From Opitutales bacterium (GTDB lineage Bacteria; Verrucomicrobiota; Verrucomicrobiia; Opitutales; PNEW01): 64,000 nucleotides of DNA. The position numbers and the translations under genes were made by a program. Shown piece after piece: positions 1 through 64,000 of the stretch; the first letter of the stretch is position 1, and every line of letters starts with the position of its first letter. The notes under the pieces were generated by a model, which saw only the letters and a program-made list of their open reading frames with translations, was not told the origin of the DNA and ran no database searches. The DNA is taken from NCBI GenBank assembly GCA_965197745.1, contig CBDANS010000007.1, forward strand, positions 2,048,001 to 2,112,000, read 5' to 3'.

Positions 1-28
1 CATAAGGGGTCATTCTCACCACTGCGAT

Positions 29-595
29 CTACAACAACGCGCCAGTCGCTTTAACCAGCGCATCTGACAGGACCTCGTTTCCAAATTCGGTCATGTGGCA
101 TCCGTCCTCAATGAGGCATTTCGTGTAGTCATTACTCATAATGACCTCATGTAGATCGTTCACCGGTATCCCTTCGACCTGCACGATCTCGAGCGCAGCA
201 TCGTTGTAATCCTTAAGCTCGGCATCTTCCCTGATCTGCCACTCGTTCATCGATTTATCCTGCTCGGACCTGTAAAGTGGCGTGGTGGTGGCCCAGATCA
301 TCTGTGTCTTCTCAAGCTCTTTGACTCTTGCAATTACCCGTTTGAGGGAGAGCCGGTACTGAGGAAGCAGAATTTGGTGGTCCCCGTCGGCCATCGGGAT
401 GCAATCGTGTATGCCAAAGTTAAGATGAACCACGTCCGGTTCTTGGTCGACTACCCATTCCTGAATATGATCAAGAACCCAGAGACTGTGTCGGCAATTC
501 TCCTTAGGCCCCCATACCTCAGCTTTCTTGCACTTCTTTGTCACCAGTGGTTGATACCCCTTCCGAATCGAGTCCCCGATTAACACGACTTTCAT
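29..595 (-). CDS. SGNH/GDSL hydrolase family protein
   Basis: GDSI block I, GIHD block III and DGCH block V; RBS AAGGAG upstream. Confidence 0.85.
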   Translation of the reverse strand: MKVVLIGDSIRKGYQPLVTKKCKKAEVWGPKENCRHSLWVLDHIQEWVVDQEPDVVHLNFGIHDCIPMADGDHQILLPQYRLSLKRVIARVKELEKTQMIWATTTPLYRSEQDKSMNEWQIREDAELKDYNDAALEIVQVEGIPVNDLHEVIMSNDYTKCLIEDGCHMTEFGNEVLSDALVKATGALL

Positions 596-614
596 TTCAT
601 CTCCTTGCTTTCAC

Positions 615-681
615 GCATAACAAATGATTCTAAAATTCTGTATATTGAGTAGGGGTATAATACTGTCAAGGTTGACAACTG
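615..681 (-). promoter_or_regulatory. Promoter plus attI-like module, copy 1
   Basis: Minus strand TTGACA (669-664), TATACA, then TTTTAGAATCATTT-GTTATGC just upstream of the SGNH gene; 36/50 ungapped identity to 6061-6110. Confidence 0.55.
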
Positions 682-1237
682 ATGTAACACAGCCTGATCC
701 CTTTACTCATTTTTCCTAAACGGGATAAACATATTTATCACCCAGAAATAAATGAATGAAATCTCTCATTCTGGTCCACCCCTCAGTATATGGTTTAACA
801 TATGTTTCCTTCCAATATACCCGACACATAAACTCTAAACAATACATGCATGTAATAGCTTCACTCATAAAACGATATTTATCGTTATATGAATCTAAAA
901 TCCCATAACCCTTTAAAAAAGAACAAAGATTTTCTTGGATGCAATTATTAGTCCAACCATCAATACACCATTGAAGTATTACACCTGCAATCTCCATCTG
1001 TGGTGCAGGGCCTGAACCGCAGGACGGCCAATCAATAACAGCACTAATATTACCATTCTTACCCAATAAAAAATTTAATAAATTACATACAAGATCTCCA
1101 TGAATTAATTTCGGCTCAAAATCATATTGGGCTAATTCATCTAATAATGCTAATATGCTAAAACTTTGCTTAGCAGATAACACCCCTTTGGATTCCAGCA
1201 ACTCAAAGTGATCGGACCCCGTATTTCGTATCAAATT

Positions 1238-2231
1238 TTAAGTGAGAGAACTACCGGGTGTTAATGGTTTTAGGATTGATGTATATGAGAGATCTTGGCG
1301 CAGTGAGGGCGTAGCCCGAACGCGGCCAAGAGCGGAAAGGAATGTGACAAACTCTTGTGGGCTTTTAAAGCCTAATCGACTGTGGGGATGTTCATTGTTA
1401 TAGGTCTGACGCCATTGTTCTATTAGCACTTGCGCTTCAGCCACGCTGAGCAACACTTCAGGGTTCAAACACTCATCGCGTAAGCGGTTGTGAAACGACT
1501 CGATGAAACCGTTTTGCCAGGGACTGCCCGGATCGATATATATCGCCTTGATCTTTTTGTCGGACAACCACTGCTGCACCTGATGAGCAATGAATGGCTT
1601 CGCATGTCGTCGCTTCGCTCCTCGGAACACTGCCGTTGTCACTGCGGATATAGCTAGGAACTCCCTCTTCATCGATGGTTTCGCTGAGTACCGAGAGAAC
1701 ATCGGTTGAGGTGAGCTGTCGAGCTACCCGGATGCGTAAACATTTACGCGTATATGTCTTCGCTTCGCTTGAGTGTCGTCGCTTTCAGCTCCTCGGTACA
1801 TCGATCAAGGTCATCATCTTTAGCATACCGCCATTGTCTGTACGATCATGGACAAAGTCCCAGGACCAGACGTGATTGCGACCGGTTGCTTTAGTAGGGA
1901 GCCCAGTAGAGATCCCCTGACGGTGTCTACGCTTTTTTGGTGGCTTTACCTGTAAGCCCGAAGAACGTCGCACTGCCTGTACAAATTTCCTGCTTGCCGC
2001 CCAACCTTCTTTCACCAGCAAGGCACGAATGCGCCGGTAACCGTAACGGGGATGTTCCCAGGACAAGGTCAAAATCCGCTCGGCCAATTGCTGAGCCTTC
2101 TTACTGGCCTGCTTGGGTCGGTAGCTGTACGTTGACCAACTGAGGCTGAGATAAGCACAAGCCCTCTAAAACGAGCACAGCCCCTTCTCAGCCGCATCTT
2201 TTACTGCTCGCTTCTTCTGCTTTGGGCTCAC
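1238..2231 (-). pseudogene. IS3 transposase OrfB (DDE), disrupted
   Basis: YGYRRI, WSWDF, SDNG and PGSPWQNGFIESFH motifs are spread over broken frames; two short insertions at 1596-1627 and 1756-1798. Confidence 0.9.
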
Positions 2232-2494
2232 CATTTTTTTGAGAGCGTTTCCTCCAACACCCGAAGCTTGAGCATTTGATCAGCGAGCATCTTCTTCAGC
2301 TCCGTATTCTCCTTTTCCAGCTCTTTAAATCGCTTCGCATCAGCCAGCTCCAAGTTGCCATACTTTTTGCCCCAGCGATAGAAGGTCTGTTCACTTAGGT
2401 TGTTGCCGTGGCAGACTTCCTGCACGGTTTTGCCCGTATCGGGCTGCCGCAGTATTGCTATGATCTGTTCTGTTGTATATCTTTTTCTTTTCAT
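2228..2494 (-). CDS. IS3 transposase OrfA (HTH)
   Basis: MKRKRYTTEQIIAIL...TFYRW...LEKENTELKKMLAD is typical of OrfA. Confidence 0.9.
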   Translation of the reverse strand: MKRKRYTTEQIIAILRQPDTGKTVQEVCHGNNLSEQTFYRWGKKYGNLELADAKRFKELEKENTELKKMLADQMLKLRVLEETLSKKW

Positions 2495-3159
2495 TGAGGT
2501 TATCTGTTTATCCCGATAACCTCTCTCTGTTAATGATACCATTTTTGGGGGTCACTCCAAAAGTCAATTCGAGTGATATAGGAACGCACAAAGTCTCCCC
2601 AATCTCCATATTCAAAACGAGAATCTTCTAAAATAAAACTATCCACCCAATTTTTGGGCCCTCCTCCAAAGCTATCAGTTGATATTTGATTAATCTGTGC
2701 AGCAATACGTCCAACATTCTCTAAAAAGTCCAAACCTTCATCCTTGTATTCTGGGTAGAAGTATTTAGTGCATTTTTCCATGCTAAAATACATCCCATGC
2801 AATCCAACCTCAGGGTTCTGGTCTGAACTCCATTCCATGCAGAAATAGCTAAATTCTTCACCACTTTCAAGCTTACCGGTTCCAATTATCTCTGGAAATA
2901 CAGATAAGACAGGAACATCTTTATGAACTATTTGGTGCGCCCAAAGTTGTTTACCAACAACACTCCGACAATAAGCAGAGGTGATTGTATGAGAGTCTGT
3001 ATAATTCTGATTAAGTTTTATTGCGTACTTATTACCCTTACTTTCTACAAAAACAACATCATTTATAGAACCAAAAACAATAGCTCCTTCGAATAATTCT
3101 GGATGCTTACTGGGTAGTTCTTTCTCAAAAAATCTTTTGAATTTACACATTATTTCTTG

Positions 3160-3216
3160 GTCGAATGTGCCGGTGAGCGACGGCGATCAGCCGTCCGCTC
3201 CACTGGCTGGTTATTA
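3160..3216 (-). other. attC-like integron cassette recombination site
   Basis: TAATAAC...GCCAGTG G AGCG GACGGC-TGATC-GCCGTC GCT CACCGGC...ATTCGAC; 57-bp imperfect hairpin with unpaired bases, immediately before the APH start. Confidence 0.6.
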
Positions 3217-3233
3217 GATCAATCCCGAAAGTC

Positions 3234-3301
3234 AAAAGGAGTCAGTCTTCGCCATTCGGCAAAAGTAATAAAAATGCCAAGATGCGAGACCTGACCCTTT
3301 T
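3234..3301. repeat. About 68-bp GGGTCAG...CTGAC(C/T)CC palindromic repeat (REP/REPIN-like)
   Basis: Its reverse complement is closely similar to 12964-13030. Confidence 0.8.
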
Positions 3302-3320
3302 GCAATTCGTAACTCATACT

Positions 3321-3380
3321 GCATAGCGCAAAGCACAGAGGCAGCAGTAAGGTAGTCACAATAGGTGCGTATTGTTATGC
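3321..3380 (-). other. Degenerate attC-like site
   Basis: GCATAAC 3 nt after the GNAT stop, ending in GCTATGC; 60 bp; outer arms pair but the centre pairs weakly. Confidence 0.5.
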
Positions 3381-3383
3381 ATT

Positions 3384-3794
3384 TTACTCAATGAATGCAC
3401 CCATGCTAAGGCGGTCCTCTTTTTTGAACCCCATAGCTTTATAGAAGGTTGCTACTTCAGTATTTGTAGAGCGTATTTGTAGATTAACTTTAATGCAGCC
3501 AAGTTCTTTTAAGGATTGCATTGCATATTTTACGAGCCGCGCACCGGCACCACTACGACGCTGCTCCTTTAGCACCGCAACTGCATACAGCCACCCACGA
3601 TGCCCATCATAGCCAGCCATGCAAGCACCGACTAATTTTCCTTCATGTTCTGCCACAAATATAAGATCGTCGACGGCAAGCTTTGCCTCAATGACAATTG
3701 AAGGTTCATTATGTGGAGGGTCATCGGGAAAGACAGTATTCCAAAGTTCAATCAATGAGCTTTTATCTGTGTCTTGATATTTCCGTATATTCAT
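3384..3794 (-). CDS. GNAT family acetyltransferase (YpeA-like), gene cassette
   Basis: MAGYDGHRGWLYAVAV, RRSGAG acetyl-CoA loop, KVNLQIR; ATG at 3794 with GAGG RBS. Confidence 0.9.
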   Translation of the reverse strand: MNIRKYQDTDKSSLIELWNTVFPDDPPHNEPSIVIEAKLAVDDLIFVAEHEGKLVGACMAGYDGHRGWLYAVAVLKEQRRSGAGARLVKYAMQSLKELGCIKVNLQIRSTNTEVATFYKAMGFKKEDRLSMGAFIE

Positions 3795-3808
3795 AACTTC
3801 CTCATGAT

Positions 3809-3867
3809 GCATAATGTCGTGGATCAGGCGCGACAATAAACTGACACCTGCATCCTGCTTGTTATGC
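3809..3867 (-). other. attC site (59 bp)
   Basis: GCATAAC AAGCA GGATGCAGG...CCTGATCC ACGAC ATTATGC directly after the stop of 3874-5175. Confidence 0.75.
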
Positions 3868-3873
3868 GCTTCC

Positions 3874-5175
3874 TTATGCGTAGGCTTGTGTAAGAAGCCT
3901 CATGTTTTCTTCTACTAGCACGTCATCAATATTCTCCGCAAGGATATACGCCCCCATCGCTCTAGCTACCCAGACCTCATACCCGCTGCGGTCCAGGGAC
4001 TCACGAGTAACGAAGTACCCGTTGCTCCCACAGGATGTACTGGCACAAAGCGTGTATTGGGCAGGACTGAGATCACGAAGACGAAGGACGGTTTCAGCAA
4101 ATGGCTCTCCAGGAAATGGCACTATCGCAACCGGGCCGAGGCGAAGAATGACCTGGAGATAGTTCTTTCCGGAGACTGGTGCGACCTGCTGAGCGCTGAC
4201 AACGGCCTGCCAATATTTATATTCACACATACCTTTTCCGTATTCGTTCCGGTGAGGTTCAGCCTCTGCAAGATTACGACTGGCTTCATCCTCCGAGGGC
4301 AAAGACCTGTAGGGTAATGGGTATGCTCCGGTCGTGATTCCCAGCTCCACGATACGGAATTCCTTAATCGCGCGAATGGCTCGCATCGCATCCATCCCCG
4401 CCCGAGTGCCGACCTCCTGCAACGCTGCTTGTCCGTCTCCGACAGCACCGAGGAAATTGCTCCGGGGAGCTATGTCGCCCACCGCACCGTTGACAAAAAG
4501 CACCGGAGCGCCAGTAAGGTCTTCGACCCGATCGATCATCACACCAGGCCAATCGCGGGAAATTGCCCTGCTCTTGCTTGTAAGAACGGTGGGATGTGCC
4601 CCGTAGTGAATCAGGGTTGCCAGAGGACCGTCTGCGCTCTGAAAGCAGACTACGGTCATTTCCGGATCGTAGATCCCCCAGCGGTTGTACCCCAACCCAA
4701 CTGAGTGGTCAGCCATAATCGCTCTGCGATTTACGCCTACATCACTTTCCGTCATCCCAAAACCGACCTGAATTTTCTTCAGGTTCTGACTGGCTTTCAC
4801 CGCCGCTTTGATGCTCTGGCTTACGACAAGATCGACATAGGTCTCGTCCTTATCGCACCATCCCCAACACGTCATGGTGCAGGGGGCGGAATGCGTCTGA
4901 ATAGTACAGACGACGATGCTGTCCGCGTGTATGCCGGTCTGTTCCTGAATACCCTGCCGAATCGCTTCTACATCGGCGTCTTCAAGAATGCAGATCGTCA
5001 AACTGATCAGGACTGCTGTCGTCTCTCCTTGTTTCAAGACAAGTGCGTTTGCCTGCAATGGGTCGCGGACAGACTCCGCTTTCCGGTCTGGATCAGGATA
5101 ACCCATCAGCAGAAAACCGAGTTCGGGCGTGATGTCGGTTCGAGCGAAGCCGCCGAAAAGTTGTAGCTCTTTCAT
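3874..5175 (-). CDS. Neutral/alkaline ceramidase N-terminal-like metallohydrolase, gene cassette
   Basis: GFARTDITP, QTHSAP, YGAHPT, ISRDWPG, GAVGDI and PGEPF motifs; likely start MKELQL at 5175. Confidence 0.7.
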   Translation of the reverse strand: MKELQLFGGFARTDITPELGFLLMGYPDPDRKAESVRDPLQANALVLKQGETTAVLISLTICILEDADVEAIRQGIQEQTGIHADSIVVCTIQTHSAPCTMTCWGWCDKDETYVDLVVSQSIKAAVKASQNLKKIQVGFGMTESDVGVNRRAIMADHSVGLGYNRWGIYDPEMTVVCFQSADGPLATLIHYGAHPTVLTSKSRAISRDWPGVMIDRVEDLTGAPVLFVNGAVGDIAPRSNFLGAVGDGQAALQEVGTRAGMDAMRAIRAIKEFRIVELGITTGAYPLPYRSLPSEDEASRNLAEAEPHRNEYGKGMCEYKYWQAVVSAQQVAPVSGKNYLQVILRLGPVAIVPFPGEPFAETVLRLRDLSPAQYTLCASTSCGSNGYFVTRESLDRSGYEVWVARAMGAYILAENIDDVLVEENMRLLTQAYA

Positions 5176-5648
5176 ATTATTCTTTCTGATTGTATAACGC
5201 CTCCAGAAGGTTGCTCCCGCGCAGCACGCCGAAACAGCCAGGCCGATCCAACAAACAGCGCGACGAAGAACCCCGTCAGGATTAAGATATCCCGCGGCCA
5301 GATCGGCCCCGTAGAGCCCCACCCCGCGATCAGCGCGATTGCACCGACCAACGCATGAGCGAGCGCCGTCGCGAACAACGTGCGTGTCATTCCCTGTGGC
5401 TGAAAACGCGCGATGATGGCACCGAAGAAACCGACGGCGAGCACCCCATAATACATCATGTTGGCGTCGTCGTCCGCAGTCCCGATGATGCCAACAGCAC
5501 CGTTCACCCAGAAGAGGAGGAATGCTGCCGTAAGTGCAAGGCCGACGGCGGATTTATAAGCGGTATTGTCAGGCTTCCTCGCTTTAAGGACCATGAAGAC
5601 GACGATGAACGCTGCCGCGAGCACGATAAGGGGCAAGAATTTAAGCAT
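5172..5648 (-). CDS. Hypothetical integral membrane protein (about 5 TM), gene cassette
   Basis: Several hydrophobic helices and WVNGAVGIIG; follows the attC at 5701-5763. Confidence 0.7.
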   Translation of the reverse strand: MLKFLPLIVLAAAFIVVFMVLKARKPDNTAYKSAVGLALTAAFLLFWVNGAVGIIGTADDDANMMYYGVLAVGFFGAIIARFQPQGMTRTLFATALAHALVGAIALIAGWGSTGPIWPRDILILTGFFVALFVGSAWLFRRAAREQPSGGVIQSERII

Positions 5649-5700
5649 TTTGCCTATTTGTTCTTTGATTTCTGTGAGTTAGCGACACCTTAAGATAACG

Positions 5701-5763
5701 GTATAACGTCGCGGTTAACTTACCGGCGCGTAAGCGACGGTTAAGTTGTACCGTTTGTTAGAC
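5701..5763 (-). other. attC site (63 bp)
   Basis: GTCTAAC AAA CGGTACAACTTA ACCG...CGG TAAGTTAACCG CGAC GTTATAC: canonical RYYYAAC end, near-canonical GTTRRRY end and paired inner boxes. Confidence 0.85.
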
Positions 5764-5777
5764 AATCGTTGCCCGAG

Positions 5778-6026
5778 TTATTCGAGTGAAATCACAACTT
5801 TCTCATTCTTCTTGTGTTCCTCGACCTCTACCAGAGTCCCATTGATCTCCGGATTCATCGAAAGCTTGGTGAGCTCGTCGAGATCAATCCCATTGCTTTG
5901 AAGTGCTGCAGCCGCCTGCTTCGGAATTAGTTTGGATGCGACCTCGAGGACGCTACCGGGAATAGTGACAGTCGTCTTCGGTTGCGCTTCGCCAACCTTG
6001 AAAACTCGAATCTTCAATTCAGCCAT
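5778..6026 (-). CDS. Small hypothetical protein, gene cassette
   Basis: 82 aa, strong RBS GGAAAGGAG, followed by an attC. Confidence 0.75.
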   Translation of the reverse strand: MAELKIRVFKVGEAQPKTTVTIPGSVLEVASKLIPKQAAAALQSNGIDLDELTKLSMNPEINGTLVEVEEHKKNEKVVISLE

Positions 6027-6054
6027 GATTCTCTCCTTTCCGCATATCTTTTCT

Positions 6055-6112
6055 ATCTATCAAATGATTCTAAAGTTCATTATATTCGCGTATGGGAAAA
6101 TGTTGTCAAGGT
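6055..6112 (-). promoter_or_regulatory. Promoter plus attI-like module, copy 2
   Basis: TTGACA (6109-6104), 19-nt spacer, TATAAT (6084-6079), then CTTTAGAATCATTT-GATAGAT; homologous to 615-681. Confidence 0.6.
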
Positions 6113-6167
6113 GGCAAAAGGGGTCAGGTTATTAATGCTAAAAATGAGGCACGTCGTTAGGTGTTGC

Positions 6168-6485
6168 CTACACTGTCTGGTTGGGATTTTGTTTCATCGG
6201 ATCGAAATCGCTATCGCTATGGGGATCGATCTCATTGGTTCTGTAGATTGCGCGCTCATCTTCACCAGAATAGCCCCGCGCGATCTCAAAATACCTTCTT
6301 CGGTCCGGTTCAGATGTTTTTCCATTACCTTCCGCAATGTTCAGAGGAATCGACTGGCTTGCCCGTAGCCACTGGTCGCGGGCGTGACGATGAACGCCAT
6401 TCAGCCTTTCGGACCCTTCATAAACCCAGCTGACATAGTCGATGGAAAGACCGTAAACGTCCAGTTTCTCGTGTCCCAATGTCAT
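6168..6485 (-). pseudogene. Four-helix-bundle (23S rRNA IVS protein-like) gene, C-terminally deleted cassette
   Basis: HEKLDVY...RDQWLRASQSIPLNIAEG...YFEIARG, then similarity is lost; ends in a half attC TCCCAAC CAGACAGTG. Confidence 0.75.
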
Positions 6486-6534
6486 CTTAGTTCGATTCCG
6501 ATAACGATCCCGATTTCGATTTGGATTGTTTTAC

Positions 6535-6603
6535 TCACAACAGGTAATTCGAAATTTCTGAATAATTCGAGTATCGGGATAATGTTTTCGAAGTTAACAA
6601 CTG
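6535..6603 (-). promoter_or_regulatory. Promoter plus attI-like module, copy 3 (degenerate)
   Basis: CAGAAATTTCGAATTACCT-GTTGTGA; 15/20 identity to 621-640 and a shared GTT(G/A)ACAACTG end. Confidence 0.45.
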
Positions 6604-6658
6604 GGAGCAAAATAAATAGAAGCTGACCCATTTTGACATTACAAATGGCTGTCCCTGC

Positions 6659-7354
6659 TCACTCGGCAGGGAAGAAATGAGAGACAATGCCGATCCGCGG
6701 CTGATAGGTCTGGTTACCGGACGAACCGTGAATGCATAAGCTGTGATGAAATGCCGCGTCGCCTGGCGCTAAGCGGGCATACACTACCTTGTCCGAAGTG
6801 GGATTCGATACCTCGAAGGCACGGTGAATTTCATACTTGCCAATAGCATTTGTATGTTGATTAAGACCCGTCCGGTGGCTACCTGTCACATATCCCACAG
6901 AACCGTTACTCGGATTGCACGCCGTCAACGCGATCCAACAGGTAATGCCAGCTTCACTCGCACTTTGACCTTGCCAATAGTGACCGTCCTGGTGCCATTG
7001 CACCCTGGCGCTGTATTGTGCCGGTTTGGCAATCACCTGCCCGTAGGAAAACCGCAACGGATAACCTGTCAGATACTCAGCTAATTGCTGTGCCCGGCGA
7101 CGGTAGGGATGCTCAGCTAATTTCGGGATCGGACCCTCGTCGCTGATACTGATCTGCTGTTGAAGGCCGTGTTTAATATCCGTATTCCCTTCCTCTCCGA
7201 AACCCAAATGCCCAAGTTCACGATCCAAGGCGGGGCGCAACAGTTCTAAGAGTTCAATCGCTTCATCATGACTGAGAAGCTTTTGGTAAAATACAAAACC
7301 ATTGTCCAGATACCGTTGGCGATGGGCTGGATCAGGATTGGCAACCGGGCTCAT
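6659..7354 (-). CDS. Phytanoyl-CoA dioxygenase (PhyH) family 2OG-Fe(II) oxygenase
   Basis: WHQD, WIAL, GSH, HGS..N and R motifs. Confidence 0.9.
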   Translation of the reverse strand: MSPVANPDPAHRQRYLDNGFVFYQKLLSHDEAIELLELLRPALDRELGHLGFGEEGNTDIKHGLQQQISISDEGPIPKLAEHPYRRRAQQLAEYLTGYPLRFSYGQVIAKPAQYSARVQWHQDGHYWQGQSASEAGITCWIALTACNPSNGSVGYVTGSHRTGLNQHTNAIGKYEIHRAFEVSNPTSDKVVYARLAPGDAAFHHSLCIHGSSGNQTYQPRIGIVSHFFPAE

Positions 7355-7407
7355 TTTTCAAGTAATCATTTAAATACTAAAGGTGTCATAAACTTCCAAT
7401 CATCCCT

Positions 7408-8877
7408 TTAGAGTGGTTCGGTCCTGCGAAATCCTGTAGGGGGTTTTGGAACGTCTGGCCAGGTATCTCCAGTCTTCTTTAACCAATCCGAGAGAGCGGA
7501 CCGCATCTCCTCGATTTGCTCCTGGCAGTGTGGATCATCAATCAGGTTGTTCCTCTCATGCGGATCCTCGACAAGGTTGTAGAATTCATTAATCCCATTC
7601 TGGGATTCGATGTATTTATAATTTCTCGTTCGCCACATTCGCAATGGTGTTACCGGATCTTCCGCCCAGCTGCAGGAATGATATTCTCCCGCTAAACCCT
7701 CTCTCACGGGTTGTGAATCCCCTTCGATGAGCGGGGCGATAGATACACCGTGAAGCTCCTCCGGGGGTTCAACGCCACAGTAATTCAGAATCGTCGGCAT
7801 AAGGTCGACATGAGAGACCAGTTCCGGAGAGCGCCCCGGTTTATTATCCCCACCTGGAGGAACAATGATCAGGGGGATGTGAATCAGCTCCTCAAACATC
7901 AACGCACTTTTGTAGATAAAACCGTGGCTTCCCAATAACTCTCCGTGATCCGAAGTAAATATAATAAGCGTATTATCAAACAGGTCTTTCTGGTGGAGTG
8001 CCGCCATTAATCGTCCGGTTAAAAAATCAACAAAACTGACTTCGCCTAAATAGCCGGCCCACATTTGTCGTAACTGGTTGTCATTCCATTGTTCAACAGA
8101 TCGCAAATGACCTTCCAGCAGGCGCTCCTTGAGACAATTCGCGGTATAAGTATCTCTAAGGGATTCAGGAAGGTTCATGTCATCGTAGTTGTACATGCTG
8201 ATAAAAGGCTCCGGGCAGACCCAGGGTGGATGGGGTTCATGGGTGCTCCACACCAGCATAAATGGTTGATCCAATGAAGAAACATGATGGATGAACTCTA
8301 CAGCGCGATCACACATCAGCGATGCAGGGTGATCGGCAAGTCCCAACCGGGACGGCCCGAAGCAAATCGTCTCGTCATACTTATCCTTGTCGGGATCAAT
8401 TCCACCTTGATGACGACCGGTGACCTCCTCACCAATTCTCTTTGCATGTTGAATGATTTCATTCTCTTCCGATCGGTCCACATCAAAATTAAAATGCGCG
8501 GCTTTAAAGTCAGAGAAACCTCTCCGGTTGTATCCGGTACCCATATGCCACTTTCCCGTATAACCGCAGAAATAGCCCGCTGGTTTGAGGTAGTCAGCAA
8601 TGAGTTTCAGGTCTTTACGCATCAACATCTGATCAACACCGGGTCTCATTTGATGATTCGCAACCATACCGTGGGTGTGCGGATAGAGACCCGAGAAAAT
8701 GGAAGCCCTCGAGGGTGTGCAGATGGGCGTTGTGCAGAAAGCATTTTCGAAGAGCATTCCATTCGCGGCCAACCCATCGATGTTCGGAGTCGAGATGTGC
8801 TCGCGGCCCGTGCATCCAAGTGTGTCATACCGCTGTTCATCCGTCACAATGAGAAGCACGTTCGGGCGAGATGTCAT
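7408..8877 (-). CDS. Formylglycine-dependent sulfatase
   Basis: RPNVLLIVTDEQR, CTPSR, GKWH and FTSDHG motifs. Confidence 0.95.
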   Translation of the reverse strand: MTSRPNVLLIVTDEQRYDTLGCTGREHISTPNIDGLAANGMLFENAFCTTPICTPSRASIFSGLYPHTHGMVANHQMRPGVDQMLMRKDLKLIADYLKPAGYFCGYTGKWHMGTGYNRRGFSDFKAAHFNFDVDRSEENEIIQHAKRIGEEVTGRHQGGIDPDKDKYDETICFGPSRLGLADHPASLMCDRAVEFIHHVSSLDQPFMLVWSTHEPHPPWVCPEPFISMYNYDDMNLPESLRDTYTANCLKERLLEGHLRSVEQWNDNQLRQMWAGYLGEVSFVDFLTGRLMAALHQKDLFDNTLIIFTSDHGELLGSHGFIYKSALMFEELIHIPLIIVPPGGDNKPGRSPELVSHVDLMPTILNYCGVEPPEELHGVSIAPLIEGDSQPVREGLAGEYHSCSWAEDPVTPLRMWRTRNYKYIESQNGINEFYNLVEDPHERNNLIDDPHCQEQIEEMRSALSDWLKKTGDTWPDVPKPPTGFRRTEPL

Positions 8878-8946
8878 TTCAATTGCAAATTGATGTGGAT
8901 GTCGTCCCGCAACCGCGGGACTCGGTACGGAATGAGAAAAGGTGGC

Positions 8947-9098
8947 AAAATGGGTCAGGTTGTGTATTTATAGATTTTCAGGATTCGAAATTAAATCGGA
9001 CAGTTGAATCAACAATAAATTACTAATTTCGTTAGTATTCAAATACAGATTGAAAACGTATTCTAAGTTGAATTTATATATACACAGCCTGACCTCTT
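8947..9098. repeat. GGGTCAGG(T/C)TGTGTA inverted-repeat pair enclosing an AT-rich spacer
   Basis: GGGTCAGGTTGTGTA...TACACAGCCTGACC; related half-copies at about 687-703, 6117-6131 and 6621-6634. Confidence 0.65.
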
Positions 9099-9196
9099 CT
9101 AAAATTCTCGCATGCATTGGCAGATTCTCTTTCTTTTGATCAACATATCGGGTGCTTAATCTCTTTCCCCCCTTCTATCTCTTCCATGCTCATATA

Positions 9197-10349
9197 TCAG
9201 CTTTCCACACCAAAGAACCCGTACCCTGGCTTCACATGCGCCCGCGCGACTTCATCGTTCAACTCGATGCCGAGTCCGGGACCGGTGGGGACAACGAACC
9301 TACCCTCCTGAATCAGCGGTTCCGGGGAGCTTACCAGGTTCCACCGCCAGGGAACCTGGTCCCAGTGGTAGGGCAGTTCCATGGTGTGAAGATTGCGGAC
9401 CGATGCGCATACATGCGCCGAGGCGGCCATACCGAGCGGGGATGTGATATTGTGTGCCGCGAAGGGCATTGTAGTAGAGGTCCGCCAGATCCGCAATTTT
9501 CTTGGCCTCTAGCATCCCGCCCGTGGCCGAGACATCCACATGCAGCATGTCGCATGCCTGCTCCTGAATAAGCCGCCGAAATCCATCCCGGCGATGTACC
9601 CATTCTCCGGTGCATATCGGTATGGATGTTGGGGCGGTGACTTTCCCCATGGCCTCGATATTTTCCGGTGGTACCGGATCCTCCAGGAACATCAGGTTGA
9701 ACGGCTTCAAACATCCGGCCAGAAGTGCGGCATCTCGGACGTTATACAACCCGTGACAGTCGATGCAGATATCGACCCCGTCCCCAACCTCCTCACGCAC
9801 GGCGGCTACCAGCGCGGTCATTTTATCCAATTCCGCCAGACTCAATCCCCGATTTACCGAATCGTGGCTGTATTCATCTGCGGCATGGTCGATATCGAAC
9901 TTGATAGCTTGATACCCGTCCGCCACACCCTCACGGGCGCGCGCCGCCCATGTTTCTGGAGTATTGACACCGTCACGGCCCTGTCCCACGTCCGCATACA
10001 TCCGGATGCTATCCCGGTATTTCCCACCCAGGAGCTGATAGACCGGAACGCCAATTGCCTTGCCGGCAATATCCCATAACGCCGTCTCTACCCCTCCGAT
10101 GGCGCCTAGCATAATCCCGGCGGTAGATTGGCCGATGGTCTTGGCCACCATGTGAGTATAGAGCGGTTCTACGTTCAGCGGGTCTTTGCCCAGAATCAGT
10201 GGCTTCAGCCGTTTGACCACTGCATCATTGATACCCTCGCCGGGATGCGCCTCCCCGATGCCGGTAACGCCTGCATCCGTCTGGATGCGTACATAATTCC
10301 AGTCCTTGTAACCCTTGAGTGTGGTCGTTTGTAGATCTGTGATGATCAT
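9197..10349 (-). pseudogene. Mandelate racemase/muconate-lactonizing (enolase superfamily) enzyme with a +1 frameshift
   Basis: ETALWDIAGK, KFD, IDCH, EDP and TGE motifs; an extra base near 9470 separates ...ADLYY from MPFAAHN...PTGPGLGIELN. Confidence 0.85.
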
Positions 10350-10694
10350 CTTTCAAGTCCTCTTATTGCAGCTCTTTAAGCCTCAGTGATGACCTGCTCA
10401 TCCCACAGATTTGCTGTATCCACCCTTCCATTTTCTATGACGGATTTTCTACCTTTGTGGGGTTAGACTTAATGTCAACATCTTCCAAGGTATATATCGT
10501 CGCGATATTATTGTGTTTAAGTTTTGCAGCTACCTCTGTTTCTCGCGAAGTGCAGTGTCCATGAGTTTTACAGCTTACTGCAGTAGACATCCTTGTAAAA
10601 GAGATACGGGTCGACGCAGAATAAAACTGGTTTACAAACTGGTTGATAAGGCGTACATTTTCCGTATGAAGTCAGAATAAAAAGGGGTCAGGCT

Positions 10695-12268
10695 GGAATG
10701 GCGTTAAGATAAGGGATAGAATGAGTGCAATAGATGCTTGTACAGGGACCGTTGGAGAGCTACCCTAACGAGCATGCAAAAACAAAACTTAACTCGTTAT
10801 TTTCCAGGATTTAATCAGGTCCTGTTCGGTCGTGCTCCCCGAACAGCCCTTGCACGGATGGAGGGTAAGCTGGTAGAAATACGGCGGTCAAGTCTTTCCG
10901 AGCTATCGGATATCTTCGGGCAGTGGGTGCCGCAAAAGTATTTACACCGGAAGCCTCGAGGGGCTAACAGCCGGCGGAGATTGTTCAGCCAAAACGTGAC
11001 CTTCTGGGCATTTTTGTTCCAAGTGCTCTCACCACGGACTGCCTGCCGGGAAGTGGTGCGCAAGCTCCAGAGCTATTGCAGCATGAAGGGGCTGAAGTTG
11101 GCTAAAGGAACGGCCTCGGCCTACTGTCAGGCGAGGCAACGGCTGTTGGTGCAAGACCTGCACGGGATCCATGAAGCGATCAGTGAAGAGGTGGCCGGGA
11201 GAGTGACCGACGATCAACGGTGGAAAGGTCACGAGGTAAAAGTGGTCGACGGCACGGGTATCGCCACCGCCGATACGCCGTGCTTGCAGAGGTGTTACCC
11301 ACAGCCTTCGCAGCAACGAAGCGGCTGCGGCTTTCCGGTGATGAAGCTGGTGGGCTGTTTTTCTTTAGCCAGTGGGGCGCTTTTACACTGGATGGAGTCC
11401 TCACTAAGGCATCATGACAGTGTGCTGTTGCGGGGCATGATCGGATTTTTTCAAAAGGGTGATGTGGTCCTTGCCGACCGGGGATTTTGCTCTTACCTCA
11501 ATATTGCCCTGCTTAAAGGCCGCGGTGCTGAAGCGGTCATGCGTTTGCATCAGCAACGAAGAAGCGACTTTCGTCAGGGCAGGTCCTTGGGTAGGTATGA
11601 CCGGCTGATCATGTGGAAGAAGCCGCAAAATGTCTTCGGCTTCAGTCGCGAGCAGTGGCGGCAAATCCCTGATGAGATCCCCGTACGGCTGGTGAAGATT
11701 TTCATTTTCATCAAAGGTTTCCGCGCCCATAGCGTAGACCTCGTGACTACCTTGAGCGATCCTCACCAATACTCCCACCACGATCTCGGAGAATTATACT
11801 ATCGGCGCTGGGCAGTGGAGCTTTACTTTCGCCACATCAAAACCACCATGGGGATGGAGATCCTGCGCTCTCGCTCGGTCGCTCTCGTGCGCAAAGAGAT
11901 TGCGATGTTTGCCATCGCCTACAATCTCTCATCCGCGCTCTTTTGCAGCAGCTGCCAGTGCCTTCCACCGCGACCTCTCCCGGCTAAGCTTCAAGGGGGC
12001 TGTTGACACCCTCCGCCAATATCAAAGTGCGCTCGCGGCCACCCGGTTTAATCCCAGAGCCCAACGATCTGTCATTGACGAGATGATACACCTCATTGCC
12101 CTCGAATCGGTCCCCCTACGTCCCTTCCGATACGAACCAAGAGTCCTCAAACGTAGACCTATACCTTTCCAACGATTGACTCATCCACGAGCCATGATGA
12201 CCGTCTCTGCTTCACGAAAAAACAAAGGCTTTTATCATCCTAAACCACCCTTATCTTAACGCCATTCG
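10695..12268 (+). mobile_element. IS4-family insertion sequence
   Basis: 20-bp perfect IR GAATGGCGTTAAGATAAGGG; target duplication GGTCAGGCT at 10686-10694 and 12269-12277 (9-10 bp). Confidence 0.93.
10774..12259 (+). pseudogene. IS4 DDE transposase with frameshifts near 11925-11955
   Basis: VVDGT, LADRGF and YYRRWAVELYFRHIK (YREK) motifs; the C-terminal LSFKG...EPRVLKRRP lies in another frame. Confidence 0.88.
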
Positions 12269-12330
12269 GGTCAGGCTTCGCATCTAAGCATTTTTATTTT
12301 TTTGCTGATTTGCGAAGCCTGACCCCTTTT
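12269..12330. repeat. GGGGTCAG palindromic repeat (the IS4-interrupted copy)
   Basis: Near-identical to 12964-13030; its left end is at 10681-10694. Confidence 0.85.
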
Positions 12331-12354
12331 CCACCGTGTGCTGATTTGCACCGG

Positions 12355-12822
12355 CTAATGGTCCAGCGGTGGTCCCACTATCTCCATATTGTACTTCTCA
12401 GCTAAGGCATTGGCCTTGGCAACGTAAGCCTCTGTGTCCGTAACATCCAGATCAAAAGCTTCATCAAAGAACTGCTCAAATCCTGGTGGAGAAAAGATGA
12501 CGAGGAACTTGGCGGGCTCCTGCCCGACTCGAGAAAAAGCGTGAACCGTTCCCCTGGGGACGAGTACAAAAGAACCCGCCGTTGCCTTAATAGTACGTTC
12601 ACCCAACAGGATATTAATCTCTCCCTCCAAGACATAGAAGGCTTCATCCTCGGTTTTGTGTATGTGTTGTGGCGGTCCGTCACCAAGTAGCTCAATTTCC
12701 AACAGTGAATACCCGCCATCAGTGTCCGCACCAACCACCTTATGCGTTACCTGGTGACCTGGCACTGGAACTATCTTGCCCTCTCCTGGGCCAAGTAAGA
12801 TATTTTCATTGTTATTAGACAT
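12355..12822 (-). CDS. Cupin domain protein (quercetin 2,3-dioxygenase-like)
   Basis: GPPQHIHKTEDEAFYVLEG and PRGTVHAF cupin motifs; RBS GGAAAGGAG. Confidence 0.88.
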   Translation of the reverse strand: MSNNNENILLGPGEGKIVPVPGHQVTHKVVGADTDGGYSLLEIELLGDGPPQHIHKTEDEAFYVLEGEINILLGERTIKATAGSFVLVPRGTVHAFSRVGQEPAKFLVIFSPPGFEQFFDEAFDLDVTDTEAYVAKANALAEKYNMEIVGPPLDH

Positions 12823-12963
12823 GACTTGCTCTCCTTTCCTCGTGGACCTCCGTTCGTTGTTTTCCGTGCTTCATATCATTAGTTTAGCTAACAGGCTTTT
12901 AGCGAGGCGTAAATACTTGAAGATGTGTTTTGATTGCAAGATTTCAATAGAGAATCAATTTCT

Positions 12964-13030
12964 AAAGGGGTCAGGCTTCGCATCTAAGCATTTTTATTTT
13001 TTTGCTGATTTGCGAGGCCTGACTCCTTTT
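12964..13030. repeat. GGGGTCAG palindromic repeat (intact copy)
   Basis: AAAGGGGTCAGGCTTCGCA...TGCGAGGCCTGACTCCTTTT. Confidence 0.85.
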
Positions 13031-13159
13031 GGTTTTTCCAATAAGCTTTTGATATAAAATTGTTTGCTTGAAATTTACGTTCCAAATTAATAGGCGCAAT
13101 GTTCTTGAATTACGCGCGGCTCCTGTCTATTGCTCTGTAATCTCAAAAAGGGATCACAC

Positions 13160-15382
13160 ATGAATAATAAATTACTGAGCACCGTAATTTTATTGATTGG
13201 ATTAACGGTGTTTTTATCCGCACAACCTGAATCACTGAATACATTTTTTGATTTTGAAGATGATACAGCGACAGGGACTGATTTCACTCTGGGCGTTGCC
13301 CCTTTTACTATCAGGGTTATAGGGTTTACCCTGGAAACGGTGGACAACCCGGCCCTCGCTCATTCAGGAAACAAAGCGTTGGTTCTTGAAGCGGGTCAGG
13401 AAGGGAAAATTATTTTTGAAAGAGGTGTCAATTTACTCCAGTTTTATACTGCTGAAACTACCGGTGGTGGCCGATTAGAGCTTAGAGATATAATTCGACG
13501 AACTTTAAGGATGAATGGAGTTGTAAAAGGTCTCCCTGCTAACATCAGTCCCGGCGCTAATCCACCGCTTCAAAGTTTCGTCGCCTTCAGCGGGGATATT
13601 TTGGATGCTACTGATCTTACCTTTACGAGCGGTGTCATTGAAATTAAAATGATCAATGTAAATGAACGCGCTTCCATAGACGATCTTGGTTTTACCTATG
13701 TTGTTGGTCCACCCAACAATACCCTTTTTGAAAATTTCGAGGATGAGAGTATGAGGCCAGAATTTAATAGCCCACCTAATACGCATGTAAATTTCACTCT
13801 CGGTGTGCCTCCTTACACCGCGTCTTTTACCGGGGGCATTGCGTCCAACTCAGGGGGACAATTTTTTAATCATACTATTCCCGGCGGCGCAGTCTGGAGA
13901 GTTGAGGATTCATCTTTTGTGGGCGGGGATGGCATAGGAATTATTAATTTTGAGACCCCAGTCGCTAATCTAGAATTTTACGCTGCAGTGTTCCTTGAGG
14001 AAGATGGAGAAATTCAAATTTTCGACACTAATGATAACCTGCTCACTTCAACCCAAAATATACCCCTTAATATTAGTCACTTATTTGATTCACCCTTTGA
14101 TTATTTTTCTTTTAATGCTGCAGAATTAGGAGCTCTCGAGGGAATTGGGAAATTACATTATCTCAACTTGGATAAAGTCTCTTTCCAAGGAAACGTTCTG
14201 CATAATGTTATTGATGATTTTGGATTTACCCCAGTCGGTGCTCCTGGAAGTGGTTCCGAGGGCCCGCCCCCGTTAACTGGTCCTACTATTACGACCCAGC
14301 CCGCGAGCCAGGAAGTGCAGTCAGGCTCAGCCATTGTATTATCGGTTGTCGCCAGCGGTGACGATCTTACTTACCAGTGGTTTACCGGCAACAGCGGTGA
14401 CACCGCTGCTCCAGTCACCGGTGCGACTGGAAGCACGCTGGACACGGGCGCTCTCAACGTAAGTACAAATTACTGGGTGCAGATTACAAACGCTGGAGGC
14501 ACCGCTGACAGCGATACCGCGGTCGTCACGGTCGCGGCCCCCTCCGTGCCTCTTGTCCTCGACGGCATGGGTGATATTGCCGGTGAAAACATCCAGCATC
14601 CTAATGGCAATGTCTTCGACCAGATTTTACTCACGGGTGAATCCATACAACTGCAGGCCAGACCGGGACAGATTACAAGGGTCTCCTTCATGGATGAGAC
14701 CGAAGACATTGTTCAGGTTGAATTCTCTGGCGCAGGGACCTTTACCGTTACCCTGGACCCTGCCACTTTCCTGCCCCCGGCCATCCCCCCACGCTACAAC
14801 CAGGCAGTTGAGTATGTGACGGGTAAACCGGGCGTGGTCATCGACGGAGCTGACTCCAGTACCTTTTTCAGTATCTTCACCGTGGGTTCAATCAACGCCG
14901 TGAACCAGGCGCTCTTCCCCGAAGGACAGGTCTATGATGCCCAGGCAGACGTGACCCTCGTTGAAGTGGTCAATTCCACGGGGATAGGAGGAATGCAGTT
15001 ATCGAACACCGTGTTCAGTGGAAGTACGGGTAAAGTTGGCGTGGATGCGAGAGGGGTCCCGATCGCGGTACGGCTTACGGTAGGTGACATCGATGCCAGT
15101 GGGGATGCGGTACCGAATCTGTTATTTGGATCGGGTTCATTTACGGTGCCCGCAGGCAACCCCGGGTTACGCATCACTGGAGGAGACCTGGCACAGACAA
15201 ACGGAGCTTCAGTAGTGGTCGCTGAGAGCGGATCAACGACACCCGGGTTTGAAACCTTGATTACGCAGAACAACTTCAAGTCCGACAACACGCCTCAACC
15301 GACACAAAATATTGCTGCGACCTTCGCCAATGAGAATGGTGATGCGATTACGGTTACGACCGAAGAGTTGACGATCGAATGA
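13160..15382 (+). CDS. Secreted/surface protein, paralog 1: signal peptide, two related beta-rich domains, Pro linker, Ig-like domain and conserved C-terminal domain
   Basis: Signal peptide; repeated IDD(L/F)GFT domain ends; PTITTQP...LTYQW...YWVQITN Ig motif; tail shared with the next two genes. Confidence 0.8.
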   Translation: MNNKLLSTVILLIGLTVFLSAQPESLNTFFDFEDDTATGTDFTLGVAPFTIRVIGFTLETVDNPALAHSGNKALVLEAGQEGKIIFERGVNLLQFYTAETTGGGRLELRDIIRRTLRMNGVVKGLPANISPGANPPLQSFVAFSGDILDATDLTFTSGVIEIKMINVNERASIDDLGFTYVVGPPNNTLFENFEDESMRPEFNSPPNTHVNFTLGVPPYTASFTGGIASNSGGQFFNHTIPGGAVWRVEDSSFVGGDGIGIINFETPVANLEFYAAVFLEEDGEIQIFDTNDNLLTSTQNIPLNISHLFDSPFDYFSFNAAELGALEGIGKLHYLNLDKVSFQGNVLHNVIDDFGFTPVGAPGSGSEGPPPLTGPTITTQPASQEVQSGSAIVLSVVASGDDLTYQWFTGNSGDTAAPVTGATGSTLDTGALNVSTNYWVQITNAGGTADSDTAVVTVAAPSVPLVLDGMGDIAGENIQHPNGNVFDQILLTGESIQLQARPGQITRVSFMDETEDIVQVEFSGAGTFTVTLDPATFLPPAIPPRYNQAVEYVTGKPGVVIDGADSSTFFSIFTVGSINAVNQALFPEGQVYDAQADVTLVEVVNSTGIGGMQLSNTVFSGSTGKVGVDARGVPIAVRLTVGDIDASGDAVPNLLFGSGSFTVPAGNPGLRITGGDLAQTNGASVVVAESGSTTPGFETLITQNNFKSDNTPQPTQNIAATFANENGDAITVTTEELTIE

Positions 15383-15420
15383 TCTCTTCGAGAAGTGTTA
15401 AGTTTGAAGTGTTAGGTATT

Positions 15421-15528
15421 AGGTGGAACGGGCTGCCTGCCAGCCATAGCCTTGACGTAGGTTGGTCCCTAGCACGCTTCTTTACTTATGGACATTCTCA
15501 AACGCGGTAGGGACACTGCGTTCCACCT
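15421..15528. repeat. AGGTGGA(A/G)CGGGCTG...CGTTCCACCT REP-doublet-like repeat with a nested insert
   Basis: Copies at 18056-18195, 21083-21160 and 28880-28955; partial copies at about 18631-18695, 23720-23775, 31110-31157 and 32192-32261. Confidence 0.8.
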
Positions 15529-15787
15529 TTTATGTAATATTAAAAGCGACTATATACTGATGCCTCTAAACGGTGAACCTTGAACCGTGAACCTTCTTCC
15601 CAACACGCGCGTTAGCGCTCTTCCCTTTTTGACTTTATGACATTTTGACCCGCGCCTCACCCCGCTTCACCTAAAACCAAACAGAGCTACTGCATTTTAC
15701 TGTTTACTTGTCACTGGTCACTGTTCACTACAATCTCCCTATCTTCTATTTCAATCTCATACATTTAACGCCAATAAAAAGCTCACC

Positions 15788-18016
15788 ATGTTATTAAAAA
15801 AATCGCTGGCCTTCTACATTGGCTCACTCTTATCCCCCATTCTTCTCATCGCTCTGCCTCAAGACCTGGAGATATTTACCGATTTTGAAAATGTAAGCGG
15901 TGAAGGGACTATCTTCATCGGTGAAGAGCCAAATGTAATAACACTGGTTGGTTTCACGGTGGAAACTTTAGAAGATCCGGCACAATTACACTCGGGAACA
16001 AAAGCTCTAACTTTGGGGCCTGGACAGGAGGGAAGATTAATTTCCTCAAGAGGAATACAATTTATTGAATTTTATGCAGGTGAAACGACAGGAGCGGGTA
16101 AATTCGAGATAAGAGGAGAAGTGAATACCGCTCAACAGGGAGGCCAAGCGGATACAAGTGTTGTTACTATCATCGCCGAAGATGGGGTTATCGAAGGATT
16201 GCCGGCAAATATCAACCCCGGCGCCAATCCACCTCTCTACAGCTATGTCGCACATACCAATAGTTTTTTTGATGATGAAGATTTAAATTTCCTTTCAGGA
16301 ATTAAAGAAGTTAAATTTCTAAATGTTACGGGGAAACTCGTGATCGATGACCTGGGATTCACCCTGACTGACTTTCCCTCAAACAATACTGTTTACGAGA
16401 GTTTTGATACCTTTGGTCCGGGTGCAGGGCAGTCAGAAGCCTTGGTCATTGGGACGGCGCCCCATACTGCGACCTTGGAAGGAGGACTCATTTTGGTTGA
16501 ATTTTCAGATGGTCTCCAATACACGCGCTCCTCTCCTACTGCATATGGATTATTTAATGGGGAGGAAGCAACCATCACTTTTGAAACCCCGGCTTATGAA
16601 ATTGATACATTCGCCTCTCAGAGTACGGCACCCAAAGAGGGCATCAATCCCGATGGCTTTATCGATGTCTATGATACAAACGACAACTTACTCCTTACGA
16701 TTGATACATTAGAAGGCGATATTTCAGCTACATTCAAACCCGGTTTTATAACGATTAATGCAGTTGAATTAGGTGCTCCTGGGGGTATTGGAAAGATTGT
16801 TTTGAGAGATCATCCGACTGTCAATCCGGATGGTCATACATCCATCGACGATTTTGGTTATACTCCGATCGGAGCCCCGGGCACAGGTTCCGAGGGTCCC
16901 CCACCCGCTACTGCACCTTCGATCACCACCCAGCCGTCAAGTCAGGAGATCGCATCCGGCGCTTCGGCCAGCTTGTCCGTCACCGCCAGCGGTGACGATC
17001 TCACTTATCAGTGGTTTACCGGTAACAGCGGTGACAGCACTGCTCCGGTCACCGGTGCGACTAGCAGCACCCTGGACACGGGCGCTCTCAACGTAAGTAC
17101 AAATTACTGGGTGCAGATTACAAACGCTGGTGGTAGCGCTGACAGCGATACCGCGACCATCACCGTAGCCGCTCCCTCCGTCCCTCTCGTCCTCGACGGC
17201 TCGGGAGATATCGCCGGTGAAAACATTCAACACGCCAACGGCAATGTCTTCGACCAGATTTTACTCACCGGAGAGTCCGTCCAACTCCAGGCCAAACCGG
17301 GACAGATCACCCGCGTCTCCTTCATGGATGAAAACGAGGACATCGTGCAGGTTGAATTTTCAGGTAATGGGACCTTTACCGTAACTCTGGATCCGGCCAC
17401 CTTCCTCCCTCCGGCCATCCCTCCACGTTACAACCAGGCCGTTGAGTACGTGACCGGCAAACCGAGCGTGGTCATCGATGGAGCGGACGCCAATACCTTC
17501 TTCAGTATCTTCACCGTGGGTAGGATCAACGCCTTTAACCAGGCGCTGTTCCCCGAAGGACAGGTCTATGACGCGCAAGCGGACGTGACCCTCGTGGAAA
17601 TTGTAAATTCCACGGGCATGGGCGGCATACAACTGTCGAACACCGTGTTCAGTGGAAGCACCGGCAAGACCGGAATCGACGCGCGGGGGGTACCGATCGG
17701 GGTACGCTTAACGATTGGCGATATCGATGCCAGTGGCGATGCGGTACCGCACATATTGTTTGGCTCAGGCTCCTTCACCGTTCCAGCCGGCAACCCCGGG
17801 TTGCGTATCACCGGTGGCGACTTGTTACAGACGAACGGCGCCGCAGTGGTCGTCGCGGAAAGTGGATCGACGACGACCGGGTTTGATACCTTGATCACCC
17901 AGAACAATTTTAAATCCGACAACACACCTCAGCCGACACTGAGCATCGATGCCACCTTCGCCAATGAGGATGGCGATGCGATTACGGTTGTTCTCGAAGA
18001 GATCACGATCGAGTGA
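15788..18016 (+). CDS. Secreted/surface Ig-domain protein, paralog 2
   Basis: Same architecture as 13160-15382; near-identical C-terminal half. Confidence 0.8.
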   Translation: MLLKKSLAFYIGSLLSPILLIALPQDLEIFTDFENVSGEGTIFIGEEPNVITLVGFTVETLEDPAQLHSGTKALTLGPGQEGRLISSRGIQFIEFYAGETTGAGKFEIRGEVNTAQQGGQADTSVVTIIAEDGVIEGLPANINPGANPPLYSYVAHTNSFFDDEDLNFLSGIKEVKFLNVTGKLVIDDLGFTLTDFPSNNTVYESFDTFGPGAGQSEALVIGTAPHTATLEGGLILVEFSDGLQYTRSSPTAYGLFNGEEATITFETPAYEIDTFASQSTAPKEGINPDGFIDVYDTNDNLLLTIDTLEGDISATFKPGFITINAVELGAPGGIGKIVLRDHPTVNPDGHTSIDDFGYTPIGAPGTGSEGPPPATAPSITTQPSSQEIASGASASLSVTASGDDLTYQWFTGNSGDSTAPVTGATSSTLDTGALNVSTNYWVQITNAGGSADSDTATITVAAPSVPLVLDGSGDIAGENIQHANGNVFDQILLTGESVQLQAKPGQITRVSFMDENEDIVQVEFSGNGTFTVTLDPATFLPPAIPPRYNQAVEYVTGKPSVVIDGADANTFFSIFTVGRINAFNQALFPEGQVYDAQADVTLVEIVNSTGMGGIQLSNTVFSGSTGKTGIDARGVPIGVRLTIGDIDASGDAVPHILFGSGSFTVPAGNPGLRITGGDLLQTNGAAVVVAESGSTTTGFDTLITQNNFKSDNTPQPTLSIDATFANEDGDAITVVLEEITIE

Positions 18017-18274
18017 TCTCTTCGAGATGTGTTAGGTTTTAAGTTTTAGGTGTTAAGGTAGAGCGGGCTGCCTGACAGCTATAGTCCCGCCACCGCGGGA
18101 CGACGGCTGTTCCCAGCACACTTCTTTACTTGTGGCATTCTCAAACGCGGTAGGGACACGATTCGACTGAGCTCGTCGCAGGCTGCGTTCCACCCTTTAT
18201 GTCATGTTGTTCTTTTTAGTAAGGCATGAAGCTATAGGGCAATCCATTGCGGGTATGATGTTTTACTTCTATAT

Positions 18275-18403
18275 GTCATTGCGAGAAGCAACGCGACGAA
18301 GCAATCCAGGCGACTAACGTTATGTTACCGACATTCCCCTGGAATGGAAGATGTCGGACTTCGCTCTCGGTAGTCGCGGTCGGCTACGCCTTCTTCCAAT
18401 GAC
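18275..18403. repeat. GTCATTGCGAG...GAAGCAATCCAG-type palindromic repeat with a nested mini-element
   Basis: GTCATTG...CAATGAC ends; related copy at about 51198-51275. Confidence 0.65.
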
Positions 18404-18802
18404 AAGGTAAGATACAAAACGTAATCAGATTACATTTCACAATATGCGTAGACGGATCCAGCTCTCTTCACCAGTCACTGTTCACTGATCCCTGCCTGTC
18501 CTGAGTGCAGTCGATGGGAACCTTCTTCCCAACACTGGCGTTAGTGCTCTTCCCTTTTTGACTTTTTGACCCGCGTCTCACCCCGCTTCGCCTAAAACTA
18601 AACAGAGCTACTGCATTTTACTGTTCACTGATCCCCCACTGCGTTTGAGAATGTAGCAATAGAAAAAAGCGCGCTAGGGACACCCCGCTCCACCTAAAAC
18701 TTAACTGCATTTTACAGTTTACTGTTTACTGTTCACTGTTCACTTCTATCTCTCGATTTTATATTTCAATCACATCCATTTAACGCCTATAAAATACCCC
18801 CC

Positions 18803-21044
18803 ATGCTCTTAAAAAAATCGCTCACGTTTCTCCTTGTCTCACTCTTAACCCCCGTTCTTCTCATCGCCCTGCCTCAAGATCTGGAAATTTTCACGGATTT
18901 CGAAAACGTCAGTGGTGAAGGGACTATCTTCATCGGTGAGGAGCCAAATGTAGTTACGTTGATCGGTTTCACGGTTGAAACTCTAGAGGATCCGGCGCAA
19001 TTACATTCGGGAACAAAGGCGCTCACCCTGGGCCCCGGACAGGAGGGGCAGATCATCTCCAACAGAGGGCTACAGTTTCTTCAATTATACGCGGGTGAAA
19101 CGACAGGCGCGGGCAAAATAGAAGTAAGAGGGATTAAAAATGTCGATTCTTCTCAAGGATCTGATCGTCATATTGAACTCGTCCTCGGCGGTGTTGATGC
19201 TAATGCTATTATCGAAGGACTACCGGCAAATATAAGCCCCGGCGCCAATCCGACTTTATATAGCTGGGTCGGAGACAGCGGCAATTTTTTTTATATAACC
19301 GATCTTGATTTCAATAGCGGGATACAAAACGTTAAGTTTTTTAATGTTACATGTTACGGGAAAACTGGTGATCGATGACCTCGGATTCACCCTGACCGAC
19401 TTCCCCTCAAACAATACTGTTTACGAAACGTTTAGTGCATTTGGCGCAGGTCATGGAGAGTTTGAACCGATAATCCTTGGGACACCGCCAAATACTGCTT
19501 CGATTGAGGGAGGATCTGTTCTGTCTGCATTCTCTCGTACCGGGTGCCCCACCCGATCATTTCCTACTGGATATGGAGTATTTAATGGTGATGAAGCAAC
19601 GATCACATTTGAAACTCCGGCTTATAAAATTGATATGTTCGCAACACAGAGTACACCACCAAAAGATGGAATTTTACCCGATGGGTTTATTGACGTCTAT
19701 GATACAAACGACAACTTACTCGTTACGATTGATAATTTAGAATCTTCTGTTGACCCCCTTTTTAAACCCGGTTCTGTAAATATTAATGCGGATGAATTAG
19801 GATCTCCGGGAGGCATTGGCAGGATTGTCTTGAGAGATCATCCTACTAATTATACTCAAGGTCGTACTTGCATCGATGATTTTGGGTATACCCCGATCGG
19901 CGCACCGGGCACAGGATCCGAAGGCCCCCCACCCGTTGCTGCTCCCGCTATCACAACGCAGCCGGCAAGTCAGGAAATCGCATCCGGTGCTTCAGCTAGC
20001 TTATCCGTTGCCGCCAGCGGTGACGATATTACTTACCAGTGGTTTACCGGTAACAGCGGTGACACCGCTGCTCCTGTCGCCGGGGCTACGAGCAGCACTT
20101 TAACCACCGGCGCTCTCACCGTGAGCACGAACTACTGGGCACAGGTAACGAACGCCGGAGGCAGCGCTGACAGCGATACGGCGGTCGTCACGGTCGCGGC
20201 ACCAGCCGTGCCCCTCGTCCTCGAAGGCTCGGGAGATATCGCCGGTGAAAACATTCAGCACGCCAACGGCAACGTTTTCGATCAGATATTACTCACCGGA
20301 GAGTCCGTCCAACTCCAGGCCAAACCGGGACAGATCACCCGCGTCTCCTTCATGGATGAAAACGAGGACATTGTGCAGGTAGAATTTTCAGGTGTTGGGA
20401 CCTTTACCGTAACCCTCGATCCGGCCACCTTCCTGCCACCGGCTATCCCTCCACGCTACAACCAGGCCGTTGAGTACGTGACGGGTAAACCGAGCGTAGT
20501 CATCGACGGAGCGGACACCAATACCTTCTTCAGTATCTTCACCGTGGGTGGGATCAACGCATTTAACCAGGCGCTGTTCCCCGAAGGACAGGTTTATGAT
20601 GCACAGGCTGACGTTACGTTAGTTGAGATTGTAAATTCCACGGGAATGGGCGGCATACAACTGTCGAACACCGTGTTCAGTGGAAGCACGGGCAAGACCG
20701 GTATCGACGCGCGGGGGGTACCGATCGGGGTACGCTTAACTATAGGTGATATCGATGCCGATGGCGATGCAGTACCGCACATACTCTTTGGCTCTGGCTC
20801 CTTCACCGTGCCAGCCGGTAACCCCGGCTTGCGCATCACCGGAGGAGACCTCTTGCAGACCAACGGCGCCGCCGTTGTCGTCGCGGAGAGCGGATCGACG
20901 ACGACGGGATTCGATACCCTGATCACGCAAAACAATTTTAAATCCGACAACACCCCACAGCCGACACTGAGCATCGACGCAACCTTCGCCAACGAAGACG
21001 GCGATGCGATCGAGGTTGTTCTCGAAGAGATCACTATCGAGTGA
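18803..21044 (+). pseudogene. Secreted/surface Ig-domain protein, paralog 3, frameshifted
   Basis: Tandem duplication ATGTTAC-ATGTTAC at 19344-19357 versus a single copy in paralog 2; both halves are otherwise intact. Confidence 0.85.
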
Positions 21045-21284
21045 TCTCTTCGAGAAGTGTTAGGTGTTAGGTTTTAAGTGTAAGGTGGAGCGGGCTGTCC
21101 CTAGCACGCTTCTTCAGTTGCGACACCTTCTAAACGCGGTAGAGACACCGCGTTCCACCTTATTACTTAACGCGCAAACCTTAACACCTAACACTTAAAA
21201 CGCGCGTCAGCGCTCTCTTACTTATTTCCTGAACCCCGAACCCTGAACCCTGAAATCTGCTACCCTGAGCGCAGTCGAAGGGAA

Positions 21285-22553
21285 TCAAACCAACTCCTGC
21301 ACCGCTACGGGACACCCGTTGTTCTGAATGCTCTTATTAGCTGCTAGCCCCACGAGCACTGCTTGAATACCCTGATCGAGCGGTGCAAACTGATTCAGTG
21401 GATCATCGCCCGCGGCGTCGCCAAAGAGGAACTCGAGCATCTTAGGATCCGCTCCTCCGTGACCGCCCTTAACCTCCCCATGGGTGAGATCGAGCACTTT
21501 GCCCTCGTGCGGGAGAAACAAGGTGACTTTGCGTCCGACTCCGAACGACTCATCATTGACGAGTTGTGTGACGTTCTGCGTTTTTTGTCCTGCGACAAAT
21601 CCCGTGGAGTGCACAGCCCGCATTTCGAGTCTGCCAAGTGTACCCTCAATATCGATTGAGTTACTCTCGTATGCCGCGTAGCTGTTCAGTGAAAAACTCG
21701 CGATGATGCCATTGTTGTAAGCGATCGACGCGCTGAAAGTATCAGGGATATCGATGCGCGGATCAAATACACACCCGTCGCGGATGTATCCGTCTTCACT
21801 TTCCGCTTCACGGTAGAGCATGCGAATCTCCTCTTCCGCAAACATATCCACGTAAAAATTACACTTTTCGGCATGCTCGCAATTTGAGCAACGTTCACCG
21901 CGAAAAGGACCGTGCTTTCCATAAAAGGACTGCCGGCCTAAAGCGGTAACGGTCTCGGGTGTAGAATCCGCCAGCCAGTTGATCAAATCGAAGTGATGGC
22001 TGGCCTTGTGAATCATCAATCCACCGCTATTCTCAATTATGCGATGCCAGCGGCGATAGTAATCGGCCCCATGTAATCTGTCCAGGGTCTCGGCAAAATT
22101 GATGTGCAGCACCTTGCCGATGCGGCCGTCCAGAATCTCGCGCTTGATTACCTCAATGTCAGGCTTGAACCGCATATTGTGGGTCACGCGCCCCTTGGCT
22201 TTGCTTTTTTCAGCAGCACTTCGAATGGCGCGGACATGCTCAGCGGATGTGCAGAGGGGCTTCTCGACAATGGCTTCACAATCATTTTCCAGTGCACCGA
22301 CTACGTACCGGGCATGTGTCGAGTCCTGCGACGTAACGATGACGCCATCCGGTTTTACGGTGCGCATCATCTCATCGAAATTATTGAATGTCGGCACTGC
22401 CGTCCCCACCAGTTGATTGGCCGCATCCATACGCTTGGCATTGGGGTCGTAAAGCCCGACCAGCTCGACCCGGCCCTGGAATCGAGACGAGAGCGGCCCA
22501 AGATAGCTGTGCGTGCACCGCCCACCCGTACCGACTATGACAAAACGTTTCAT
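21285..22553 (-). CDS. Gfo/Idh/MocA family oxidoreductase
   Basis: VGTGGR, EKP, HGADYYRRWHR, HHFDL and GHGGAD motifs. Confidence 0.92.
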   Translation of the reverse strand: MKRFVIVGTGGRCTHSYLGPLSSRFQGRVELVGLYDPNAKRMDAANQLVGTAVPTFNNFDEMMRTVKPDGVIVTSQDSTHARYVVGALENDCEAIVEKPLCTSAEHVRAIRSAAEKSKAKGRVTHNMRFKPDIEVIKREILDGRIGKVLHINFAETLDRLHGADYYRRWHRIIENSGGLMIHKASHHFDLINWLADSTPETVTALGRQSFYGKHGPFRGERCSNCEHAEKCNFYVDMFAEEEIRMLYREAESEDGYIRDGCVFDPRIDIPDTFSASIAYNNGIIASFSLNSYAAYESNSIDIEGTLGRLEMRAVHSTGFVAGQKTQNVTQLVNDESFGVGRKVTLFLPHEGKVLDLTHGEVKGGHGGADPKMLEFLFGDAAGDDPLNQFAPLDQGIQAVLVGLAANKSIQNNGCPVAVQELV

Positions 22554-22568
22554 TTATTTCGCCTTACC

Positions 22569-23621
22569 TTAGAGCGATTTCCTGAAAAACTCCGGAGACT
22601 TGTTCCCACCCCAAGCGTGTCCACCGGGATGAAGATCGAGGTCCAAGTGTTCAGTCGCACCCGCGGCTGAGTAAATTTTCTCTAACTGGTGGTAACACGC
22701 TATGGCGGTATCCACCCTGAAACACATGTCGCGGATGCCGACGTCGATGAGGAGCGGAAGGGGTGCGAGCAATCCCTGCAGATCGGGCAGATCGACAAGC
22801 GCGTAGAGGCCAGGAGCGACCTGCATGCCGCAATAGTTTATGTCGCGCATGCCAAAAGCGGCCCACAAATCGCTATAACAAATGATCTCCGCCGCTTTGA
22901 ACCGATCATCGCACAGCGCGGTCCACAGTGTCATTGTCCCACCGCCGCTCAAGCCCATCACACCCAGGCGGTCGGAATCAACTTCCGGCAAGCTGGAGAC
23001 AAAACTCGTTGTCGCCATGCCAATGCCTACGTTGATCGAAATAGATGTCATGCCAAACATCGTGGAGTGAAGATAATATATATTGCACCAGTCCCGATTA
23101 TGACTGTTGCTCCACCAGTTTGGCTTGGAATCATCGTCCAAATCTGCATTGCCGAGCCAGTCGACGGCGTAAGTCACGAAACCCGCGTGTGCCATTTGAA
23201 GACCGCAATCGTAATTAGTGCTCTCAATATCCGCTTTACGTTCGGGGGTTGAACGGTTGCCCATTACGGATTCCTTGCCGTAGGGGCCGTGACCATGCCA
23301 ACACAAGAGAGCCGGGCGTTGTTCACCCTTCTTCATATCCGTCGGGAAAAAAATCAGCACCGTCGCTGACAGTTTCGGATTTACATCGATGATCCATCTC
23401 TGACCGCGGATTCCGTCTTCCTCCCACTCCAACTTCAATTCCGGATTCGGATCCACGGTTTCAGGGAAAGCGCCCAGGCATTTCATCACTTCCGGTTTGG
23501 CCGTCGCCCTCCACGTTTCGAAGTCACCGGTCCAGTTTTCAAAATGAAACTGTGGTTGATGATCGTCCGCCATACGCACGAACATAGTCTGTGGACTAAG
23601 GTTTCTCTTGGATGATTTCAT
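22569..23621 (-). CDS. Alpha/beta hydrolase (dienelactone hydrolase/acetyl esterase-like)
   Basis: HGHG, GLSGGG nucleophile elbow, GIRD and GGH. Confidence 0.85.
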   Translation of the reverse strand: MKSSKRNLSPQTMFVRMADDHQPQFHFENWTGDFETWRATAKPEVMKCLGAFPETVDPNPELKLEWEEDGIRGQRWIIDVNPKLSATVLIFFPTDMKKGEQRPALLCWHGHGPYGKESVMGNRSTPERKADIESTNYDCGLQMAHAGFVTYAVDWLGNADLDDDSKPNWWSNSHNRDWCNIYYLHSTMFGMTSISINVGIGMATTSFVSSLPEVDSDRLGVMGLSGGGTMTLWTALCDDRFKAAEIICYSDLWAAFGMRDINYCGMQVAPGLYALVDLPDLQGLLAPLPLLIDVGIRDMCFRVDTAIACYHQLEKIYSAAGATEHLDLDLHPGGHAWGGNKSPEFFRKSL

Positions 23622-23975
23622 TTTTTTAAAAAGTAAGTTTCAGAGCTCGCGTTGATTGAGAAGAAATAGCCACAAGATGCACCAGAGACACAAGAAAAAT
23701 TTGTGAAAGATGGAATAAAGAAGCGCGCTGGGAACAGCCGTCGTCCCGCGGTGGCGGGACTATGGCTGGCAAACAAGAAGAGACAAGAATAATTTGAGAA
23801 AGATTATATAATGGAAAAATCTCTTACCTGAACCCCGAACCCTGTATACTCTGAGTTTCTCGATGGGCACCTGCTTAACCTAAATCCAAACACTTACATC
23901 AACGCTCGTTCACTCTTTACTGTTCACTGTTTACTGATTGCACTGATTCCAAACTAAATAAACGGGGATCCTACG

Positions 23976-25568
23976 ATGACAATGAACAAACAGAGCGAAA
24001 GAATAAAGGCCGCGCGGGAGTTGCGCGAACATCTACTGCGAGACAAACACCGCCCGGGTTACCACTTCGCGATTCCTGAGGACATCGGCCGTCCCGGTGA
24101 CGCCAACGGCGCTTTTTACGCTAACGGCCGGTACCATCTCATGTATCTCTATAACCGCAGGGGCGTGCACGCTTGGAAAGATAATGGTTTCTGCTGGGGC
24201 CATATCTCAAGTCACGATCTGGTCCATTGGCGACATCATCCTGATGCCATTGGTCCCGGTGATGGGGACGGTGGGTGCTTCAGCGGCGGTGGTTTCGTCG
24301 ATGACGACGGCACAGCATATCTCTCCTACTGGAGACTCGGCACCACGGTAGACGGTGTCGAGAGAACAGGTATCGGCATCGCGCGTAGCAGTGACAGACA
24401 CTATGAGACCTGGGAGAAGATGGACATACCGAGTCTCGACGGCACCGAGTTTGGCATAATCGAACGCAAAGACGAAAAGGGTAATCCCCAGTATCTGGGC
24501 AACTCTGACCCGAGCAACATCTGGAAGAAAGACGGCGTCTACTACATGGAAGCAGGTAATTTACTGGTCCTGAATAAACTCTGGCGAGATGAGGATTCGC
24601 CGAAACATTACCGCGGCGACTGGGTTGATTTGTTTTCCTCCACTGACCTCAAAAACTGGGAGTTCGTTCACCGCTTTTATCAACGCGACACGGAAAATAA
24701 TTGGACCCAGGAGAGCGAGGATGATATGTGTCCGAGCTATCTCCCCTTACCTTCCTCACCCGAGGGCGGAGAGATGAGCGGTAAGTATCTGCAACTCTTC
24801 ATTTCACATAACTTGGGATGCCAGTACTACATCGGCGATTACGATACGCAGCGCGACCTCTTTATACCTGAAAACCACGGGCGAATGACCTGGGTAGACA
24901 ATACGTTTTTCGCACCCGAAGCGCTCATCGACAGCCAGGGACGACAAATCATGTGGGCGTGGCTCACGGACAACGCACACAAGGAATTAGACGATGCGAT
25001 TAAAGACGGGTGGTGCGGTGTCTACGGACTACCGCGAGTACTCTGGCTCGGGGATGACAACTCACTGCATATCGCACCGGCACAAGAGTTGCAAACGCTG
25101 CGTTACAACAATAAAAGTTTCGATGACCTCACCCTTATCAAAGACTCAGCATTCGAGCTGAAGGGGATTAACGGCCGATCGTGTGAAATTGCCTTCAGCA
25201 TTGACCTTCAGTCTGCACAGCAAGCGGGTATAAGAGTGCGCAGCAGCGCAGGAAATGAAGAGACAACTCTCCTCTACTATGACGCTTCCCTAAAGAAACT
25301 GGTATTTGATTCTACAGTCAGCGGCCCCCTGGGGAGAACGGTTGTTGAAGAAGCGCCATTTGAACTTTCTAAAAATGAGCGTCTTAATCTACGCGTCTTC
25401 ATCGACAATTCGGTGGTTGAGGTATTCGCGAATGACCGACAGGCGATTACCCGACGGGTATATCCAGAAAGGGATGACAGCGATCATGTCCAGTTCTTCT
25501 GCCAGGGGGGTACCGCCTCATTTACTGACATCGAAACGTGGGAAATGATGCCATCGAACGGAAGCTAG
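23976..25568 (+). CDS. Glycoside hydrolase family 32-like protein
   Basis: RPGYHF, DANG, WGHISSHDLVHW, CFSG, LPRVL and C-terminal IDNSVVEVFAND beta-sandwich motif. Confidence 0.88.
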   Translation: MTMNKQSERIKAARELREHLLRDKHRPGYHFAIPEDIGRPGDANGAFYANGRYHLMYLYNRRGVHAWKDNGFCWGHISSHDLVHWRHHPDAIGPGDGDGGCFSGGGFVDDDGTAYLSYWRLGTTVDGVERTGIGIARSSDRHYETWEKMDIPSLDGTEFGIIERKDEKGNPQYLGNSDPSNIWKKDGVYYMEAGNLLVLNKLWRDEDSPKHYRGDWVDLFSSTDLKNWEFVHRFYQRDTENNWTQESEDDMCPSYLPLPSSPEGGEMSGKYLQLFISHNLGCQYYIGDYDTQRDLFIPENHGRMTWVDNTFFAPEALIDSQGRQIMWAWLTDNAHKELDDAIKDGWCGVYGLPRVLWLGDDNSLHIAPAQELQTLRYNNKSFDDLTLIKDSAFELKGINGRSCEIAFSIDLQSAQQAGIRVRSSAGNEETTLLYYDASLKKLVFDSTVSGPLGRTVVEEAPFELSKNERLNLRVFIDNSVVEVFANDRQAITRRVYPERDDSDHVQFFCQGGTASFTDIETWEMMPSNGS

Positions 25569-25658
25569 AGCGCTGACGCGCGTTTTAGGTTTTAAGTGTT
25601 AAGTAAATCCACCTTAGAATCTAAATTTTTAACGGCATCTTACTGTTCACTGATGTTA

Positions 25659-27071
25659 TTAATTCTTAAAACTGAAGGAAAAGAATTTGGATTCTCGCAG
25701 GAGGAATTTCAACTTGATCTCGGCACCTTCGTGTTCCTTCAATGAGAATCCGTCTTTCCACTCAATCTTCGCGTCTGAAACGGTTGTTGTAACCAGCTCG
25801 CCTTCAGCCAATTCTTTATCGTCACTATCGAAAGCCGTGACTTTTACAAAGCCTGACGGTGCAACATCGGCGCTGATGCAGAGCGCACCGGCAACCACGG
25901 AAACAGGCACGGTCGTTATGGATCCGGTCTTGTTACTACCTCCTTCAAACTGTTCGTACCCCGCGAACCCATCCGGCCGCATGTGTGCGAGGCACAAATA
26001 GCCATTACGCCAACCCATAAATCTACCATCGTTTGCACCGTAGTAGAGAATAATCTCGTCCTCACGAATTATTGGCATGGAAGTGAATATGCAACCCCAG
26101 TCGTAATCACCCATGACCGGTCCGTTGGCAATCAGCGGTTTGCCGGGCTGAATCCGGTGCCACTCGATACTATCCGGGCTCCAGGCCAGTTCGCACCACT
26201 GCTTACTGACTGTGATGTCGAACAGGCCAACCATTCCCAAATAGATTCCTGCATGGGGAACAACCGGCATATCGTGGATCTGCATCCGCAGATCGAGCCC
26301 CACAATGGCGAATTCAGGTTTCGACCAATTCAGGAAATCAGAAGACTCGCTTCTTGACTTGCTGCGATGCCCGGTTTGGCCATAGCGGTCCATCGTAGTT
26401 TTTTCCCCACCCCATTGACGCGTGATGACTACATACTTCTCAAGGTTGGTGTCCCACCAGAGACCCTGGTTGGTATCACCCCAGCCGATAGCCCCGACAT
26501 TATGTTGTTCACCCCAGTGGATGCCATCAGACGAAAACCAAGCCGCGCTCTCCTCCTGTTCCGGGTGTAAAGCTTTGTAGCGTTTCTCGGGATCGGTTTC
26601 ATGCAGATCTTTGATGACTATTACACCATGAGTATATTCGATAACGATGTTGTTATCCTTGCTGCCGTCATAATCGATCAGTCCCAGTTCCGGTTTTTTC
26701 CAGTGTAGACCATCTTTGGAAGTGGCGTAGCACACACCGTAACTGCGGTGCCCCTCTCGCCAATCGACCCAGGCCCGTTCTTCATTTGGCAGTCCCTCTC
26801 CCGGAAAACCCTCCCTCGGGGCGGACTTAATAAAAATACTGTACCAGCATTTGTAGATATTTTCTTCCTCATCATAGATGACACTGCTATAGGGATTGTC
26901 GAATCGTGGTTCCCATGGCTTGTCTTCTTTGAAGAGTGGATTGCTTTTCTCCTTCTGTACCACACCGACCGTCAACTCCACATTGTCTTTCGATTCGATG
27001 ATTCGAGAATCCAGAACAAGGTAGCGGTCACGTTTTGTGAATGAATTGATTTTATCGTTTTTTGCGTTCAT
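25659..27071 (-). CDS. Putative five-bladed beta-propeller glycosidase-like protein
   Basis: YATSKDGLHW.KPELG, SSDGIHW, SPDSIEW and RPDGF motifs; homologous to 34617-36515. Confidence 0.7.
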   Translation of the reverse strand: MNAKNDKINSFTKRDRYLVLDSRIIESKDNVELTVGVVQKEKSNPLFKEDKPWEPRFDNPYSSVIYDEEENIYKCWYSIFIKSAPREGFPGEGLPNEERAWVDWREGHRSYGVCYATSKDGLHWKKPELGLIDYDGSKDNNIVIEYTHGVIVIKDLHETDPEKRYKALHPEQEESAAWFSSDGIHWGEQHNVGAIGWGDTNQGLWWDTNLEKYVVITRQWGGEKTTMDRYGQTGHRSKSRSESSDFLNWSKPEFAIVGLDLRMQIHDMPVVPHAGIYLGMVGLFDITVSKQWCELAWSPDSIEWHRIQPGKPLIANGPVMGDYDWGCIFTSMPIIREDEIILYYGANDGRFMGWRNGYLCLAHMRPDGFAGYEQFEGGSNKTGSITTVPVSVVAGALCISADVAPSGFVKVTAFDSDDKELAEGELVTTTVSDAKIEWKDGFSLKEHEGAEIKLKFLLRESKFFSFSFKN

Positions 27072-27217
27072 AAATAGATTACGCCATGGAGGACATAGGT
27101 CTCGGAGGTGTCAAGCATCTGTGTTTGTAATTTGACATTGTCACTCCATAGCGAAGACAATTGCGTTAGCCTGATGGCTATTCTAACGAGCTCGAAATCA
27201 GAAAACAGGAACTAATC

Positions 27218-27481
27218 ATGGAATCTACAATCAAAAGCGGGAAGCACCTTTCCCAAAATGAAAATATCAGCGAATCGACTTTTGATGATGTCAACCTGTC
27301 AAACAGCGTTTTCAAAAACGCAAACATGTCACATGTCCGCTTCAATGACATCAATCTTTCCCATGCTGTCTTTGACGATATAAATTTCAGCAACGCTAAG
27401 ATTTCGAATGCGAATTACGAAGGGATGACAATCGAAGGTATTCTCGTGACCGATCTTCTGAAAGAATTTAAGACGAAATAG
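27218..27481 (+). CDS. Pentapeptide repeat protein
   Basis: Repeating F-x-x-x-N-L/M-S pattern and a GMTIEGILVTDLL tail; RBS AGGA. Confidence 0.85.
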   Translation: MESTIKSGKHLSQNENISESTFDDVNLSNSVFKNANMSHVRFNDINLSHAVFDDINFSNAKISNANYEGMTIEGILVTDLLKEFKTK

Positions 27482-27508
27482 ACTTAACTGCGTGGTATAA
27501 GTTCTAAA

Positions 27509-28831
27509 ATGGTAAGTGTAAATATGGCATTACCGAATATTCTCTTCATGACGAGCCACGACATCGGGGACTGGCTTGGGTGCTACGGACATGAGACCGT
27601 GCACACGCCGAACCTGGATGCGCTGGCAGCGAGGGGTTGCCGTTTTGATCACAACTTTTGCACCAGCCCGATCTGTGCGCCGAGCCGGGGCGCGATGATG
27701 ACGAGTAGATATCCCCAGACTAACGGCATCATGGGAAACATTCAGACCCCCTATCGCTGGCGCTATAACAAGGGTGAACGCCATATCTCCCATCTGATTG
27801 GTGAACAGGGTTACTACCCTGTACTCTTTAATTTTCAGCACGAAGCGCAATTCGACAACCCACTCGGCTTTCGCGAACGCCGGGTGGTAGACACTGGTTC
27901 AAAGAAACTACTGACGGGAGAACATGTCTCCACGGCAGACGAAACAGCTAATGAGCTCGTCAAGTTTTTCGGGGAATACGATAGAGACGGCATCCCTTTC
28001 TACGCGCAGGTCGGATTCTTTGAGACTCACACTCCCTATGACTTTGGGGGCGCGCAGCCAGACGACAGTCTTGGTATCGGCACACCGCCCTATATAGCGG
28101 ACGAGGGGAAAGAAAGACAGCACATCGCCGGGCTACAAGGGTCGATCCGGAGCCTGGACGCAGCCATCGGAAAGATCCTTCAAGCACTCTCAGAAACGGG
28201 ACTGGATCAGAATACGATCGTCATCTTTGTAGCAGACCACGGCGTTGAGCTTCCCCACTGCAAATGTCATCTTTACGATAGCGGTATTCGCACGGCTCTT
28301 CTGATGCAATTACCCCCGAGCCTTCCCCAGGGAGGTAGTGTCTGCGACTGGCTGATCAGCAACATCGATGTGCTACCCACCCTGTTTGATCTGCTCAATT
28401 TGCCGTGTCCGGATAACGTGCAGGGACTGAGCTTTGCCGAATTCTTCCGCAACGAGCAAGCAGTTCAAACACGTGATGCAGTTTATGCTATGATGCAAGC
28501 CGATGCAATGTTCGTCGAGTCGCGTTGTGTCCGCACAAACCAATACAAGCTCATCCGGAATTTTTCTCCAAGCCGTCTTCCGGATGTGCCCTTTCGACTC
28601 GGTCAGGGAGGATTGCAGGAACGCCCGGTGATGGAGCTCTATGACCTGCATGAAGATCCTCATGAGCTGAACAACCTCGGAATGGATACCCAACTGGAAA
28701 AGGTGCGCGAGGATCTCAACGGGCGACTTTTGCGTTGGCTCAAAGAGGTGAAGGACCCTATTCTCCAGGGGCCACCCCCCACTGCCTACTATCGTATGGC
28801 AATCGCCGATCTGACGACGGGCAAAACATAA
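27509..28831 (+). CDS. Formylglycine-dependent sulfatase (sulfamidase-like)
   Basis: PNILFMTSHD, CAPSR, ADHG and ELYDL motifs; alternative start at 27524. Confidence 0.93.
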   Translation: MVSVNMALPNILFMTSHDIGDWLGCYGHETVHTPNLDALAARGCRFDHNFCTSPICAPSRGAMMTSRYPQTNGIMGNIQTPYRWRYNKGERHISHLIGEQGYYPVLFNFQHEAQFDNPLGFRERRVVDTGSKKLLTGEHVSTADETANELVKFFGEYDRDGIPFYAQVGFFETHTPYDFGGAQPDDSLGIGTPPYIADEGKERQHIAGLQGSIRSLDAAIGKILQALSETGLDQNTIVIFVADHGVELPHCKCHLYDSGIRTALLMQLPPSLPQGGSVCDWLISNIDVLPTLFDLLNLPCPDNVQGLSFAEFFRNEQAVQTRDAVYAMMQADAMFVESRCVRTNQYKLIRNFSPSRLPDVPFRLGQGGLQERPVMELYDLHEDPHELNNLGMDTQLEKVREDLNGRLLRWLKEVKDPILQGPPPTAYYRMAIADLTTGKT

Positions 28832-29243
28832 TTCTAGTCGGCCATTTTTTGCTATAGCGAAATCTATTATCAGCCAATAAGTTGGAACACGCTGTCCCTA
28901 GCGCGTTGTGATAAGTAATAGAAAAGAAGCGTGCTAGAGACAGCCCGCTCCACCTAAAACTTAACACACTCAATAACGTCTTCACTTGTTCATTGTTCAC
29001 TGATTCCCTGAGCATCAGGGGATACTGTCCGAATTAGTTATCGCGAGCTTTCTCCACTGACAGGAACGCATCAACTTTAGCGCGTAAGCGCCTCACATCG
29101 TGACATGAGCAACGTCATTGATCAGATTTCAATTTTCATCCGGATCGTTATTCAAATCGAAATCTGCTCGCTCCCTAACGATAGCATGATTTGAAATATT
29201 ATTTGACATCATTTTATCCGTAATCAACAAGGAGTGATTCATT

Positions 29244-29873
29244 ATGCGCGCCCTGGTACTCTGTGATGATTCCGCTCACCCAGCTGCTCTTACTCGCGAG
29301 GGGTTGGGCGCTTTAGGTGATAGCGACCACGAGTTTGAATGGCTCGAAGACCCCGCACAATGGTCGGCAGAGCGGATGAACAATTTCCCTCTCACCATTT
29401 TTTCTAAAGCCAACAATACCTCCGGGTCAGACCCTGCTCCATGGGCCGATAAAGCCATTGGACAAGCCTTTGTTAATTACGTGGCTCAGGGAAACAGTGT
29501 CCTCTTTCTCCATTCGGGAACAGCCTTATACGGTGAGGTGCCATCGCTCTGCAATTTAATGGGCGGCAGCTTTGTCGGGCATCCTCCCCAATGTCCGGTT
29601 ACCGTGGAGATGCTGGAGGGTCATCCCCTTGCCAAGGGCAGTTCTCCTTTCACCCTCAAAGATGAACATTACCAGATGGAGATGCACGACTCCAATGTTG
29701 ACCTCTTCCTGCACACCACCTCTGAACACGGTAGACAACCAGCCGGTTGGACGCGAACCGAGGGCAAAGGGCGTGTCTGCGTCCTGACCCCCGGACACAA
29801 TCTGGCCATCTGGCATCACCCTTCTTATCAGGTAATATTACGCAACAGCTTGAATTGGTGCGTAAAAGCCTGA
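29244..29873 (+). CDS. ThuA (trehalose utilization) domain protein
   Basis: FLHSG, GGSFVGHP, DEHY and GKGRVCVLTPGH motifs. Confidence 0.85.
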   Translation: MRALVLCDDSAHPAALTREGLGALGDSDHEFEWLEDPAQWSAERMNNFPLTIFSKANNTSGSDPAPWADKAIGQAFVNYVAQGNSVLFLHSGTALYGEVPSLCNLMGGSFVGHPPQCPVTVEMLEGHPLAKGSSPFTLKDEHYQMEMHDSNVDLFLHTTSEHGRQPAGWTRTEGKGRVCVLTPGHNLAIWHHPSYQVILRNSLNWCVKA

Positions 29874-29918
29874 CAAATTGACAGACCTCGCACTGACGCC
29901 CGCAAGGAGCCCAAACCC

Positions 29919-30863
29919 ATGAACCCTCTCCCGCTTCCCCGACGCCGACTTGGCAAAACAAATTTGAATATCCCCGTCATCCCTTTTGGCACCCAGGGCT
30001 TTGGCAATAACTTTGGCCCCGTGTCTGATGAAGAAGCCGTCGCGCTTGTCAAACACGCCGTCAGTCTCGGAGTAAATCACTTTGATTGTGCCCGTTGTTA
30101 TGGCGATTCTTTACGAAAATTGGGTTTGGCTTTAAAAGAGATCCCGCGCCAGGACGTGATCATTACCGGGCGGCTCTGCTGTCACTCGGCGTCTCAATGG
30201 GGCTTTTATGGTGAAGGGGAACCGGATTACACTTCAGAGCGGGTCACACGCGATGTGGAAGACCAACTGGAGATACTCGGCACCGATTATTTTGACGGGA
30301 TGCTCATCCATGACCCGCTGGAAATCGATCCAACCCTGGCCCCAAATGGGACCCTGTCCGGATTGCTGGGACTCAAATCACGCAGCCTGGTGCGTCACGT
30401 CGGCTATGGTATGCGACCCCACGAATTTCACTTAAAAACCATCGAAACCGGTGATGTAGATCTCCTGCTTTGCTTTAACGACTACAATCTCGTCCGCAAA
30501 ACCGCAGACCAGGATATTATTCCCGCAGCCACGGCTGCCGATATTGGAATTATGAATGGCTGGTCGATTTTACGTGGCCTATTGACCGGCATCGATATCG
30601 ATGAGGCCAGGGAAAAGGGACGTTACAAAAATGATAAGGATGCCGATGCCGCACGACAGATTCGAGAGTGGTGTCTGCAAGAGGAAGTTGATCTCCTGCA
30701 ACTGGCCATCCAATTTTGCTTAAAGGAAGACCGCATTCACGGCAATACGATTGGCAACCTTAATATCGAGCAATTGGAGGCCAATGTTCAGGCCGCATGC
30801 ACACCAATCGAGCAGAGCGTGTGGGCGAAGTTTCATGCCGAGTTTGGGATAAATCTGATATAG
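29919..30863 (+). CDS. Aldo/keto reductase
   Basis: RRLGKT, GVNHFDCARCYG, LIHDP and LAIQF motifs. Confidence 0.9.
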   Translation: MNPLPLPRRRLGKTNLNIPVIPFGTQGFGNNFGPVSDEEAVALVKHAVSLGVNHFDCARCYGDSLRKLGLALKEIPRQDVIITGRLCCHSASQWGFYGEGEPDYTSERVTRDVEDQLEILGTDYFDGMLIHDPLEIDPTLAPNGTLSGLLGLKSRSLVRHVGYGMRPHEFHLKTIETGDVDLLLCFNDYNLVRKTADQDIIPAATAADIGIMNGWSILRGLLTGIDIDEAREKGRYKNDKDADAARQIREWCLQEEVDLLQLAIQFCLKEDRIHGNTIGNLNIEQLEANVQAACTPIEQSVWAKFHAEFGINLI

Positions 30864-31274
30864 ATATCCAACGATATATAGCCACAAAATGCACAAGAAA
30901 GATTTTACAAGAAGAACGGGACGGGCGGAAAGATGATGGTACTGCATAGACACTGAGGTCGCAAAGTAAAAGAAGAGTTGGCCAAAAAAAGCAAAATTGC
31001 GAAGAAAGATCAGGTGAAACACAGTGTCTCATCGCAATGTCATCTCAACTCCGTATGCGAGTGAGACTGATACGGATAAACCTTACCGTGGTTTCTAATT
31101 TTGATTTAAAAAACGCTTAGGGTATATCAGTCGCTCAGCTATTGCTGAGCTATGCGATTAAGCACCGCGTTTCACCTCGTTATTATTTTGTGCTTTTTGT
31201 GCCTTTGGGAGATCTCGCTTCGCTCTGGTAGTGGCTATCTCTTCTCAAAACCACAAACACAGAGAAATAAATTT

Positions 31275-32144
31275 TTAAATCTTAAAAGCGTCCACGAATC
31301 CCCATTCTTCTAACCACTTAATCCAGCGTTCACGCCTGGGGTTATTTTCGGTGTTTTCCAACCACCAGGGGTCGTATTGAGACCCTACTCTTTCCTGGAC
31401 TTTTTTATTTTTACTCGTCCAGGATCTGAGCGCATCTATCTGTTTACGCATTGATGCTTTCTCTGCGGGGGACTTGGGGTTTTGATAGAAATTATAAGTA
31501 CAGGTCCGGCGATCCTCATAGCCGCCAAAGGCTGCATGCCAGGTCCGCTGATTAAACATAATCAAATCACCCGGTTGTGAATTGAATACATAACTCGGGA
31601 TATCTTTACCACGTAGTTCATACTTAATTGCTTTTGGAGTCTGATTCGTTTTCTTGCGAAAAGCGGCATCCAGTCCAATATGGAGAAGATCTTCATGCAG
31701 AGGATTTTTATGTGAACCGGGAATGACCCGCAAGGCGCCGTGGTCACCGGTAGTCGGCTGGAGATACATGACGTTTTTTACCATTAATAAATGAGAATCT
31801 TCAGTATCTGGATGCCATTGGGAACTTATCGAGTAACTGTTGGCATTGGAATGAATGGGGACACTATCCTCACCTACCAGTTGTTCTGAAGGCGCGTAAA
31901 TACGCGGATCTTCAAGCAAGCTGGCAATAAAAGGCGTTTGCGGGTTTCGGTTAGGCCAGTTATTATTGGAGGGGCGCTCTTCGTTTGGGTCTGCCTCTGC
32001 CTTAAGCGTGCTGAGGCGTTTATCGAACTCCTCGTTTATCTTATTAATCTCCTCTTCGCTGAACACATTTCTCCGTACTAAAAATCCAAATATTTCAAAA
32101 AGTTGGATCTGATGTTCAGTGAGTCGGTAGTTTTCCTTTATCAT
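31275..32144 (-). CDS. PhyH family 2OG-Fe(II) dioxygenase
   Basis: WHPD, GALRVIPGSH, WHAAFGG and RR motifs. Confidence 0.88.
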   Translation of the reverse strand: MIKENYRLTEHQIQLFEIFGFLVRRNVFSEEEINKINEEFDKRLSTLKAEADPNEERPSNNNWPNRNPQTPFIASLLEDPRIYAPSEQLVGEDSVPIHSNANSYSISSQWHPDTEDSHLLMVKNVMYLQPTTGDHGALRVIPGSHKNPLHEDLLHIGLDAAFRKKTNQTPKAIKYELRGKDIPSYVFNSQPGDLIMFNQRTWHAAFGGYEDRRTCTYNFYQNPKSPAEKASMRKQIDALRSWTSKNKKVQERVGSQYDPWWLENTENNPRRERWIKWLEEWGFVDAFKI

Positions 32145-32286
32145 AATAATATTTCCTCTACGCAAAAAGAAGGGTTAGGTTTTAGGTTGAAGAGGTGGAG
32201 CGGGCTGCCTGACGGCCATAGCTTATCAATGCACAGCGACGGCTGTTCCCCAGCACGCTTCTCTTTTTGACTTTTTGACCTTTTGA

Positions 32287-33096
32287 CTAAGAGACTACAT
32301 TTTTTAAACGCATCACTTGTCGAGCGTGATCGGAAAGACTATCCCAGAGAGAGCGAGGAATAGTGTTCTCCGCATTAATATGCATCCTTTGATTAGTAAA
32401 CCAAGGGCGACTGAATCCCATGCTGAGTTCATCGCGCGAGTGGTCAGAGACGTTAGGTGTTCCGCGGTGAAAAAGACGTGGGTCATACAGCCATACAGTC
32501 CCACGCTTCACATTTAGACGAATCGGATAGTAATTGCCTTTGCGATTGGGGCCCTCTCCCAGGACATGGTCGAACCACTTCCCTCTTCTCCCATCAATTT
32601 CTTTGTAACAAACCTCTTCATCGGCAATATAGTGACTGGATGGAAGCACTTCGATACTGCCGTTTTCCACAGTTGCGTCAACGAGGGGAATTCTTAGAGC
32701 GACAGAAATCGTCGGTGTCATTAACCCTGGAAAGATCAGGTCCACATCGCGATGCCACCTTTGATAGACTGATCCAGGAAACGGTGTATTCGAATTATAA
32801 TTTTGACAGATGTAATCGTCACCCAGTACATTTTCAAAAAGTTTTACGAGGGTTGGATGTTCAAAAATCTCAGGATCAACAAAGGGGTATTCAAATGGAA
32901 TTAAGATCGCATAGCGGTTTAAACCCCGGTTGGGATCGTCCCCTTGTCTTTCAATTTCCCGGTCTCTAATCGGTATCCATGCCTCGTATATCCGATCGAG
33001 TTTGTCGGTGGAAATAAAGTCTTCTAATACAATAAATCCGTTGATTTTAAATTCTTCAATCAGTTGATCGCAATTATACTGGGTTGCTACGCTCAT
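32287..33096 (-). CDS. PhyH family 2OG-Fe(II) dioxygenase
   Basis: QRWHRD, IPLVD..ENG and HRGTPN..R motifs. Confidence 0.9.
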   Translation of the reverse strand: MSVATQYNCDQLIEEFKINGFIVLEDFISTDKLDRIYEAWIPIRDREIERQGDDPNRGLNRYAILIPFEYPFVDPEIFEHPTLVKLFENVLGDDYICQNYNSNTPFPGSVYQRWHRDVDLIFPGLMTPTISVALRIPLVDATVENGSIEVLPSSHYIADEEVCYKEIDGRRGKWFDHVLGEGPNRKGNYYPIRLNVKRGTVWLYDPRLFHRGTPNVSDHSRDELSMGFSRPWFTNQRMHINAENTIPRSLWDSLSDHARQVMRLKNVVS

Positions 33097-33204
33097 TTAT
33101 TATACAAGTGATGTTGTCATTTATTGATTTATGAATATTCAAATAAAACTGAAAAGTAAATAGATTACCTCTTATTCGCAATAAATGGCAGAGCATGTAT
33201 TAAT

Positions 33205-34401
33205 ATGAAGAGGGAGACAACCCTACTCTTAGAGACGGAGAACAATGATCCTTTGCTCGCCAGTATGCTGGAGGGATCGATAGATGATTTGGCACAGGCG
33301 ACACGACCACCATTCCTGAATAGTACTGACACACCCGTCACATGGGGACCTGAGGACTGGGAAGCCATGAAAGCGACGCGAGCGGACATCTTTAATTTCT
33401 CGGCGATTGAGTCACAGTTCGATCCCGAGCGATTTCTCTCTGAAGGATACGCCATTCTGGAAGGAGTGATGACGGAAGAGGCCAGGAAGGCGTGGGTAAT
33501 AGCCGCAAAGGCCGGACAGCAGATCAATGACACGTTACTTCGGTCGGACTGGAGGCAGATCGACTGGCGGGCTCTCGGACGGACTCCTCCTGACAAGTCA
33601 CTGACAGCGATTGAAATCGAGAATGCGATCGGAGGGAGCCAGCAGGTCCCCCAGTCTGATGACGAAGCTGGAATCCTGACACTTCGGGTCCACAGCGTGT
33701 TCGCGGAGTATTTTCCAGCGGGCCATATCCCCTTCCTCATGGATATTCTTACTCATCCACAGATGCTTCAGCTTCAGCGAATGTGCCTTGGATCCGACAC
33801 TATTTACTTCGATCACAACCAACTACTCACGCGCCCGGGCGGTTATCCAGGCAACAGCTGGCATTGCCACCTGATCGGTGCGGGACGCGATAACTGTGGT
33901 GTCGCCGATCTTACTGAATACCGCGCTCAACCTAACACTAACCTTACAATCTGTTATCCCGAGGGTTTCGAGACTGGGGAAGATGGCGGGTTAAAGATTG
34001 TGAAGGGCAGTCATTTGTTTCGCGATCCGGCTAACTGCCGGTTTGCGACTGACGAGGATATGGAACAGCAGTGGCTGGCAAGGCGAACCCATCCGGTGAC
34101 GGGTGCTCCTCTTCGAATTGAACACCTCGCTCTGCCCCCCGGCTCGATCGTCTGCTGCCTTACACACGCTGCCCACGGGGTAGACCCTAAGGCCGCGAGC
34201 CGGAAAACGCGATGGTGCACACTGTATTGCTATAAAAAACCGGATGACCTGACAGGTCTTGTCCAACCCCCGAGTGCCGTCCCTCCCGTTTGGGCGATGA
34301 AGGCGAAGCGAGGAGAGTTGCCGGATACATTAGAGGAACTGCTCAGACACAGCTTCGATCGGGCGCTGACCGGCGGGCGTACTGAACACGATGAAACGTG
34401 A
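33205..34401 (+). CDS. PhyH-like 2OG-Fe(II) oxygenase, atypical
   Basis: FLSEGYAIL, SWHCH, GGLKIVKGSH and HAAHGV...R motifs. Confidence 0.7.
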   Translation: MKRETTLLLETENNDPLLASMLEGSIDDLAQATRPPFLNSTDTPVTWGPEDWEAMKATRADIFNFSAIESQFDPERFLSEGYAILEGVMTEEARKAWVIAAKAGQQINDTLLRSDWRQIDWRALGRTPPDKSLTAIEIENAIGGSQQVPQSDDEAGILTLRVHSVFAEYFPAGHIPFLMDILTHPQMLQLQRMCLGSDTIYFDHNQLLTRPGGYPGNSWHCHLIGAGRDNCGVADLTEYRAQPNTNLTICYPEGFETGEDGGLKIVKGSHLFRDPANCRFATDEDMEQQWLARRTHPVTGAPLRIEHLALPPGSIVCCLTHAAHGVDPKAASRKTRWCTLYCYKKPDDLTGLVQPPSAVPPVWAMKAKRGELPDTLEELLRHSFDRALTGGRTEHDET

Positions 34402-34616
34402 ACAAGAAAAAGATAAGTTACTTAATTGGCTTATTTAACACGTCTACCGGTTTCGCAATCAATCTCCCTTAACAACTCGAGTTTTTTTTCAAATGATAAA
34501 TAATTATTTTCTCGTTTATAATATTCGGTAGTTTTTTTGTTCCATACACTGATAAAAGTACTGGACGAAACAGGTTAGCTGATTGAAATGAGAAAGCGCA
34601 AAACCCTCATTCCAAC

Positions 34617-36515
34617 ATGATGAAAACTTTCTACTCTATACTCCTATCCACGTGTCTTTACATTTTCAGCTTTGCACAGGAGCCGATTGACATCGGTTCG
34701 CGCCTCGAACTGTTCGTCGATGATTATTTAATCGATACGCTGTCCGGAGAAGCACAAATGATTTTACACCATCCTACTCCGCGAGAGGTTGCCATTGTGC
34801 ACGATGAACCCTGGGAAGGCAACAGCAGCAATTACCACAGTGTATTTAAGGATGGCGATCGCTATCGTTTGTACTACATGGCGCACGATTATACCATCAC
34901 CGAAAGAGAAGTAACCTCATCGCACCCGTTATATTATTGTTACGCCGAAAGTAACGACGGTATACACTGGCGAAAACCCGAACTGGACCTCATTGAGTTC
35001 AATGGATCAAAGAAAAATAATATTATGTGGGCCGACTACCAGACAGATTGGGAAGTACAGCCTGGTAGAGCGGTGATTATATCCATCAACTATCACGGTG
35101 AAGATCTGAAATATCAATGGTATATCGGCAAACCTGGTGACACGACTAACCCCATCGCAGGCGCAACCAGCAACACACTGAATACCGGCGCTCTCAATGA
35201 GAGTACAAACTTCTGGGTCCAGATTAAAACAAAAACTGGAGTTTATATTAACAGCGATACTTCGATCATCACTGTTGCGGCCCCCTCCGTCACTTCGGTT
35301 GATGAGGATTTGAACGGTAATTTCGAAAAAGAGATGCAAGGTCCTAACGGGAACGTATTTGGTCCGATATTACTCAATGCTGTCGACTCAGGACATTCCG
35401 CAGTGTTTAAAGACACAAACCCTGAAGCATCACCGGATGCACGTTACAAAGCTATCCGTGTATCCGGTGATTTCGAAGGATTAAGAGTTTACAAGTCGGC
35501 TAACGGCATTCATTGGACGACAATGAGTGACAAAAAGATCATTTCAGAAAGAGAAATGAAGATCTTTGAACCTACCTTAAAAAGTATTTACTTCGATTCG
35601 CAAAATCTGGCCTTTTGGGATTCTGCCACCGGGCTTTACCGCCTCTACTTTCGTTCCTGGCCTGATGACCGCCGCGACATAATGACGATGACCTCGACTG
35701 ACTTTATAAACTGGGTCGATCCCGTTCGTCTCAAATACCCAGGTGCACGGCCCGATCATTTGTACACCAACCAGATTAAACCCTACTACCGAGCGCCTCA
35801 TATTCTCATCGGCTTTCCTACCCGCTTTATCAATCGTGGATGGACGGATTCAACACGAGCACTGCCGGATTTATTCGAACGTCGCCAACGAGCTGGATCC
35901 GATGTCGATACTGAAAAAGAGGGGCCGAAACTTCATTTCAGCAGCGCGATTACCGAAGCTATATTCATGACCAGTCGAGACGGGCAGACTTTCAAACGCT
36001 GGGATGAAGCGTTTCTGCGACCGGGCATTGAACGAAATGACAGCTGGGCTTATGGCAACCAGTACATTGCCTGGCAACTGGTTGAAACAAAGTCGAGCTT
36101 TGAAGGTGCTCCGAACGAGTTGTCGCTCTATGCCACTGAAGGTTATTGGACCGGCACCAGCGATCAGCTGCGCCGTTATACAATACGCATCGATGGGTTC
36201 GTTTCGATCAATGCGCCCCTCAGCGGCGGTGAACTGGTGACCAAGCCGCTTGTTTTCGACGGTGACGAGATGGTCATCAATTTCTCAAGCTCCGCGGCCG
36301 GTGGCGTTCAGGTTGAAATACAGGATGACTCTGGCAATCCGATAGAAGGTTTTACTCTTTCAGATTGTTTGCCAGTATTCGGCGACTCGATCGAACGCAA
36401 GGTGAAGTGGAAAGGAACTCCCAACCTTGCCAAACTTGCTGGGCAACCCGTTCACCTCCGTTTTCTTTGCAAAGACGCCGATCTCTATTCTTTTTGCTTT
36501 CGTTCTTCACCATGA
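34617..36515 (+). CDS. Secreted beta-propeller glycosidase-like protein with an inserted Ig-like domain
   Basis: Signal peptide; LELFVDD, YAESNDGIHWRKPEL, FDSQN, TSRDG and RIDGFVS motifs; Ig insert at about 35052-35375. Confidence 0.8.
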   Translation: MMKTFYSILLSTCLYIFSFAQEPIDIGSRLELFVDDYLIDTLSGEAQMILHHPTPREVAIVHDEPWEGNSSNYHSVFKDGDRYRLYYMAHDYTITEREVTSSHPLYYCYAESNDGIHWRKPELDLIEFNGSKKNNIMWADYQTDWEVQPGRAVIISINYHGEDLKYQWYIGKPGDTTNPIAGATSNTLNTGALNESTNFWVQIKTKTGVYINSDTSIITVAAPSVTSVDEDLNGNFEKEMQGPNGNVFGPILLNAVDSGHSAVFKDTNPEASPDARYKAIRVSGDFEGLRVYKSANGIHWTTMSDKKIISEREMKIFEPTLKSIYFDSQNLAFWDSATGLYRLYFRSWPDDRRDIMTMTSTDFINWVDPVRLKYPGARPDHLYTNQIKPYYRAPHILIGFPTRFINRGWTDSTRALPDLFERRQRAGSDVDTEKEGPKLHFSSAITEAIFMTSRDGQTFKRWDEAFLRPGIERNDSWAYGNQYIAWQLVETKSSFEGAPNELSLYATEGYWTGTSDQLRRYTIRIDGFVSINAPLSGGELVTKPLVFDGDEMVINFSSSAAGGVQVEIQDDSGNPIEGFTLSDCLPVFGDSIERKVKWKGTPNLAKLAGQPVHLRFLCKDADLYSFCFRSSP

Positions 36516-36564
36516 TTTCAATTTATACACTTAGACAGCTGTTATAGATCGGGAGAAAGTCACT

Positions 36565-38166
36565 ATGGCCTATGGTAAACTAGAAGAACCGAAGCTTTTC
36601 AATGACGAACAAATGCGACAGTTTGTTGCAGACGGGTATGTGGTTTTTAAACCCGAAGTATCAGATGAGGTGCACAAGACAGTCAGGGAACAGCTTCAAA
36701 TTATGGAGGAAGAAGAGTTTAATTTCGGCAATAATGTCCTGCCTCGCGTTCCAGAGATGGATCGTATTTTAAACAGCCCGGAAGTGAGAGGGGCTTTGAT
36801 CAGCGTGCTCGGTCCAGGATACATTGAACACCCTCACCGTCATTCTCATTATATCGCTCCCGATGCCGAACAAAAAACATTGGCGCAAAATTGTCACCAG
36901 GACTCTTATTCACCTTTAGGACGGCCGCGACAACACTACCCCCGTTTTGCGCGCATTATGTACTATCCGCAGGATTCACCCGTTGAAATCGGACCCACCT
37001 ATGCGATACCGGGCACAAATTATCACAAGCAGTTGACCGATGAAGATCGTCACAATGCCATCCCGATAGCTGGTAAAGCGGGCACGGTGTCGATTACCCA
37101 TTTCGATATCGGACACGCCGCGGGCATCAATAGGATTAAAAAACCTCGGCACATGATAAAATTCATCTATACTCGAGCCGAAGAACCGAGTGAACCCTCT
37201 TGGGATTGCCAGGAGAAAACATGGAGAAATCCAGAGAACTTTGAAGCCCCTCATAACTTAAATTTGGTGTGGTCACACGTTTGGGATTGGCTGTGCGGTA
37301 AGAAGGACCGGTATGATAGTTTTCGCGCTTCTAATACTGATAGCGTTGGGGAGGCGTTGGATGCCATGAATGCCGCCGATCTGGATACCCGAATTTCGGC
37401 CATGCATTCGATTGCTGCTATGAGTGATATCAAAGCGATAGCATCACTCATCAATCGGTTAAATTCCGAACCTTCCTGGGAACGAGTGACGGCGATCTAC
37501 ACCCTGGGTGCGCTTGGAAAGCCGGCCGTGGAACCCCTGGTTGCGAAGTTAAAAGATTCGGTAAATAGCAATGAGGGTGATCCTTTGAAAAAATACTGGA
37601 ATGAGAATGCTATTTCAATGGACGATGCCACTCATGCACTGGCAGCGATAGGTACGCCTTCATTAAATTCTCTTATTGAATTGCTCGATCATTCGAATGC
37701 GTGGGTTCGGATCAATGCAGCCTTTGCCTTAGGTGAGATGGATTCTTCTGCGACAAAAGCCATACCTGCTCTGACACGTTGTTTGGATGACGCGTCCCAT
37801 TGTGTCGTGAGGACTGTAGCTGACTCATTAGGTATCATACGGAAAAACCACGAACAATTTATGCCTTCGCTTGGACGCTTGCTCAAAGTCGGTCGGCCTG
37901 AATGGCAAACTCCGGATCTACGCAGTTGGACTCCTAATGACCAGGTTCGAGTCAATGCCGCGATGGCATTTACCCGTTTGGGAAAAGATGCCGCACCTGC
38001 AGAGGAATTATTGCTCGAAAAATTGGGTGATCCCAATGGACATGTAGCCCTGTTTGTTTTAGAAACTTTGCGACGAATAGGGACGCCTTTAGCGATGGAG
38101 GGCGTGATGGAATATTTAATGACGAGACGGTGGGACGAGGGTATTATTAAAGGTCGAATGTATTAA
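36565..38166 (+). CDS. PhyH dioxygenase-HEAT/PBS-lyase repeat fusion, paralog 1
   Basis: HQD...IGHAAG metal triad; C-terminal VRINAAFALG-type HEAT repeats. Confidence 0.85.
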   Translation: MAYGKLEEPKLFNDEQMRQFVADGYVVFKPEVSDEVHKTVREQLQIMEEEEFNFGNNVLPRVPEMDRILNSPEVRGALISVLGPGYIEHPHRHSHYIAPDAEQKTLAQNCHQDSYSPLGRPRQHYPRFARIMYYPQDSPVEIGPTYAIPGTNYHKQLTDEDRHNAIPIAGKAGTVSITHFDIGHAAGINRIKKPRHMIKFIYTRAEEPSEPSWDCQEKTWRNPENFEAPHNLNLVWSHVWDWLCGKKDRYDSFRASNTDSVGEALDAMNAADLDTRISAMHSIAAMSDIKAIASLINRLNSEPSWERVTAIYTLGALGKPAVEPLVAKLKDSVNSNEGDPLKKYWNENAISMDDATHALAAIGTPSLNSLIELLDHSNAWVRINAAFALGEMDSSATKAIPALTRCLDDASHCVVRTVADSLGIIRKNHEQFMPSLGRLLKVGRPEWQTPDLRSWTPNDQVRVNAAMAFTRLGKDAAPAEELLLEKLGDPNGHVALFVLETLRRIGTPLAMEGVMEYLMTRRWDEGIIKGRMY

Positions 38167-38207
38167 TTGCGGATTGTAATAACCGCACAAATCGGAAAAA
38201 TTTTGTT

Positions 38208-39809
38208 ATGGTGTATGGTAAACAAGCAAAGCCAAAGTTATTAAATGATGAGCAAATGCGTCAGTTTGTTGCTGACGGGTACGTCGTCTTTCAACCTGAG
38301 GTGCCAGATGAAGTGCACACGACGATCAGGGAAAAGCTTCAATACATGTTCGATGAAGAATACAATTATGGCAATAACGTGCTGCCCCGTGTTTCAGAGA
38401 TGGATCGTATTCTAAACAGCCCGGAAGTGAGAGGTGCTTTAATCAGCGTACTCGGGCCGGGGTATATTGAACACCCGCACCGTTATTGTCATTATATCGG
38501 TCCCGATACAGATCAGACAAAAATAGCGCTAAATTATCACCAGGATGGTTATACGCCCTTGGCACGGGCGCGACAACACTATCCTCGCTTTGCGCGCTTA
38601 ATGTACTATCCGCAGGATTCACCTAATGAGATCGGTCCCACACGAGTAATTCCGGGGACACAATATCACAAAAGTTTGACCGACGAAGATCGACAAAATG
38701 GCATCGCGCTGGAAGGAAAAGCGGGCACGGTGTCGATTACTCATTTTGATATTGGACACGCCGCCGGCATCAATGAGGTTAACAAACCTCGGCATATGAT
38801 AAAATTTATCTACGCTCGATCCGAAGAACCGAGCGGACCATCATGGGATTGCCAGGATCAAAGGTGGAGAGATCCTGAGACTTTTGAAATCCCTCATAAC
38901 TTGAATTTGGTGTGGTCACACATTTGGGATTGGTTATGTGGAAAAAAAGATCCGTATGAAAGTTTTCGTGCTCTAAAAACGGATACGATGAATGAAGCGC
39001 TGGATGCCATGAATGCCGATGATCTGGATACCCGAATTTCTGCCATGCATTCGATTGCTGCACGTGGTGATATCAAAGCGATCCCCTCACTCATCAGCCG
39101 CTTAAATTCCGACCCATCCTGGGAACGAGTGACAGCTGTCTACACCCTGGGTGCGCTCGGTCAACCCGCCATCGAGCCTCTAGTCGCCGCGCTTAAAGAT
39201 TCGACTAAGGACAAAGATGAAGATCCTATGGCCAAATTTTGGAATGAAGGTGCTATTTCGATGGATGATGCTGCTCATGCACTGGCGGCCATGGGTCTAC
39301 TATCATTGGACTCTCTGATTGATCTGTTGAACGATTCAAGTGAATGGATACGTATTAATGCCGCATTTGCTCTTGGTGAGATAGATTCTGATGCAGCTAA
39401 AGCTGTTCCTGCTTTGACGCGCTGTTTGGATGATGCGTCACATTGTGTCGTGAGGACGGCAACAGATGCATTGAGTACTATAAAGCAAAGCAGCGATAAA
39501 TTTATACCCTCGCTTGGGCGATTGCTAAAAGGAGGTCGGCCGGAATGGCTAAAACCTCTTAGACGGAACTGGACTGCTTACGATCAGGTTAGAGTCAATG
39601 CGGCCATGGCATTCACACGTTTGGGAAAAGATGCAGTGCCCGCAGAGGAATTACTGCTCGATAAATTAGCCGATCCCAATGGCCATGTGTCCGCCTTTGC
39701 AGCGGAAGCCTTGCGACGCATGGGTACCCCTTTGGCCATTGAAGGTGTGTTGGAATATTTGATGACAAGGCGGTGGGATGACAGTCTTGTTAAAGATCGA
39801 ACCTTTTAA
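38208..39809 (+). CDS. PhyH dioxygenase-HEAT repeat fusion, paralog 2
   Basis: Collinear with paralog 1, same length (533 aa). Confidence 0.85.
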   Translation: MVYGKQAKPKLLNDEQMRQFVADGYVVFQPEVPDEVHTTIREKLQYMFDEEYNYGNNVLPRVSEMDRILNSPEVRGALISVLGPGYIEHPHRYCHYIGPDTDQTKIALNYHQDGYTPLARARQHYPRFARLMYYPQDSPNEIGPTRVIPGTQYHKSLTDEDRQNGIALEGKAGTVSITHFDIGHAAGINEVNKPRHMIKFIYARSEEPSGPSWDCQDQRWRDPETFEIPHNLNLVWSHIWDWLCGKKDPYESFRALKTDTMNEALDAMNADDLDTRISAMHSIAARGDIKAIPSLISRLNSDPSWERVTAVYTLGALGQPAIEPLVAALKDSTKDKDEDPMAKFWNEGAISMDDAAHALAAMGLLSLDSLIDLLNDSSEWIRINAAFALGEIDSDAAKAVPALTRCLDDASHCVVRTATDALSTIKQSSDKFIPSLGRLLKGGRPEWLKPLRRNWTAYDQVRVNAAMAFTRLGKDAVPAEELLLDKLADPNGHVSAFAAEALRRMGTPLAIEGVLEYLMTRRWDDSLVKDRTF

Positions 39810-39849
39810 ATCAGATTGATAATAAAACGCAGTTCAGAAACTTTTTGCT

Positions 39850-41481
39850 ATGATATACGGTAAGCAAGTAGAGCCAAAGCTATTTAATGATGAACAAATG
39901 CGTCAGTTTGTTGTTGATGGGTACGTCGTCTTTCAACCCGACGTACCAGAGGAGGTGCACAAGACAGTCAGAGAAAAGCTTCAATATATGGTGGATGAAG
40001 AATATAATTATGGCAACAACGTGCTGCCTCGTGTCCCAGAGATGGATCGTATTTTAAACAGCCCGGAAGTGAGAGGGGCATTAACCAGCGTACTCGGCCC
40101 GGGGTATATTGAACACCCTCACCGTTTTTGTCATTATATCGGACCCGACTCAAAGCAGAAGAATTCGATGGATGAAGGGTTTCACCAGGATGGTTATTCC
40201 CTCTTAGGTCGACCCCGACAACACTATCCTCGCTTTGCGCGCATTATGTATTATCCGCAGGATTCACCTATTGAAATAGGACCCACCCATGCGATTCCGG
40301 GCACACAGTATCAAAAATGGTTAACCGCCGGAGATCCAAAAAAAGCCATTCCGATCGCGGGAAAAGCGGGCATGGTATCGATTACACATTTTGATATCGG
40401 ACACGCCGCGGGCATAAATACAATTAAGAAACCGCGACACATGATAAAATTTATCTACTTGCGGGCCGAAGAACCGACGAAACCCTCATGGAATTGCCAG
40501 AATAGAATGTGGAGAAATCCGGTAAATTTTGAAGCCCCTCACAACTTAAACCTGGTGTGGTCGCATATTTGGGATTGGCTGTGCGGTAAAAAGGATAGGT
40601 ACGAAAGTTTTCGCGCAACCAAAGCGGATTCAACCGGTGAAGCTCTAGATGCTCTGAATGACGCCGATCTGGATACCCGCATTTCGGCCATGCATTCGAT
40701 TGCTGCACGGGGTGATATCAAAGCGATCCCATCACTCATTAATCGGTTAGATTCCGACCCACAATGGGAACGATTAATGGCTATCTACACCCTGGGTGCG
40801 CTTGGTCAGCCGGCAGTGGATCCTCTCGTAACCGTGCTTAAGGATTCAGCCAAAGATAAGGATGAAGATCCTTCGACTAATATCCTGGATCTTGCGACTA
40901 ATTTAATAGATCTGGAATGTTCACTTTCGATGAGCGATGCTTCTCATGCACTGGCTGCCATCGGAGTACCTTCATTGAATTCTCTGATAGGTCTGTTGAA
41001 TCATTCAAGCGAATGGATACGCATCAATGCCGCTTTTGCTCTTGGTGAGATGGATTCTGAGGCGGCTAAAGCCGTGCCTCCTCTGACGCACTGTTTGGAT
41101 GATTCCTCTCATAGCGTGGTGAGGACAGCAACAGACGCATTGAGTAATATACAGCAAAAGAGCGAAGAATTTATGCCCTCGCTTAGACGATTGCTCAAAG
41201 ACGGTCGGCCTGAATGGAAAAATCCTGTTCGTTTCAATTACTGGACACCTTACGACCAAGTCAGGATCAATGCGGTCCTGACATTCACACGTTTGGGAAA
41301 AAATGCGAGATCCGCAGAGCAATTACTGCTCGATAAATTAGCCGATCCCAATGGCCATGTGACCGCCTTTGCAGCAGAAGCTTTGCGACGTATTGGTACC
41401 CCTTTAGCCATTGAGGGTGTGTTGGAATATTTGATGACAAGGCGGTGGGATGATAGTCTTAATAAAGATCGAACATTTTAA
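39850..41481 (+). CDS. PhyH dioxygenase-HEAT repeat fusion, paralog 3
   Basis: Collinear with paralogs 1 and 2, with small insertions. Confidence 0.85.
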   Translation: MIYGKQVEPKLFNDEQMRQFVVDGYVVFQPDVPEEVHKTVREKLQYMVDEEYNYGNNVLPRVPEMDRILNSPEVRGALTSVLGPGYIEHPHRFCHYIGPDSKQKNSMDEGFHQDGYSLLGRPRQHYPRFARIMYYPQDSPIEIGPTHAIPGTQYQKWLTAGDPKKAIPIAGKAGMVSITHFDIGHAAGINTIKKPRHMIKFIYLRAEEPTKPSWNCQNRMWRNPVNFEAPHNLNLVWSHIWDWLCGKKDRYESFRATKADSTGEALDALNDADLDTRISAMHSIAARGDIKAIPSLINRLDSDPQWERLMAIYTLGALGQPAVDPLVTVLKDSAKDKDEDPSTNILDLATNLIDLECSLSMSDASHALAAIGVPSLNSLIGLLNHSSEWIRINAAFALGEMDSEAAKAVPPLTHCLDDSSHSVVRTATDALSNIQQKSEEFMPSLRRLLKDGRPEWKNPVRFNYWTPYDQVRINAVLTFTRLGKNARSAEQLLLDKLADPNGHVTAFAAEALRRIGTPLAIEGVLEYLMTRRWDDSLNKDRTF

Positions 41482-41522
41482 TTCAGTATTGAAATTACGA
41501 GGAGATCCCGGAGAATTATCTA

Positions 41523-42998
41523 ATGCCTGAAAAAACCCGCGTAGCGGTGATTGGCGCAGGGCTTGGCGGTCTATGCGCCGGGATTAAACTCAAGGAAGCA
41601 GGCATTGACGAATTCCTGATCTTCGATCGCCATCCAAAGGTTGGTGGAGTCTGGTACGAAAATAAATATCCAGGCTGCTGCTGTGATACCCAAGTCGCGG
41701 AATATGAATTTTCTTTCGCGCCCAATCCCAATTGGAGTCATCTCTACCCCCGTGCCGCTGAGATCCAGGCTTATGCTGAGGCTATCGCTGAAAATTTCCA
41801 GCTTTCGAGTCATCTATGCCTGTCTGAAGGTGTAGCAAGTGTAAACTGGGAGGAAACGGGTTGCTTGTGGCGTGTCACATGCGAATCGGGTAGAAAAATT
41901 GAAGCAGATGCCATTATCACCGCGCTCGGCCAATTGAACCGCCCTGCCCTGCCTGAGATCGAAGGGAGGGAAAGCTTTGCCGGAGCCACCATGCACTCTG
42001 CCCGTTGGGATGACTCCGTCTCCCTAAAAGGAAAACGCGTCGGGGTTATTGGCTCCGCAGCGAGCGCAGTACAGATTGTTCCCGAAGTCGCGAAGGAAGC
42101 CTCTTTGCTTACCGTCTTCCAGCGTTCGCCCAACTGGATTATCCCGAAAGTCGATCGGGAAATCACGAACGAGGAAAAAACGCTTATGATAACTAAGCCG
42201 GACCGCGCTTCAAACCTCGGGCAGCACAACCGGCAAATGATCTTCGACCGAAGCGAGTATTTTTTCTGGCAGGCCTTTGAATGGAATGAGGTCGGTCGCG
42301 CCGCTTTTACCCGCATTGCTCTCAATCATATGGAAGCCCAGGTATCCGATTCGGAATTACGCGAAAAACTCAAGCCCGATTACCCAATCGGCTGTAAACG
42401 CGTTCTCCCAACCGACGCCTACTATCCGGCATTGATGCGTGATAATGTTTCACTGGTCAACGACGGGATCTCTCGGATCAACGAACAGGGAATTGAAACC
42501 AACGATGGAACCAGTCACGAATTCGATGTGTTGATATACGCCACCGGTCTTGAAACAACCGGCTGGAATTGGTCGATGGATGTCACCGGCCTCCAAGGTC
42601 AGAACCTCCATGAGCTCTGGGCCAAAGGACCCGAGGCTTATCTTGGTATCACCGTCGCCGGTTTTCCGAACCTCTTTATGCTTTATGGACCGAATACAAA
42701 CCTCGGTCATGGTACCATCACGAGGATGCTGCAACACCAGGTTGATTATGCAGTGAAAGCACTCCTCGCTCTTAACGAACAGGGCGCAAAAGCATTGGTT
42801 CCCACCACTCAAGCGCAAACCCGTTTCAATGACCAGCTCCAGAAGGAGCTCTCTAAGCGGGTATGGGCCGATCCGAATTGCACCTCCTGGTATAAAAACA
42901 GCGCTGGTCACATTACCCAAAACTGGTCAAACCCTATCCGGGCTTACGGTGAAGCGACCTCAACCATTAAACTGGATGACTACGAATTGATTCCCTGA
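41523..42998 (+). CDS. Baeyer-Villiger (type I) flavin monooxygenase
   Basis: GAGLGG, GGVWYENKYPG, FAGATMHSARW fingerprint, GSAASA and ATG motifs. Confidence 0.93.
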   Translation: MPEKTRVAVIGAGLGGLCAGIKLKEAGIDEFLIFDRHPKVGGVWYENKYPGCCCDTQVAEYEFSFAPNPNWSHLYPRAAEIQAYAEAIAENFQLSSHLCLSEGVASVNWEETGCLWRVTCESGRKIEADAIITALGQLNRPALPEIEGRESFAGATMHSARWDDSVSLKGKRVGVIGSAASAVQIVPEVAKEASLLTVFQRSPNWIIPKVDREITNEEKTLMITKPDRASNLGQHNRQMIFDRSEYFFWQAFEWNEVGRAAFTRIALNHMEAQVSDSELREKLKPDYPIGCKRVLPTDAYYPALMRDNVSLVNDGISRINEQGIETNDGTSHEFDVLIYATGLETTGWNWSMDVTGLQGQNLHELWAKGPEAYLGITVAGFPNLFMLYGPNTNLGHGTITRMLQHQVDYAVKALLALNEQGAKALVPTTQAQTRFNDQLQKELSKRVWADPNCTSWYKNSAGHITQNWSNPIRAYGEATSTIKLDDYELIP

Positions 42999-43079
42999 GT
43001 CACGTATCTCTATTGCATCAGCATACCTGAGTAACGAAATAAATTTGACTCCCCTATGCGCAATTAATAAATTAATCTT

Positions 43080-44126
43080 ATGGCTAAGACCGCACGCGCT
43101 ACTGTCATGGTGGGCAAGAATTTTGAATTGCGCGAGTACCCTATTCCCAAGACTGAACCGGGCACGGTTCTATTGAGGCAGGAACTTTGCGGTATCTGCG
43201 GCACCGATCTCCACAACTGGGAATACCAGCGTATGGATTTCGATCTCATTCTCGGTCATGAAAATGTCGGGGTCATTGACACCCTGGGTTCGGGTGTCGA
43301 AACTGACTATGTGGGAAAGCCGATCAATGAGGGCGACCGCGTAGCGCTTTCCCCAAAATCGGGTTACGGTTTCTCTCCCTCGGAAGAACAACCCTACCTG
43401 CGGGGTGGTTTCAGTGAATACATCTACCTCTGGAACCCGGATACAATGTTCCTTAAGACCGACCTCGCTCCTGAGATTGCGGTCCTCACAGAACCTGCCG
43501 CCTGTGCGGCCCATTGTGTTTCGCGTGGAAAAATCCAGTTCGGTGACACCATAGTTATTCAAGGCTCAGGTCCTATCGGATTGCTCGCACTTATCTGGGC
43601 GAAGTTCTCAGGCGCAGCGCGGCTTATTGTTGTGGGCGGTCCTGCAGGAAGACTGGAAATGGCAGAAAAAATGGGCGCGGATATCACCATTGACATTGCG
43701 GAAATTCCGGATGCTGAAGAGAGAATAAAAATTATTCGCGATCATACCCCCCAGGGCAAAGGCGCTGACGTTGTCTTCGAATGCTGCGGATTTCTCAGCG
43801 CTATCCCCGAAGGCCTGGAATATATCCGTTATGGCGGCACTTATGTGGAATTTGGACACTTCGTGGATGTGGGTACTTTCGAGTGCAATCCTAACCAGAT
43901 GCTTATGCGCAAGAATCTTCGTCTCGAAGCAGCGTGGGGGTTTGAAAATGAGCACTTCCTTCGCACTTTGCCCATGCTGGAAAAGTACGCCTCACTCTTT
44001 GAAGGATTTGTCAGTCATATCATTCCCTTGGAGCAAGTCTCTGAGGGGATTGATGCTTTGCACCGCAGCTATCACCTCGATGGTAAAGACGCTATAAAGA
44101 TAGCAGTCAAAGGCGGTTTGGCTTAA
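43080..44126 (+). CDS. Zinc-dependent medium-chain alcohol dehydrogenase
   Basis: ICGTDLH, GHE and GSGPIG motifs; lacks the structural four-Cys loop. Confidence 0.9.
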   Translation: MAKTARATVMVGKNFELREYPIPKTEPGTVLLRQELCGICGTDLHNWEYQRMDFDLILGHENVGVIDTLGSGVETDYVGKPINEGDRVALSPKSGYGFSPSEEQPYLRGGFSEYIYLWNPDTMFLKTDLAPEIAVLTEPAACAAHCVSRGKIQFGDTIVIQGSGPIGLLALIWAKFSGAARLIVVGGPAGRLEMAEKMGADITIDIAEIPDAEERIKIIRDHTPQGKGADVVFECCGFLSAIPEGLEYIRYGGTYVEFGHFVDVGTFECNPNQMLMRKNLRLEAAWGFENEHFLRTLPMLEKYASLFEGFVSHIIPLEQVSEGIDALHRSYHLDGKDAIKIAVKGGLA

Positions 44127-44161
44127 CCCGGGGAGCCGGTTTTTATCTTGTAGCTGTTAGC

Positions 44162-44188
44162 TTTTCCCCCTTATGCGATGGGGGGAAA
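44162..44188. terminator. Hairpin between convergent genes
   Basis: TTTCCCCC-TTATGCGAT-GGGGGGAAA. Confidence 0.45.
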
Positions 44189-44232
44189 TCCGAATGGACC
44201 CTACCCCCTATAGATCGATATATAACAGAACC

Positions 44233-45966
44233 TCAATAGTAATCAAATTCCTTTATCCACGGTTCCAGTTTAGGTAATACCTCACGCATCTCTTCCTCAT
44301 ATCGTTTCCATCTTCCTATGGCCTGTTTATATAATGGTTTAATAACTTGATTATAACTGGGCGTATTAATTTTCGTTCTATTTAATGCGGTCTGATTGAA
44401 GTCAAGCATGGCCTTATTCCATTCAAGACCAAGAAAGCTCAGTAGTGGTTTAATGCTCACTTCTAAAGCTTCTACCACCCTTTCATATTTTACCGTTTTG
44501 AAATGAAGGGGTAATACATTAACATACTGCTTCCATAAAGTCATAACTTCGTTGTAAAGATGTGCTGCATCAGAGAGCGTATAGAAACTTGCCATGGCAT
44601 CATTAATCGCAAATCTGTTCATGAAGCAACTTAAGACGCAATCACAGGGATGTCTTTGCGCAAAGATAAACTTGCTTTCGGGAAAGATCCTATGAAGCAA
44701 ACCAACATCGAGAATATTCAGTGGCAGTTTATCAATAATTATTTTTTCCCGATCAATATCATCTAAATGAAGATCAAGTTCCTCAAAATAAATTTTTCGC
44801 AGATTAATTAGGTCATTCTCTTTTATCCTGTTTAAAAAATCCAATTCCCGATTAGATAATTCCGGAAACAAACCTATGGTTTTGGCCACAGCGGGTTTTT
44901 CCTCGAGGACTACTATCCCGGGATGACTTCTTAATATAGTGTCTAATAGCGTTGTTCCTGTTCTTGGAAACCCAATTAAAAAAACAGGTGTGGATCTATC
45001 AACCGGGACACATATATTATTCCACTTTTTTATATTAGTGTGAGTAAAATAATTTTTATAATCACCGATTTTTTGTAATATAATTTCTTTTTTGTATCTT
45101 TGATTTATTATTTTCTTCGAGTCATACTCGTTGACGATTAAATAATACTTGAATGCTTTTTTTGTGTCATTTAATTGATCGCAGATTTTTGATAACAGTT
45201 CGTAGTATTTAAACTTTTCATTGGGTGAAATAGCTTGCACCTCTTCAATATTAATTGACTCTAATAACACCTTGGCTTCCAGGTATTTGTTATCTCTATT
45301 AAGAATGTGAGCTTCAAAGATATTTATTATTGGGTTATCAGTTAATTGCGATTTTGCATTCTTAATAGATACTTTGAGTTCTTGCATGTTATTAGTCTGT
45401 TCAAAGATCTTCATTAAATTATAATGGGATTCAACTAATTGAGGATTAATTTGCAGCGCTTTCTCATAGCAGCACACTGCTTTCTGGTAATCCTCTGACT
45501 CCTTATAAACAACCCCAAGATTATAATGAGCTTCAGCAAATTGAGGATTAATTTGCAACGCTTTCTGATAACAGGATATTGCTTTTTTATGATCCCCTAA
45601 TACCTCATATACATTACCAAGATTTATATGCGCTTCTGTATTTTGAGGATTGATTTGCAGCGCTTTTTGATAGGCTGTTACTGCTTTTTGGTAATCTTTT
45701 AATTCCTCATATAGTGTTCCAAGATTATAATATGCTTCACTAAATTGAGGGTTAATTTGCAATGCTTTTAATAACAGTTGCTTCGCTACATCATATTTTT
45801 TAAATTTTTTTGCTAATACGCCAATATTCCCTATTGATTGAAAATGGTCAGGGTTTACCTGCAATATTTTCTTATAAAGTCTCTCCGCATCTTGAAAGTT
45901 ACCCTTTTGATGATGTTGGACTGCCAATGAAAATACCTGCTTTATCGATAGTTTCTCTTCTCGCAT
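44233..45966 (-). CDS. TPR-repeat sulfotransferase family protein
   Basis: Tandem TPRs (KALQINPQ..EAHYNLG); GFPRTGTT PAPS loop; DKLPLN, RHPCD and TPSYNQV motifs. Confidence 0.92.
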   Translation of the reverse strand: MREEKLSIKQVFSLAVQHHQKGNFQDAERLYKKILQVNPDHFQSIGNIGVLAKKFKKYDVAKQLLLKALQINPQFSEAYYNLGTLYEELKDYQKAVTAYQKALQINPQNTEAHINLGNVYEVLGDHKKAISCYQKALQINPQFAEAHYNLGVVYKESEDYQKAVCCYEKALQINPQLVESHYNLMKIFEQTNNMQELKVSIKNAKSQLTDNPIINIFEAHILNRDNKYLEAKVLLESINIEEVQAISPNEKFKYYELLSKICDQLNDTKKAFKYYLIVNEYDSKKIINQRYKKEIILQKIGDYKNYFTHTNIKKWNNICVPVDRSTPVFLIGFPRTGTTLLDTILRSHPGIVVLEEKPAVAKTIGLFPELSNRELDFLNRIKENDLINLRKIYFEELDLHLDDIDREKIIIDKLPLNILDVGLLHRIFPESKFIFAQRHPCDCVLSCFMNRFAINDAMASFYTLSDAAHLYNEVMTLWKQYVNVLPLHFKTVKYERVVEALEVSIKPLLSFLGLEWNKAMLDFNQTALNRTKINTPSYNQVIKPLYKQAIGRWKRYEEEMREVLPKLEPWIKEFDYY

Positions 45967-46326
45967 TTTATCGTATCGGTATTAATTTTTTCAGCAAGCT
46001 GGACGGGTGAAGTAAATCAGGTCAAGGGAAGACAATCCCAAAGCTTGTTGAATAATCTCTATTTTAAAAGCATTTATGACTCACTGATAGAAAATTACTA
46101 ATTTAAATATTAATTTATTTATAAAAATAGAGCAAGGATGCACTCCCTTCCGGCACCCTATCTGTCTGTCGAGCATCAATGGTAAGAAGATCAAATTTAG
46201 AATAAAACTGATCCCTCTATTTAATAAATTACTGACTCATGAGAAGTCCGCCTTTTCGGGCTTCCTGAGATAGCTTGATTAGGCCTTTGTCTTGACTCAC
46301 CCACTGAAATCTCAGCTTATTCACCC

Positions 46327-46593
46327 ATGGAAGATGCAAAGATGCCCATTTCATCAACCCGCTCTCAGCAGGAGACCGTTATCACCGATGAACAGGTTCA
46401 GTTCTTTCACGAGAATGGCTATCTGATACTTAAGAACGCTTTAGCATCAGCTGAACTGAAACGTCTCCAGGAGGCATCGCACAAGCTGATCACTGAAGGT
46501 GAAAATCCCGTAGATGCTCTTCAGGATTATTTGTAGAAGGAAGGAAAACGCACAGGCAAAAGCATCTTAAGAAGAATCGACTTTGTGGTTGCC
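46327..46593 (+). pseudogene. N-terminal fragment of a PhyH-family gene
   Basis: ITDEQVQFFHENGYLILKN; in-frame TAG, then KEGKRTGKSILRRIDFVV, then truncation. Confidence 0.65.
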
Positions 46594-46628
46594 ACCCTGT
46601 TTTGTTAATAGGTGATAAACGTTACGCA

Positions 46629-47207
46629 TTACTCTTCGATCCACCTCCAACTGGGCATTCTCCCGCTTCCCGCGTAGACATATTTATAAGGATAATCATT
46701 GATAAGGACATCAAGCTGATTGGTATAGTCCTCGTACCAATTCCATGTGTCTTTCAGGCCCCTCGAATCTCCTGTGCTTGCATACATATTTACTTCTTCA
46801 ATTTTTTTACCGTATCCTATTTGTGGTAGCTTATGGGACATCCAGTTCCAGGCAACGCCGCCTTTGTTCTGGTAGCTCAATTCCCAGAATTCAAGATTCC
46901 TTGTTATCACCCATACACGTAAGTCAGAAGCAACCATTGAGTAGGCGCTATTTGACCTGATTGCCTTACCACCCGGTTTTCCATGACAAATTTTATCGAA
47001 CTCCCCCTTAGGATCTGTTTTTTTAAACGCGTAGAGGTCACCCTTTTTTGAAACCCACCAACACATATCAGGGTTGCTGCGCCATGCGAGGTAGTTGTAT
47101 CTGTCTGCTTGTTCGTCAGATTCCAGTTTATGATAATAAACACTGCTATTAACGTGTTCTATCAATCCCTCGCCATCATCCTTTTCCCATTTTATTGTTA
47201 TTGGCAT
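46629..47207 (-). CDS. Hypothetical protein (Trp/Tyr-rich)
   Basis: 192-aa ORF; no family recognised. Confidence 0.6.
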   Translation of the reverse strand: MPITIKWEKDDGEGLIEHVNSSVYYHKLESDEQADRYNYLAWRSNPDMCWWVSKKGDLYAFKKTDPKGEFDKICHGKPGGKAIRSNSAYSMVASDLRVWVITRNLEFWELSYQNKGGVAWNWMSHKLPQIGYGKKIEEVNMYASTGDSRGLKDTWNWYEDYTNQLDVLINDYPYKYVYAGSGRMPSWRWIEE

Positions 47208-47308
47208 TATATTCAGCTCTCAAGTCGTTTATTAAAACGATTTTGTAAATACAAATCGTATAGCAGGCAACGTCAAACGTCACTCTATTGAGTCAAGGCA
47301 CTACGTTA

Positions 47309-48094
47309 CTACGTCGGCAAACGACAAATATTATTTTTCGTATTCAGATGAACGGGTTTTGAGTAGTGATTGACTGCGATGTTGTCAGTAAGAGAAGTGG
47401 GAACTTGAAGGATGAACTCAGCCCAATCGGGCGCGCTGAAGGCAACAAAGGCCAGGTGAAAGGTCTCAATCGGATTATCATAGTCAACTGAGAAATCGGG
47501 AAATAGGATCGGCCCGGTGTCTGACTGGAAAAAAATTTTCCGTTCATTTGCGTTCATGGTTTTAATCGGGAAATCAAGTTGGATATCAAACCTGTCCTGC
47601 TCCGTAAATTCGATCTGCCCATTCAAGAGGTCATCGGACAGTGTAGCCTTAACGACATCACCATTGTTTTCCAGTGGTTCGCCATCAACCAGGTTAAGAT
47701 GTATTTTAATGCGGTCAAAAGAGTCGACCACCTCCCCTACTTGTCGTTCCGGTTGAAACCCCAGGGAAGATGGATAGTGCATCACTCCTTTTTCATGACG
47801 ATCCCAGCTCTTTATAATTAAAAACTCCTCCTGGGACAGGATAAGGCAAAAATCGGCATTGGGTTCGGTCCAGATATTTTTGGGTGATCCCACTTGCTCC
47901 GTTTTGCATGAGGCACCCAATACATAATCAGTTTTACGCCCGGAGGAACGGTCGTGGATTTGACAACGCGACTCGAGTTGAATGCGCGCGTTATTAAGGG
48001 TAAAGGGCGGTTTATGCGAAAGTGTGGTTCTCGGTTGTTTTTCCCAGTCAATCCGAAAAGTCAGAAAAGAATGCGCAAAATTAGGTATCTTCAT
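47309..48094 (-). CDS. Hypothetical protein
   Basis: 261-aa ORF with protein-like composition; no family recognised. Confidence 0.7.
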   Translation of the reverse strand: MKIPNFAHSFLTFRIDWEKQPRTTLSHKPPFTLNNARIQLESRCQIHDRSSGRKTDYVLGASCKTEQVGSPKNIWTEPNADFCLILSQEEFLIIKSWDRHEKGVMHYPSSLGFQPERQVGEVVDSFDRIKIHLNLVDGEPLENNGDVVKATLSDDLLNGQIEFTEQDRFDIQLDFPIKTMNANERKIFFQSDTGPILFPDFSVDYDNPIETFHLAFVAFSAPDWAEFILQVPTSLTDNIAVNHYSKPVHLNTKNNICRLPT

Positions 48095-48366
48095 GCCTTT
48101 TATCTATCAACCGTAATGCAAAGAGTCAAAATGGATTACTCTCGATGTTTCTTAAATTGGGGAATGAATTTTCTGCTTCTTCTCTCGCTCAACTGACAAT
48201 CTGCATTCCGTGATCGATTCTCGTCTCGTTTCCTCACTTTTTAATTTTCCACGCTTTACAAGTAATCGCCAGTTACTCCACAATCACAATTTATTCAATA
48301 ATTACATCAATCCCACGAGTCGATTGATCTCATCTGCTTCCTTTTAACAAACTCAATTAAGTAAAC

Positions 48367-49101
48367 ATGGCTGATAAAAGTCTTAAACAAAGAATTACCG
48401 ATCTGGAAACCATTATTGGCATTACCGTTCCTCCTGATGTAGAACGCGAGCAACTTGAAAGCATTCTGGAGAAGGGCCCCTTCGACTTCATCTCCGTTGA
48501 CAGCCAGCATAGTCCATTGAGTGAAACCGGACTTGTTGCCTTGTGCGCAATCGCCAATGATTTGGGTGTTCCCGTTCAATTCCGAATTAAACATACGCGT
48601 CACGCCTACTTGATTGGCAATTTTCTTGATCTAGGACCAGCGGGCATTGAAGTGCCCCAGGTAGAAACAGAGGCCACAGTGGAAGAAGCAGTCGCGAGTT
48701 TTTATTATCTACCGATGGGAATACGCAGCGTGGGGGGAACCGCGCGTTTAAAAATAAACGATTACCCGGATTCATTCGATTACGCCGAGTGGTGGAACAA
48801 CCATGGTGTGCTCTGGATGCAAGTGGAATCAGTTGAAGCCGTAGAGCAAGTTTATGCTCTTGCCAAACCAGGCATTGATTGTATCTCGTTTGGTCCCACC
48901 GATCTTACTTTCAGCTTGAAGCAAAGCAACCACCCCCGCCTCAATACCGTGGACGATTGTGTGCGCCATGTCGTAGCGACCTTGCGCGGGACTCATACTG
49001 CTGTTTGTTACCGATCTCTTTCTTCCAGTAATCGACAAAAATATCTGGATATGGGAGTGACCGTAATCCTCGAGAGTCATAATTATTTGAATTCTAAGTA
49101 G
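48367..49101 (+). CDS. HpcH/HpaI aldolase family protein
   Basis: VDSQHSP, LDLGPAGIEVPQVE, MQVES and FGPTDL motifs. Confidence 0.85.
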   Translation: MADKSLKQRITDLETIIGITVPPDVEREQLESILEKGPFDFISVDSQHSPLSETGLVALCAIANDLGVPVQFRIKHTRHAYLIGNFLDLGPAGIEVPQVETEATVEEAVASFYYLPMGIRSVGGTARLKINDYPDSFDYAEWWNNHGVLWMQVESVEAVEQVYALAKPGIDCISFGPTDLTFSLKQSNHPRLNTVDDCVRHVVATLRGTHTAVCYRSLSSSNRQKYLDMGVTVILESHNYLNSK

Positions 49102-49468
49102 CGACTGACTTTTAACTCAGTTGCTCAGATCATACAGCCAGAACCGAGTGTGGCCTCTGTCATGGTCTCAACCTATCCTGACCCTGAATTATTATTGTGC
49201 GATTGCCATAGATGACCGCATCGACTGCGACAATCTTCTATTTATAGGAGATAATATTGGCATTTTTTTCTCCATATCTTAGCTTGATTCATATATTGCT
49301 GGTCTGTAACAGGTTGAGCTATTAGGTTCTTATTTATGGGTTTTAAAAAAATGTAAAATAAGTATTGTATTCAGACAATAATGGGGTAATATACCCATAC
49401 TATGTAGGATATTAATCTATTTTATAAGAAGTAAAACCATTAATAATATTCATTATTTGCACTTTTTC

Positions 49469-49927
49469 ATGAAGCATCATCGAAAGATATCGGCATTTAC
49501 TTTGATCGAAATTTTGATAGTTATCGCGATCCTCGGGTTATTAATTTCGCTTTCGATACCCGCATTCAAACGGGTAAATATGTCCTCTGAAAACTCTCGT
49601 ATCGTTAACGATTATACGATCTATGCCGAAGCCTTCAAACGCTACGCTAAAGAAAACGGGAGCTATCCGCCCGATGGCGGTTTCATACCAATTCCCACCG
49701 GAATGGAAACCTATTTACCTTCCGATTGGACGCAATCACCGGTAGGTGGACAATGGTTATGGGATCATAATCAATGGGGTATTAAAGCGGGCGTTGCTCT
49801 TCGACTGCCAAATGTCGGAATTAAACAAATGAAAATGGTTGATTCACTTATTGACGATGGCGATCTTAGCCATGGAAACTTTCGGCGAATAATCTGGGAT
49901 CGCTATACGCTAGTTATAGAAGAATAA
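49469..49927 (+). CDS. Type IV pilin/type II secretion pseudopilin-like protein
   Basis: Class III signal KISA|FTLIEILIVIAILGLL; IDDGDL..G.F tail. Confidence 0.88.
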   Translation: MKHHRKISAFTLIEILIVIAILGLLISLSIPAFKRVNMSSENSRIVNDYTIYAEAFKRYAKENGSYPPDGGFIPIPTGMETYLPSDWTQSPVGGQWLWDHNQWGIKAGVALRLPNVGIKQMKMVDSLIDDGDLSHGNFRRIIWDRYTLVIEE

Positions 49928-50289
49928 GGTTTAATCTTCGCGGTGATTGCATCGCAGTATTTATTAATTCTCCCCTATTTACACTCTCTCCTGGATCTGC
50001 TTCCCATGAGAACTTTCCCCGAGCGGGAAAATAAAGACCGGGCAACAATCTATATTAAAAGTAATTAATCTTTCCAATAGCGTTGCATTTCGAGGAAGGT
50101 AAATGAGGCTGACCAGGTTAGCCCACGCAGCACTTCGTAGTGAATGAGTATACAAAACACAACGATGACCCTCGCGTTACTTACAAAAACCCTTGCCCAA
50201 ACGCATATTACTTGTTGAGTTGGTGCCTTGAGTCTAAATGAAGCAGGCGCCAACAGTCACAATCTTATACCACTAATATTTATTTAACG

Positions 50290-51180
50290 ATGAGTAAAGA
50301 TGCAGTCATTGGTTTTATCGGAACAGGAGTGATGGGCAGCAGTATGGCCGGTCATATATTAAAAGCAGGTTACACCCTACAGGTCTATAATCGATCGAAA
50401 GAACGCGCTCAATCTCTCCTCGATGATGGAGCACAATGGCAGGATACCGTCGCTGGTGTCGCCAGTAATTCAGACATAATAATCACGATAGTAGGGTTTC
50501 CACATGATGTGGAGGAAGTCTATCTGGGGGCTGATGGAATTATTGCCCATGCTAAATCGGGCTCCCTATTGATCGACATGACGACTTCCCGGCCCAACCT
50601 CGCCAAGCAGATTGCCGATGATGCGGCTAAGAAAGACATAGCAAGTGTGGACGCTCCCGTCTCGGGCGGAGATCTCGGGGCAAGAGAAGCAAAACTTTCT
50701 ATCATGGTGGGGGGTGAAAAAGCTGCGTTTGAGCGAGCAAAACCAGTATTGGATATAATGGGGAAAAATATTGTCCTTCAAGGACCCGCGGGTTCTGGAC
50801 AGCACACAAAAATGTGCAATCAAATTGCCATTGCCCCATTGATGATAGGTGTCGTTGAAGCGATGGAATACGCTAAACAGTCCGGGCTCGAACCCTTTAC
50901 CGTCCTTAAAAGTATCGAGAGTGGAGCAGCCGGGAGCTGGTCCTTAAGCAACATTGCCCCCCGGGCCCTTAAAGAGGATTTTGCTCCGGGTTTTTATGTT
51001 AAACATTTCATTAAAGACATGGGTATCGCTCTCGATTCGGCGAGAGAGATGAATCTTGATCTTCCCGGCCTTTCGCTCGCTAAAAAACTTTATGACAAAC
51101 TGGCGGAATTAGGTTTTGAAAACGACGGCACGCAAGCGCTCTTCCGAATATACACTGCGAGTGAGCAAACGATTGCCTAG
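50290..51180 (+). CDS. NAD(P)-dependent beta-hydroxyacid dehydrogenase (GarR/MmsB family)
   Basis: GFIGTGVMG, DAPVSGG, KMCNQ and KDMGIAL motifs. Confidence 0.92.
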   Translation: MSKDAVIGFIGTGVMGSSMAGHILKAGYTLQVYNRSKERAQSLLDDGAQWQDTVAGVASNSDIIITIVGFPHDVEEVYLGADGIIAHAKSGSLLIDMTTSRPNLAKQIADDAAKKDIASVDAPVSGGDLGAREAKLSIMVGGEKAAFERAKPVLDIMGKNIVLQGPAGSGQHTKMCNQIAIAPLMIGVVEAMEYAKQSGLEPFTVLKSIESGAAGSWSLSNIAPRALKEDFAPGFYVKHFIKDMGIALDSAREMNLDLPGLSLAKKLYDKLAELGFENDGTQALFRIYTASEQTIA

Positions 51181-51401
51181 TTTTATAACTTGAAATTGTC
51201 ATTGCGAGGCTGTTTGTCAGCCGCGGCTACCGAGCACAACGACATCTTCCATTCCAGGCGAATCTCCATTGCGTGAAATGAATCTATGGATGTTAAGATG
51301 TACGTTCCACGCTCGAATATTATTCATTTGAATGATCTTACTGTGCTCAGGCTGCGCACCTTGCCTGACGGATATAAACCTACATCCCACGATTGCGGTT
51401 T

Positions 51402-52460
51402 TCATCCATTATCGACAATCGATAATTCCAAGGAATAAGAACGGCTTCCTCCCGGCTCGAGCTGGGGCAGATTGCCATGGTTGCGAGCATCCACTCTGCC
51501 CATTATACCCTCGGTGTTAGCCGGTTCAATACCGGTAACGTAGGCTCCTTCCCTCATCATCTTCCACTGATAGAGTGCTGGCAATTGAGACTTTTTATAG
51601 GCAAGCCTCACGCTAAGTCCTAAATCGGGATTTGCCAATTCTACTTTGACCATTCCAACGCTGTCCGCTTTCAAATCGTGCATAAATACCTGTTCAGTAT
51701 AACCGGCTGTGGGAGCTTGAAATTTATTCCATTGATCAATGCCCGCTGCTGCATTTTCATCGCGTCCTTCTGTATTATTAGATTCCAATTTCAGTTGAGA
51801 ATTCTCTGAGACCAGGGGGAACCCAAAATTACAATGATACAATATCATATGCGGGTTGGCATTAAATCCTTCGTTAGTAACCGTATCGTTTAGATGAATT
51901 GTGTTTGATCCGAGCCGGGTGCTGATTTTTCGTCGAAGGACGAGATTTTCTCCAAAAAAACTCACCTGTCTCACTTCACCCGTAATTTCAAGCAGGTAGT
52001 CGTCACCCACCCATTCACTGCGATGTCCCACTGAAGATGCGGGAATATTGCCAACACGACCGTGAAGTCCAAATTCTACTCCTCCTTCAAATCCAAATTC
52101 TGCATCTTCGTCGATACATGGCATTCCAAACTGGTCAAGACCACAGGTGGCTACGAGACCTCCTTGAAAAGAGCGAAGAAAGCCAAATCCTTTTGCTTCA
52201 AAATAACTCGGGTGGACTTCACCGCTGGGAGCTGCCCAGGCTATCGGTATCCCTTTGTAATGGCAGGCCGTAATATCCAATGATTTTTCCACCACAATAT
52301 TAAAACTTAACCCGGTTCCCGTCCACACATGAATAACTCTGTTTCCTCGCTCGGTCCCATCGGTAGACTCCATGGCTTTTATCCCGGCGACCTGGTTAAT
52401 ATTTCCCACGCGTCGCAGGATCTCATCTTTGTTTAATACGCATCCGTACAATTCTGCCAT
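51402..52460 (-). CDS. Aldose 1-epimerase superfamily protein (DUF4432-like)
   Basis: GGLVATCGL, LHGR, LYHCNFGFP and GIEP motifs. Confidence 0.82.
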   Translation of the reverse strand: MAELYGCVLNKDEILRRVGNINQVAGIKAMESTDGTERGNRVIHVWTGTGLSFNIVVEKSLDITACHYKGIPIAWAAPSGEVHPSYFEAKGFGFLRSFQGGLVATCGLDQFGMPCIDEDAEFGFEGGVEFGLHGRVGNIPASSVGHRSEWVGDDYLLEITGEVRQVSFFGENLVLRRKISTRLGSNTIHLNDTVTNEGFNANPHMILYHCNFGFPLVSENSQLKLESNNTEGRDENAAAGIDQWNKFQAPTAGYTEQVFMHDLKADSVGMVKVELANPDLGLSVRLAYKKSQLPALYQWKMMREGAYVTGIEPANTEGIMGRVDARNHGNLPQLEPGGSRSYSLELSIVDNG

Positions 52461-52497
52461 AATTTTCTCCCCAATAGTTATTCAATCACTCGTAAAA

Positions 52498-53883
52498 TCA
52501 GCTGTTATTCCCTATACCGATTCCGAATACTTCGAAACCGATGGAGCGAAGATTCTTCAGATCGAGAATATTCCGTCCATCAAAGATAAAGGCGGGCTTA
52601 AGCATGACCTGGTAGATTCGCTTAAAATCCAGATCTTTAAACTCTTCCCATTCAGTGAGAACCGCTATAGCGTGGGCGCCTTCCGCAGCCTCATAAGCAT
52701 TAATCGCGGTTTTGAGCAGAGCGTGCTCGTTCGTCTCAGGTGTCGGGGGTTTTAATTTGAGGTCCGCATAAATTTTCTCCGGAGCCACTTTGGGATCATA
52801 TACACAGATATGGGCTTGTTCTGCCAATAGATCGCGACAAACCGTGATGGCCGCTGATTCCCGTGTGTCATTAGTATCTTTCTTAAAAGCAAAACCGAAT
52901 ATCGCTATACGTTTTCCCGCAACCGAGTTAAAAAGTGACTTTACGATTCGCTGGGTGAATCGTCGTTTTTGATAGTCATTCATGGTTACTACCTGCTCCC
53001 AGTAAGCGGCTACTTCAATAAGGCCAAAATGCTCACACAAATAAACCAGGTTGAGGATATCTTTTTGAAAACAGGATCCGCCAAACCCGACAGATGATTT
53101 TAGAAACTTCGGTCCGATGCGAGAATCCAAACCTATAGCCAGCGCTACTTCGTCAATATCAGCACCTGTTGATTCACAGAGTGCAGATATCGAATTAATG
53201 GAGGATATGCGTTGAGCAAGGAAAGCATTGGCCGCAAGCTTGGATAATTCCGAAGACCAGATATTGGTCGTGATAATCTTTTCTCGCGGCACCCAGGTAG
53301 AATAAATATCGGCAATGGCTTTAACCGCCTTATCTCCCGCCGGCGTTCGTTCACCTCCTATGAGGACACGATCAGGATTATCGAGATCAGTGATTGCCGT
53401 GCCTTCAGCTAAAAACTCCGGATTGGATACCACTTGAAAATCAACTCCATTTTTATTGGCGTCCAGTATCCGCTTAATCGACTCTGCGGTGCGCACCGGG
53501 AGCGTGGATTTTTCGACCACTATTTTACCCGATTTTGCTACTTCCGCTATTTGACGGGAACTCTTCTCAATAAATTTAAGATCCGCGGCGCGCCCTGCGC
53601 CCATTCCATAAGTCTTGGTCGGCGTGGGAAGACACATAAATATGATGTCCGCACTATGAATTCCTTTTTCAATTTCTGACGAAAAAAATAAATTTTTTCC
53701 CCGTGCCTGTCTGACAATTTCGTTTAATCCCGGTTCGAATACGGGTAATGATTCAGAGTTCCAGGCATCTATACGCTCCTTGTCGAGATCGACAACAGTT
53801 ATATTCAGATGAGGACATTTACCTGCAATAACGGCCATCGTCGGACCGCCTACATATCCGGCTCCAATACAACATATGTTCAT
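52498..53883 (-). CDS. ugd: UDP-glucose 6-dehydrogenase
   Basis: [33 protein letters not shown] and [12 protein letters not shown] motifs. Confidence 0.96.
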
Positions 53884-54149
53884 ATACAGTTGATTCCTCT
53901 GATTTACGTTTGTTAACCACAGTAGTCTGCAATTGTCCAATTATGCAAATCCAGGCAAATTTTTTAAGCAAATATATTACCTGCTTCGATCTAAGCTATT
54001 TAATGATTAAATTTATTTAAGGGGATTAGATTCCACGAACGATTTGGCAGTTTTGTCTGTAATTTACCATACTCGATTTAGCTATCAGAAATTGCCGTTT
54101 AAGACTATTGTCGTTTTTTCTTTCAACGGGACAGGAATCGCTGTTTGTA

Positions 54150-55424
54150 TTAGTTTTTAAATTCCTTCACTACCTCGACGAATCGTTTCACTGCCTCTTG
54201 CAATCGTTTGTCATCAAGAGAACCTATACTTAGCCTTACATAAAAAGCTGGCGCATCGTCTGCAAAGCAAATACTGCCCGGCACATAGATCACCCCATGA
54301 TCGACACAGGATTTACAAAAGGCTGAATCGATATTTGTATTCATATCAATCGGTCCTTTAATCCAGCAGAGCAGTCCTCCTTCAGGGACTTCCCAATCCC
54401 AACCAAGATCGCGCAAACCACAATCATCCAACGAATCCTGCAACAACTTCATCTTACCTTTATAGTGTTTGCGAAGCCCCTCCAATACTTCAGAGTATAG
54501 ATTATTACTTAAGACCGATTCGATTATAGCCTGTGTAAAATTGGCGGTTCCAAAATCCTGGCACCCCTTCACTCGCTCCATCTTTTTCAACCACTCGCTA
54601 TCAGAACAACAGGCAAAGCCGACTTTCAATCCGGTGGCAAATGGTTTAGTATAAGTGCCCGTGTATAAGCCGGGAATACCATCATATTCTGACAAACTGA
54701 GAATACTCCGTGCCGGATAAGGATCATTAAAATAAAGCTCTCGGTAGGCCGTATCTTCAATTACCGGAATCGTAATATCCAGATTTTGCAAAAAGCTTCC
54801 AAGCCGACATTTTTCATCTTCGCTTATGCAACGTGATGAAGGATTAGAGTAATAACTCATCAGATATATCGCTTTTATTTTTTCTCTTTCATCTGAGTTT
54901 GTAAATTGATTCAGCACTGCAGCAAAATCATCAAAATGAATACACCCGTCATCTCCTGTTGGAATAGATATGGCCCGCACCCCCAAACTTTTAAGCAACT
55001 CGAGAAAAACAAAATAAGTAGGTCTTTCCACAAATACGATATCACCGGGATCACAAAGCACCTGGATGGCAAGGTAGAGCGCCTGTTGCGAACCATTAGT
55101 GATCAGCATATGATCCGGCTTGAACCCCCTTTCATTCTCCCCGGGGTAAGTGGCGAGAAATTGACCCGTTTGTTCTCTCAACAGATAGCGACCCTGGTTT
55201 ATTCCGTACTGTAAATATTCTGCGTTAATCGTATTTCCGGGAAGTTCAGAAACCGTTTTATTCACTAATTCAACAGGAAGAACGCTGTTATCGGTAAAAC
55301 CTGCAGCTAAAGATAAAAGGTTCGGATTATTCAATTCCGTGACCATCAGTTGGGTAATAACAGGATCTGTTATTCGGCTACCTATTTGAGAATAGTCAAT
55401 TTTCCTCACAGTTTGACTGTTCAT
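54150..55424 (-). CDS. PLP-dependent aminotransferase class I/II (2-aminoadipate transaminase-like)
   Basis: SLAAG, ITNGSQQAL, SNP, EDTAY and TYTKPFATGLKVG motifs. Confidence 0.88.
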   Translation of the reverse strand: MNSQTVRKIDYSQIGSRITDPVITQLMVTELNNPNLLSLAAGFTDNSVLPVELVNKTVSELPGNTINAEYLQYGINQGRYLLREQTGQFLATYPGENERGFKPDHMLITNGSQQALYLAIQVLCDPGDIVFVERPTYFVFLELLKSLGVRAISIPTGDDGCIHFDDFAAVLNQFTNSDEREKIKAIYLMSYYSNPSSRCISEDEKCRLGSFLQNLDITIPVIEDTAYRELYFNDPYPARSILSLSEYDGIPGLYTGTYTKPFATGLKVGFACCSDSEWLKKMERVKGCQDFGTANFTQAIIESVLSNNLYSEVLEGLRKHYKGKMKLLQDSLDDCGLRDLGWDWEVPEGGLLCWIKGPIDMNTNIDSAFCKSCVDHGVIYVPGSICFADDAPAFYVRLSIGSLDDKRLQEAVKRFVEVVKEFKN

Positions 55425-55532
55425 TTTAATAGATTCTTCGGATTTATCTTTTAAGGCAATATATATCCTGAATCGAAAAACCTGTTGCCAAAAGCTTAAG
55501 GTCAAATCAGGTTTACTCAGTGATTAACAGGC

Positions 55533-56375
55533 ATGCAAAGCACCAAAAATAAACCTACCGCTGGGGTAATGGATACGTTTCTTTTCATACTGCGTTGTTT
55601 ATTGATGGTCTATGTTGGATTAGGGCTTTTCGCGCTGCTCTTTTCGAATTGGATGATATTTCCAAAAAAGCAGTCTACCTATACTGATAATGACGATATA
55701 TTTAAAATGCCCCTCGATAATGGAAAGAATATATCGTTAGTCTATCTCCCTAATGAAGAGGCCAAATACACTTTGCTTTACAGCCACGGTAATTATGAAG
55801 ATCTCGGTGACCTATATTCCTTATTAGTAAAATACCAGCAGTTTGGATTTGCCGTGCTTGCCTATGATTATCCTGGTTATGGAACGAGCGAAGGGCGGGC
55901 TACCGAAAAAAACACTTACGCAGCTATAGGCGTGGCTTACGATTATCTCACTAACAAACTTAATATTGAACCGGGAAAAATTATTGCCATTGGTCGTTCA
56001 GTCGGTGGTGGTCCCGCTGTCGATCTTGCTTCCCGGAAACCACTGGGTGGACTCATTTTAGAGAGCACCTTTGTCACCGCTTTTCGTGTAATGACGAGAA
56101 TTCCTATTCTCCCCTGGGATAAATTCAGCAACATCAGTAAAATCGAAGCGGTGCAATGTCCTGTTCTGCTTATTCATGGAACGGAGGACGAAGTAATATC
56201 ATTCTGGCACAGTAAAGCTTTAATGGAAAAAGCCAACCAACCTAAACTCTATCTTTGGGTCGAAGGCGCTGAGCATAACAATGTGATAGATTTTGCAGGT
56301 AGAATCTATTGGGATACATTGGATAAGTTTAGAATAGATGTAGAAAAGCATGAGCGAAATACACAAAATCTTTAA
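55533..56375 (+). CDS. Alpha/beta hydrolase (ABHD17-like)
   Basis: SHGN, YDYPGYG, GRSVGG, HGTEDEVI and GAEHN motifs. Confidence 0.9.
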   Translation: MQSTKNKPTAGVMDTFLFILRCLLMVYVGLGLFALLFSNWMIFPKKQSTYTDNDDIFKMPLDNGKNISLVYLPNEEAKYTLLYSHGNYEDLGDLYSLLVKYQQFGFAVLAYDYPGYGTSEGRATEKNTYAAIGVAYDYLTNKLNIEPGKIIAIGRSVGGGPAVDLASRKPLGGLILESTFVTAFRVMTRIPILPWDKFSNISKIEAVQCPVLLIHGTEDEVISFWHSKALMEKANQPKLYLWVEGAEHNNVIDFAGRIYWDTLDKFRIDVEKHERNTQNL

Positions 56376-56388
56376 TCCGCATTATCAC

Positions 56389-56958
56389 ATGAATAAATCC
56401 GCGCTTATACTGCTCGTTAATGGTTTTGAAGAAATAGAAGCCATCAGCCCTATCGATTTACTTCGCCGGGCAGGAGTCACCTGCACCGTTGCCTCAATTG
56501 AAGATAGCACCCTGGTCACGGGGCGAGATGGAATAACTTTACAGGCTGATATCCTTCTCAATTCTATTTTAGAGCAGAATTTCGACGCTTTAATTCTACC
56601 GGGAGGTCCCGGCCATGAGCGTATGCGAAAAGACAAAAGAGTAATAGATTTAGTAAAAAAGCATGTTGCTCAAGGTCGGATAACAGGTGCCATTTGCGCC
56701 GCTCCGACCATACTCTATGAAGCGGGAACGCTTGAAGATAAAAAGTATACATCACACCCAAGCGTTATGGATGAACTGGCAGATGCTATAACCGATCAAG
56801 CGGTAGTAATAGATGGTGAAATAATCACTTCTCGGGGAGCCGGTACCGCGACAGCATTTGCTTTAGCCCTTGTCTCCCGGCTCACGGGTAGTGATAAAGC
56901 TAAGGAAATTGCCGACAGTATATGTTACGATTCTCAGGAGGGGTTGGCATTGAGGTAA
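56389..56958 (+). CDS. DJ-1/PfpI (ThiJ/YajL) family protein
   Basis: GFEEIEA, LPGG, AICAAP and TSRGAGTA motifs. Confidence 0.92.
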   Translation: MNKSALILLVNGFEEIEAISPIDLLRRAGVTCTVASIEDSTLVTGRDGITLQADILLNSILEQNFDALILPGGPGHERMRKDKRVIDLVKKHVAQGRITGAICAAPTILYEAGTLEDKKYTSHPSVMDELADAITDQAVVIDGEIITSRGAGTATAFALALVSRLTGSDKAKEIADSICYDSQEGLALR

Positions 56959-56987
56959 TCACTATTCTTCTTATTCACACATCTAAT

Positions 56988-57170
56988 TGTCCACGACGGA
57001 GCGTGGCCCTCCCCATTTATTTCAGGAGGTAAGTGTTTTATTGAATTTCTAGAGGGACGCACTCCGTTGCGTCCGTGAATTATCCATTATGTTATAATCT
57101 ACCTCGGTTATAATGGATAAATAGGATCATGGTTAAACCCGAATTTTAAAGCGCCCACGCTTCGTGTGGC
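56988..57170. repeat. REP-like GAGGGCCACGCTCCGTCGTGG hairpin cluster
   Basis: CCACGACGGAGCGTGGCCCTCC, inverted GAGGGACGCACTCCGTTGCGTCC and GCCCACGCTTCGTGTGGC. Confidence 0.6.
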
Positions 57171-57242
57171 TGTGATACGGATTGATGAAAGAACTGAAAA
57201 ATGATTTCTTGATGTTTAATTATGAACGCTGAATGTCGAAAT

Positions 57243-57266
57243 TAAGCCAAATATATTTTTGGCTTA
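57243..57266. terminator. Hairpin downstream of 57287-58624
   Basis: TAAGCCAAA-TATATT-TTTGGCTTA. Confidence 0.5.
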
Positions 57267-57286
57267 GAATCATTCCCCAAGAGAAA

Positions 57287-58624
57287 TTAAGGTCTACGCA
57301 AGGGGCGGAACCGATAATCATCACTATAAGAAGGTACCGTTTTACTCTTGAGAATCTCATTGCGAGCAGTATCTGACAAGTCACTGGACTCTAACCAGGC
57401 TTGAGCTGATTCCGGGTCCTGTTGCATCCAGTATTGTCCTAAAACCGTTAAACTTTCCTCACGCCTCTGGGGGTCATAGATCGACTGTGCCCATGAAATA
57501 GCCGTTTCAGGGTTATCTGAAACAACGTTTCTTGCAAAGGCATCTATCGCTGGGTCGAGACTCGGTTCCGCAGGAATATTATTGAGCCATTCACCTGCAG
57601 CACTGGGATCATCAGCGGACCACCGGCTTACAAGAGCATGCATTCCGCGTTCGCGACTTTCACCATCAGGCAACCTGTTAACCCATTCTGCAGCCGCCAG
57701 CGGATCTTCGCGCGCCCAAATTGCGGTAACAGCCCCAACGGCACGCTCACTATAGTCTTCATTCACATACTGTTCAACCCAAGTCGCTGCAGCAGATGGA
57801 TCCCTGCTTGCCCATTGTCGAGATACACTACTGAATGCGTTTTCTTTTATATCACTATCTCTGACCGACTCAGCCCACTGCACAGCATCACCAATTCCAT
57901 TTTGCATATATCCAGAAGCAATTATTCCTATCGCGCGATCTCTTTCACGACCGGGGGGCAACGATTCAACGAAATCCGCGGATGCATCCGGGTCAATTTT
58001 TGTCCACCCCGAAACAACTCCGAAAAGATAAGAATTTCGTCCCTCGTCAATCGCCTGTTCCTCACTCCAGGCAAGAGCTGCCAATGGGTCCTTACTGGCC
58101 CAACTTGATATCGCGGTGTTAGCTGCCCATCTTTTCCCCGGGCCTGATAATTCATGGGTAGCATAATTGACAGCGGCAGGTCCATCAAATGCACCCCAGG
58201 CATGCATCAGAAGATTTATCTGACGCATTCGCATTTGCCCGGGCGTCATATCTTCTAATATGGATACGGCTTCCCTTACATTATGCTCATTTAAACCGAC
58301 CATAGCTTGAGCCATTTTCAGCATCTGCTTAATCGGATCTGATTCGCCAATAGCTTCTCGCAATAAATCCTGCACGCTTCCCGAGTAATTTAAATCCAGG
58401 TTCTCGCTTAAATTACGATTTATTGAATCATCCCCCATCCCCCTTTTCACGCTATTCCTCGATTCAGCAGAAATATCCTTCCTGCTTTCCGCCACTTCTA
58501 TGAGAGCATCATCAGTCGAAGAGACTATCCACCCCGCGAGAAAAGCGGCGCCTAAAGAAACGGCCCCCATAATCACAAAGAAGACCGTTTTCTTCAGGGT
58601 CATGAGAATCACCCATTGCTTCAT
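57287..58624 (-). CDS. Membrane-anchored alpha-helical repeat protein (W-A-x-x-D-P-x-A-A-x-x-W repeats)
   Basis: N-terminal TM segment followed by about 30-aa repeats of a type common in Verrucomicrobiota. Confidence 0.7.
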   Translation of the reverse strand: MKQWVILMTLKKTVFFVIMGAVSLGAAFLAGWIVSSTDDALIEVAESRKDISAESRNSVKRGMGDDSINRNLSENLDLNYSGSVQDLLREAIGESDPIKQMLKMAQAMVGLNEHNVREAVSILEDMTPGQMRMRQINLLMHAWGAFDGPAAVNYATHELSGPGKRWAANTAISSWASKDPLAALAWSEEQAIDEGRNSYLFGVVSGWTKIDPDASADFVESLPPGRERDRAIGIIASGYMQNGIGDAVQWAESVRDSDIKENAFSSVSRQWASRDPSAAATWVEQYVNEDYSERAVGAVTAIWAREDPLAAAEWVNRLPDGESRERGMHALVSRWSADDPSAAGEWLNNIPAEPSLDPAIDAFARNVVSDNPETAISWAQSIYDPQRREESLTVLGQYWMQQDPESAQAWLESSDLSDTARNEILKSKTVPSYSDDYRFRPLRRP

Positions 58625-58679
58625 TGTTAAGTATAACCGTCTAAATCGCCATTGGTTTCATTCGGAGCAAAAATTAATT

Positions 58680-59897
58680 CTAGTCAACCGCTGAAACATA
58701 GGCTGGCTGAGAGGCATTCCCAAAATCTTCTGGGCTGAGTGGCTGTGCTTTACCCGTCTCCGTATCGATAATCATCAGCCGCTGATATTTACTTGTTCTG
58801 GCCGTGTAAATAAGATGCCTTCCATCCTTCGTCCAACAGGGTTCAACGGCATCTCCCCGCCCGCTTGTCAACCAGCGGCTGCCTTGTTTTTCAAAATCAT
58901 AGAGAGCAATCTCAAACTCTTTTCCCACTGCAGCCGTAAATACAAGAATATTAGCGTGCCTGGGGTTCCAGGTGGGTTCAGTACAATTACCACTATTGTT
59001 GGTCGGAATTCGCCGGGGATTTCCTCCTCTTCTCGACATCTCAAATAGTTGCGGTTTTCCGAGCCGATTGGATGTAAAGGCAATCCGCTCACCGTCCGGT
59101 GACCAGGTGGGATCTGCTTCCACTGCCGGATTGCGGGTGAGACGCCTGAGATTACGGCCCAGAGTATTGCTAATATAAATTTCCGAGTTTCCCGTTCCGG
59201 ATAAGACCATCGCTACTTCACTTCCTCTCGGATTAAATGTAGCGCCAGTATTGATTCCTTTAAAACTGGCGAAGGTACTGCGTTCCAGGGTATTCAGATC
59301 GATAGCGTAAATATCCGGAAAACCGTTGCGGTAATAACTGGTATAATAGATTTTTCTCCCATCAGGTGACCAATGAGGGAGCACTGAATGCGTTCGATCA
59401 TGGGTGATTTGACGAACCTGCCCAAAGAACAAATCAGATACATATATTTCTCTGTGCCCGGACCTGTTTCCAACGAATGCAATATTTCCAGCAAAAAAAC
59501 CTGGAATACCGAGCGTTTTAAGAACCACCAGATCAGCCGCAAGCAGAGTGGCTTCTCTTCGATTTGCCCCAGTTACCAATTGCGTAAATTGCGCTTTTAA
59601 TGGATTACCACTTTCTATCGAGACCTGAATACTTTGCGGTCCTTTGGGCGTAAAACGAAAAGTGAAAACACTATTCCCCTGAGATTTTATGGCATAGGCA
59701 CCATGCAAACTGAAACCTCGAACAACAAGGTTAAGTATTTCTCTATCAGAAGAAATGAGAGATATATTTTTTACTTTTTTGTTACTCAGACGGACTATTT
59801 CTCCCATATCTATTGCACGTGATTGCCCTTTCAATAGCGCAAGCGGCCACCAAAGAAGTAAAGGGAGCATAAAATAGAAATAATAATTGCGCGTCAT
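58680..59897 (-). CDS. tolB: Tol-Pal system beta-propeller protein TolB
   Basis: Signal peptide; GIPGFF..IAFV; PD40 repeats WSPDG. Confidence 0.82.
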   Translation of the reverse strand: MTRNYYFYFMLPLLLWWPLALLKGQSRAIDMGEIVRLSNKKVKNISLISSDREILNLVVRGFSLHGAYAIKSQGNSVFTFRFTPKGPQSIQVSIESGNPLKAQFTQLVTGANRREATLLAADLVVLKTLGIPGFFAGNIAFVGNRSGHREIYVSDLFFGQVRQITHDRTHSVLPHWSPDGRKIYYTSYYRNGFPDIYAIDLNTLERSTFASFKGINTGATFNPRGSEVAMVLSGTGNSEIYISNTLGRNLRRLTRNPAVEADPTWSPDGERIAFTSNRLGKPQLFEMSRRGGNPRRIPTNNSGNCTEPTWNPRHANILVFTAAVGKEFEIALYDFEKQGSRWLTSGRGDAVEPCWTKDGRHLIYTARTSKYQRLMIIDTETGKAQPLSPEDFGNASQPAYVSAVD

Positions 59898-60122
59898 TGT
59901 TGAAAATTCGTGATATAAAAATTCTAGTGTTGATTGAAAATAATTAACGGCAGCATTTTATCGTCTACTTCATTTTATCAAAGCACGCCATCATATTTTT
60001 ACGCGATTGTAAAGTTGACACGTGTATAAGGGGTTATCTATCATGTTTGAATGCGTAGAAGGGCACAGTTGTTTTTCATCTGGGTTGGAGAGGTGTTTGT
60101 TGGTTTAATTGTGGATTTTTTT

Positions 60123-60563
60123 ATGGAAGACAAGTATAACCTGATTATATATATTTTCGTGGCTATTATTGCAATAGGGGCGGCTATTTGCCTCTCCTTG
60201 CCTGAAATAATAGCTTGGCTTTCTGGTAGGACGTCATTCAAAACGGCTGCCAAAAGCTTTATTAAAGCACCATCTACTCATACATGGATGCCAGAAAGCG
60301 AAATACTAAAAATTATCCGAAAATCATCTGCTGTCATGAAAAACAGCCCTCGGAGAAATCAACCAGCTAGGACTATGCATGATACATTCATGTCACCGTT
60401 CATAGCTGGTCCAAGTGGGGAAACACAATACATACGTCAGCATGAAAAGGATGCATCCAAAGGAATTTTATATAATATTGTTGAAAAGCATCCGTCCGCT
60501 AAAAATGGAGACAAGTTCAGCAAAGAAATTATTGAATTTGAGCTATACCAAATGGTGCTCTAG
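60123..60563 (+). CDS. IS passenger gene: hypothetical protein with an N-terminal TM helix
   Basis: ORF lies inside the IRs; LIIYIFVAIIAIGAAICLSL. Confidence 0.6.
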   Translation: MEDKYNLIIYIFVAIIAIGAAICLSLPEIIAWLSGRTSFKTAAKSFIKAPSTHTWMPESEILKIIRKSSAVMKNSPRRNQPARTMHDTFMSPFIAGPSGETQYIRQHEKDASKGILYNIVEKHPSAKNGDKFSKEIIEFELYQMVL

Positions 60564-60589
60564 GCATAACGGGAGAGGAAATCTTTATT

Positions 60590-60796
60590 ATGGCTATTGG
60601 AAAATATTTGAGTTTGGAAGAAGCTTGCAAAAAGGGTAAGTTAAAACGCTTTGCTAAAGAACACCAAGCTGAAGCTGACGAGCGGTTTTGGCCAACACTG
60701 GATGCAGCAGTTACAGGGAGGAAATCAAAGCAGGAAACATCTGTTCAGGCTTGTGTCGATAATTGTAACGAAACTCAAACTCTTTCAGATACTTGA
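60590..60796 (+). CDS. IS passenger gene: small hypothetical protein
   Basis: 68 aa with RBS GAGAGGA; overlaps the transposase 3' end on the opposite strand. Confidence 0.55.
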   Translation: MAIGKYLSLEEACKKGKLKRFAKEHQAEADERFWPTLDAAVTGRKSKQETSVQACVDNCNETQTLSDT

Positions 60797-61568
60797 AAAG
60801 ATGATTTTCAGAAACATGAATATGTGTTCCACGGATAGACAATTTCAAACGAGCCCAAAATCCTTCAATGCTATTTACATGGGAGCCACCAAGCACCCAT
60901 TTGCCAGCACCATGATTCACTTTCTTATGATTATATCCAACTTTGTTGAGACCCTTGTAAGAACGAAGCTCGTCTGTGTGAACGGTACTACCAGCCTTCA
61001 CATTCTCTTTAATAATAGGCTGCAAGGTGCGTTTTTTGACATTGGAAACAACCTTTGTTATTACATCACCATCTCTGTTCAGCATGCCAAACGCAATCGC
61101 CTTATTGGGTGCACCACGGCCACGCTTACCACCGGAGGACTTACCACCAATATAGGTTTCATCGGCCTCGATATTGCCATTAAGAGGACTTTCACTATCC
61201 GTATTGGACATGTGCTCACGTATTTTATGAGCCATTCTCAAAGCAGTCGGATAAGCCACCCCAAGTTGTCTGTGAAGCTCCATAGCGGGGACTCCATGTC
61301 TTGTGGTAGTGAAAAGATAAATGGCATAAAACCATTTCTGCAATGGAACATGCGAACCTACAAACATGGTTTTGCTCATTGGATAGATTTCATGACCGCA
61401 CCAAGCACACTCATAAGCGGGGTGGCGTTTAGTGCGATAGAACTTTCCATGCTTACCGCATTTTGGGCAATCCATTGTATCACCATGTTGCTTATGCATC
61501 AGGTAATCAAGGCAGGCATTGTCATTCGGAAAATTTTGTATAAACGCTTGAAATGTCGTAGTTTTCAT
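60711..61568 (-). CDS. IS1595-family transposase
   Basis: CPKC/CAWC Zn ribbon; EADETYIGG, KRGRG, HTDE, HVNSIEGFW and YLKEFEFRYN motifs. Confidence 0.95.
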   Translation of the reverse strand: MKTTTFQAFIQNFPNDNACLDYLMHKQHGDTMDCPKCGKHGKFYRTKRHPAYECAWCGHEIYPMSKTMFVGSHVPLQKWFYAIYLFTTTRHGVPAMELHRQLGVAYPTALRMAHKIREHMSNTDSESPLNGNIEADETYIGGKSSGGKRGRGAPNKAIAFGMLNRDGDVITKVVSNVKKRTLQPIIKENVKAGSTVHTDELRSYKGLNKVGYNHKKVNHGAGKWVLGGSHVNSIEGFWARLKLSIRGTHIHVSENHLFKYLKEFEFRYNYRHKPEQMFPALISSL

Positions 61569-61689
61569 AATTACCTCCCATTTTTAAAGGTATATTACAA
61601 GAATTACTTACACGTGTCAACTATATAATTACGTATTCTTATTGCTCAATATCAGGGATAGGCTAGTTATCTTTTAATTTAGGAAAATT

Positions 61690-62760
61690 TTGAATAAGGA
61701 GGCAATAGAGACTGCTCTTAAACAGGTTAAATATCCAGGCTTTAGCCGCGATATCGTTTCATTTGGTTTATTGCGCAGCATCGATTGCAATGAAAACCGC
61801 GTAAAAGTCGGTTTAGAAGTTACCACTTCCGATCCCCAAATACCCCATCGACTAAAATCTGAAGTCGAAAATACCCTGCAGGCCTTAGCTGGCATAGGTC
61901 AGGTTGAAGTAAATATTATCGTTAAATCGTCAAGTGCCCCCGCTTCGGATGACAAAAAGCCAAGTGGTCAAATCGGTGTTAATAATCAGCTGCAAAATGT
62001 GAGCCACATCGTTGCTATTGCCAGTGGCAAAGGGGGGGTCGGGAAATCAACCTTTGCCGTTAATTTTGCCTGCGCTCTAAATGGCATTCTATCTAATCGC
62101 GGCAAACAGAACCAGGTTGGGATTATGGATTGCGACATCTATGGTCCCTCCATCCCTCTTATGATTGGGATCAATCAAAGACCGGAAGTAGAGGATAATT
62201 GTATAATACCCCTGCATAATTTTGGCATCCGTGTAATGTCTATGGGGTTTTTGATCGATGAGCACACCCCCGTGGTCTGGCGTGGTCCCATGGTAACAAA
62301 GACCATCACGCAGTTCATTAATAATGTGAATTGGGGGCAACTTGAAATTCTTATCGTCGATCTTCCTCCAGGCACAGGGGATGCCCAGCTCACCCTGGTG
62401 CAATCGATGCCTCTTGATGGCGCTATCGTTGTTACTACGCCACAGACCGCAGCTTATAGCGTTGCCCAGCGCGGTGCCACCATGTTTGACAAGGTTAACG
62501 TCCCTATTCTTGGCGTGGCTGAAAATATGAGCTTTCTTGAAATTCCCGACTCTTCCACGCGACATTACATTTTCGGTCAGGGCGGTGGTGAAAAAACTGC
62601 CGATCACCTCAAGACAAAACTGCTTGGTCAAATTCCCCTTGATGAAGGGATACGCGAGGGCAGTGATAATGGCGTTCCCATTGTTATCGGTGAACCTGAT
62701 AGTCGACCTGCTGCCGTTTTTAATGAAATGGCTGAAACCATTATCAATTTATTAAGCTAA
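61690..62760 (+). CDS. mrp: Mrp/NBP35 (ApbC) Fe-S cluster carrier ATPase
   Basis: ASGKGGVGKST, DIYGPS, VWRGPM, DLPPGTGD and ENMS motifs; TTG start. Confidence 0.93.
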   Translation: MNKEAIETALKQVKYPGFSRDIVSFGLLRSIDCNENRVKVGLEVTTSDPQIPHRLKSEVENTLQALAGIGQVEVNIIVKSSSAPASDDKKPSGQIGVNNQLQNVSHIVAIASGKGGVGKSTFAVNFACALNGILSNRGKQNQVGIMDCDIYGPSIPLMIGINQRPEVEDNCIIPLHNFGIRVMSMGFLIDEHTPVVWRGPMVTKTITQFINNVNWGQLEILIVDLPPGTGDAQLTLVQSMPLDGAIVVTTPQTAAYSVAQRGATMFDKVNVPILGVAENMSFLEIPDSSTRHYIFGQGGGEKTADHLKTKLLGQIPLDEGIREGSDNGVPIVIGEPDSRPAAVFNEMAETIINLLS

Positions 62761-62898
62761 TTTAAGGTTTTTCTTGATAGTGGTTTTATATTATTATATT
62801 TGAAAACTAACCGTATTTACTTTATCTTATAATCTAATCCCTTTTTAGATACGAAATATCATAGACGGAGACCGTCTGTTTTAATAATAAAAAGTGCG

Positions 62899-63144
62899 AT
62901 GAAAAAAAGCCCCGCTACCCCCAATGCAAATCAAGAGCTGATGAAGAACTCCAGCTTGTATGCAGAGTTTCTCGCCGAGCGCGAAGAAATATTAAAACAT
63001 AAATGGCTGGAGTCGGAAAAAGCTGGTCATGACATCGGTTTTGAGCGAGCCCTGCTGGATTGGATTCGCAAACATCGGGACACCTGGCGCATGAGTCGAC
63101 GCCTTACTCAATCCAAAGCCGAAAGCAATAATTCCAGAGGTTGA
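62899..63144 (+). CDS. DUF4032-like small protein
   Basis: EREEILKHKWLESEKAGHDIGFERALLDW. Confidence 0.8.
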   Translation: MKKSPATPNANQELMKNSSLYAEFLAEREEILKHKWLESEKAGHDIGFERALLDWIRKHRDTWRMSRRLTQSKAESNNSRG

Positions 63145-63197
63145 TCGACAGGCCTTTGTCCCGAGCAGCAAGACCGACCTCACGAGGTCAATAGAGC

Positions 63198-63365
63198 TTA
63201 TTTAACTTCCCGATGGAGGGTATGCCGTCGAAGAAAAGGATTATACTTCTTTTTTTCCATACGGCCCTGCTGCAGCTTTTTATTGCGAGTGGACATATAC
63301 CTTGAAGGCGGTTTCCCCTCCTTAGCTGCTTCGGTGCATTCTAATATGATATTTTCTCTTGGCAT
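63198..63365 (-). CDS. rpmG: 50S ribosomal protein L33 (absent from the ORF track, 55 aa)
   Basis: Own translation: [55 protein letters not shown]. Confidence 0.95.
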
Positions 63366-63440
63366 AGATAAACGATTAAAGGCCTATTCAATAACAGACC
63401 TCATCTTTGGGCAATAATAAATTTTAAAAAGGACCTCACC

Positions 63441-64000
63441 TTATTGTTCACCCCCCATGGAATTATCAATAAGTGGCAACATAACCCCGCGCCGGAATAG
63501 CGTAACCCGTCCGGAAGTAGCTGAAACAGCAATAACAATGCTGTCGGTAGCACGAGAAATTGCAGAAGCGGCAGCGTGGCGCGCCCCAAAACCACTGGGC
63601 ATTTCATGGTAGTAATCACTGGGGGCGTTTATCAAGCTACCAGCCGATTCAATAACCCCATTTCCTTTTATGATGAAAGCCCCATCCATAAAAGATAATT
63701 CCTTGATCGTTTCATCCATGAATGGATTGAGGATATTGCGATCTTCTTCTTTATAACCATGAAAAGGATTCAAGACCAATGGTTTTATCATGGTGCTGAC
63801 CTTTTCAATATCTCCTAAAACAAACAAACAGCCAATGGGGCGCCCTTCCCTTCCTTCAAGGGATAATTCCGTGGCCACTGCTAATATACGTTCGAGCACT
63901 TCAAATTCTACAGATGAAGGCAAAAGATCAGCCTCCCGAGTGAGCACGGATTGAAACTCTCGTTCAACATCGACAACAACCAAAGTATCAAACTGATTGC
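63441..64000 (-). CDS. Diadenylate cyclase (DisA_N/DAC domain) protein; 5' end lies outside the window
   Basis: EGREGRPIG, MDGAFII and GARHAAA catalytic motifs. Confidence 0.88.
   Translation of the reverse strand, partial: NQFDTLVVVDVEREFQSVLTREADLLPSSVEFEVLERILAVATELSLEGREGRPIGCLFVLGDIEKVSTMIKPLVLNPFHGYKEEDRNILNPFMDETIKELSFMDGAFIIKGNGVIESAGSLINAPSDYYHEMPSGFGARHAAASAISRATDSIVIAVSATSGRVTLFRRGVMLPLIDNSMGGEQ

Follow-up and report, generated by a model that had tools for sequence, protein, structure and literature searches.

What are the short non-coding repeats that stand ahead of genes near the start of this stretch of an Opitutales genome, and by what means were they brought there? Within the window (the whole 64,000-nt stretch that was analyzed), three copies can be read from the sequence, all on the minus strand and each directly upstream of a gene (Table 1). 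A preliminary description had located them at 615-681, 6055-6112, and 6535-6603 on that strand, and copies are indeed present there. Its ungapped identity of 36/50 between copies 1 and 2 was reproduced, as were the TTGACA-19 nt-TATACA/TATAAT arrangement of these two copies, the ending GAAT(C/T)A(T/C)(T/C)TG(T/A)T (correct in 3/3 copies), and the position directly before a gene: the same-strand genes that follow copies 1, 2, and 3 lie at 29-595, 5778-6026, and 6168-6485, respectively. Copy 3 is 31/50 and 25/50 identical to the other two when aligned without gaps, low values that reflect its small indels; its subtype is the one found with the PF05635 unit, and its subtype-specific 5' extension reaches the stop codon of the gene at 6659-7354. 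Copy 1 ends 23 nt upstream of the GDSL/SGNH start codon, and an orthologous copy and gene are found together in a related genome (G001). Ahead of copy 2 lies ...CCTGACCCCTTTT, the tail end of a palindromic element. Here, the core of a copy begins at the -35-like hexamer and ends with the final T of TTGTT or TTGAT.

Table 1. Positions of the repeat copies and neighboring features in the window
Feature	Position	Strand	Details
Module copy 1	601..700	-	Core 669..619, TTGACA to TTGTT; E 5.8e-21 in profile search
Copy 1, 5' extension	up to GGGATCAGGC motif near 693-701
GDSL/SGNH hydrolase gene (cargo of copy 1)	29..595	-	PF13472
Module copy 2	6041..6124	-	Core 6109..6059, TTGAT end; E 7.5e-19 in profile search
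Module copy 3	6523..6657	-	Core 6592..6539; E 1.7e-20 in profile search
Probable operon behind copy 2	3384..6026	-	Short intergenic gaps, no module between genes
Operon gene, 82-aa protein	5778-6026	-
Operon gene, 158-aa membrane protein	5172-5648	-
Operon gene, ceramidase-like protein	3874-5172	-
Operon gene, GNAT acetyltransferase	3384-3836	-
PF05635 unit ("23S rRNA intervening sequence protein," four-helix bundle)	6140..6538	-	PF05635, E 6e-16
Imperfect hairpin	5701..5763	.	z -1.9 and -2.3; RYYYAAC/GTTRRRY-like ends in the right orientation
Dispersed palindromic element, terminator-like or MITE-like	3229..3307	.	GGGGTCAGG-type ends; 6 further places in the genome
IS3-family insertion	1205..2559	-	Interrupts a phosphotransferase (APH) gene, leaving the parts 716-1234 and 2530-3150
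PhyH dioxygenase gene	6659-7354	-
Sulfatase gene	7408-8877	-

Searching the 4.45-Mb genome (G000) with a profile built from the three window copies alone recovered 17 more copies at E ≤ 1e-6, with the next match at E 0.31, which places the repeat family far beyond chance. At this threshold the family numbers 20 copies, rising to 21 after iteration. A covariance model using sequence only detected the module in 4/41 genomes, namely, G000 and all three others of its family (G001 to G003), and in 0/37 genomes from other families of the order. Among 185,579 species genomes, an exact 22-nt pattern matched 10 times, in 7 loci of a single record, "MAG: Opitutales bacterium"; a further 8 single matches occurred elsewhere, where about 4 are estimated to arise by chance. 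Full modules were present in 7/19 metagenome loci. Most G000 copies (17/20) head their own same-strand open reading frame (ORF) of at least 60 aa, mostly starting 0 to 60 nt downstream of TTGTT, and the remaining 3 head decayed PF05635 remnants. Since the gene upstream of some copies is on the opposite strand (G000 C7:1110088; G1arr 48632), the module goes with the downstream rather than the upstream gene. The cargo spans GDSL, PF05635, Gfo/Idh/MocA, HIT plus cupin, HAD, methyltransferase, sulfatase, amidohydrolase, PhyH, SDR, and DUF2784 proteins, as well as several without an assigned family, and copies of identical subtype can head different cargo (L032_1493/L032_2164, L020_887/L020_1500, and L026_1174/L026_1510). 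The expectation of further copies before different genes was thus confirmed in 51 distinct copies with unrelated genes behind them, and the claim of a multicopy, promoter-like module, strand-locked to its downstream gene, is supported. We conclude that the module is promoter-like DNA of one small marine Opitutales group and stands ahead of about 20 unrelated accessory genes per genome.

The 3' boundary of the module is sharp. Identity falls from 0.85 over the final 5 nt to 0.35 over the 5 nt that follow and 0.25 to 0.30 further on (51 copies; 522/528 pairs, those with unrelated cargo), so that similarity ends right after GTT, as had been predicted. The position after GTT most often holds a purine. 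Copies match colinearly over 51 to 54 nt, fall into subtypes with shared indels, and carry subtype-specific 5' extensions of 20 to 45 nt. The most conserved parts are the spacer just after the -35 hexamer (..CATTATCC..) and the approximately 20 nt that follow the -10 block, which include the highly conserved AGAAYTTTAGAAT, a short direct AGAAY repeat; many copies have an 8+8 palindrome across the -35 hexamer. The three window copies do not fold into a hairpin (z of +0.92, +0.04, and +0.18), and Rfam models gave no match at E ≤ 1 in window positions 1 to 12000, arguing against a known RNA family such as a riboswitch or leader.

TTGACA or a one-off variant of it occupies a fixed place in the module, and the least extended copies start at that place. 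The same organism has TTGACA-like hexamers 37 to 50 nt before the mature 5' end in 9/44 tRNA genes, followed by weak -10 elements; the GAATAT-type hexamer of the module, at 16 to 18 nt, is similar. A sigma-70 consensus scan (spacing of 16 to 18 nt; at least 4/6 matches per hexamer) called 0/3 window copies: the distance from TTGACA to TATACA is 19 to 21 nt, outside the scan range, and the hexamer at 16 to 18 nt matches at 3/6 positions. The contigs of the only RNA run come from a 90 to 95% relative. By its sequence, then, the module is a putative promoter; a plain promoter leaves the conserved spacer, the approximately 20 nt after the -10 block, and the sharp 3' end unaccounted for. These blocks could instead be the operator and promoter of a regulon, that is, sites for a lineage-specific transcription factor conserved by selection on binding and not by mobility. 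Such a regulon would suit the blocky conservation, highest in the two motifs given above, the palindrome over the -35 hexamer, and the retention of orthologous copies by G000 and G001. However, the long colinearity, the indel subtypes, and the 5' extensions show that whole copies descend from a common ancestor, not that sites converged, chimeric copies (see below) reveal exchange among them, and no candidate regulator was found. We consider this explanation quite unlikely, and it is compatible with, rather than opposed to, the one we favor, a promoter-plus-leader module moved by recombination.

The preliminary description had proposed that the copies are multiplied attI platforms, loaded in trans by an integron integrase (IntI), with attC-ended cassettes downstream. 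The stop of similarity after GTT, the attC-like hairpin at 5701-5763, and the one-strand array of accessory genes agree with this proposal. A search with TIGR02249, however, found no integron integrase in 4/4 module-bearing genomes, one of them a single-contig chromosome; the best matches scored 80 bits in G000 (92% complete) and 83 to 84 bits in G001 to G003, against a cutoff of 265 bits, and were Xer-like frames of 312 to 319 aa. The described absence of an accompanying integrase therefore holds, and with no IntI in any of these genomes, loading in trans lacks its enzyme. Nor did a crude home-made scan reveal an attC family: attC-like hairpins were not enriched, with 1 candidate in the 26-kb array versus 6 in 200 kb of background. 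The hairpin at 5701-5763, to which one of the two claimed R'' boxes belongs, is unique in the genome, matching only itself, and its halves have different histories, as homology to G001 breaks mid-hairpin at 5741 and the left half alone is common to both (G001 has a 243-aa gene there). The second supposed R'' box, GTTGGGA (6179-6185), lies within the last codons of the 6168-6485 gene, and the putative attC after that gene (6113-6200) shows no fold (z +0.66) and belongs to a repeated gene unit. The 7-mer R'' box matches (5/7 and 6/7) can be confirmed, yet agreement of this degree is expected by chance when short words are searched for over about 100 nt. Copies elsewhere are not followed by attC-ended genes, an outcome that the preliminary description had itself named as counting against its reading. 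Copies also occur behind opposite-strand genes, and chimeras switch type at several positions, with no single crossover point.

We therefore regard an attI function as extremely unlikely: the multicopy, promoter-like, integrase-free module stands, and everything specific to integrons falls. Nor does the region qualify as a CALIN, which the cited excerpt describes as two or more attC sites in a stretch of about 4 kb with no intI nearby (PMC4889954), given the lone candidate from the crude scan of the 26-kb array. The likeness to an integron lies in a promoter-bearing site before co-oriented, unrelated accessory genes, in reshuffled content, and in the end after GTT. In contrast, the module region lacks intI and attC hairpins, has many "docks" instead of one, and shows scattered exchange points. 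Integron cassettes, according to the same excerpt, rarely carry promoters (PMC4889954).

Chimeric copies bear most directly on how the module moves. Among 21 copies followed by the PF05635 leader, 14 carry the subtype marks at all three diagnostic columns, 2 of these having a foreign 5' half as judged by eye. The other 7 comprise 2 that switch between the second and third marks, 1 between the first and second, 3 after the last, and 1 that is truncated. PF05635-subtype marks also appear in 4/30 copies heading other cargo. Because type switches fall at at least 4 positions, they point to homologous recombination or gene conversion rather than one fixed crossover. Three of the 8 chimeras switch in the last approximately 8 nt or at the very end, which exceeds an even spread (rough binomial of about 0.02, with uncertain assignments) and could hint at a preferred crossover there. 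On a larger scale, the arrays of G000, G001, and G002 have common genes 88 to 92% identical but differ in gene order and content, and 4/10 synteny block ends fall in or at modules. Several between-genome breakpoints lie away from modules, 5 to 25 nt upstream of start codons (window 3812 and 5653); thus, modules are not the sole joints. DNA contigs also contain population variants at module junctions, including one run X6 contig without exactly 6534-6657.

The end-biased switches raise the possibility of a recombination dock, in which a promoter-bearing joint of an integron-like cassette system independent of integrase serves a site-specific recombinase of unrecognized type with exchange at or next to ...TTGTT, and the PF05635 unit is a selfish cassette aimed at this point. 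Several observations agree with such a dock: the 3' boundary is identical and sharp in 51/51 copies, a purine mostly follows it, the PF05635 leader begins at the same point after at least 5 module subtypes, the population variant that drops a module has one end 5 nt past GTT, and about 21/51 copies head a PF05635 unit, mostly in decayed form, as expected of a proliferating element. However, the remaining chimeras switch at three further places within the module, and PF05635 insertions sit between two resident-subtype copies with mosaic patches, a pattern that fits homology-driven exchange. Breakpoints upstream of a 255-aa gene lie about 45 nt past the module, and the module shows none of the inverted repeats or hairpins that recombinase sites typically have. 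Visual inspection of the array ORFs in G000, G001, G002, and 7 metagenome loci revealed no recombinase gene (the Pfam scan of array ORFs covered G000). We judge the dock unlikely. Equally doubtful is its extension to a gene-cassette system without an integron, with the promoter module as the joint, an unrecognized enzyme favoring ...TTGTT, and the PF05635 unit parasitizing the docks; if that were true, each newly docked accessory gene would be expressed at once.

The reading we favor, with a probability of about 0.6, is that of a lineage-specific, dispersed promoter-plus-leader module, shuffled by homologous recombination or gene conversion, that is neither an attI site nor part of an integron or CALIN. 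Such a module has a core of about 51 to 54 nt and a subtype-specific 5' extension of up to about 100 nt, and it heads accessory genes or short operons in the one-strand arrays of this small Opitutales family. RNA polymerase would use the near-consensus -35 hexamer with the A/T-rich, -10-like block 16 to 18 nt downstream, and transcription would start within the module. The best-conserved last approximately 20 nt (...AGAAYTTTAGAAT..TTGTT) may then be the first transcribed bases or an operator, and each cargo gene would supply its own ribosome-binding site 10 to 60 nt further on. Because copies are 60 to 90% alike and co-oriented, they could act as portable stretches of homology, exchange between which would duplicate, delete, move, or re-head the intervening genes. 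Recombination and gene conversion between copies, the presumed moving force, would explain both the reshuffled arrays of relatives and the chimeric modules. The minimal mobile elements of Neisseria reportedly exchange whole genes through border homology with no dedicated recombinase. Both systems would swap whole-gene units between related genomes in this way, but in Neisseria the homology is that of conserved genes flanking one locus, whereas here it would be a portable, repeated promoter module within an array. Passages of PMC1797815 cite Saunders and Snyder (2002) for the Neisseria elements.

Dispersed repeats near the modules suggest another origin: the module could be what is left of a transposable element, for instance a MITE or a single IS end, with an outward promoter, like Correia elements. 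The sequence GGGGTCAGGC.GTGTATTTAT opens several copies and is also the inverted end of the MITE-like element found complete at G000 C7:1118603-1118728; the G001 and G002 arrays contain MITEs with related ends, and the array harbors an IS3-family element. However, the module itself has neither terminal inverted repeats nor a fold (z scores above), a transposase gene follows 0 copies, and every copy points the same way as the gene after it, unlike the outcome of random transposition. The MITE end is found in a subset of copies, and the opposite MITE end adjoins others; therefore, MITE ends are neighbors and not parts of the module. A remnant of this kind is very unlikely. Correia elements and other promoter-carrying MITEs are described in the cited excerpts as short dispersed repeats, often upstream of genes (PMC3575422 and PMC1797815). 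The module resembles them as a short dispersed repeat able to supply promoters, but Correia elements have long inverted ends and insert in either orientation, whereas the module lacks inverted ends and a fold and is always co-oriented. Halves of the palindromic elements typified at 3229..3307 adjoin many modules, and 136-nt relatives with inverted ends of about 30 nt occur in G001 and G002.

Putative mobile promoters are reportedly the subject of work by Matus-Garcia, Nijveen, and van Passel from 2012. The cited excerpt presents them as homologous non-coding sequences ahead of non-homologous genes in one genome (PMC3575422), under the criterion of at least 80% identity over at least 50 nt upstream of unrelated coding sequence. 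In G000, 32/180 pairs with unrelated downstream sequence are at least 40/50 identical, and 14/20 copies have at least one such partner. By this operational definition the module counts as a putative mobile promoter, with promoter activity itself assigned by likeness. Both are homologous non-coding DNA upstream of non-homologous genes with no known way of moving. The families in the excerpt are mostly pairs, taken from -150 to -50 of the start codon, whereas the module has 20 to 21 copies per genome at about -10 to -110. The module further differs in its clustering in one-strand accessory-gene arrays, its confinement to one Opitutales family, its single fixed 3' end, and its visibly chimeric copies.

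The PF05635 unit behind copy 3 consists of a leader (6486-6538) that contains ATCG-type short repeats, the ORF at 6168-6485, and a tail; both full and decayed copies of the unit are numerous. In the predicted minimum-free-energy fold, the leader and the 3' end of the ORF form a long-range stem, with a whole-fold z of only -1.45. Because PF05635 resembles Avd, a diversity-generating retroelement was considered and rejected, as reverse transcriptase PF00078 had 0 matches in G000 (92% complete). The genes behind copy 2 (3384..6026) are probably cotranscribed. Upstream of the variable part, the PhyH-sulfatase block (6659..8877) is conserved and syntenic in G001 and G002. The 716-1234 fragment of the interrupted phosphotransferase gene matches PF01636. 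The IS3-family insertion that interrupts it is polymorphic in the population, since in an X6 contig position 1204 runs directly into 2560, and the insertion has a word depth 20 to 200 times that of its flanks.

The three promoter-like modules that the preliminary description had placed on the minus strand of the window were found at its positions, and the ungapped 36/50 identity between copies 1 and 2, the three terminal sequences, and the TTGACA-19 nt-TATACA/TATAAT arrangement in copies 1 and 2 were all reproduced. A profile built from these three copies alone detected 17 further copies at E ≤ 1e-6 in the 4.45-Mb genome of the window (G000), followed by an empty gap up to the next match at E 0.31; iteration brought the total to 21 copies. 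Four of the further copies lie just left of the window, where its minus-strand gene row continues. A sequence-only covariance model from 15 copies was searched in 41 genomes (G000 and 40 relatives) and matched in 4, namely, G000 and 3/3 same-family genomes (21, 12, and 2 matches), and in 0/37 genomes from other families of the order (one per family). One genome for each of 185,579 species was scanned with an exact 22-nt pattern that retrieves only 19/51 known copies. The matches comprised 10 in 7 loci, all in one record named "MAG: Opitutales bacterium," and 8 single ones in unrelated taxa (chance expectation estimated at ∼4). In a metagenome collection, 7/19 matching loci held the full module. 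Based on the profile, covariance-model, pattern, and metagenome results, the module is real, multicopy, and restricted to a narrow Opitutales lineage. Literature searches found no published description of it.

The 51 distinct copies (80 matches before duplicates of overlapping loci were removed) were aligned from the 3′ end, which is identical in position across all of them. In the 522 of 528 copy pairs whose next 60 nt are unrelated, pairwise identity was 0.62 to 0.85 over the last 30 nt of the module and 0.85 in its last 5 nt, dropping to 0.35 in the next 5 nt and to 0.25 to 0.30 further on. The 5′ end is graded: in the shortest copies, the −35-like hexamer lies a few bases from this end, and subfamilies have an additional 20 to 45 nt in common on this side. 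Conservation is blocky, with the hexamer followed by ..CATTATCC.., an A/T-rich block, AGAAYTTTAGAAT, and ..TTGTT. Single-strand folding of the three window copies revealed no structure (z of +0.92, +0.04, and +0.18), and an Rfam scan of window positions 1 to 12000, module included, matched no family.

Features of the window and related loci (window coordinates unless a contig, C6 or C7 of G000, or a locus is named; G1arr, G001 gene array; L007 and L009, G000 loci)
Feature	Position	Strand	Remark
Module copy 1 core	669..619	-	−35-like hexamer to last base of TTGTT/TTGAT
Module copy 2 core	6109..6059	-	−35-like hexamer to last base of TTGTT/TTGAT
Module copy 3 core	6592..6539	-	−35-like hexamer to last base of TTGTT/TTGAT
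GDSL hydrolase gene	29-595	-	directly behind module copy 1
82-aa protein gene	5778-6026	-	directly behind module copy 2
PF05635 four-helix-bundle protein gene	6168-6485	-	directly behind module copy 3
PF05635 unit	6140-6538	-	
PF05635 units, other	C6:753553-754116; C7:2044680-2045262; C7:1605083-1605300		
IS3-family element	1205-2559		
APH-family phosphotransferase gene	716-1234 + 2530-3150		split by IS3-family element
Palindromic elements	3229-3307; C7:26938-27017; C7:1342821-1342889; C7:2060268-2061031; C7:1118603-1118728		dispersed
GTGAGAG.GTTT-type repeat	L009 (C7:1104001-1122000) near 3898, 12556, 13176; gap 1107023-1107163		
IS4-like transposase gene	10738-12006	+	
IS4-like transposase gene	L007 6743-7993	-	
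IS4-like transposase gene	G1arr 33807-35348		
Tandem triplication	14339-20300		units ∼2.6-3.0 kb
Tandem triplication	36548-41486		units ∼1.64 kb
102-nt tandem repeats	45429-45768		three to four repeats

Behind 17/20 G000 copies lies a same-strand open reading frame (ORF) of at least 60 aa belonging to that copy; the remaining 3 stand before remnants of decayed PF05635 units, which are repeated blocks of leader, ORF, and tail. Most start codons fall 0 to 60 nt past TTGTT, every gene has a ribosome-binding site of its own, and the genes are unrelated by family (in G000: GDSL, PF05635, two Gfo/Idh/MocA oxidoreductases, HIT+cupin, HAD, methyltransferase, sulfatase, amidohydrolase, PhyH, SDR, DUF2784, and several without a family). 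The expectation of the preliminary description that copies elsewhere would precede different genes, with similarity ending right after GTT, was thus borne out (51 copies, unrelated cargo). Some copies are preceded by an opposite-strand gene, indicating that the module belongs with the downstream gene and not with the end of the preceding one. The PF05635 gene ("23S rRNA intervening sequence protein," Avd-like) occurs as a unit headed by ∼21/51 modules, with many units in loci L041 to L043 and most unit copies decayed to the stem alone. CGAT-type repeats at the ORF 3′ end have their inverse in the unit leader, which is built of short ATCG-type repeats; in the predicted RNA, a long stem therefore surrounds the ORF, as in rRNA intervening sequences.

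The three copies had been interpreted as attI-like integron docks loaded in trans, with attC-ended cassettes downstream. This reading fails, with neither IntI nor an attC family present. A TIGR02249 search found no integron integrase in 4/4 module-bearing genomes (including one single-contig chromosome); the best matches, in Xer-like frames of 312 to 319 aa, reached 80 to 84 bits versus a cutoff of 265. The stretch claimed as attC behind the PF05635 gene does not fold (z of +0.66), and the proposed R″ box there lies within the gene's final codons; gene and tail are together a repeated unit. The attC proposed at 5701-5763 does fold into an imperfect hairpin whose ends are attC-like (z of −1.9 and −2.3) but is unique in the genome. 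G001, a same-family relative, has only its left half, the right half being replaced by a 243-aa gene (G1arr 41634-42380, corresponding to 88 nt in G000 at window 5653-5741). Since the break between the two genomes falls mid-hairpin, the two halves have different histories. A home-made crude scan, distinct from IntegronFinder, counted 1 attC-like hairpin in the 26-kb array versus 6 in 200 kb elsewhere. We also rejected 136-nt "attC-like" matches in G001 and G002, which are symmetric MITE-like elements with ∼30-nt inverted ends that are absent from G000. By the definitions in PMC4889954, the window region qualifies neither as an integron nor as a CALIN. The module region lacks every testable feature of integron membership.

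The window gene row is syntenic with rows of G001 and G002 at 88 to 92% identity, with differences in order and content. The GDSL gene and a 255-aa gene have exchanged places, GNAT and APH genes in G000 take the place of a 123-aa gene in G001 and G002, and the PF05635 unit is variably present. Modules contain or adjoin 4 of 10 synteny block ends; other ends lie 5 to 25 nt before start codons. In three pairs of copies, one module subtype is followed by different cargo, with the switch right after TTGTT (L032_1493/L032_2164, L020_887/L020_1500, and L026_1174/L026_1510; locus and copy number). Three columns are diagnostic for the PF05635-linked subtype (two rows were reassigned by eye). Among the 21 copies heading a PF05635 leader, 14 carry all three marks (two of these with a foreign 5′ half by eye), 2 switch between marks 2 and 3, 1 switches between marks 1 and 2, 3 switch after mark 3, and 1 is truncated; PF05635-subtype marks are also carried by 4/30 copies heading other cargo. 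Because the chimeras switch at four or more places and contain mosaic patches, one fixed crossover is disfavored. Homologous recombination and gene conversion between module repeats would yield such scattered switch points and mosaic patches. A possible preference for the very end of the module is hinted at by the three switches located there. DNA contigs of other sequencing runs contain live variants: one lacks module 3, with 6534-6657 replaced by two bases, and others join 5196 to 6492 and 6557 to 3812. In another, the IS3-family element is missing and 1204 is joined to 2560; since a contig of run X6 has this joint, the uninterrupted APH-family gene is present in the population.

From its sequence, we infer that the module is a promoter. 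A near-consensus −35 hexamer is fixed in position, at the very point where the shortest copies start; the distance to the start codon is suitable, and the orientation rule holds. In 9/44 tRNA genes of the organism, TTGACA-like hexamers lie 37 to 50 nt before the mature end, followed by weak −10s much like the module's hexamer at 16 to 18 nt. Against a promoter, the TTGACA-to-TATACA spacing is 19 to 21 nt, and the best conserved part of the module lies past the −10 block. A sigma-70 consensus scan called none of the three window copies; the same scan returned 5 sites in 9.5 kb versus 12.1 expected in shuffles and is thus of no diagnostic value here. The sole RNA run (X1; share 0.05) gave contigs only of a 90 to 95% relative and is uninformative on start, strand, and level. 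Readings of the conserved blocks as ECF-type, sigma-54, or sigma-32 elements were rejected by eye against consensus sequences, the second element being missing or wrongly spaced. Nor did inspection by eye reveal the 11-6-11 imperfect palindrome of a Xer/dif-like site, as in Acinetobacter pdif modules, and the Verrucomicrobia LexA box was not seen in the module. Conservation of the spacer and of the 3′ block points to a possible additional role, for instance that of an operator or leader.

Among known systems, the module most resembles the putative mobile promoters of Matus-Garcia, Nijveen, and van Passel, similar noncoding sequences that precede unrelated genes and whose mode of movement is described as unknown in PMC3575422. 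The threshold of that type is reached by 32/180 G000 module pairs; the module differs in family size, clustering in one-strand accessory arrays, fixed 3′ end, and visible chimeras. It is not a MITE, since it has no inverted ends, and the idea of a diversity-generating retroelement (DGR) was dropped, as no reverse transcriptase gene was found in G000 (92% complete). Because a promoter-bearing joint precedes shuffled genes, the module is somewhat like an integron platform in its working. If the module is a portable promoter that also serves as a recombination joint, it would accomplish what integrons do in a simple, enzyme-free way: accessory genes standing in rows could be acquired, lost, put in a new order, and immediately expressed. 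The loosely defined "mobile promoters" class would then gain an example whose mechanism can be seen, in chimeras and in reshuffled orthologous arrays. A practical point for annotation is that small enzyme genes arrayed on one strand with repeats at their junctions need not be integrons. Narrow in range, the module family may for now be regarded as a well-documented lead.

Several other repeats were observed. Word depth over the IS3-family element is 20 to 200 times that of its flanks. The dispersed palindromic elements, with AAAAGGGGTCAGGC...GCCTGACCCCTTTT ends, resemble two-way terminators or MITEs; many modules have half of such an element next to them, and the 136-nt elements are their relatives. 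A separate strand-locked repeat (GTGAGAG.GTTT ... GGGTATA ... TACCCC hairpin) is positioned after genes and is absent from window positions 1 to 12000 and from L007 (the 14 kb left of the window). Copies of a single IS4-like transposase gene, a family name resting on a reading of the protein and not on a Pfam call, flank or sit within the G000 and G001 arrays at ∼92% identity. The units of the two large tandem triplications are 74 to 88% alike, presumably representing paralogous genes in a row, and the 102-nt tandem repeats are 71 to 79% alike.
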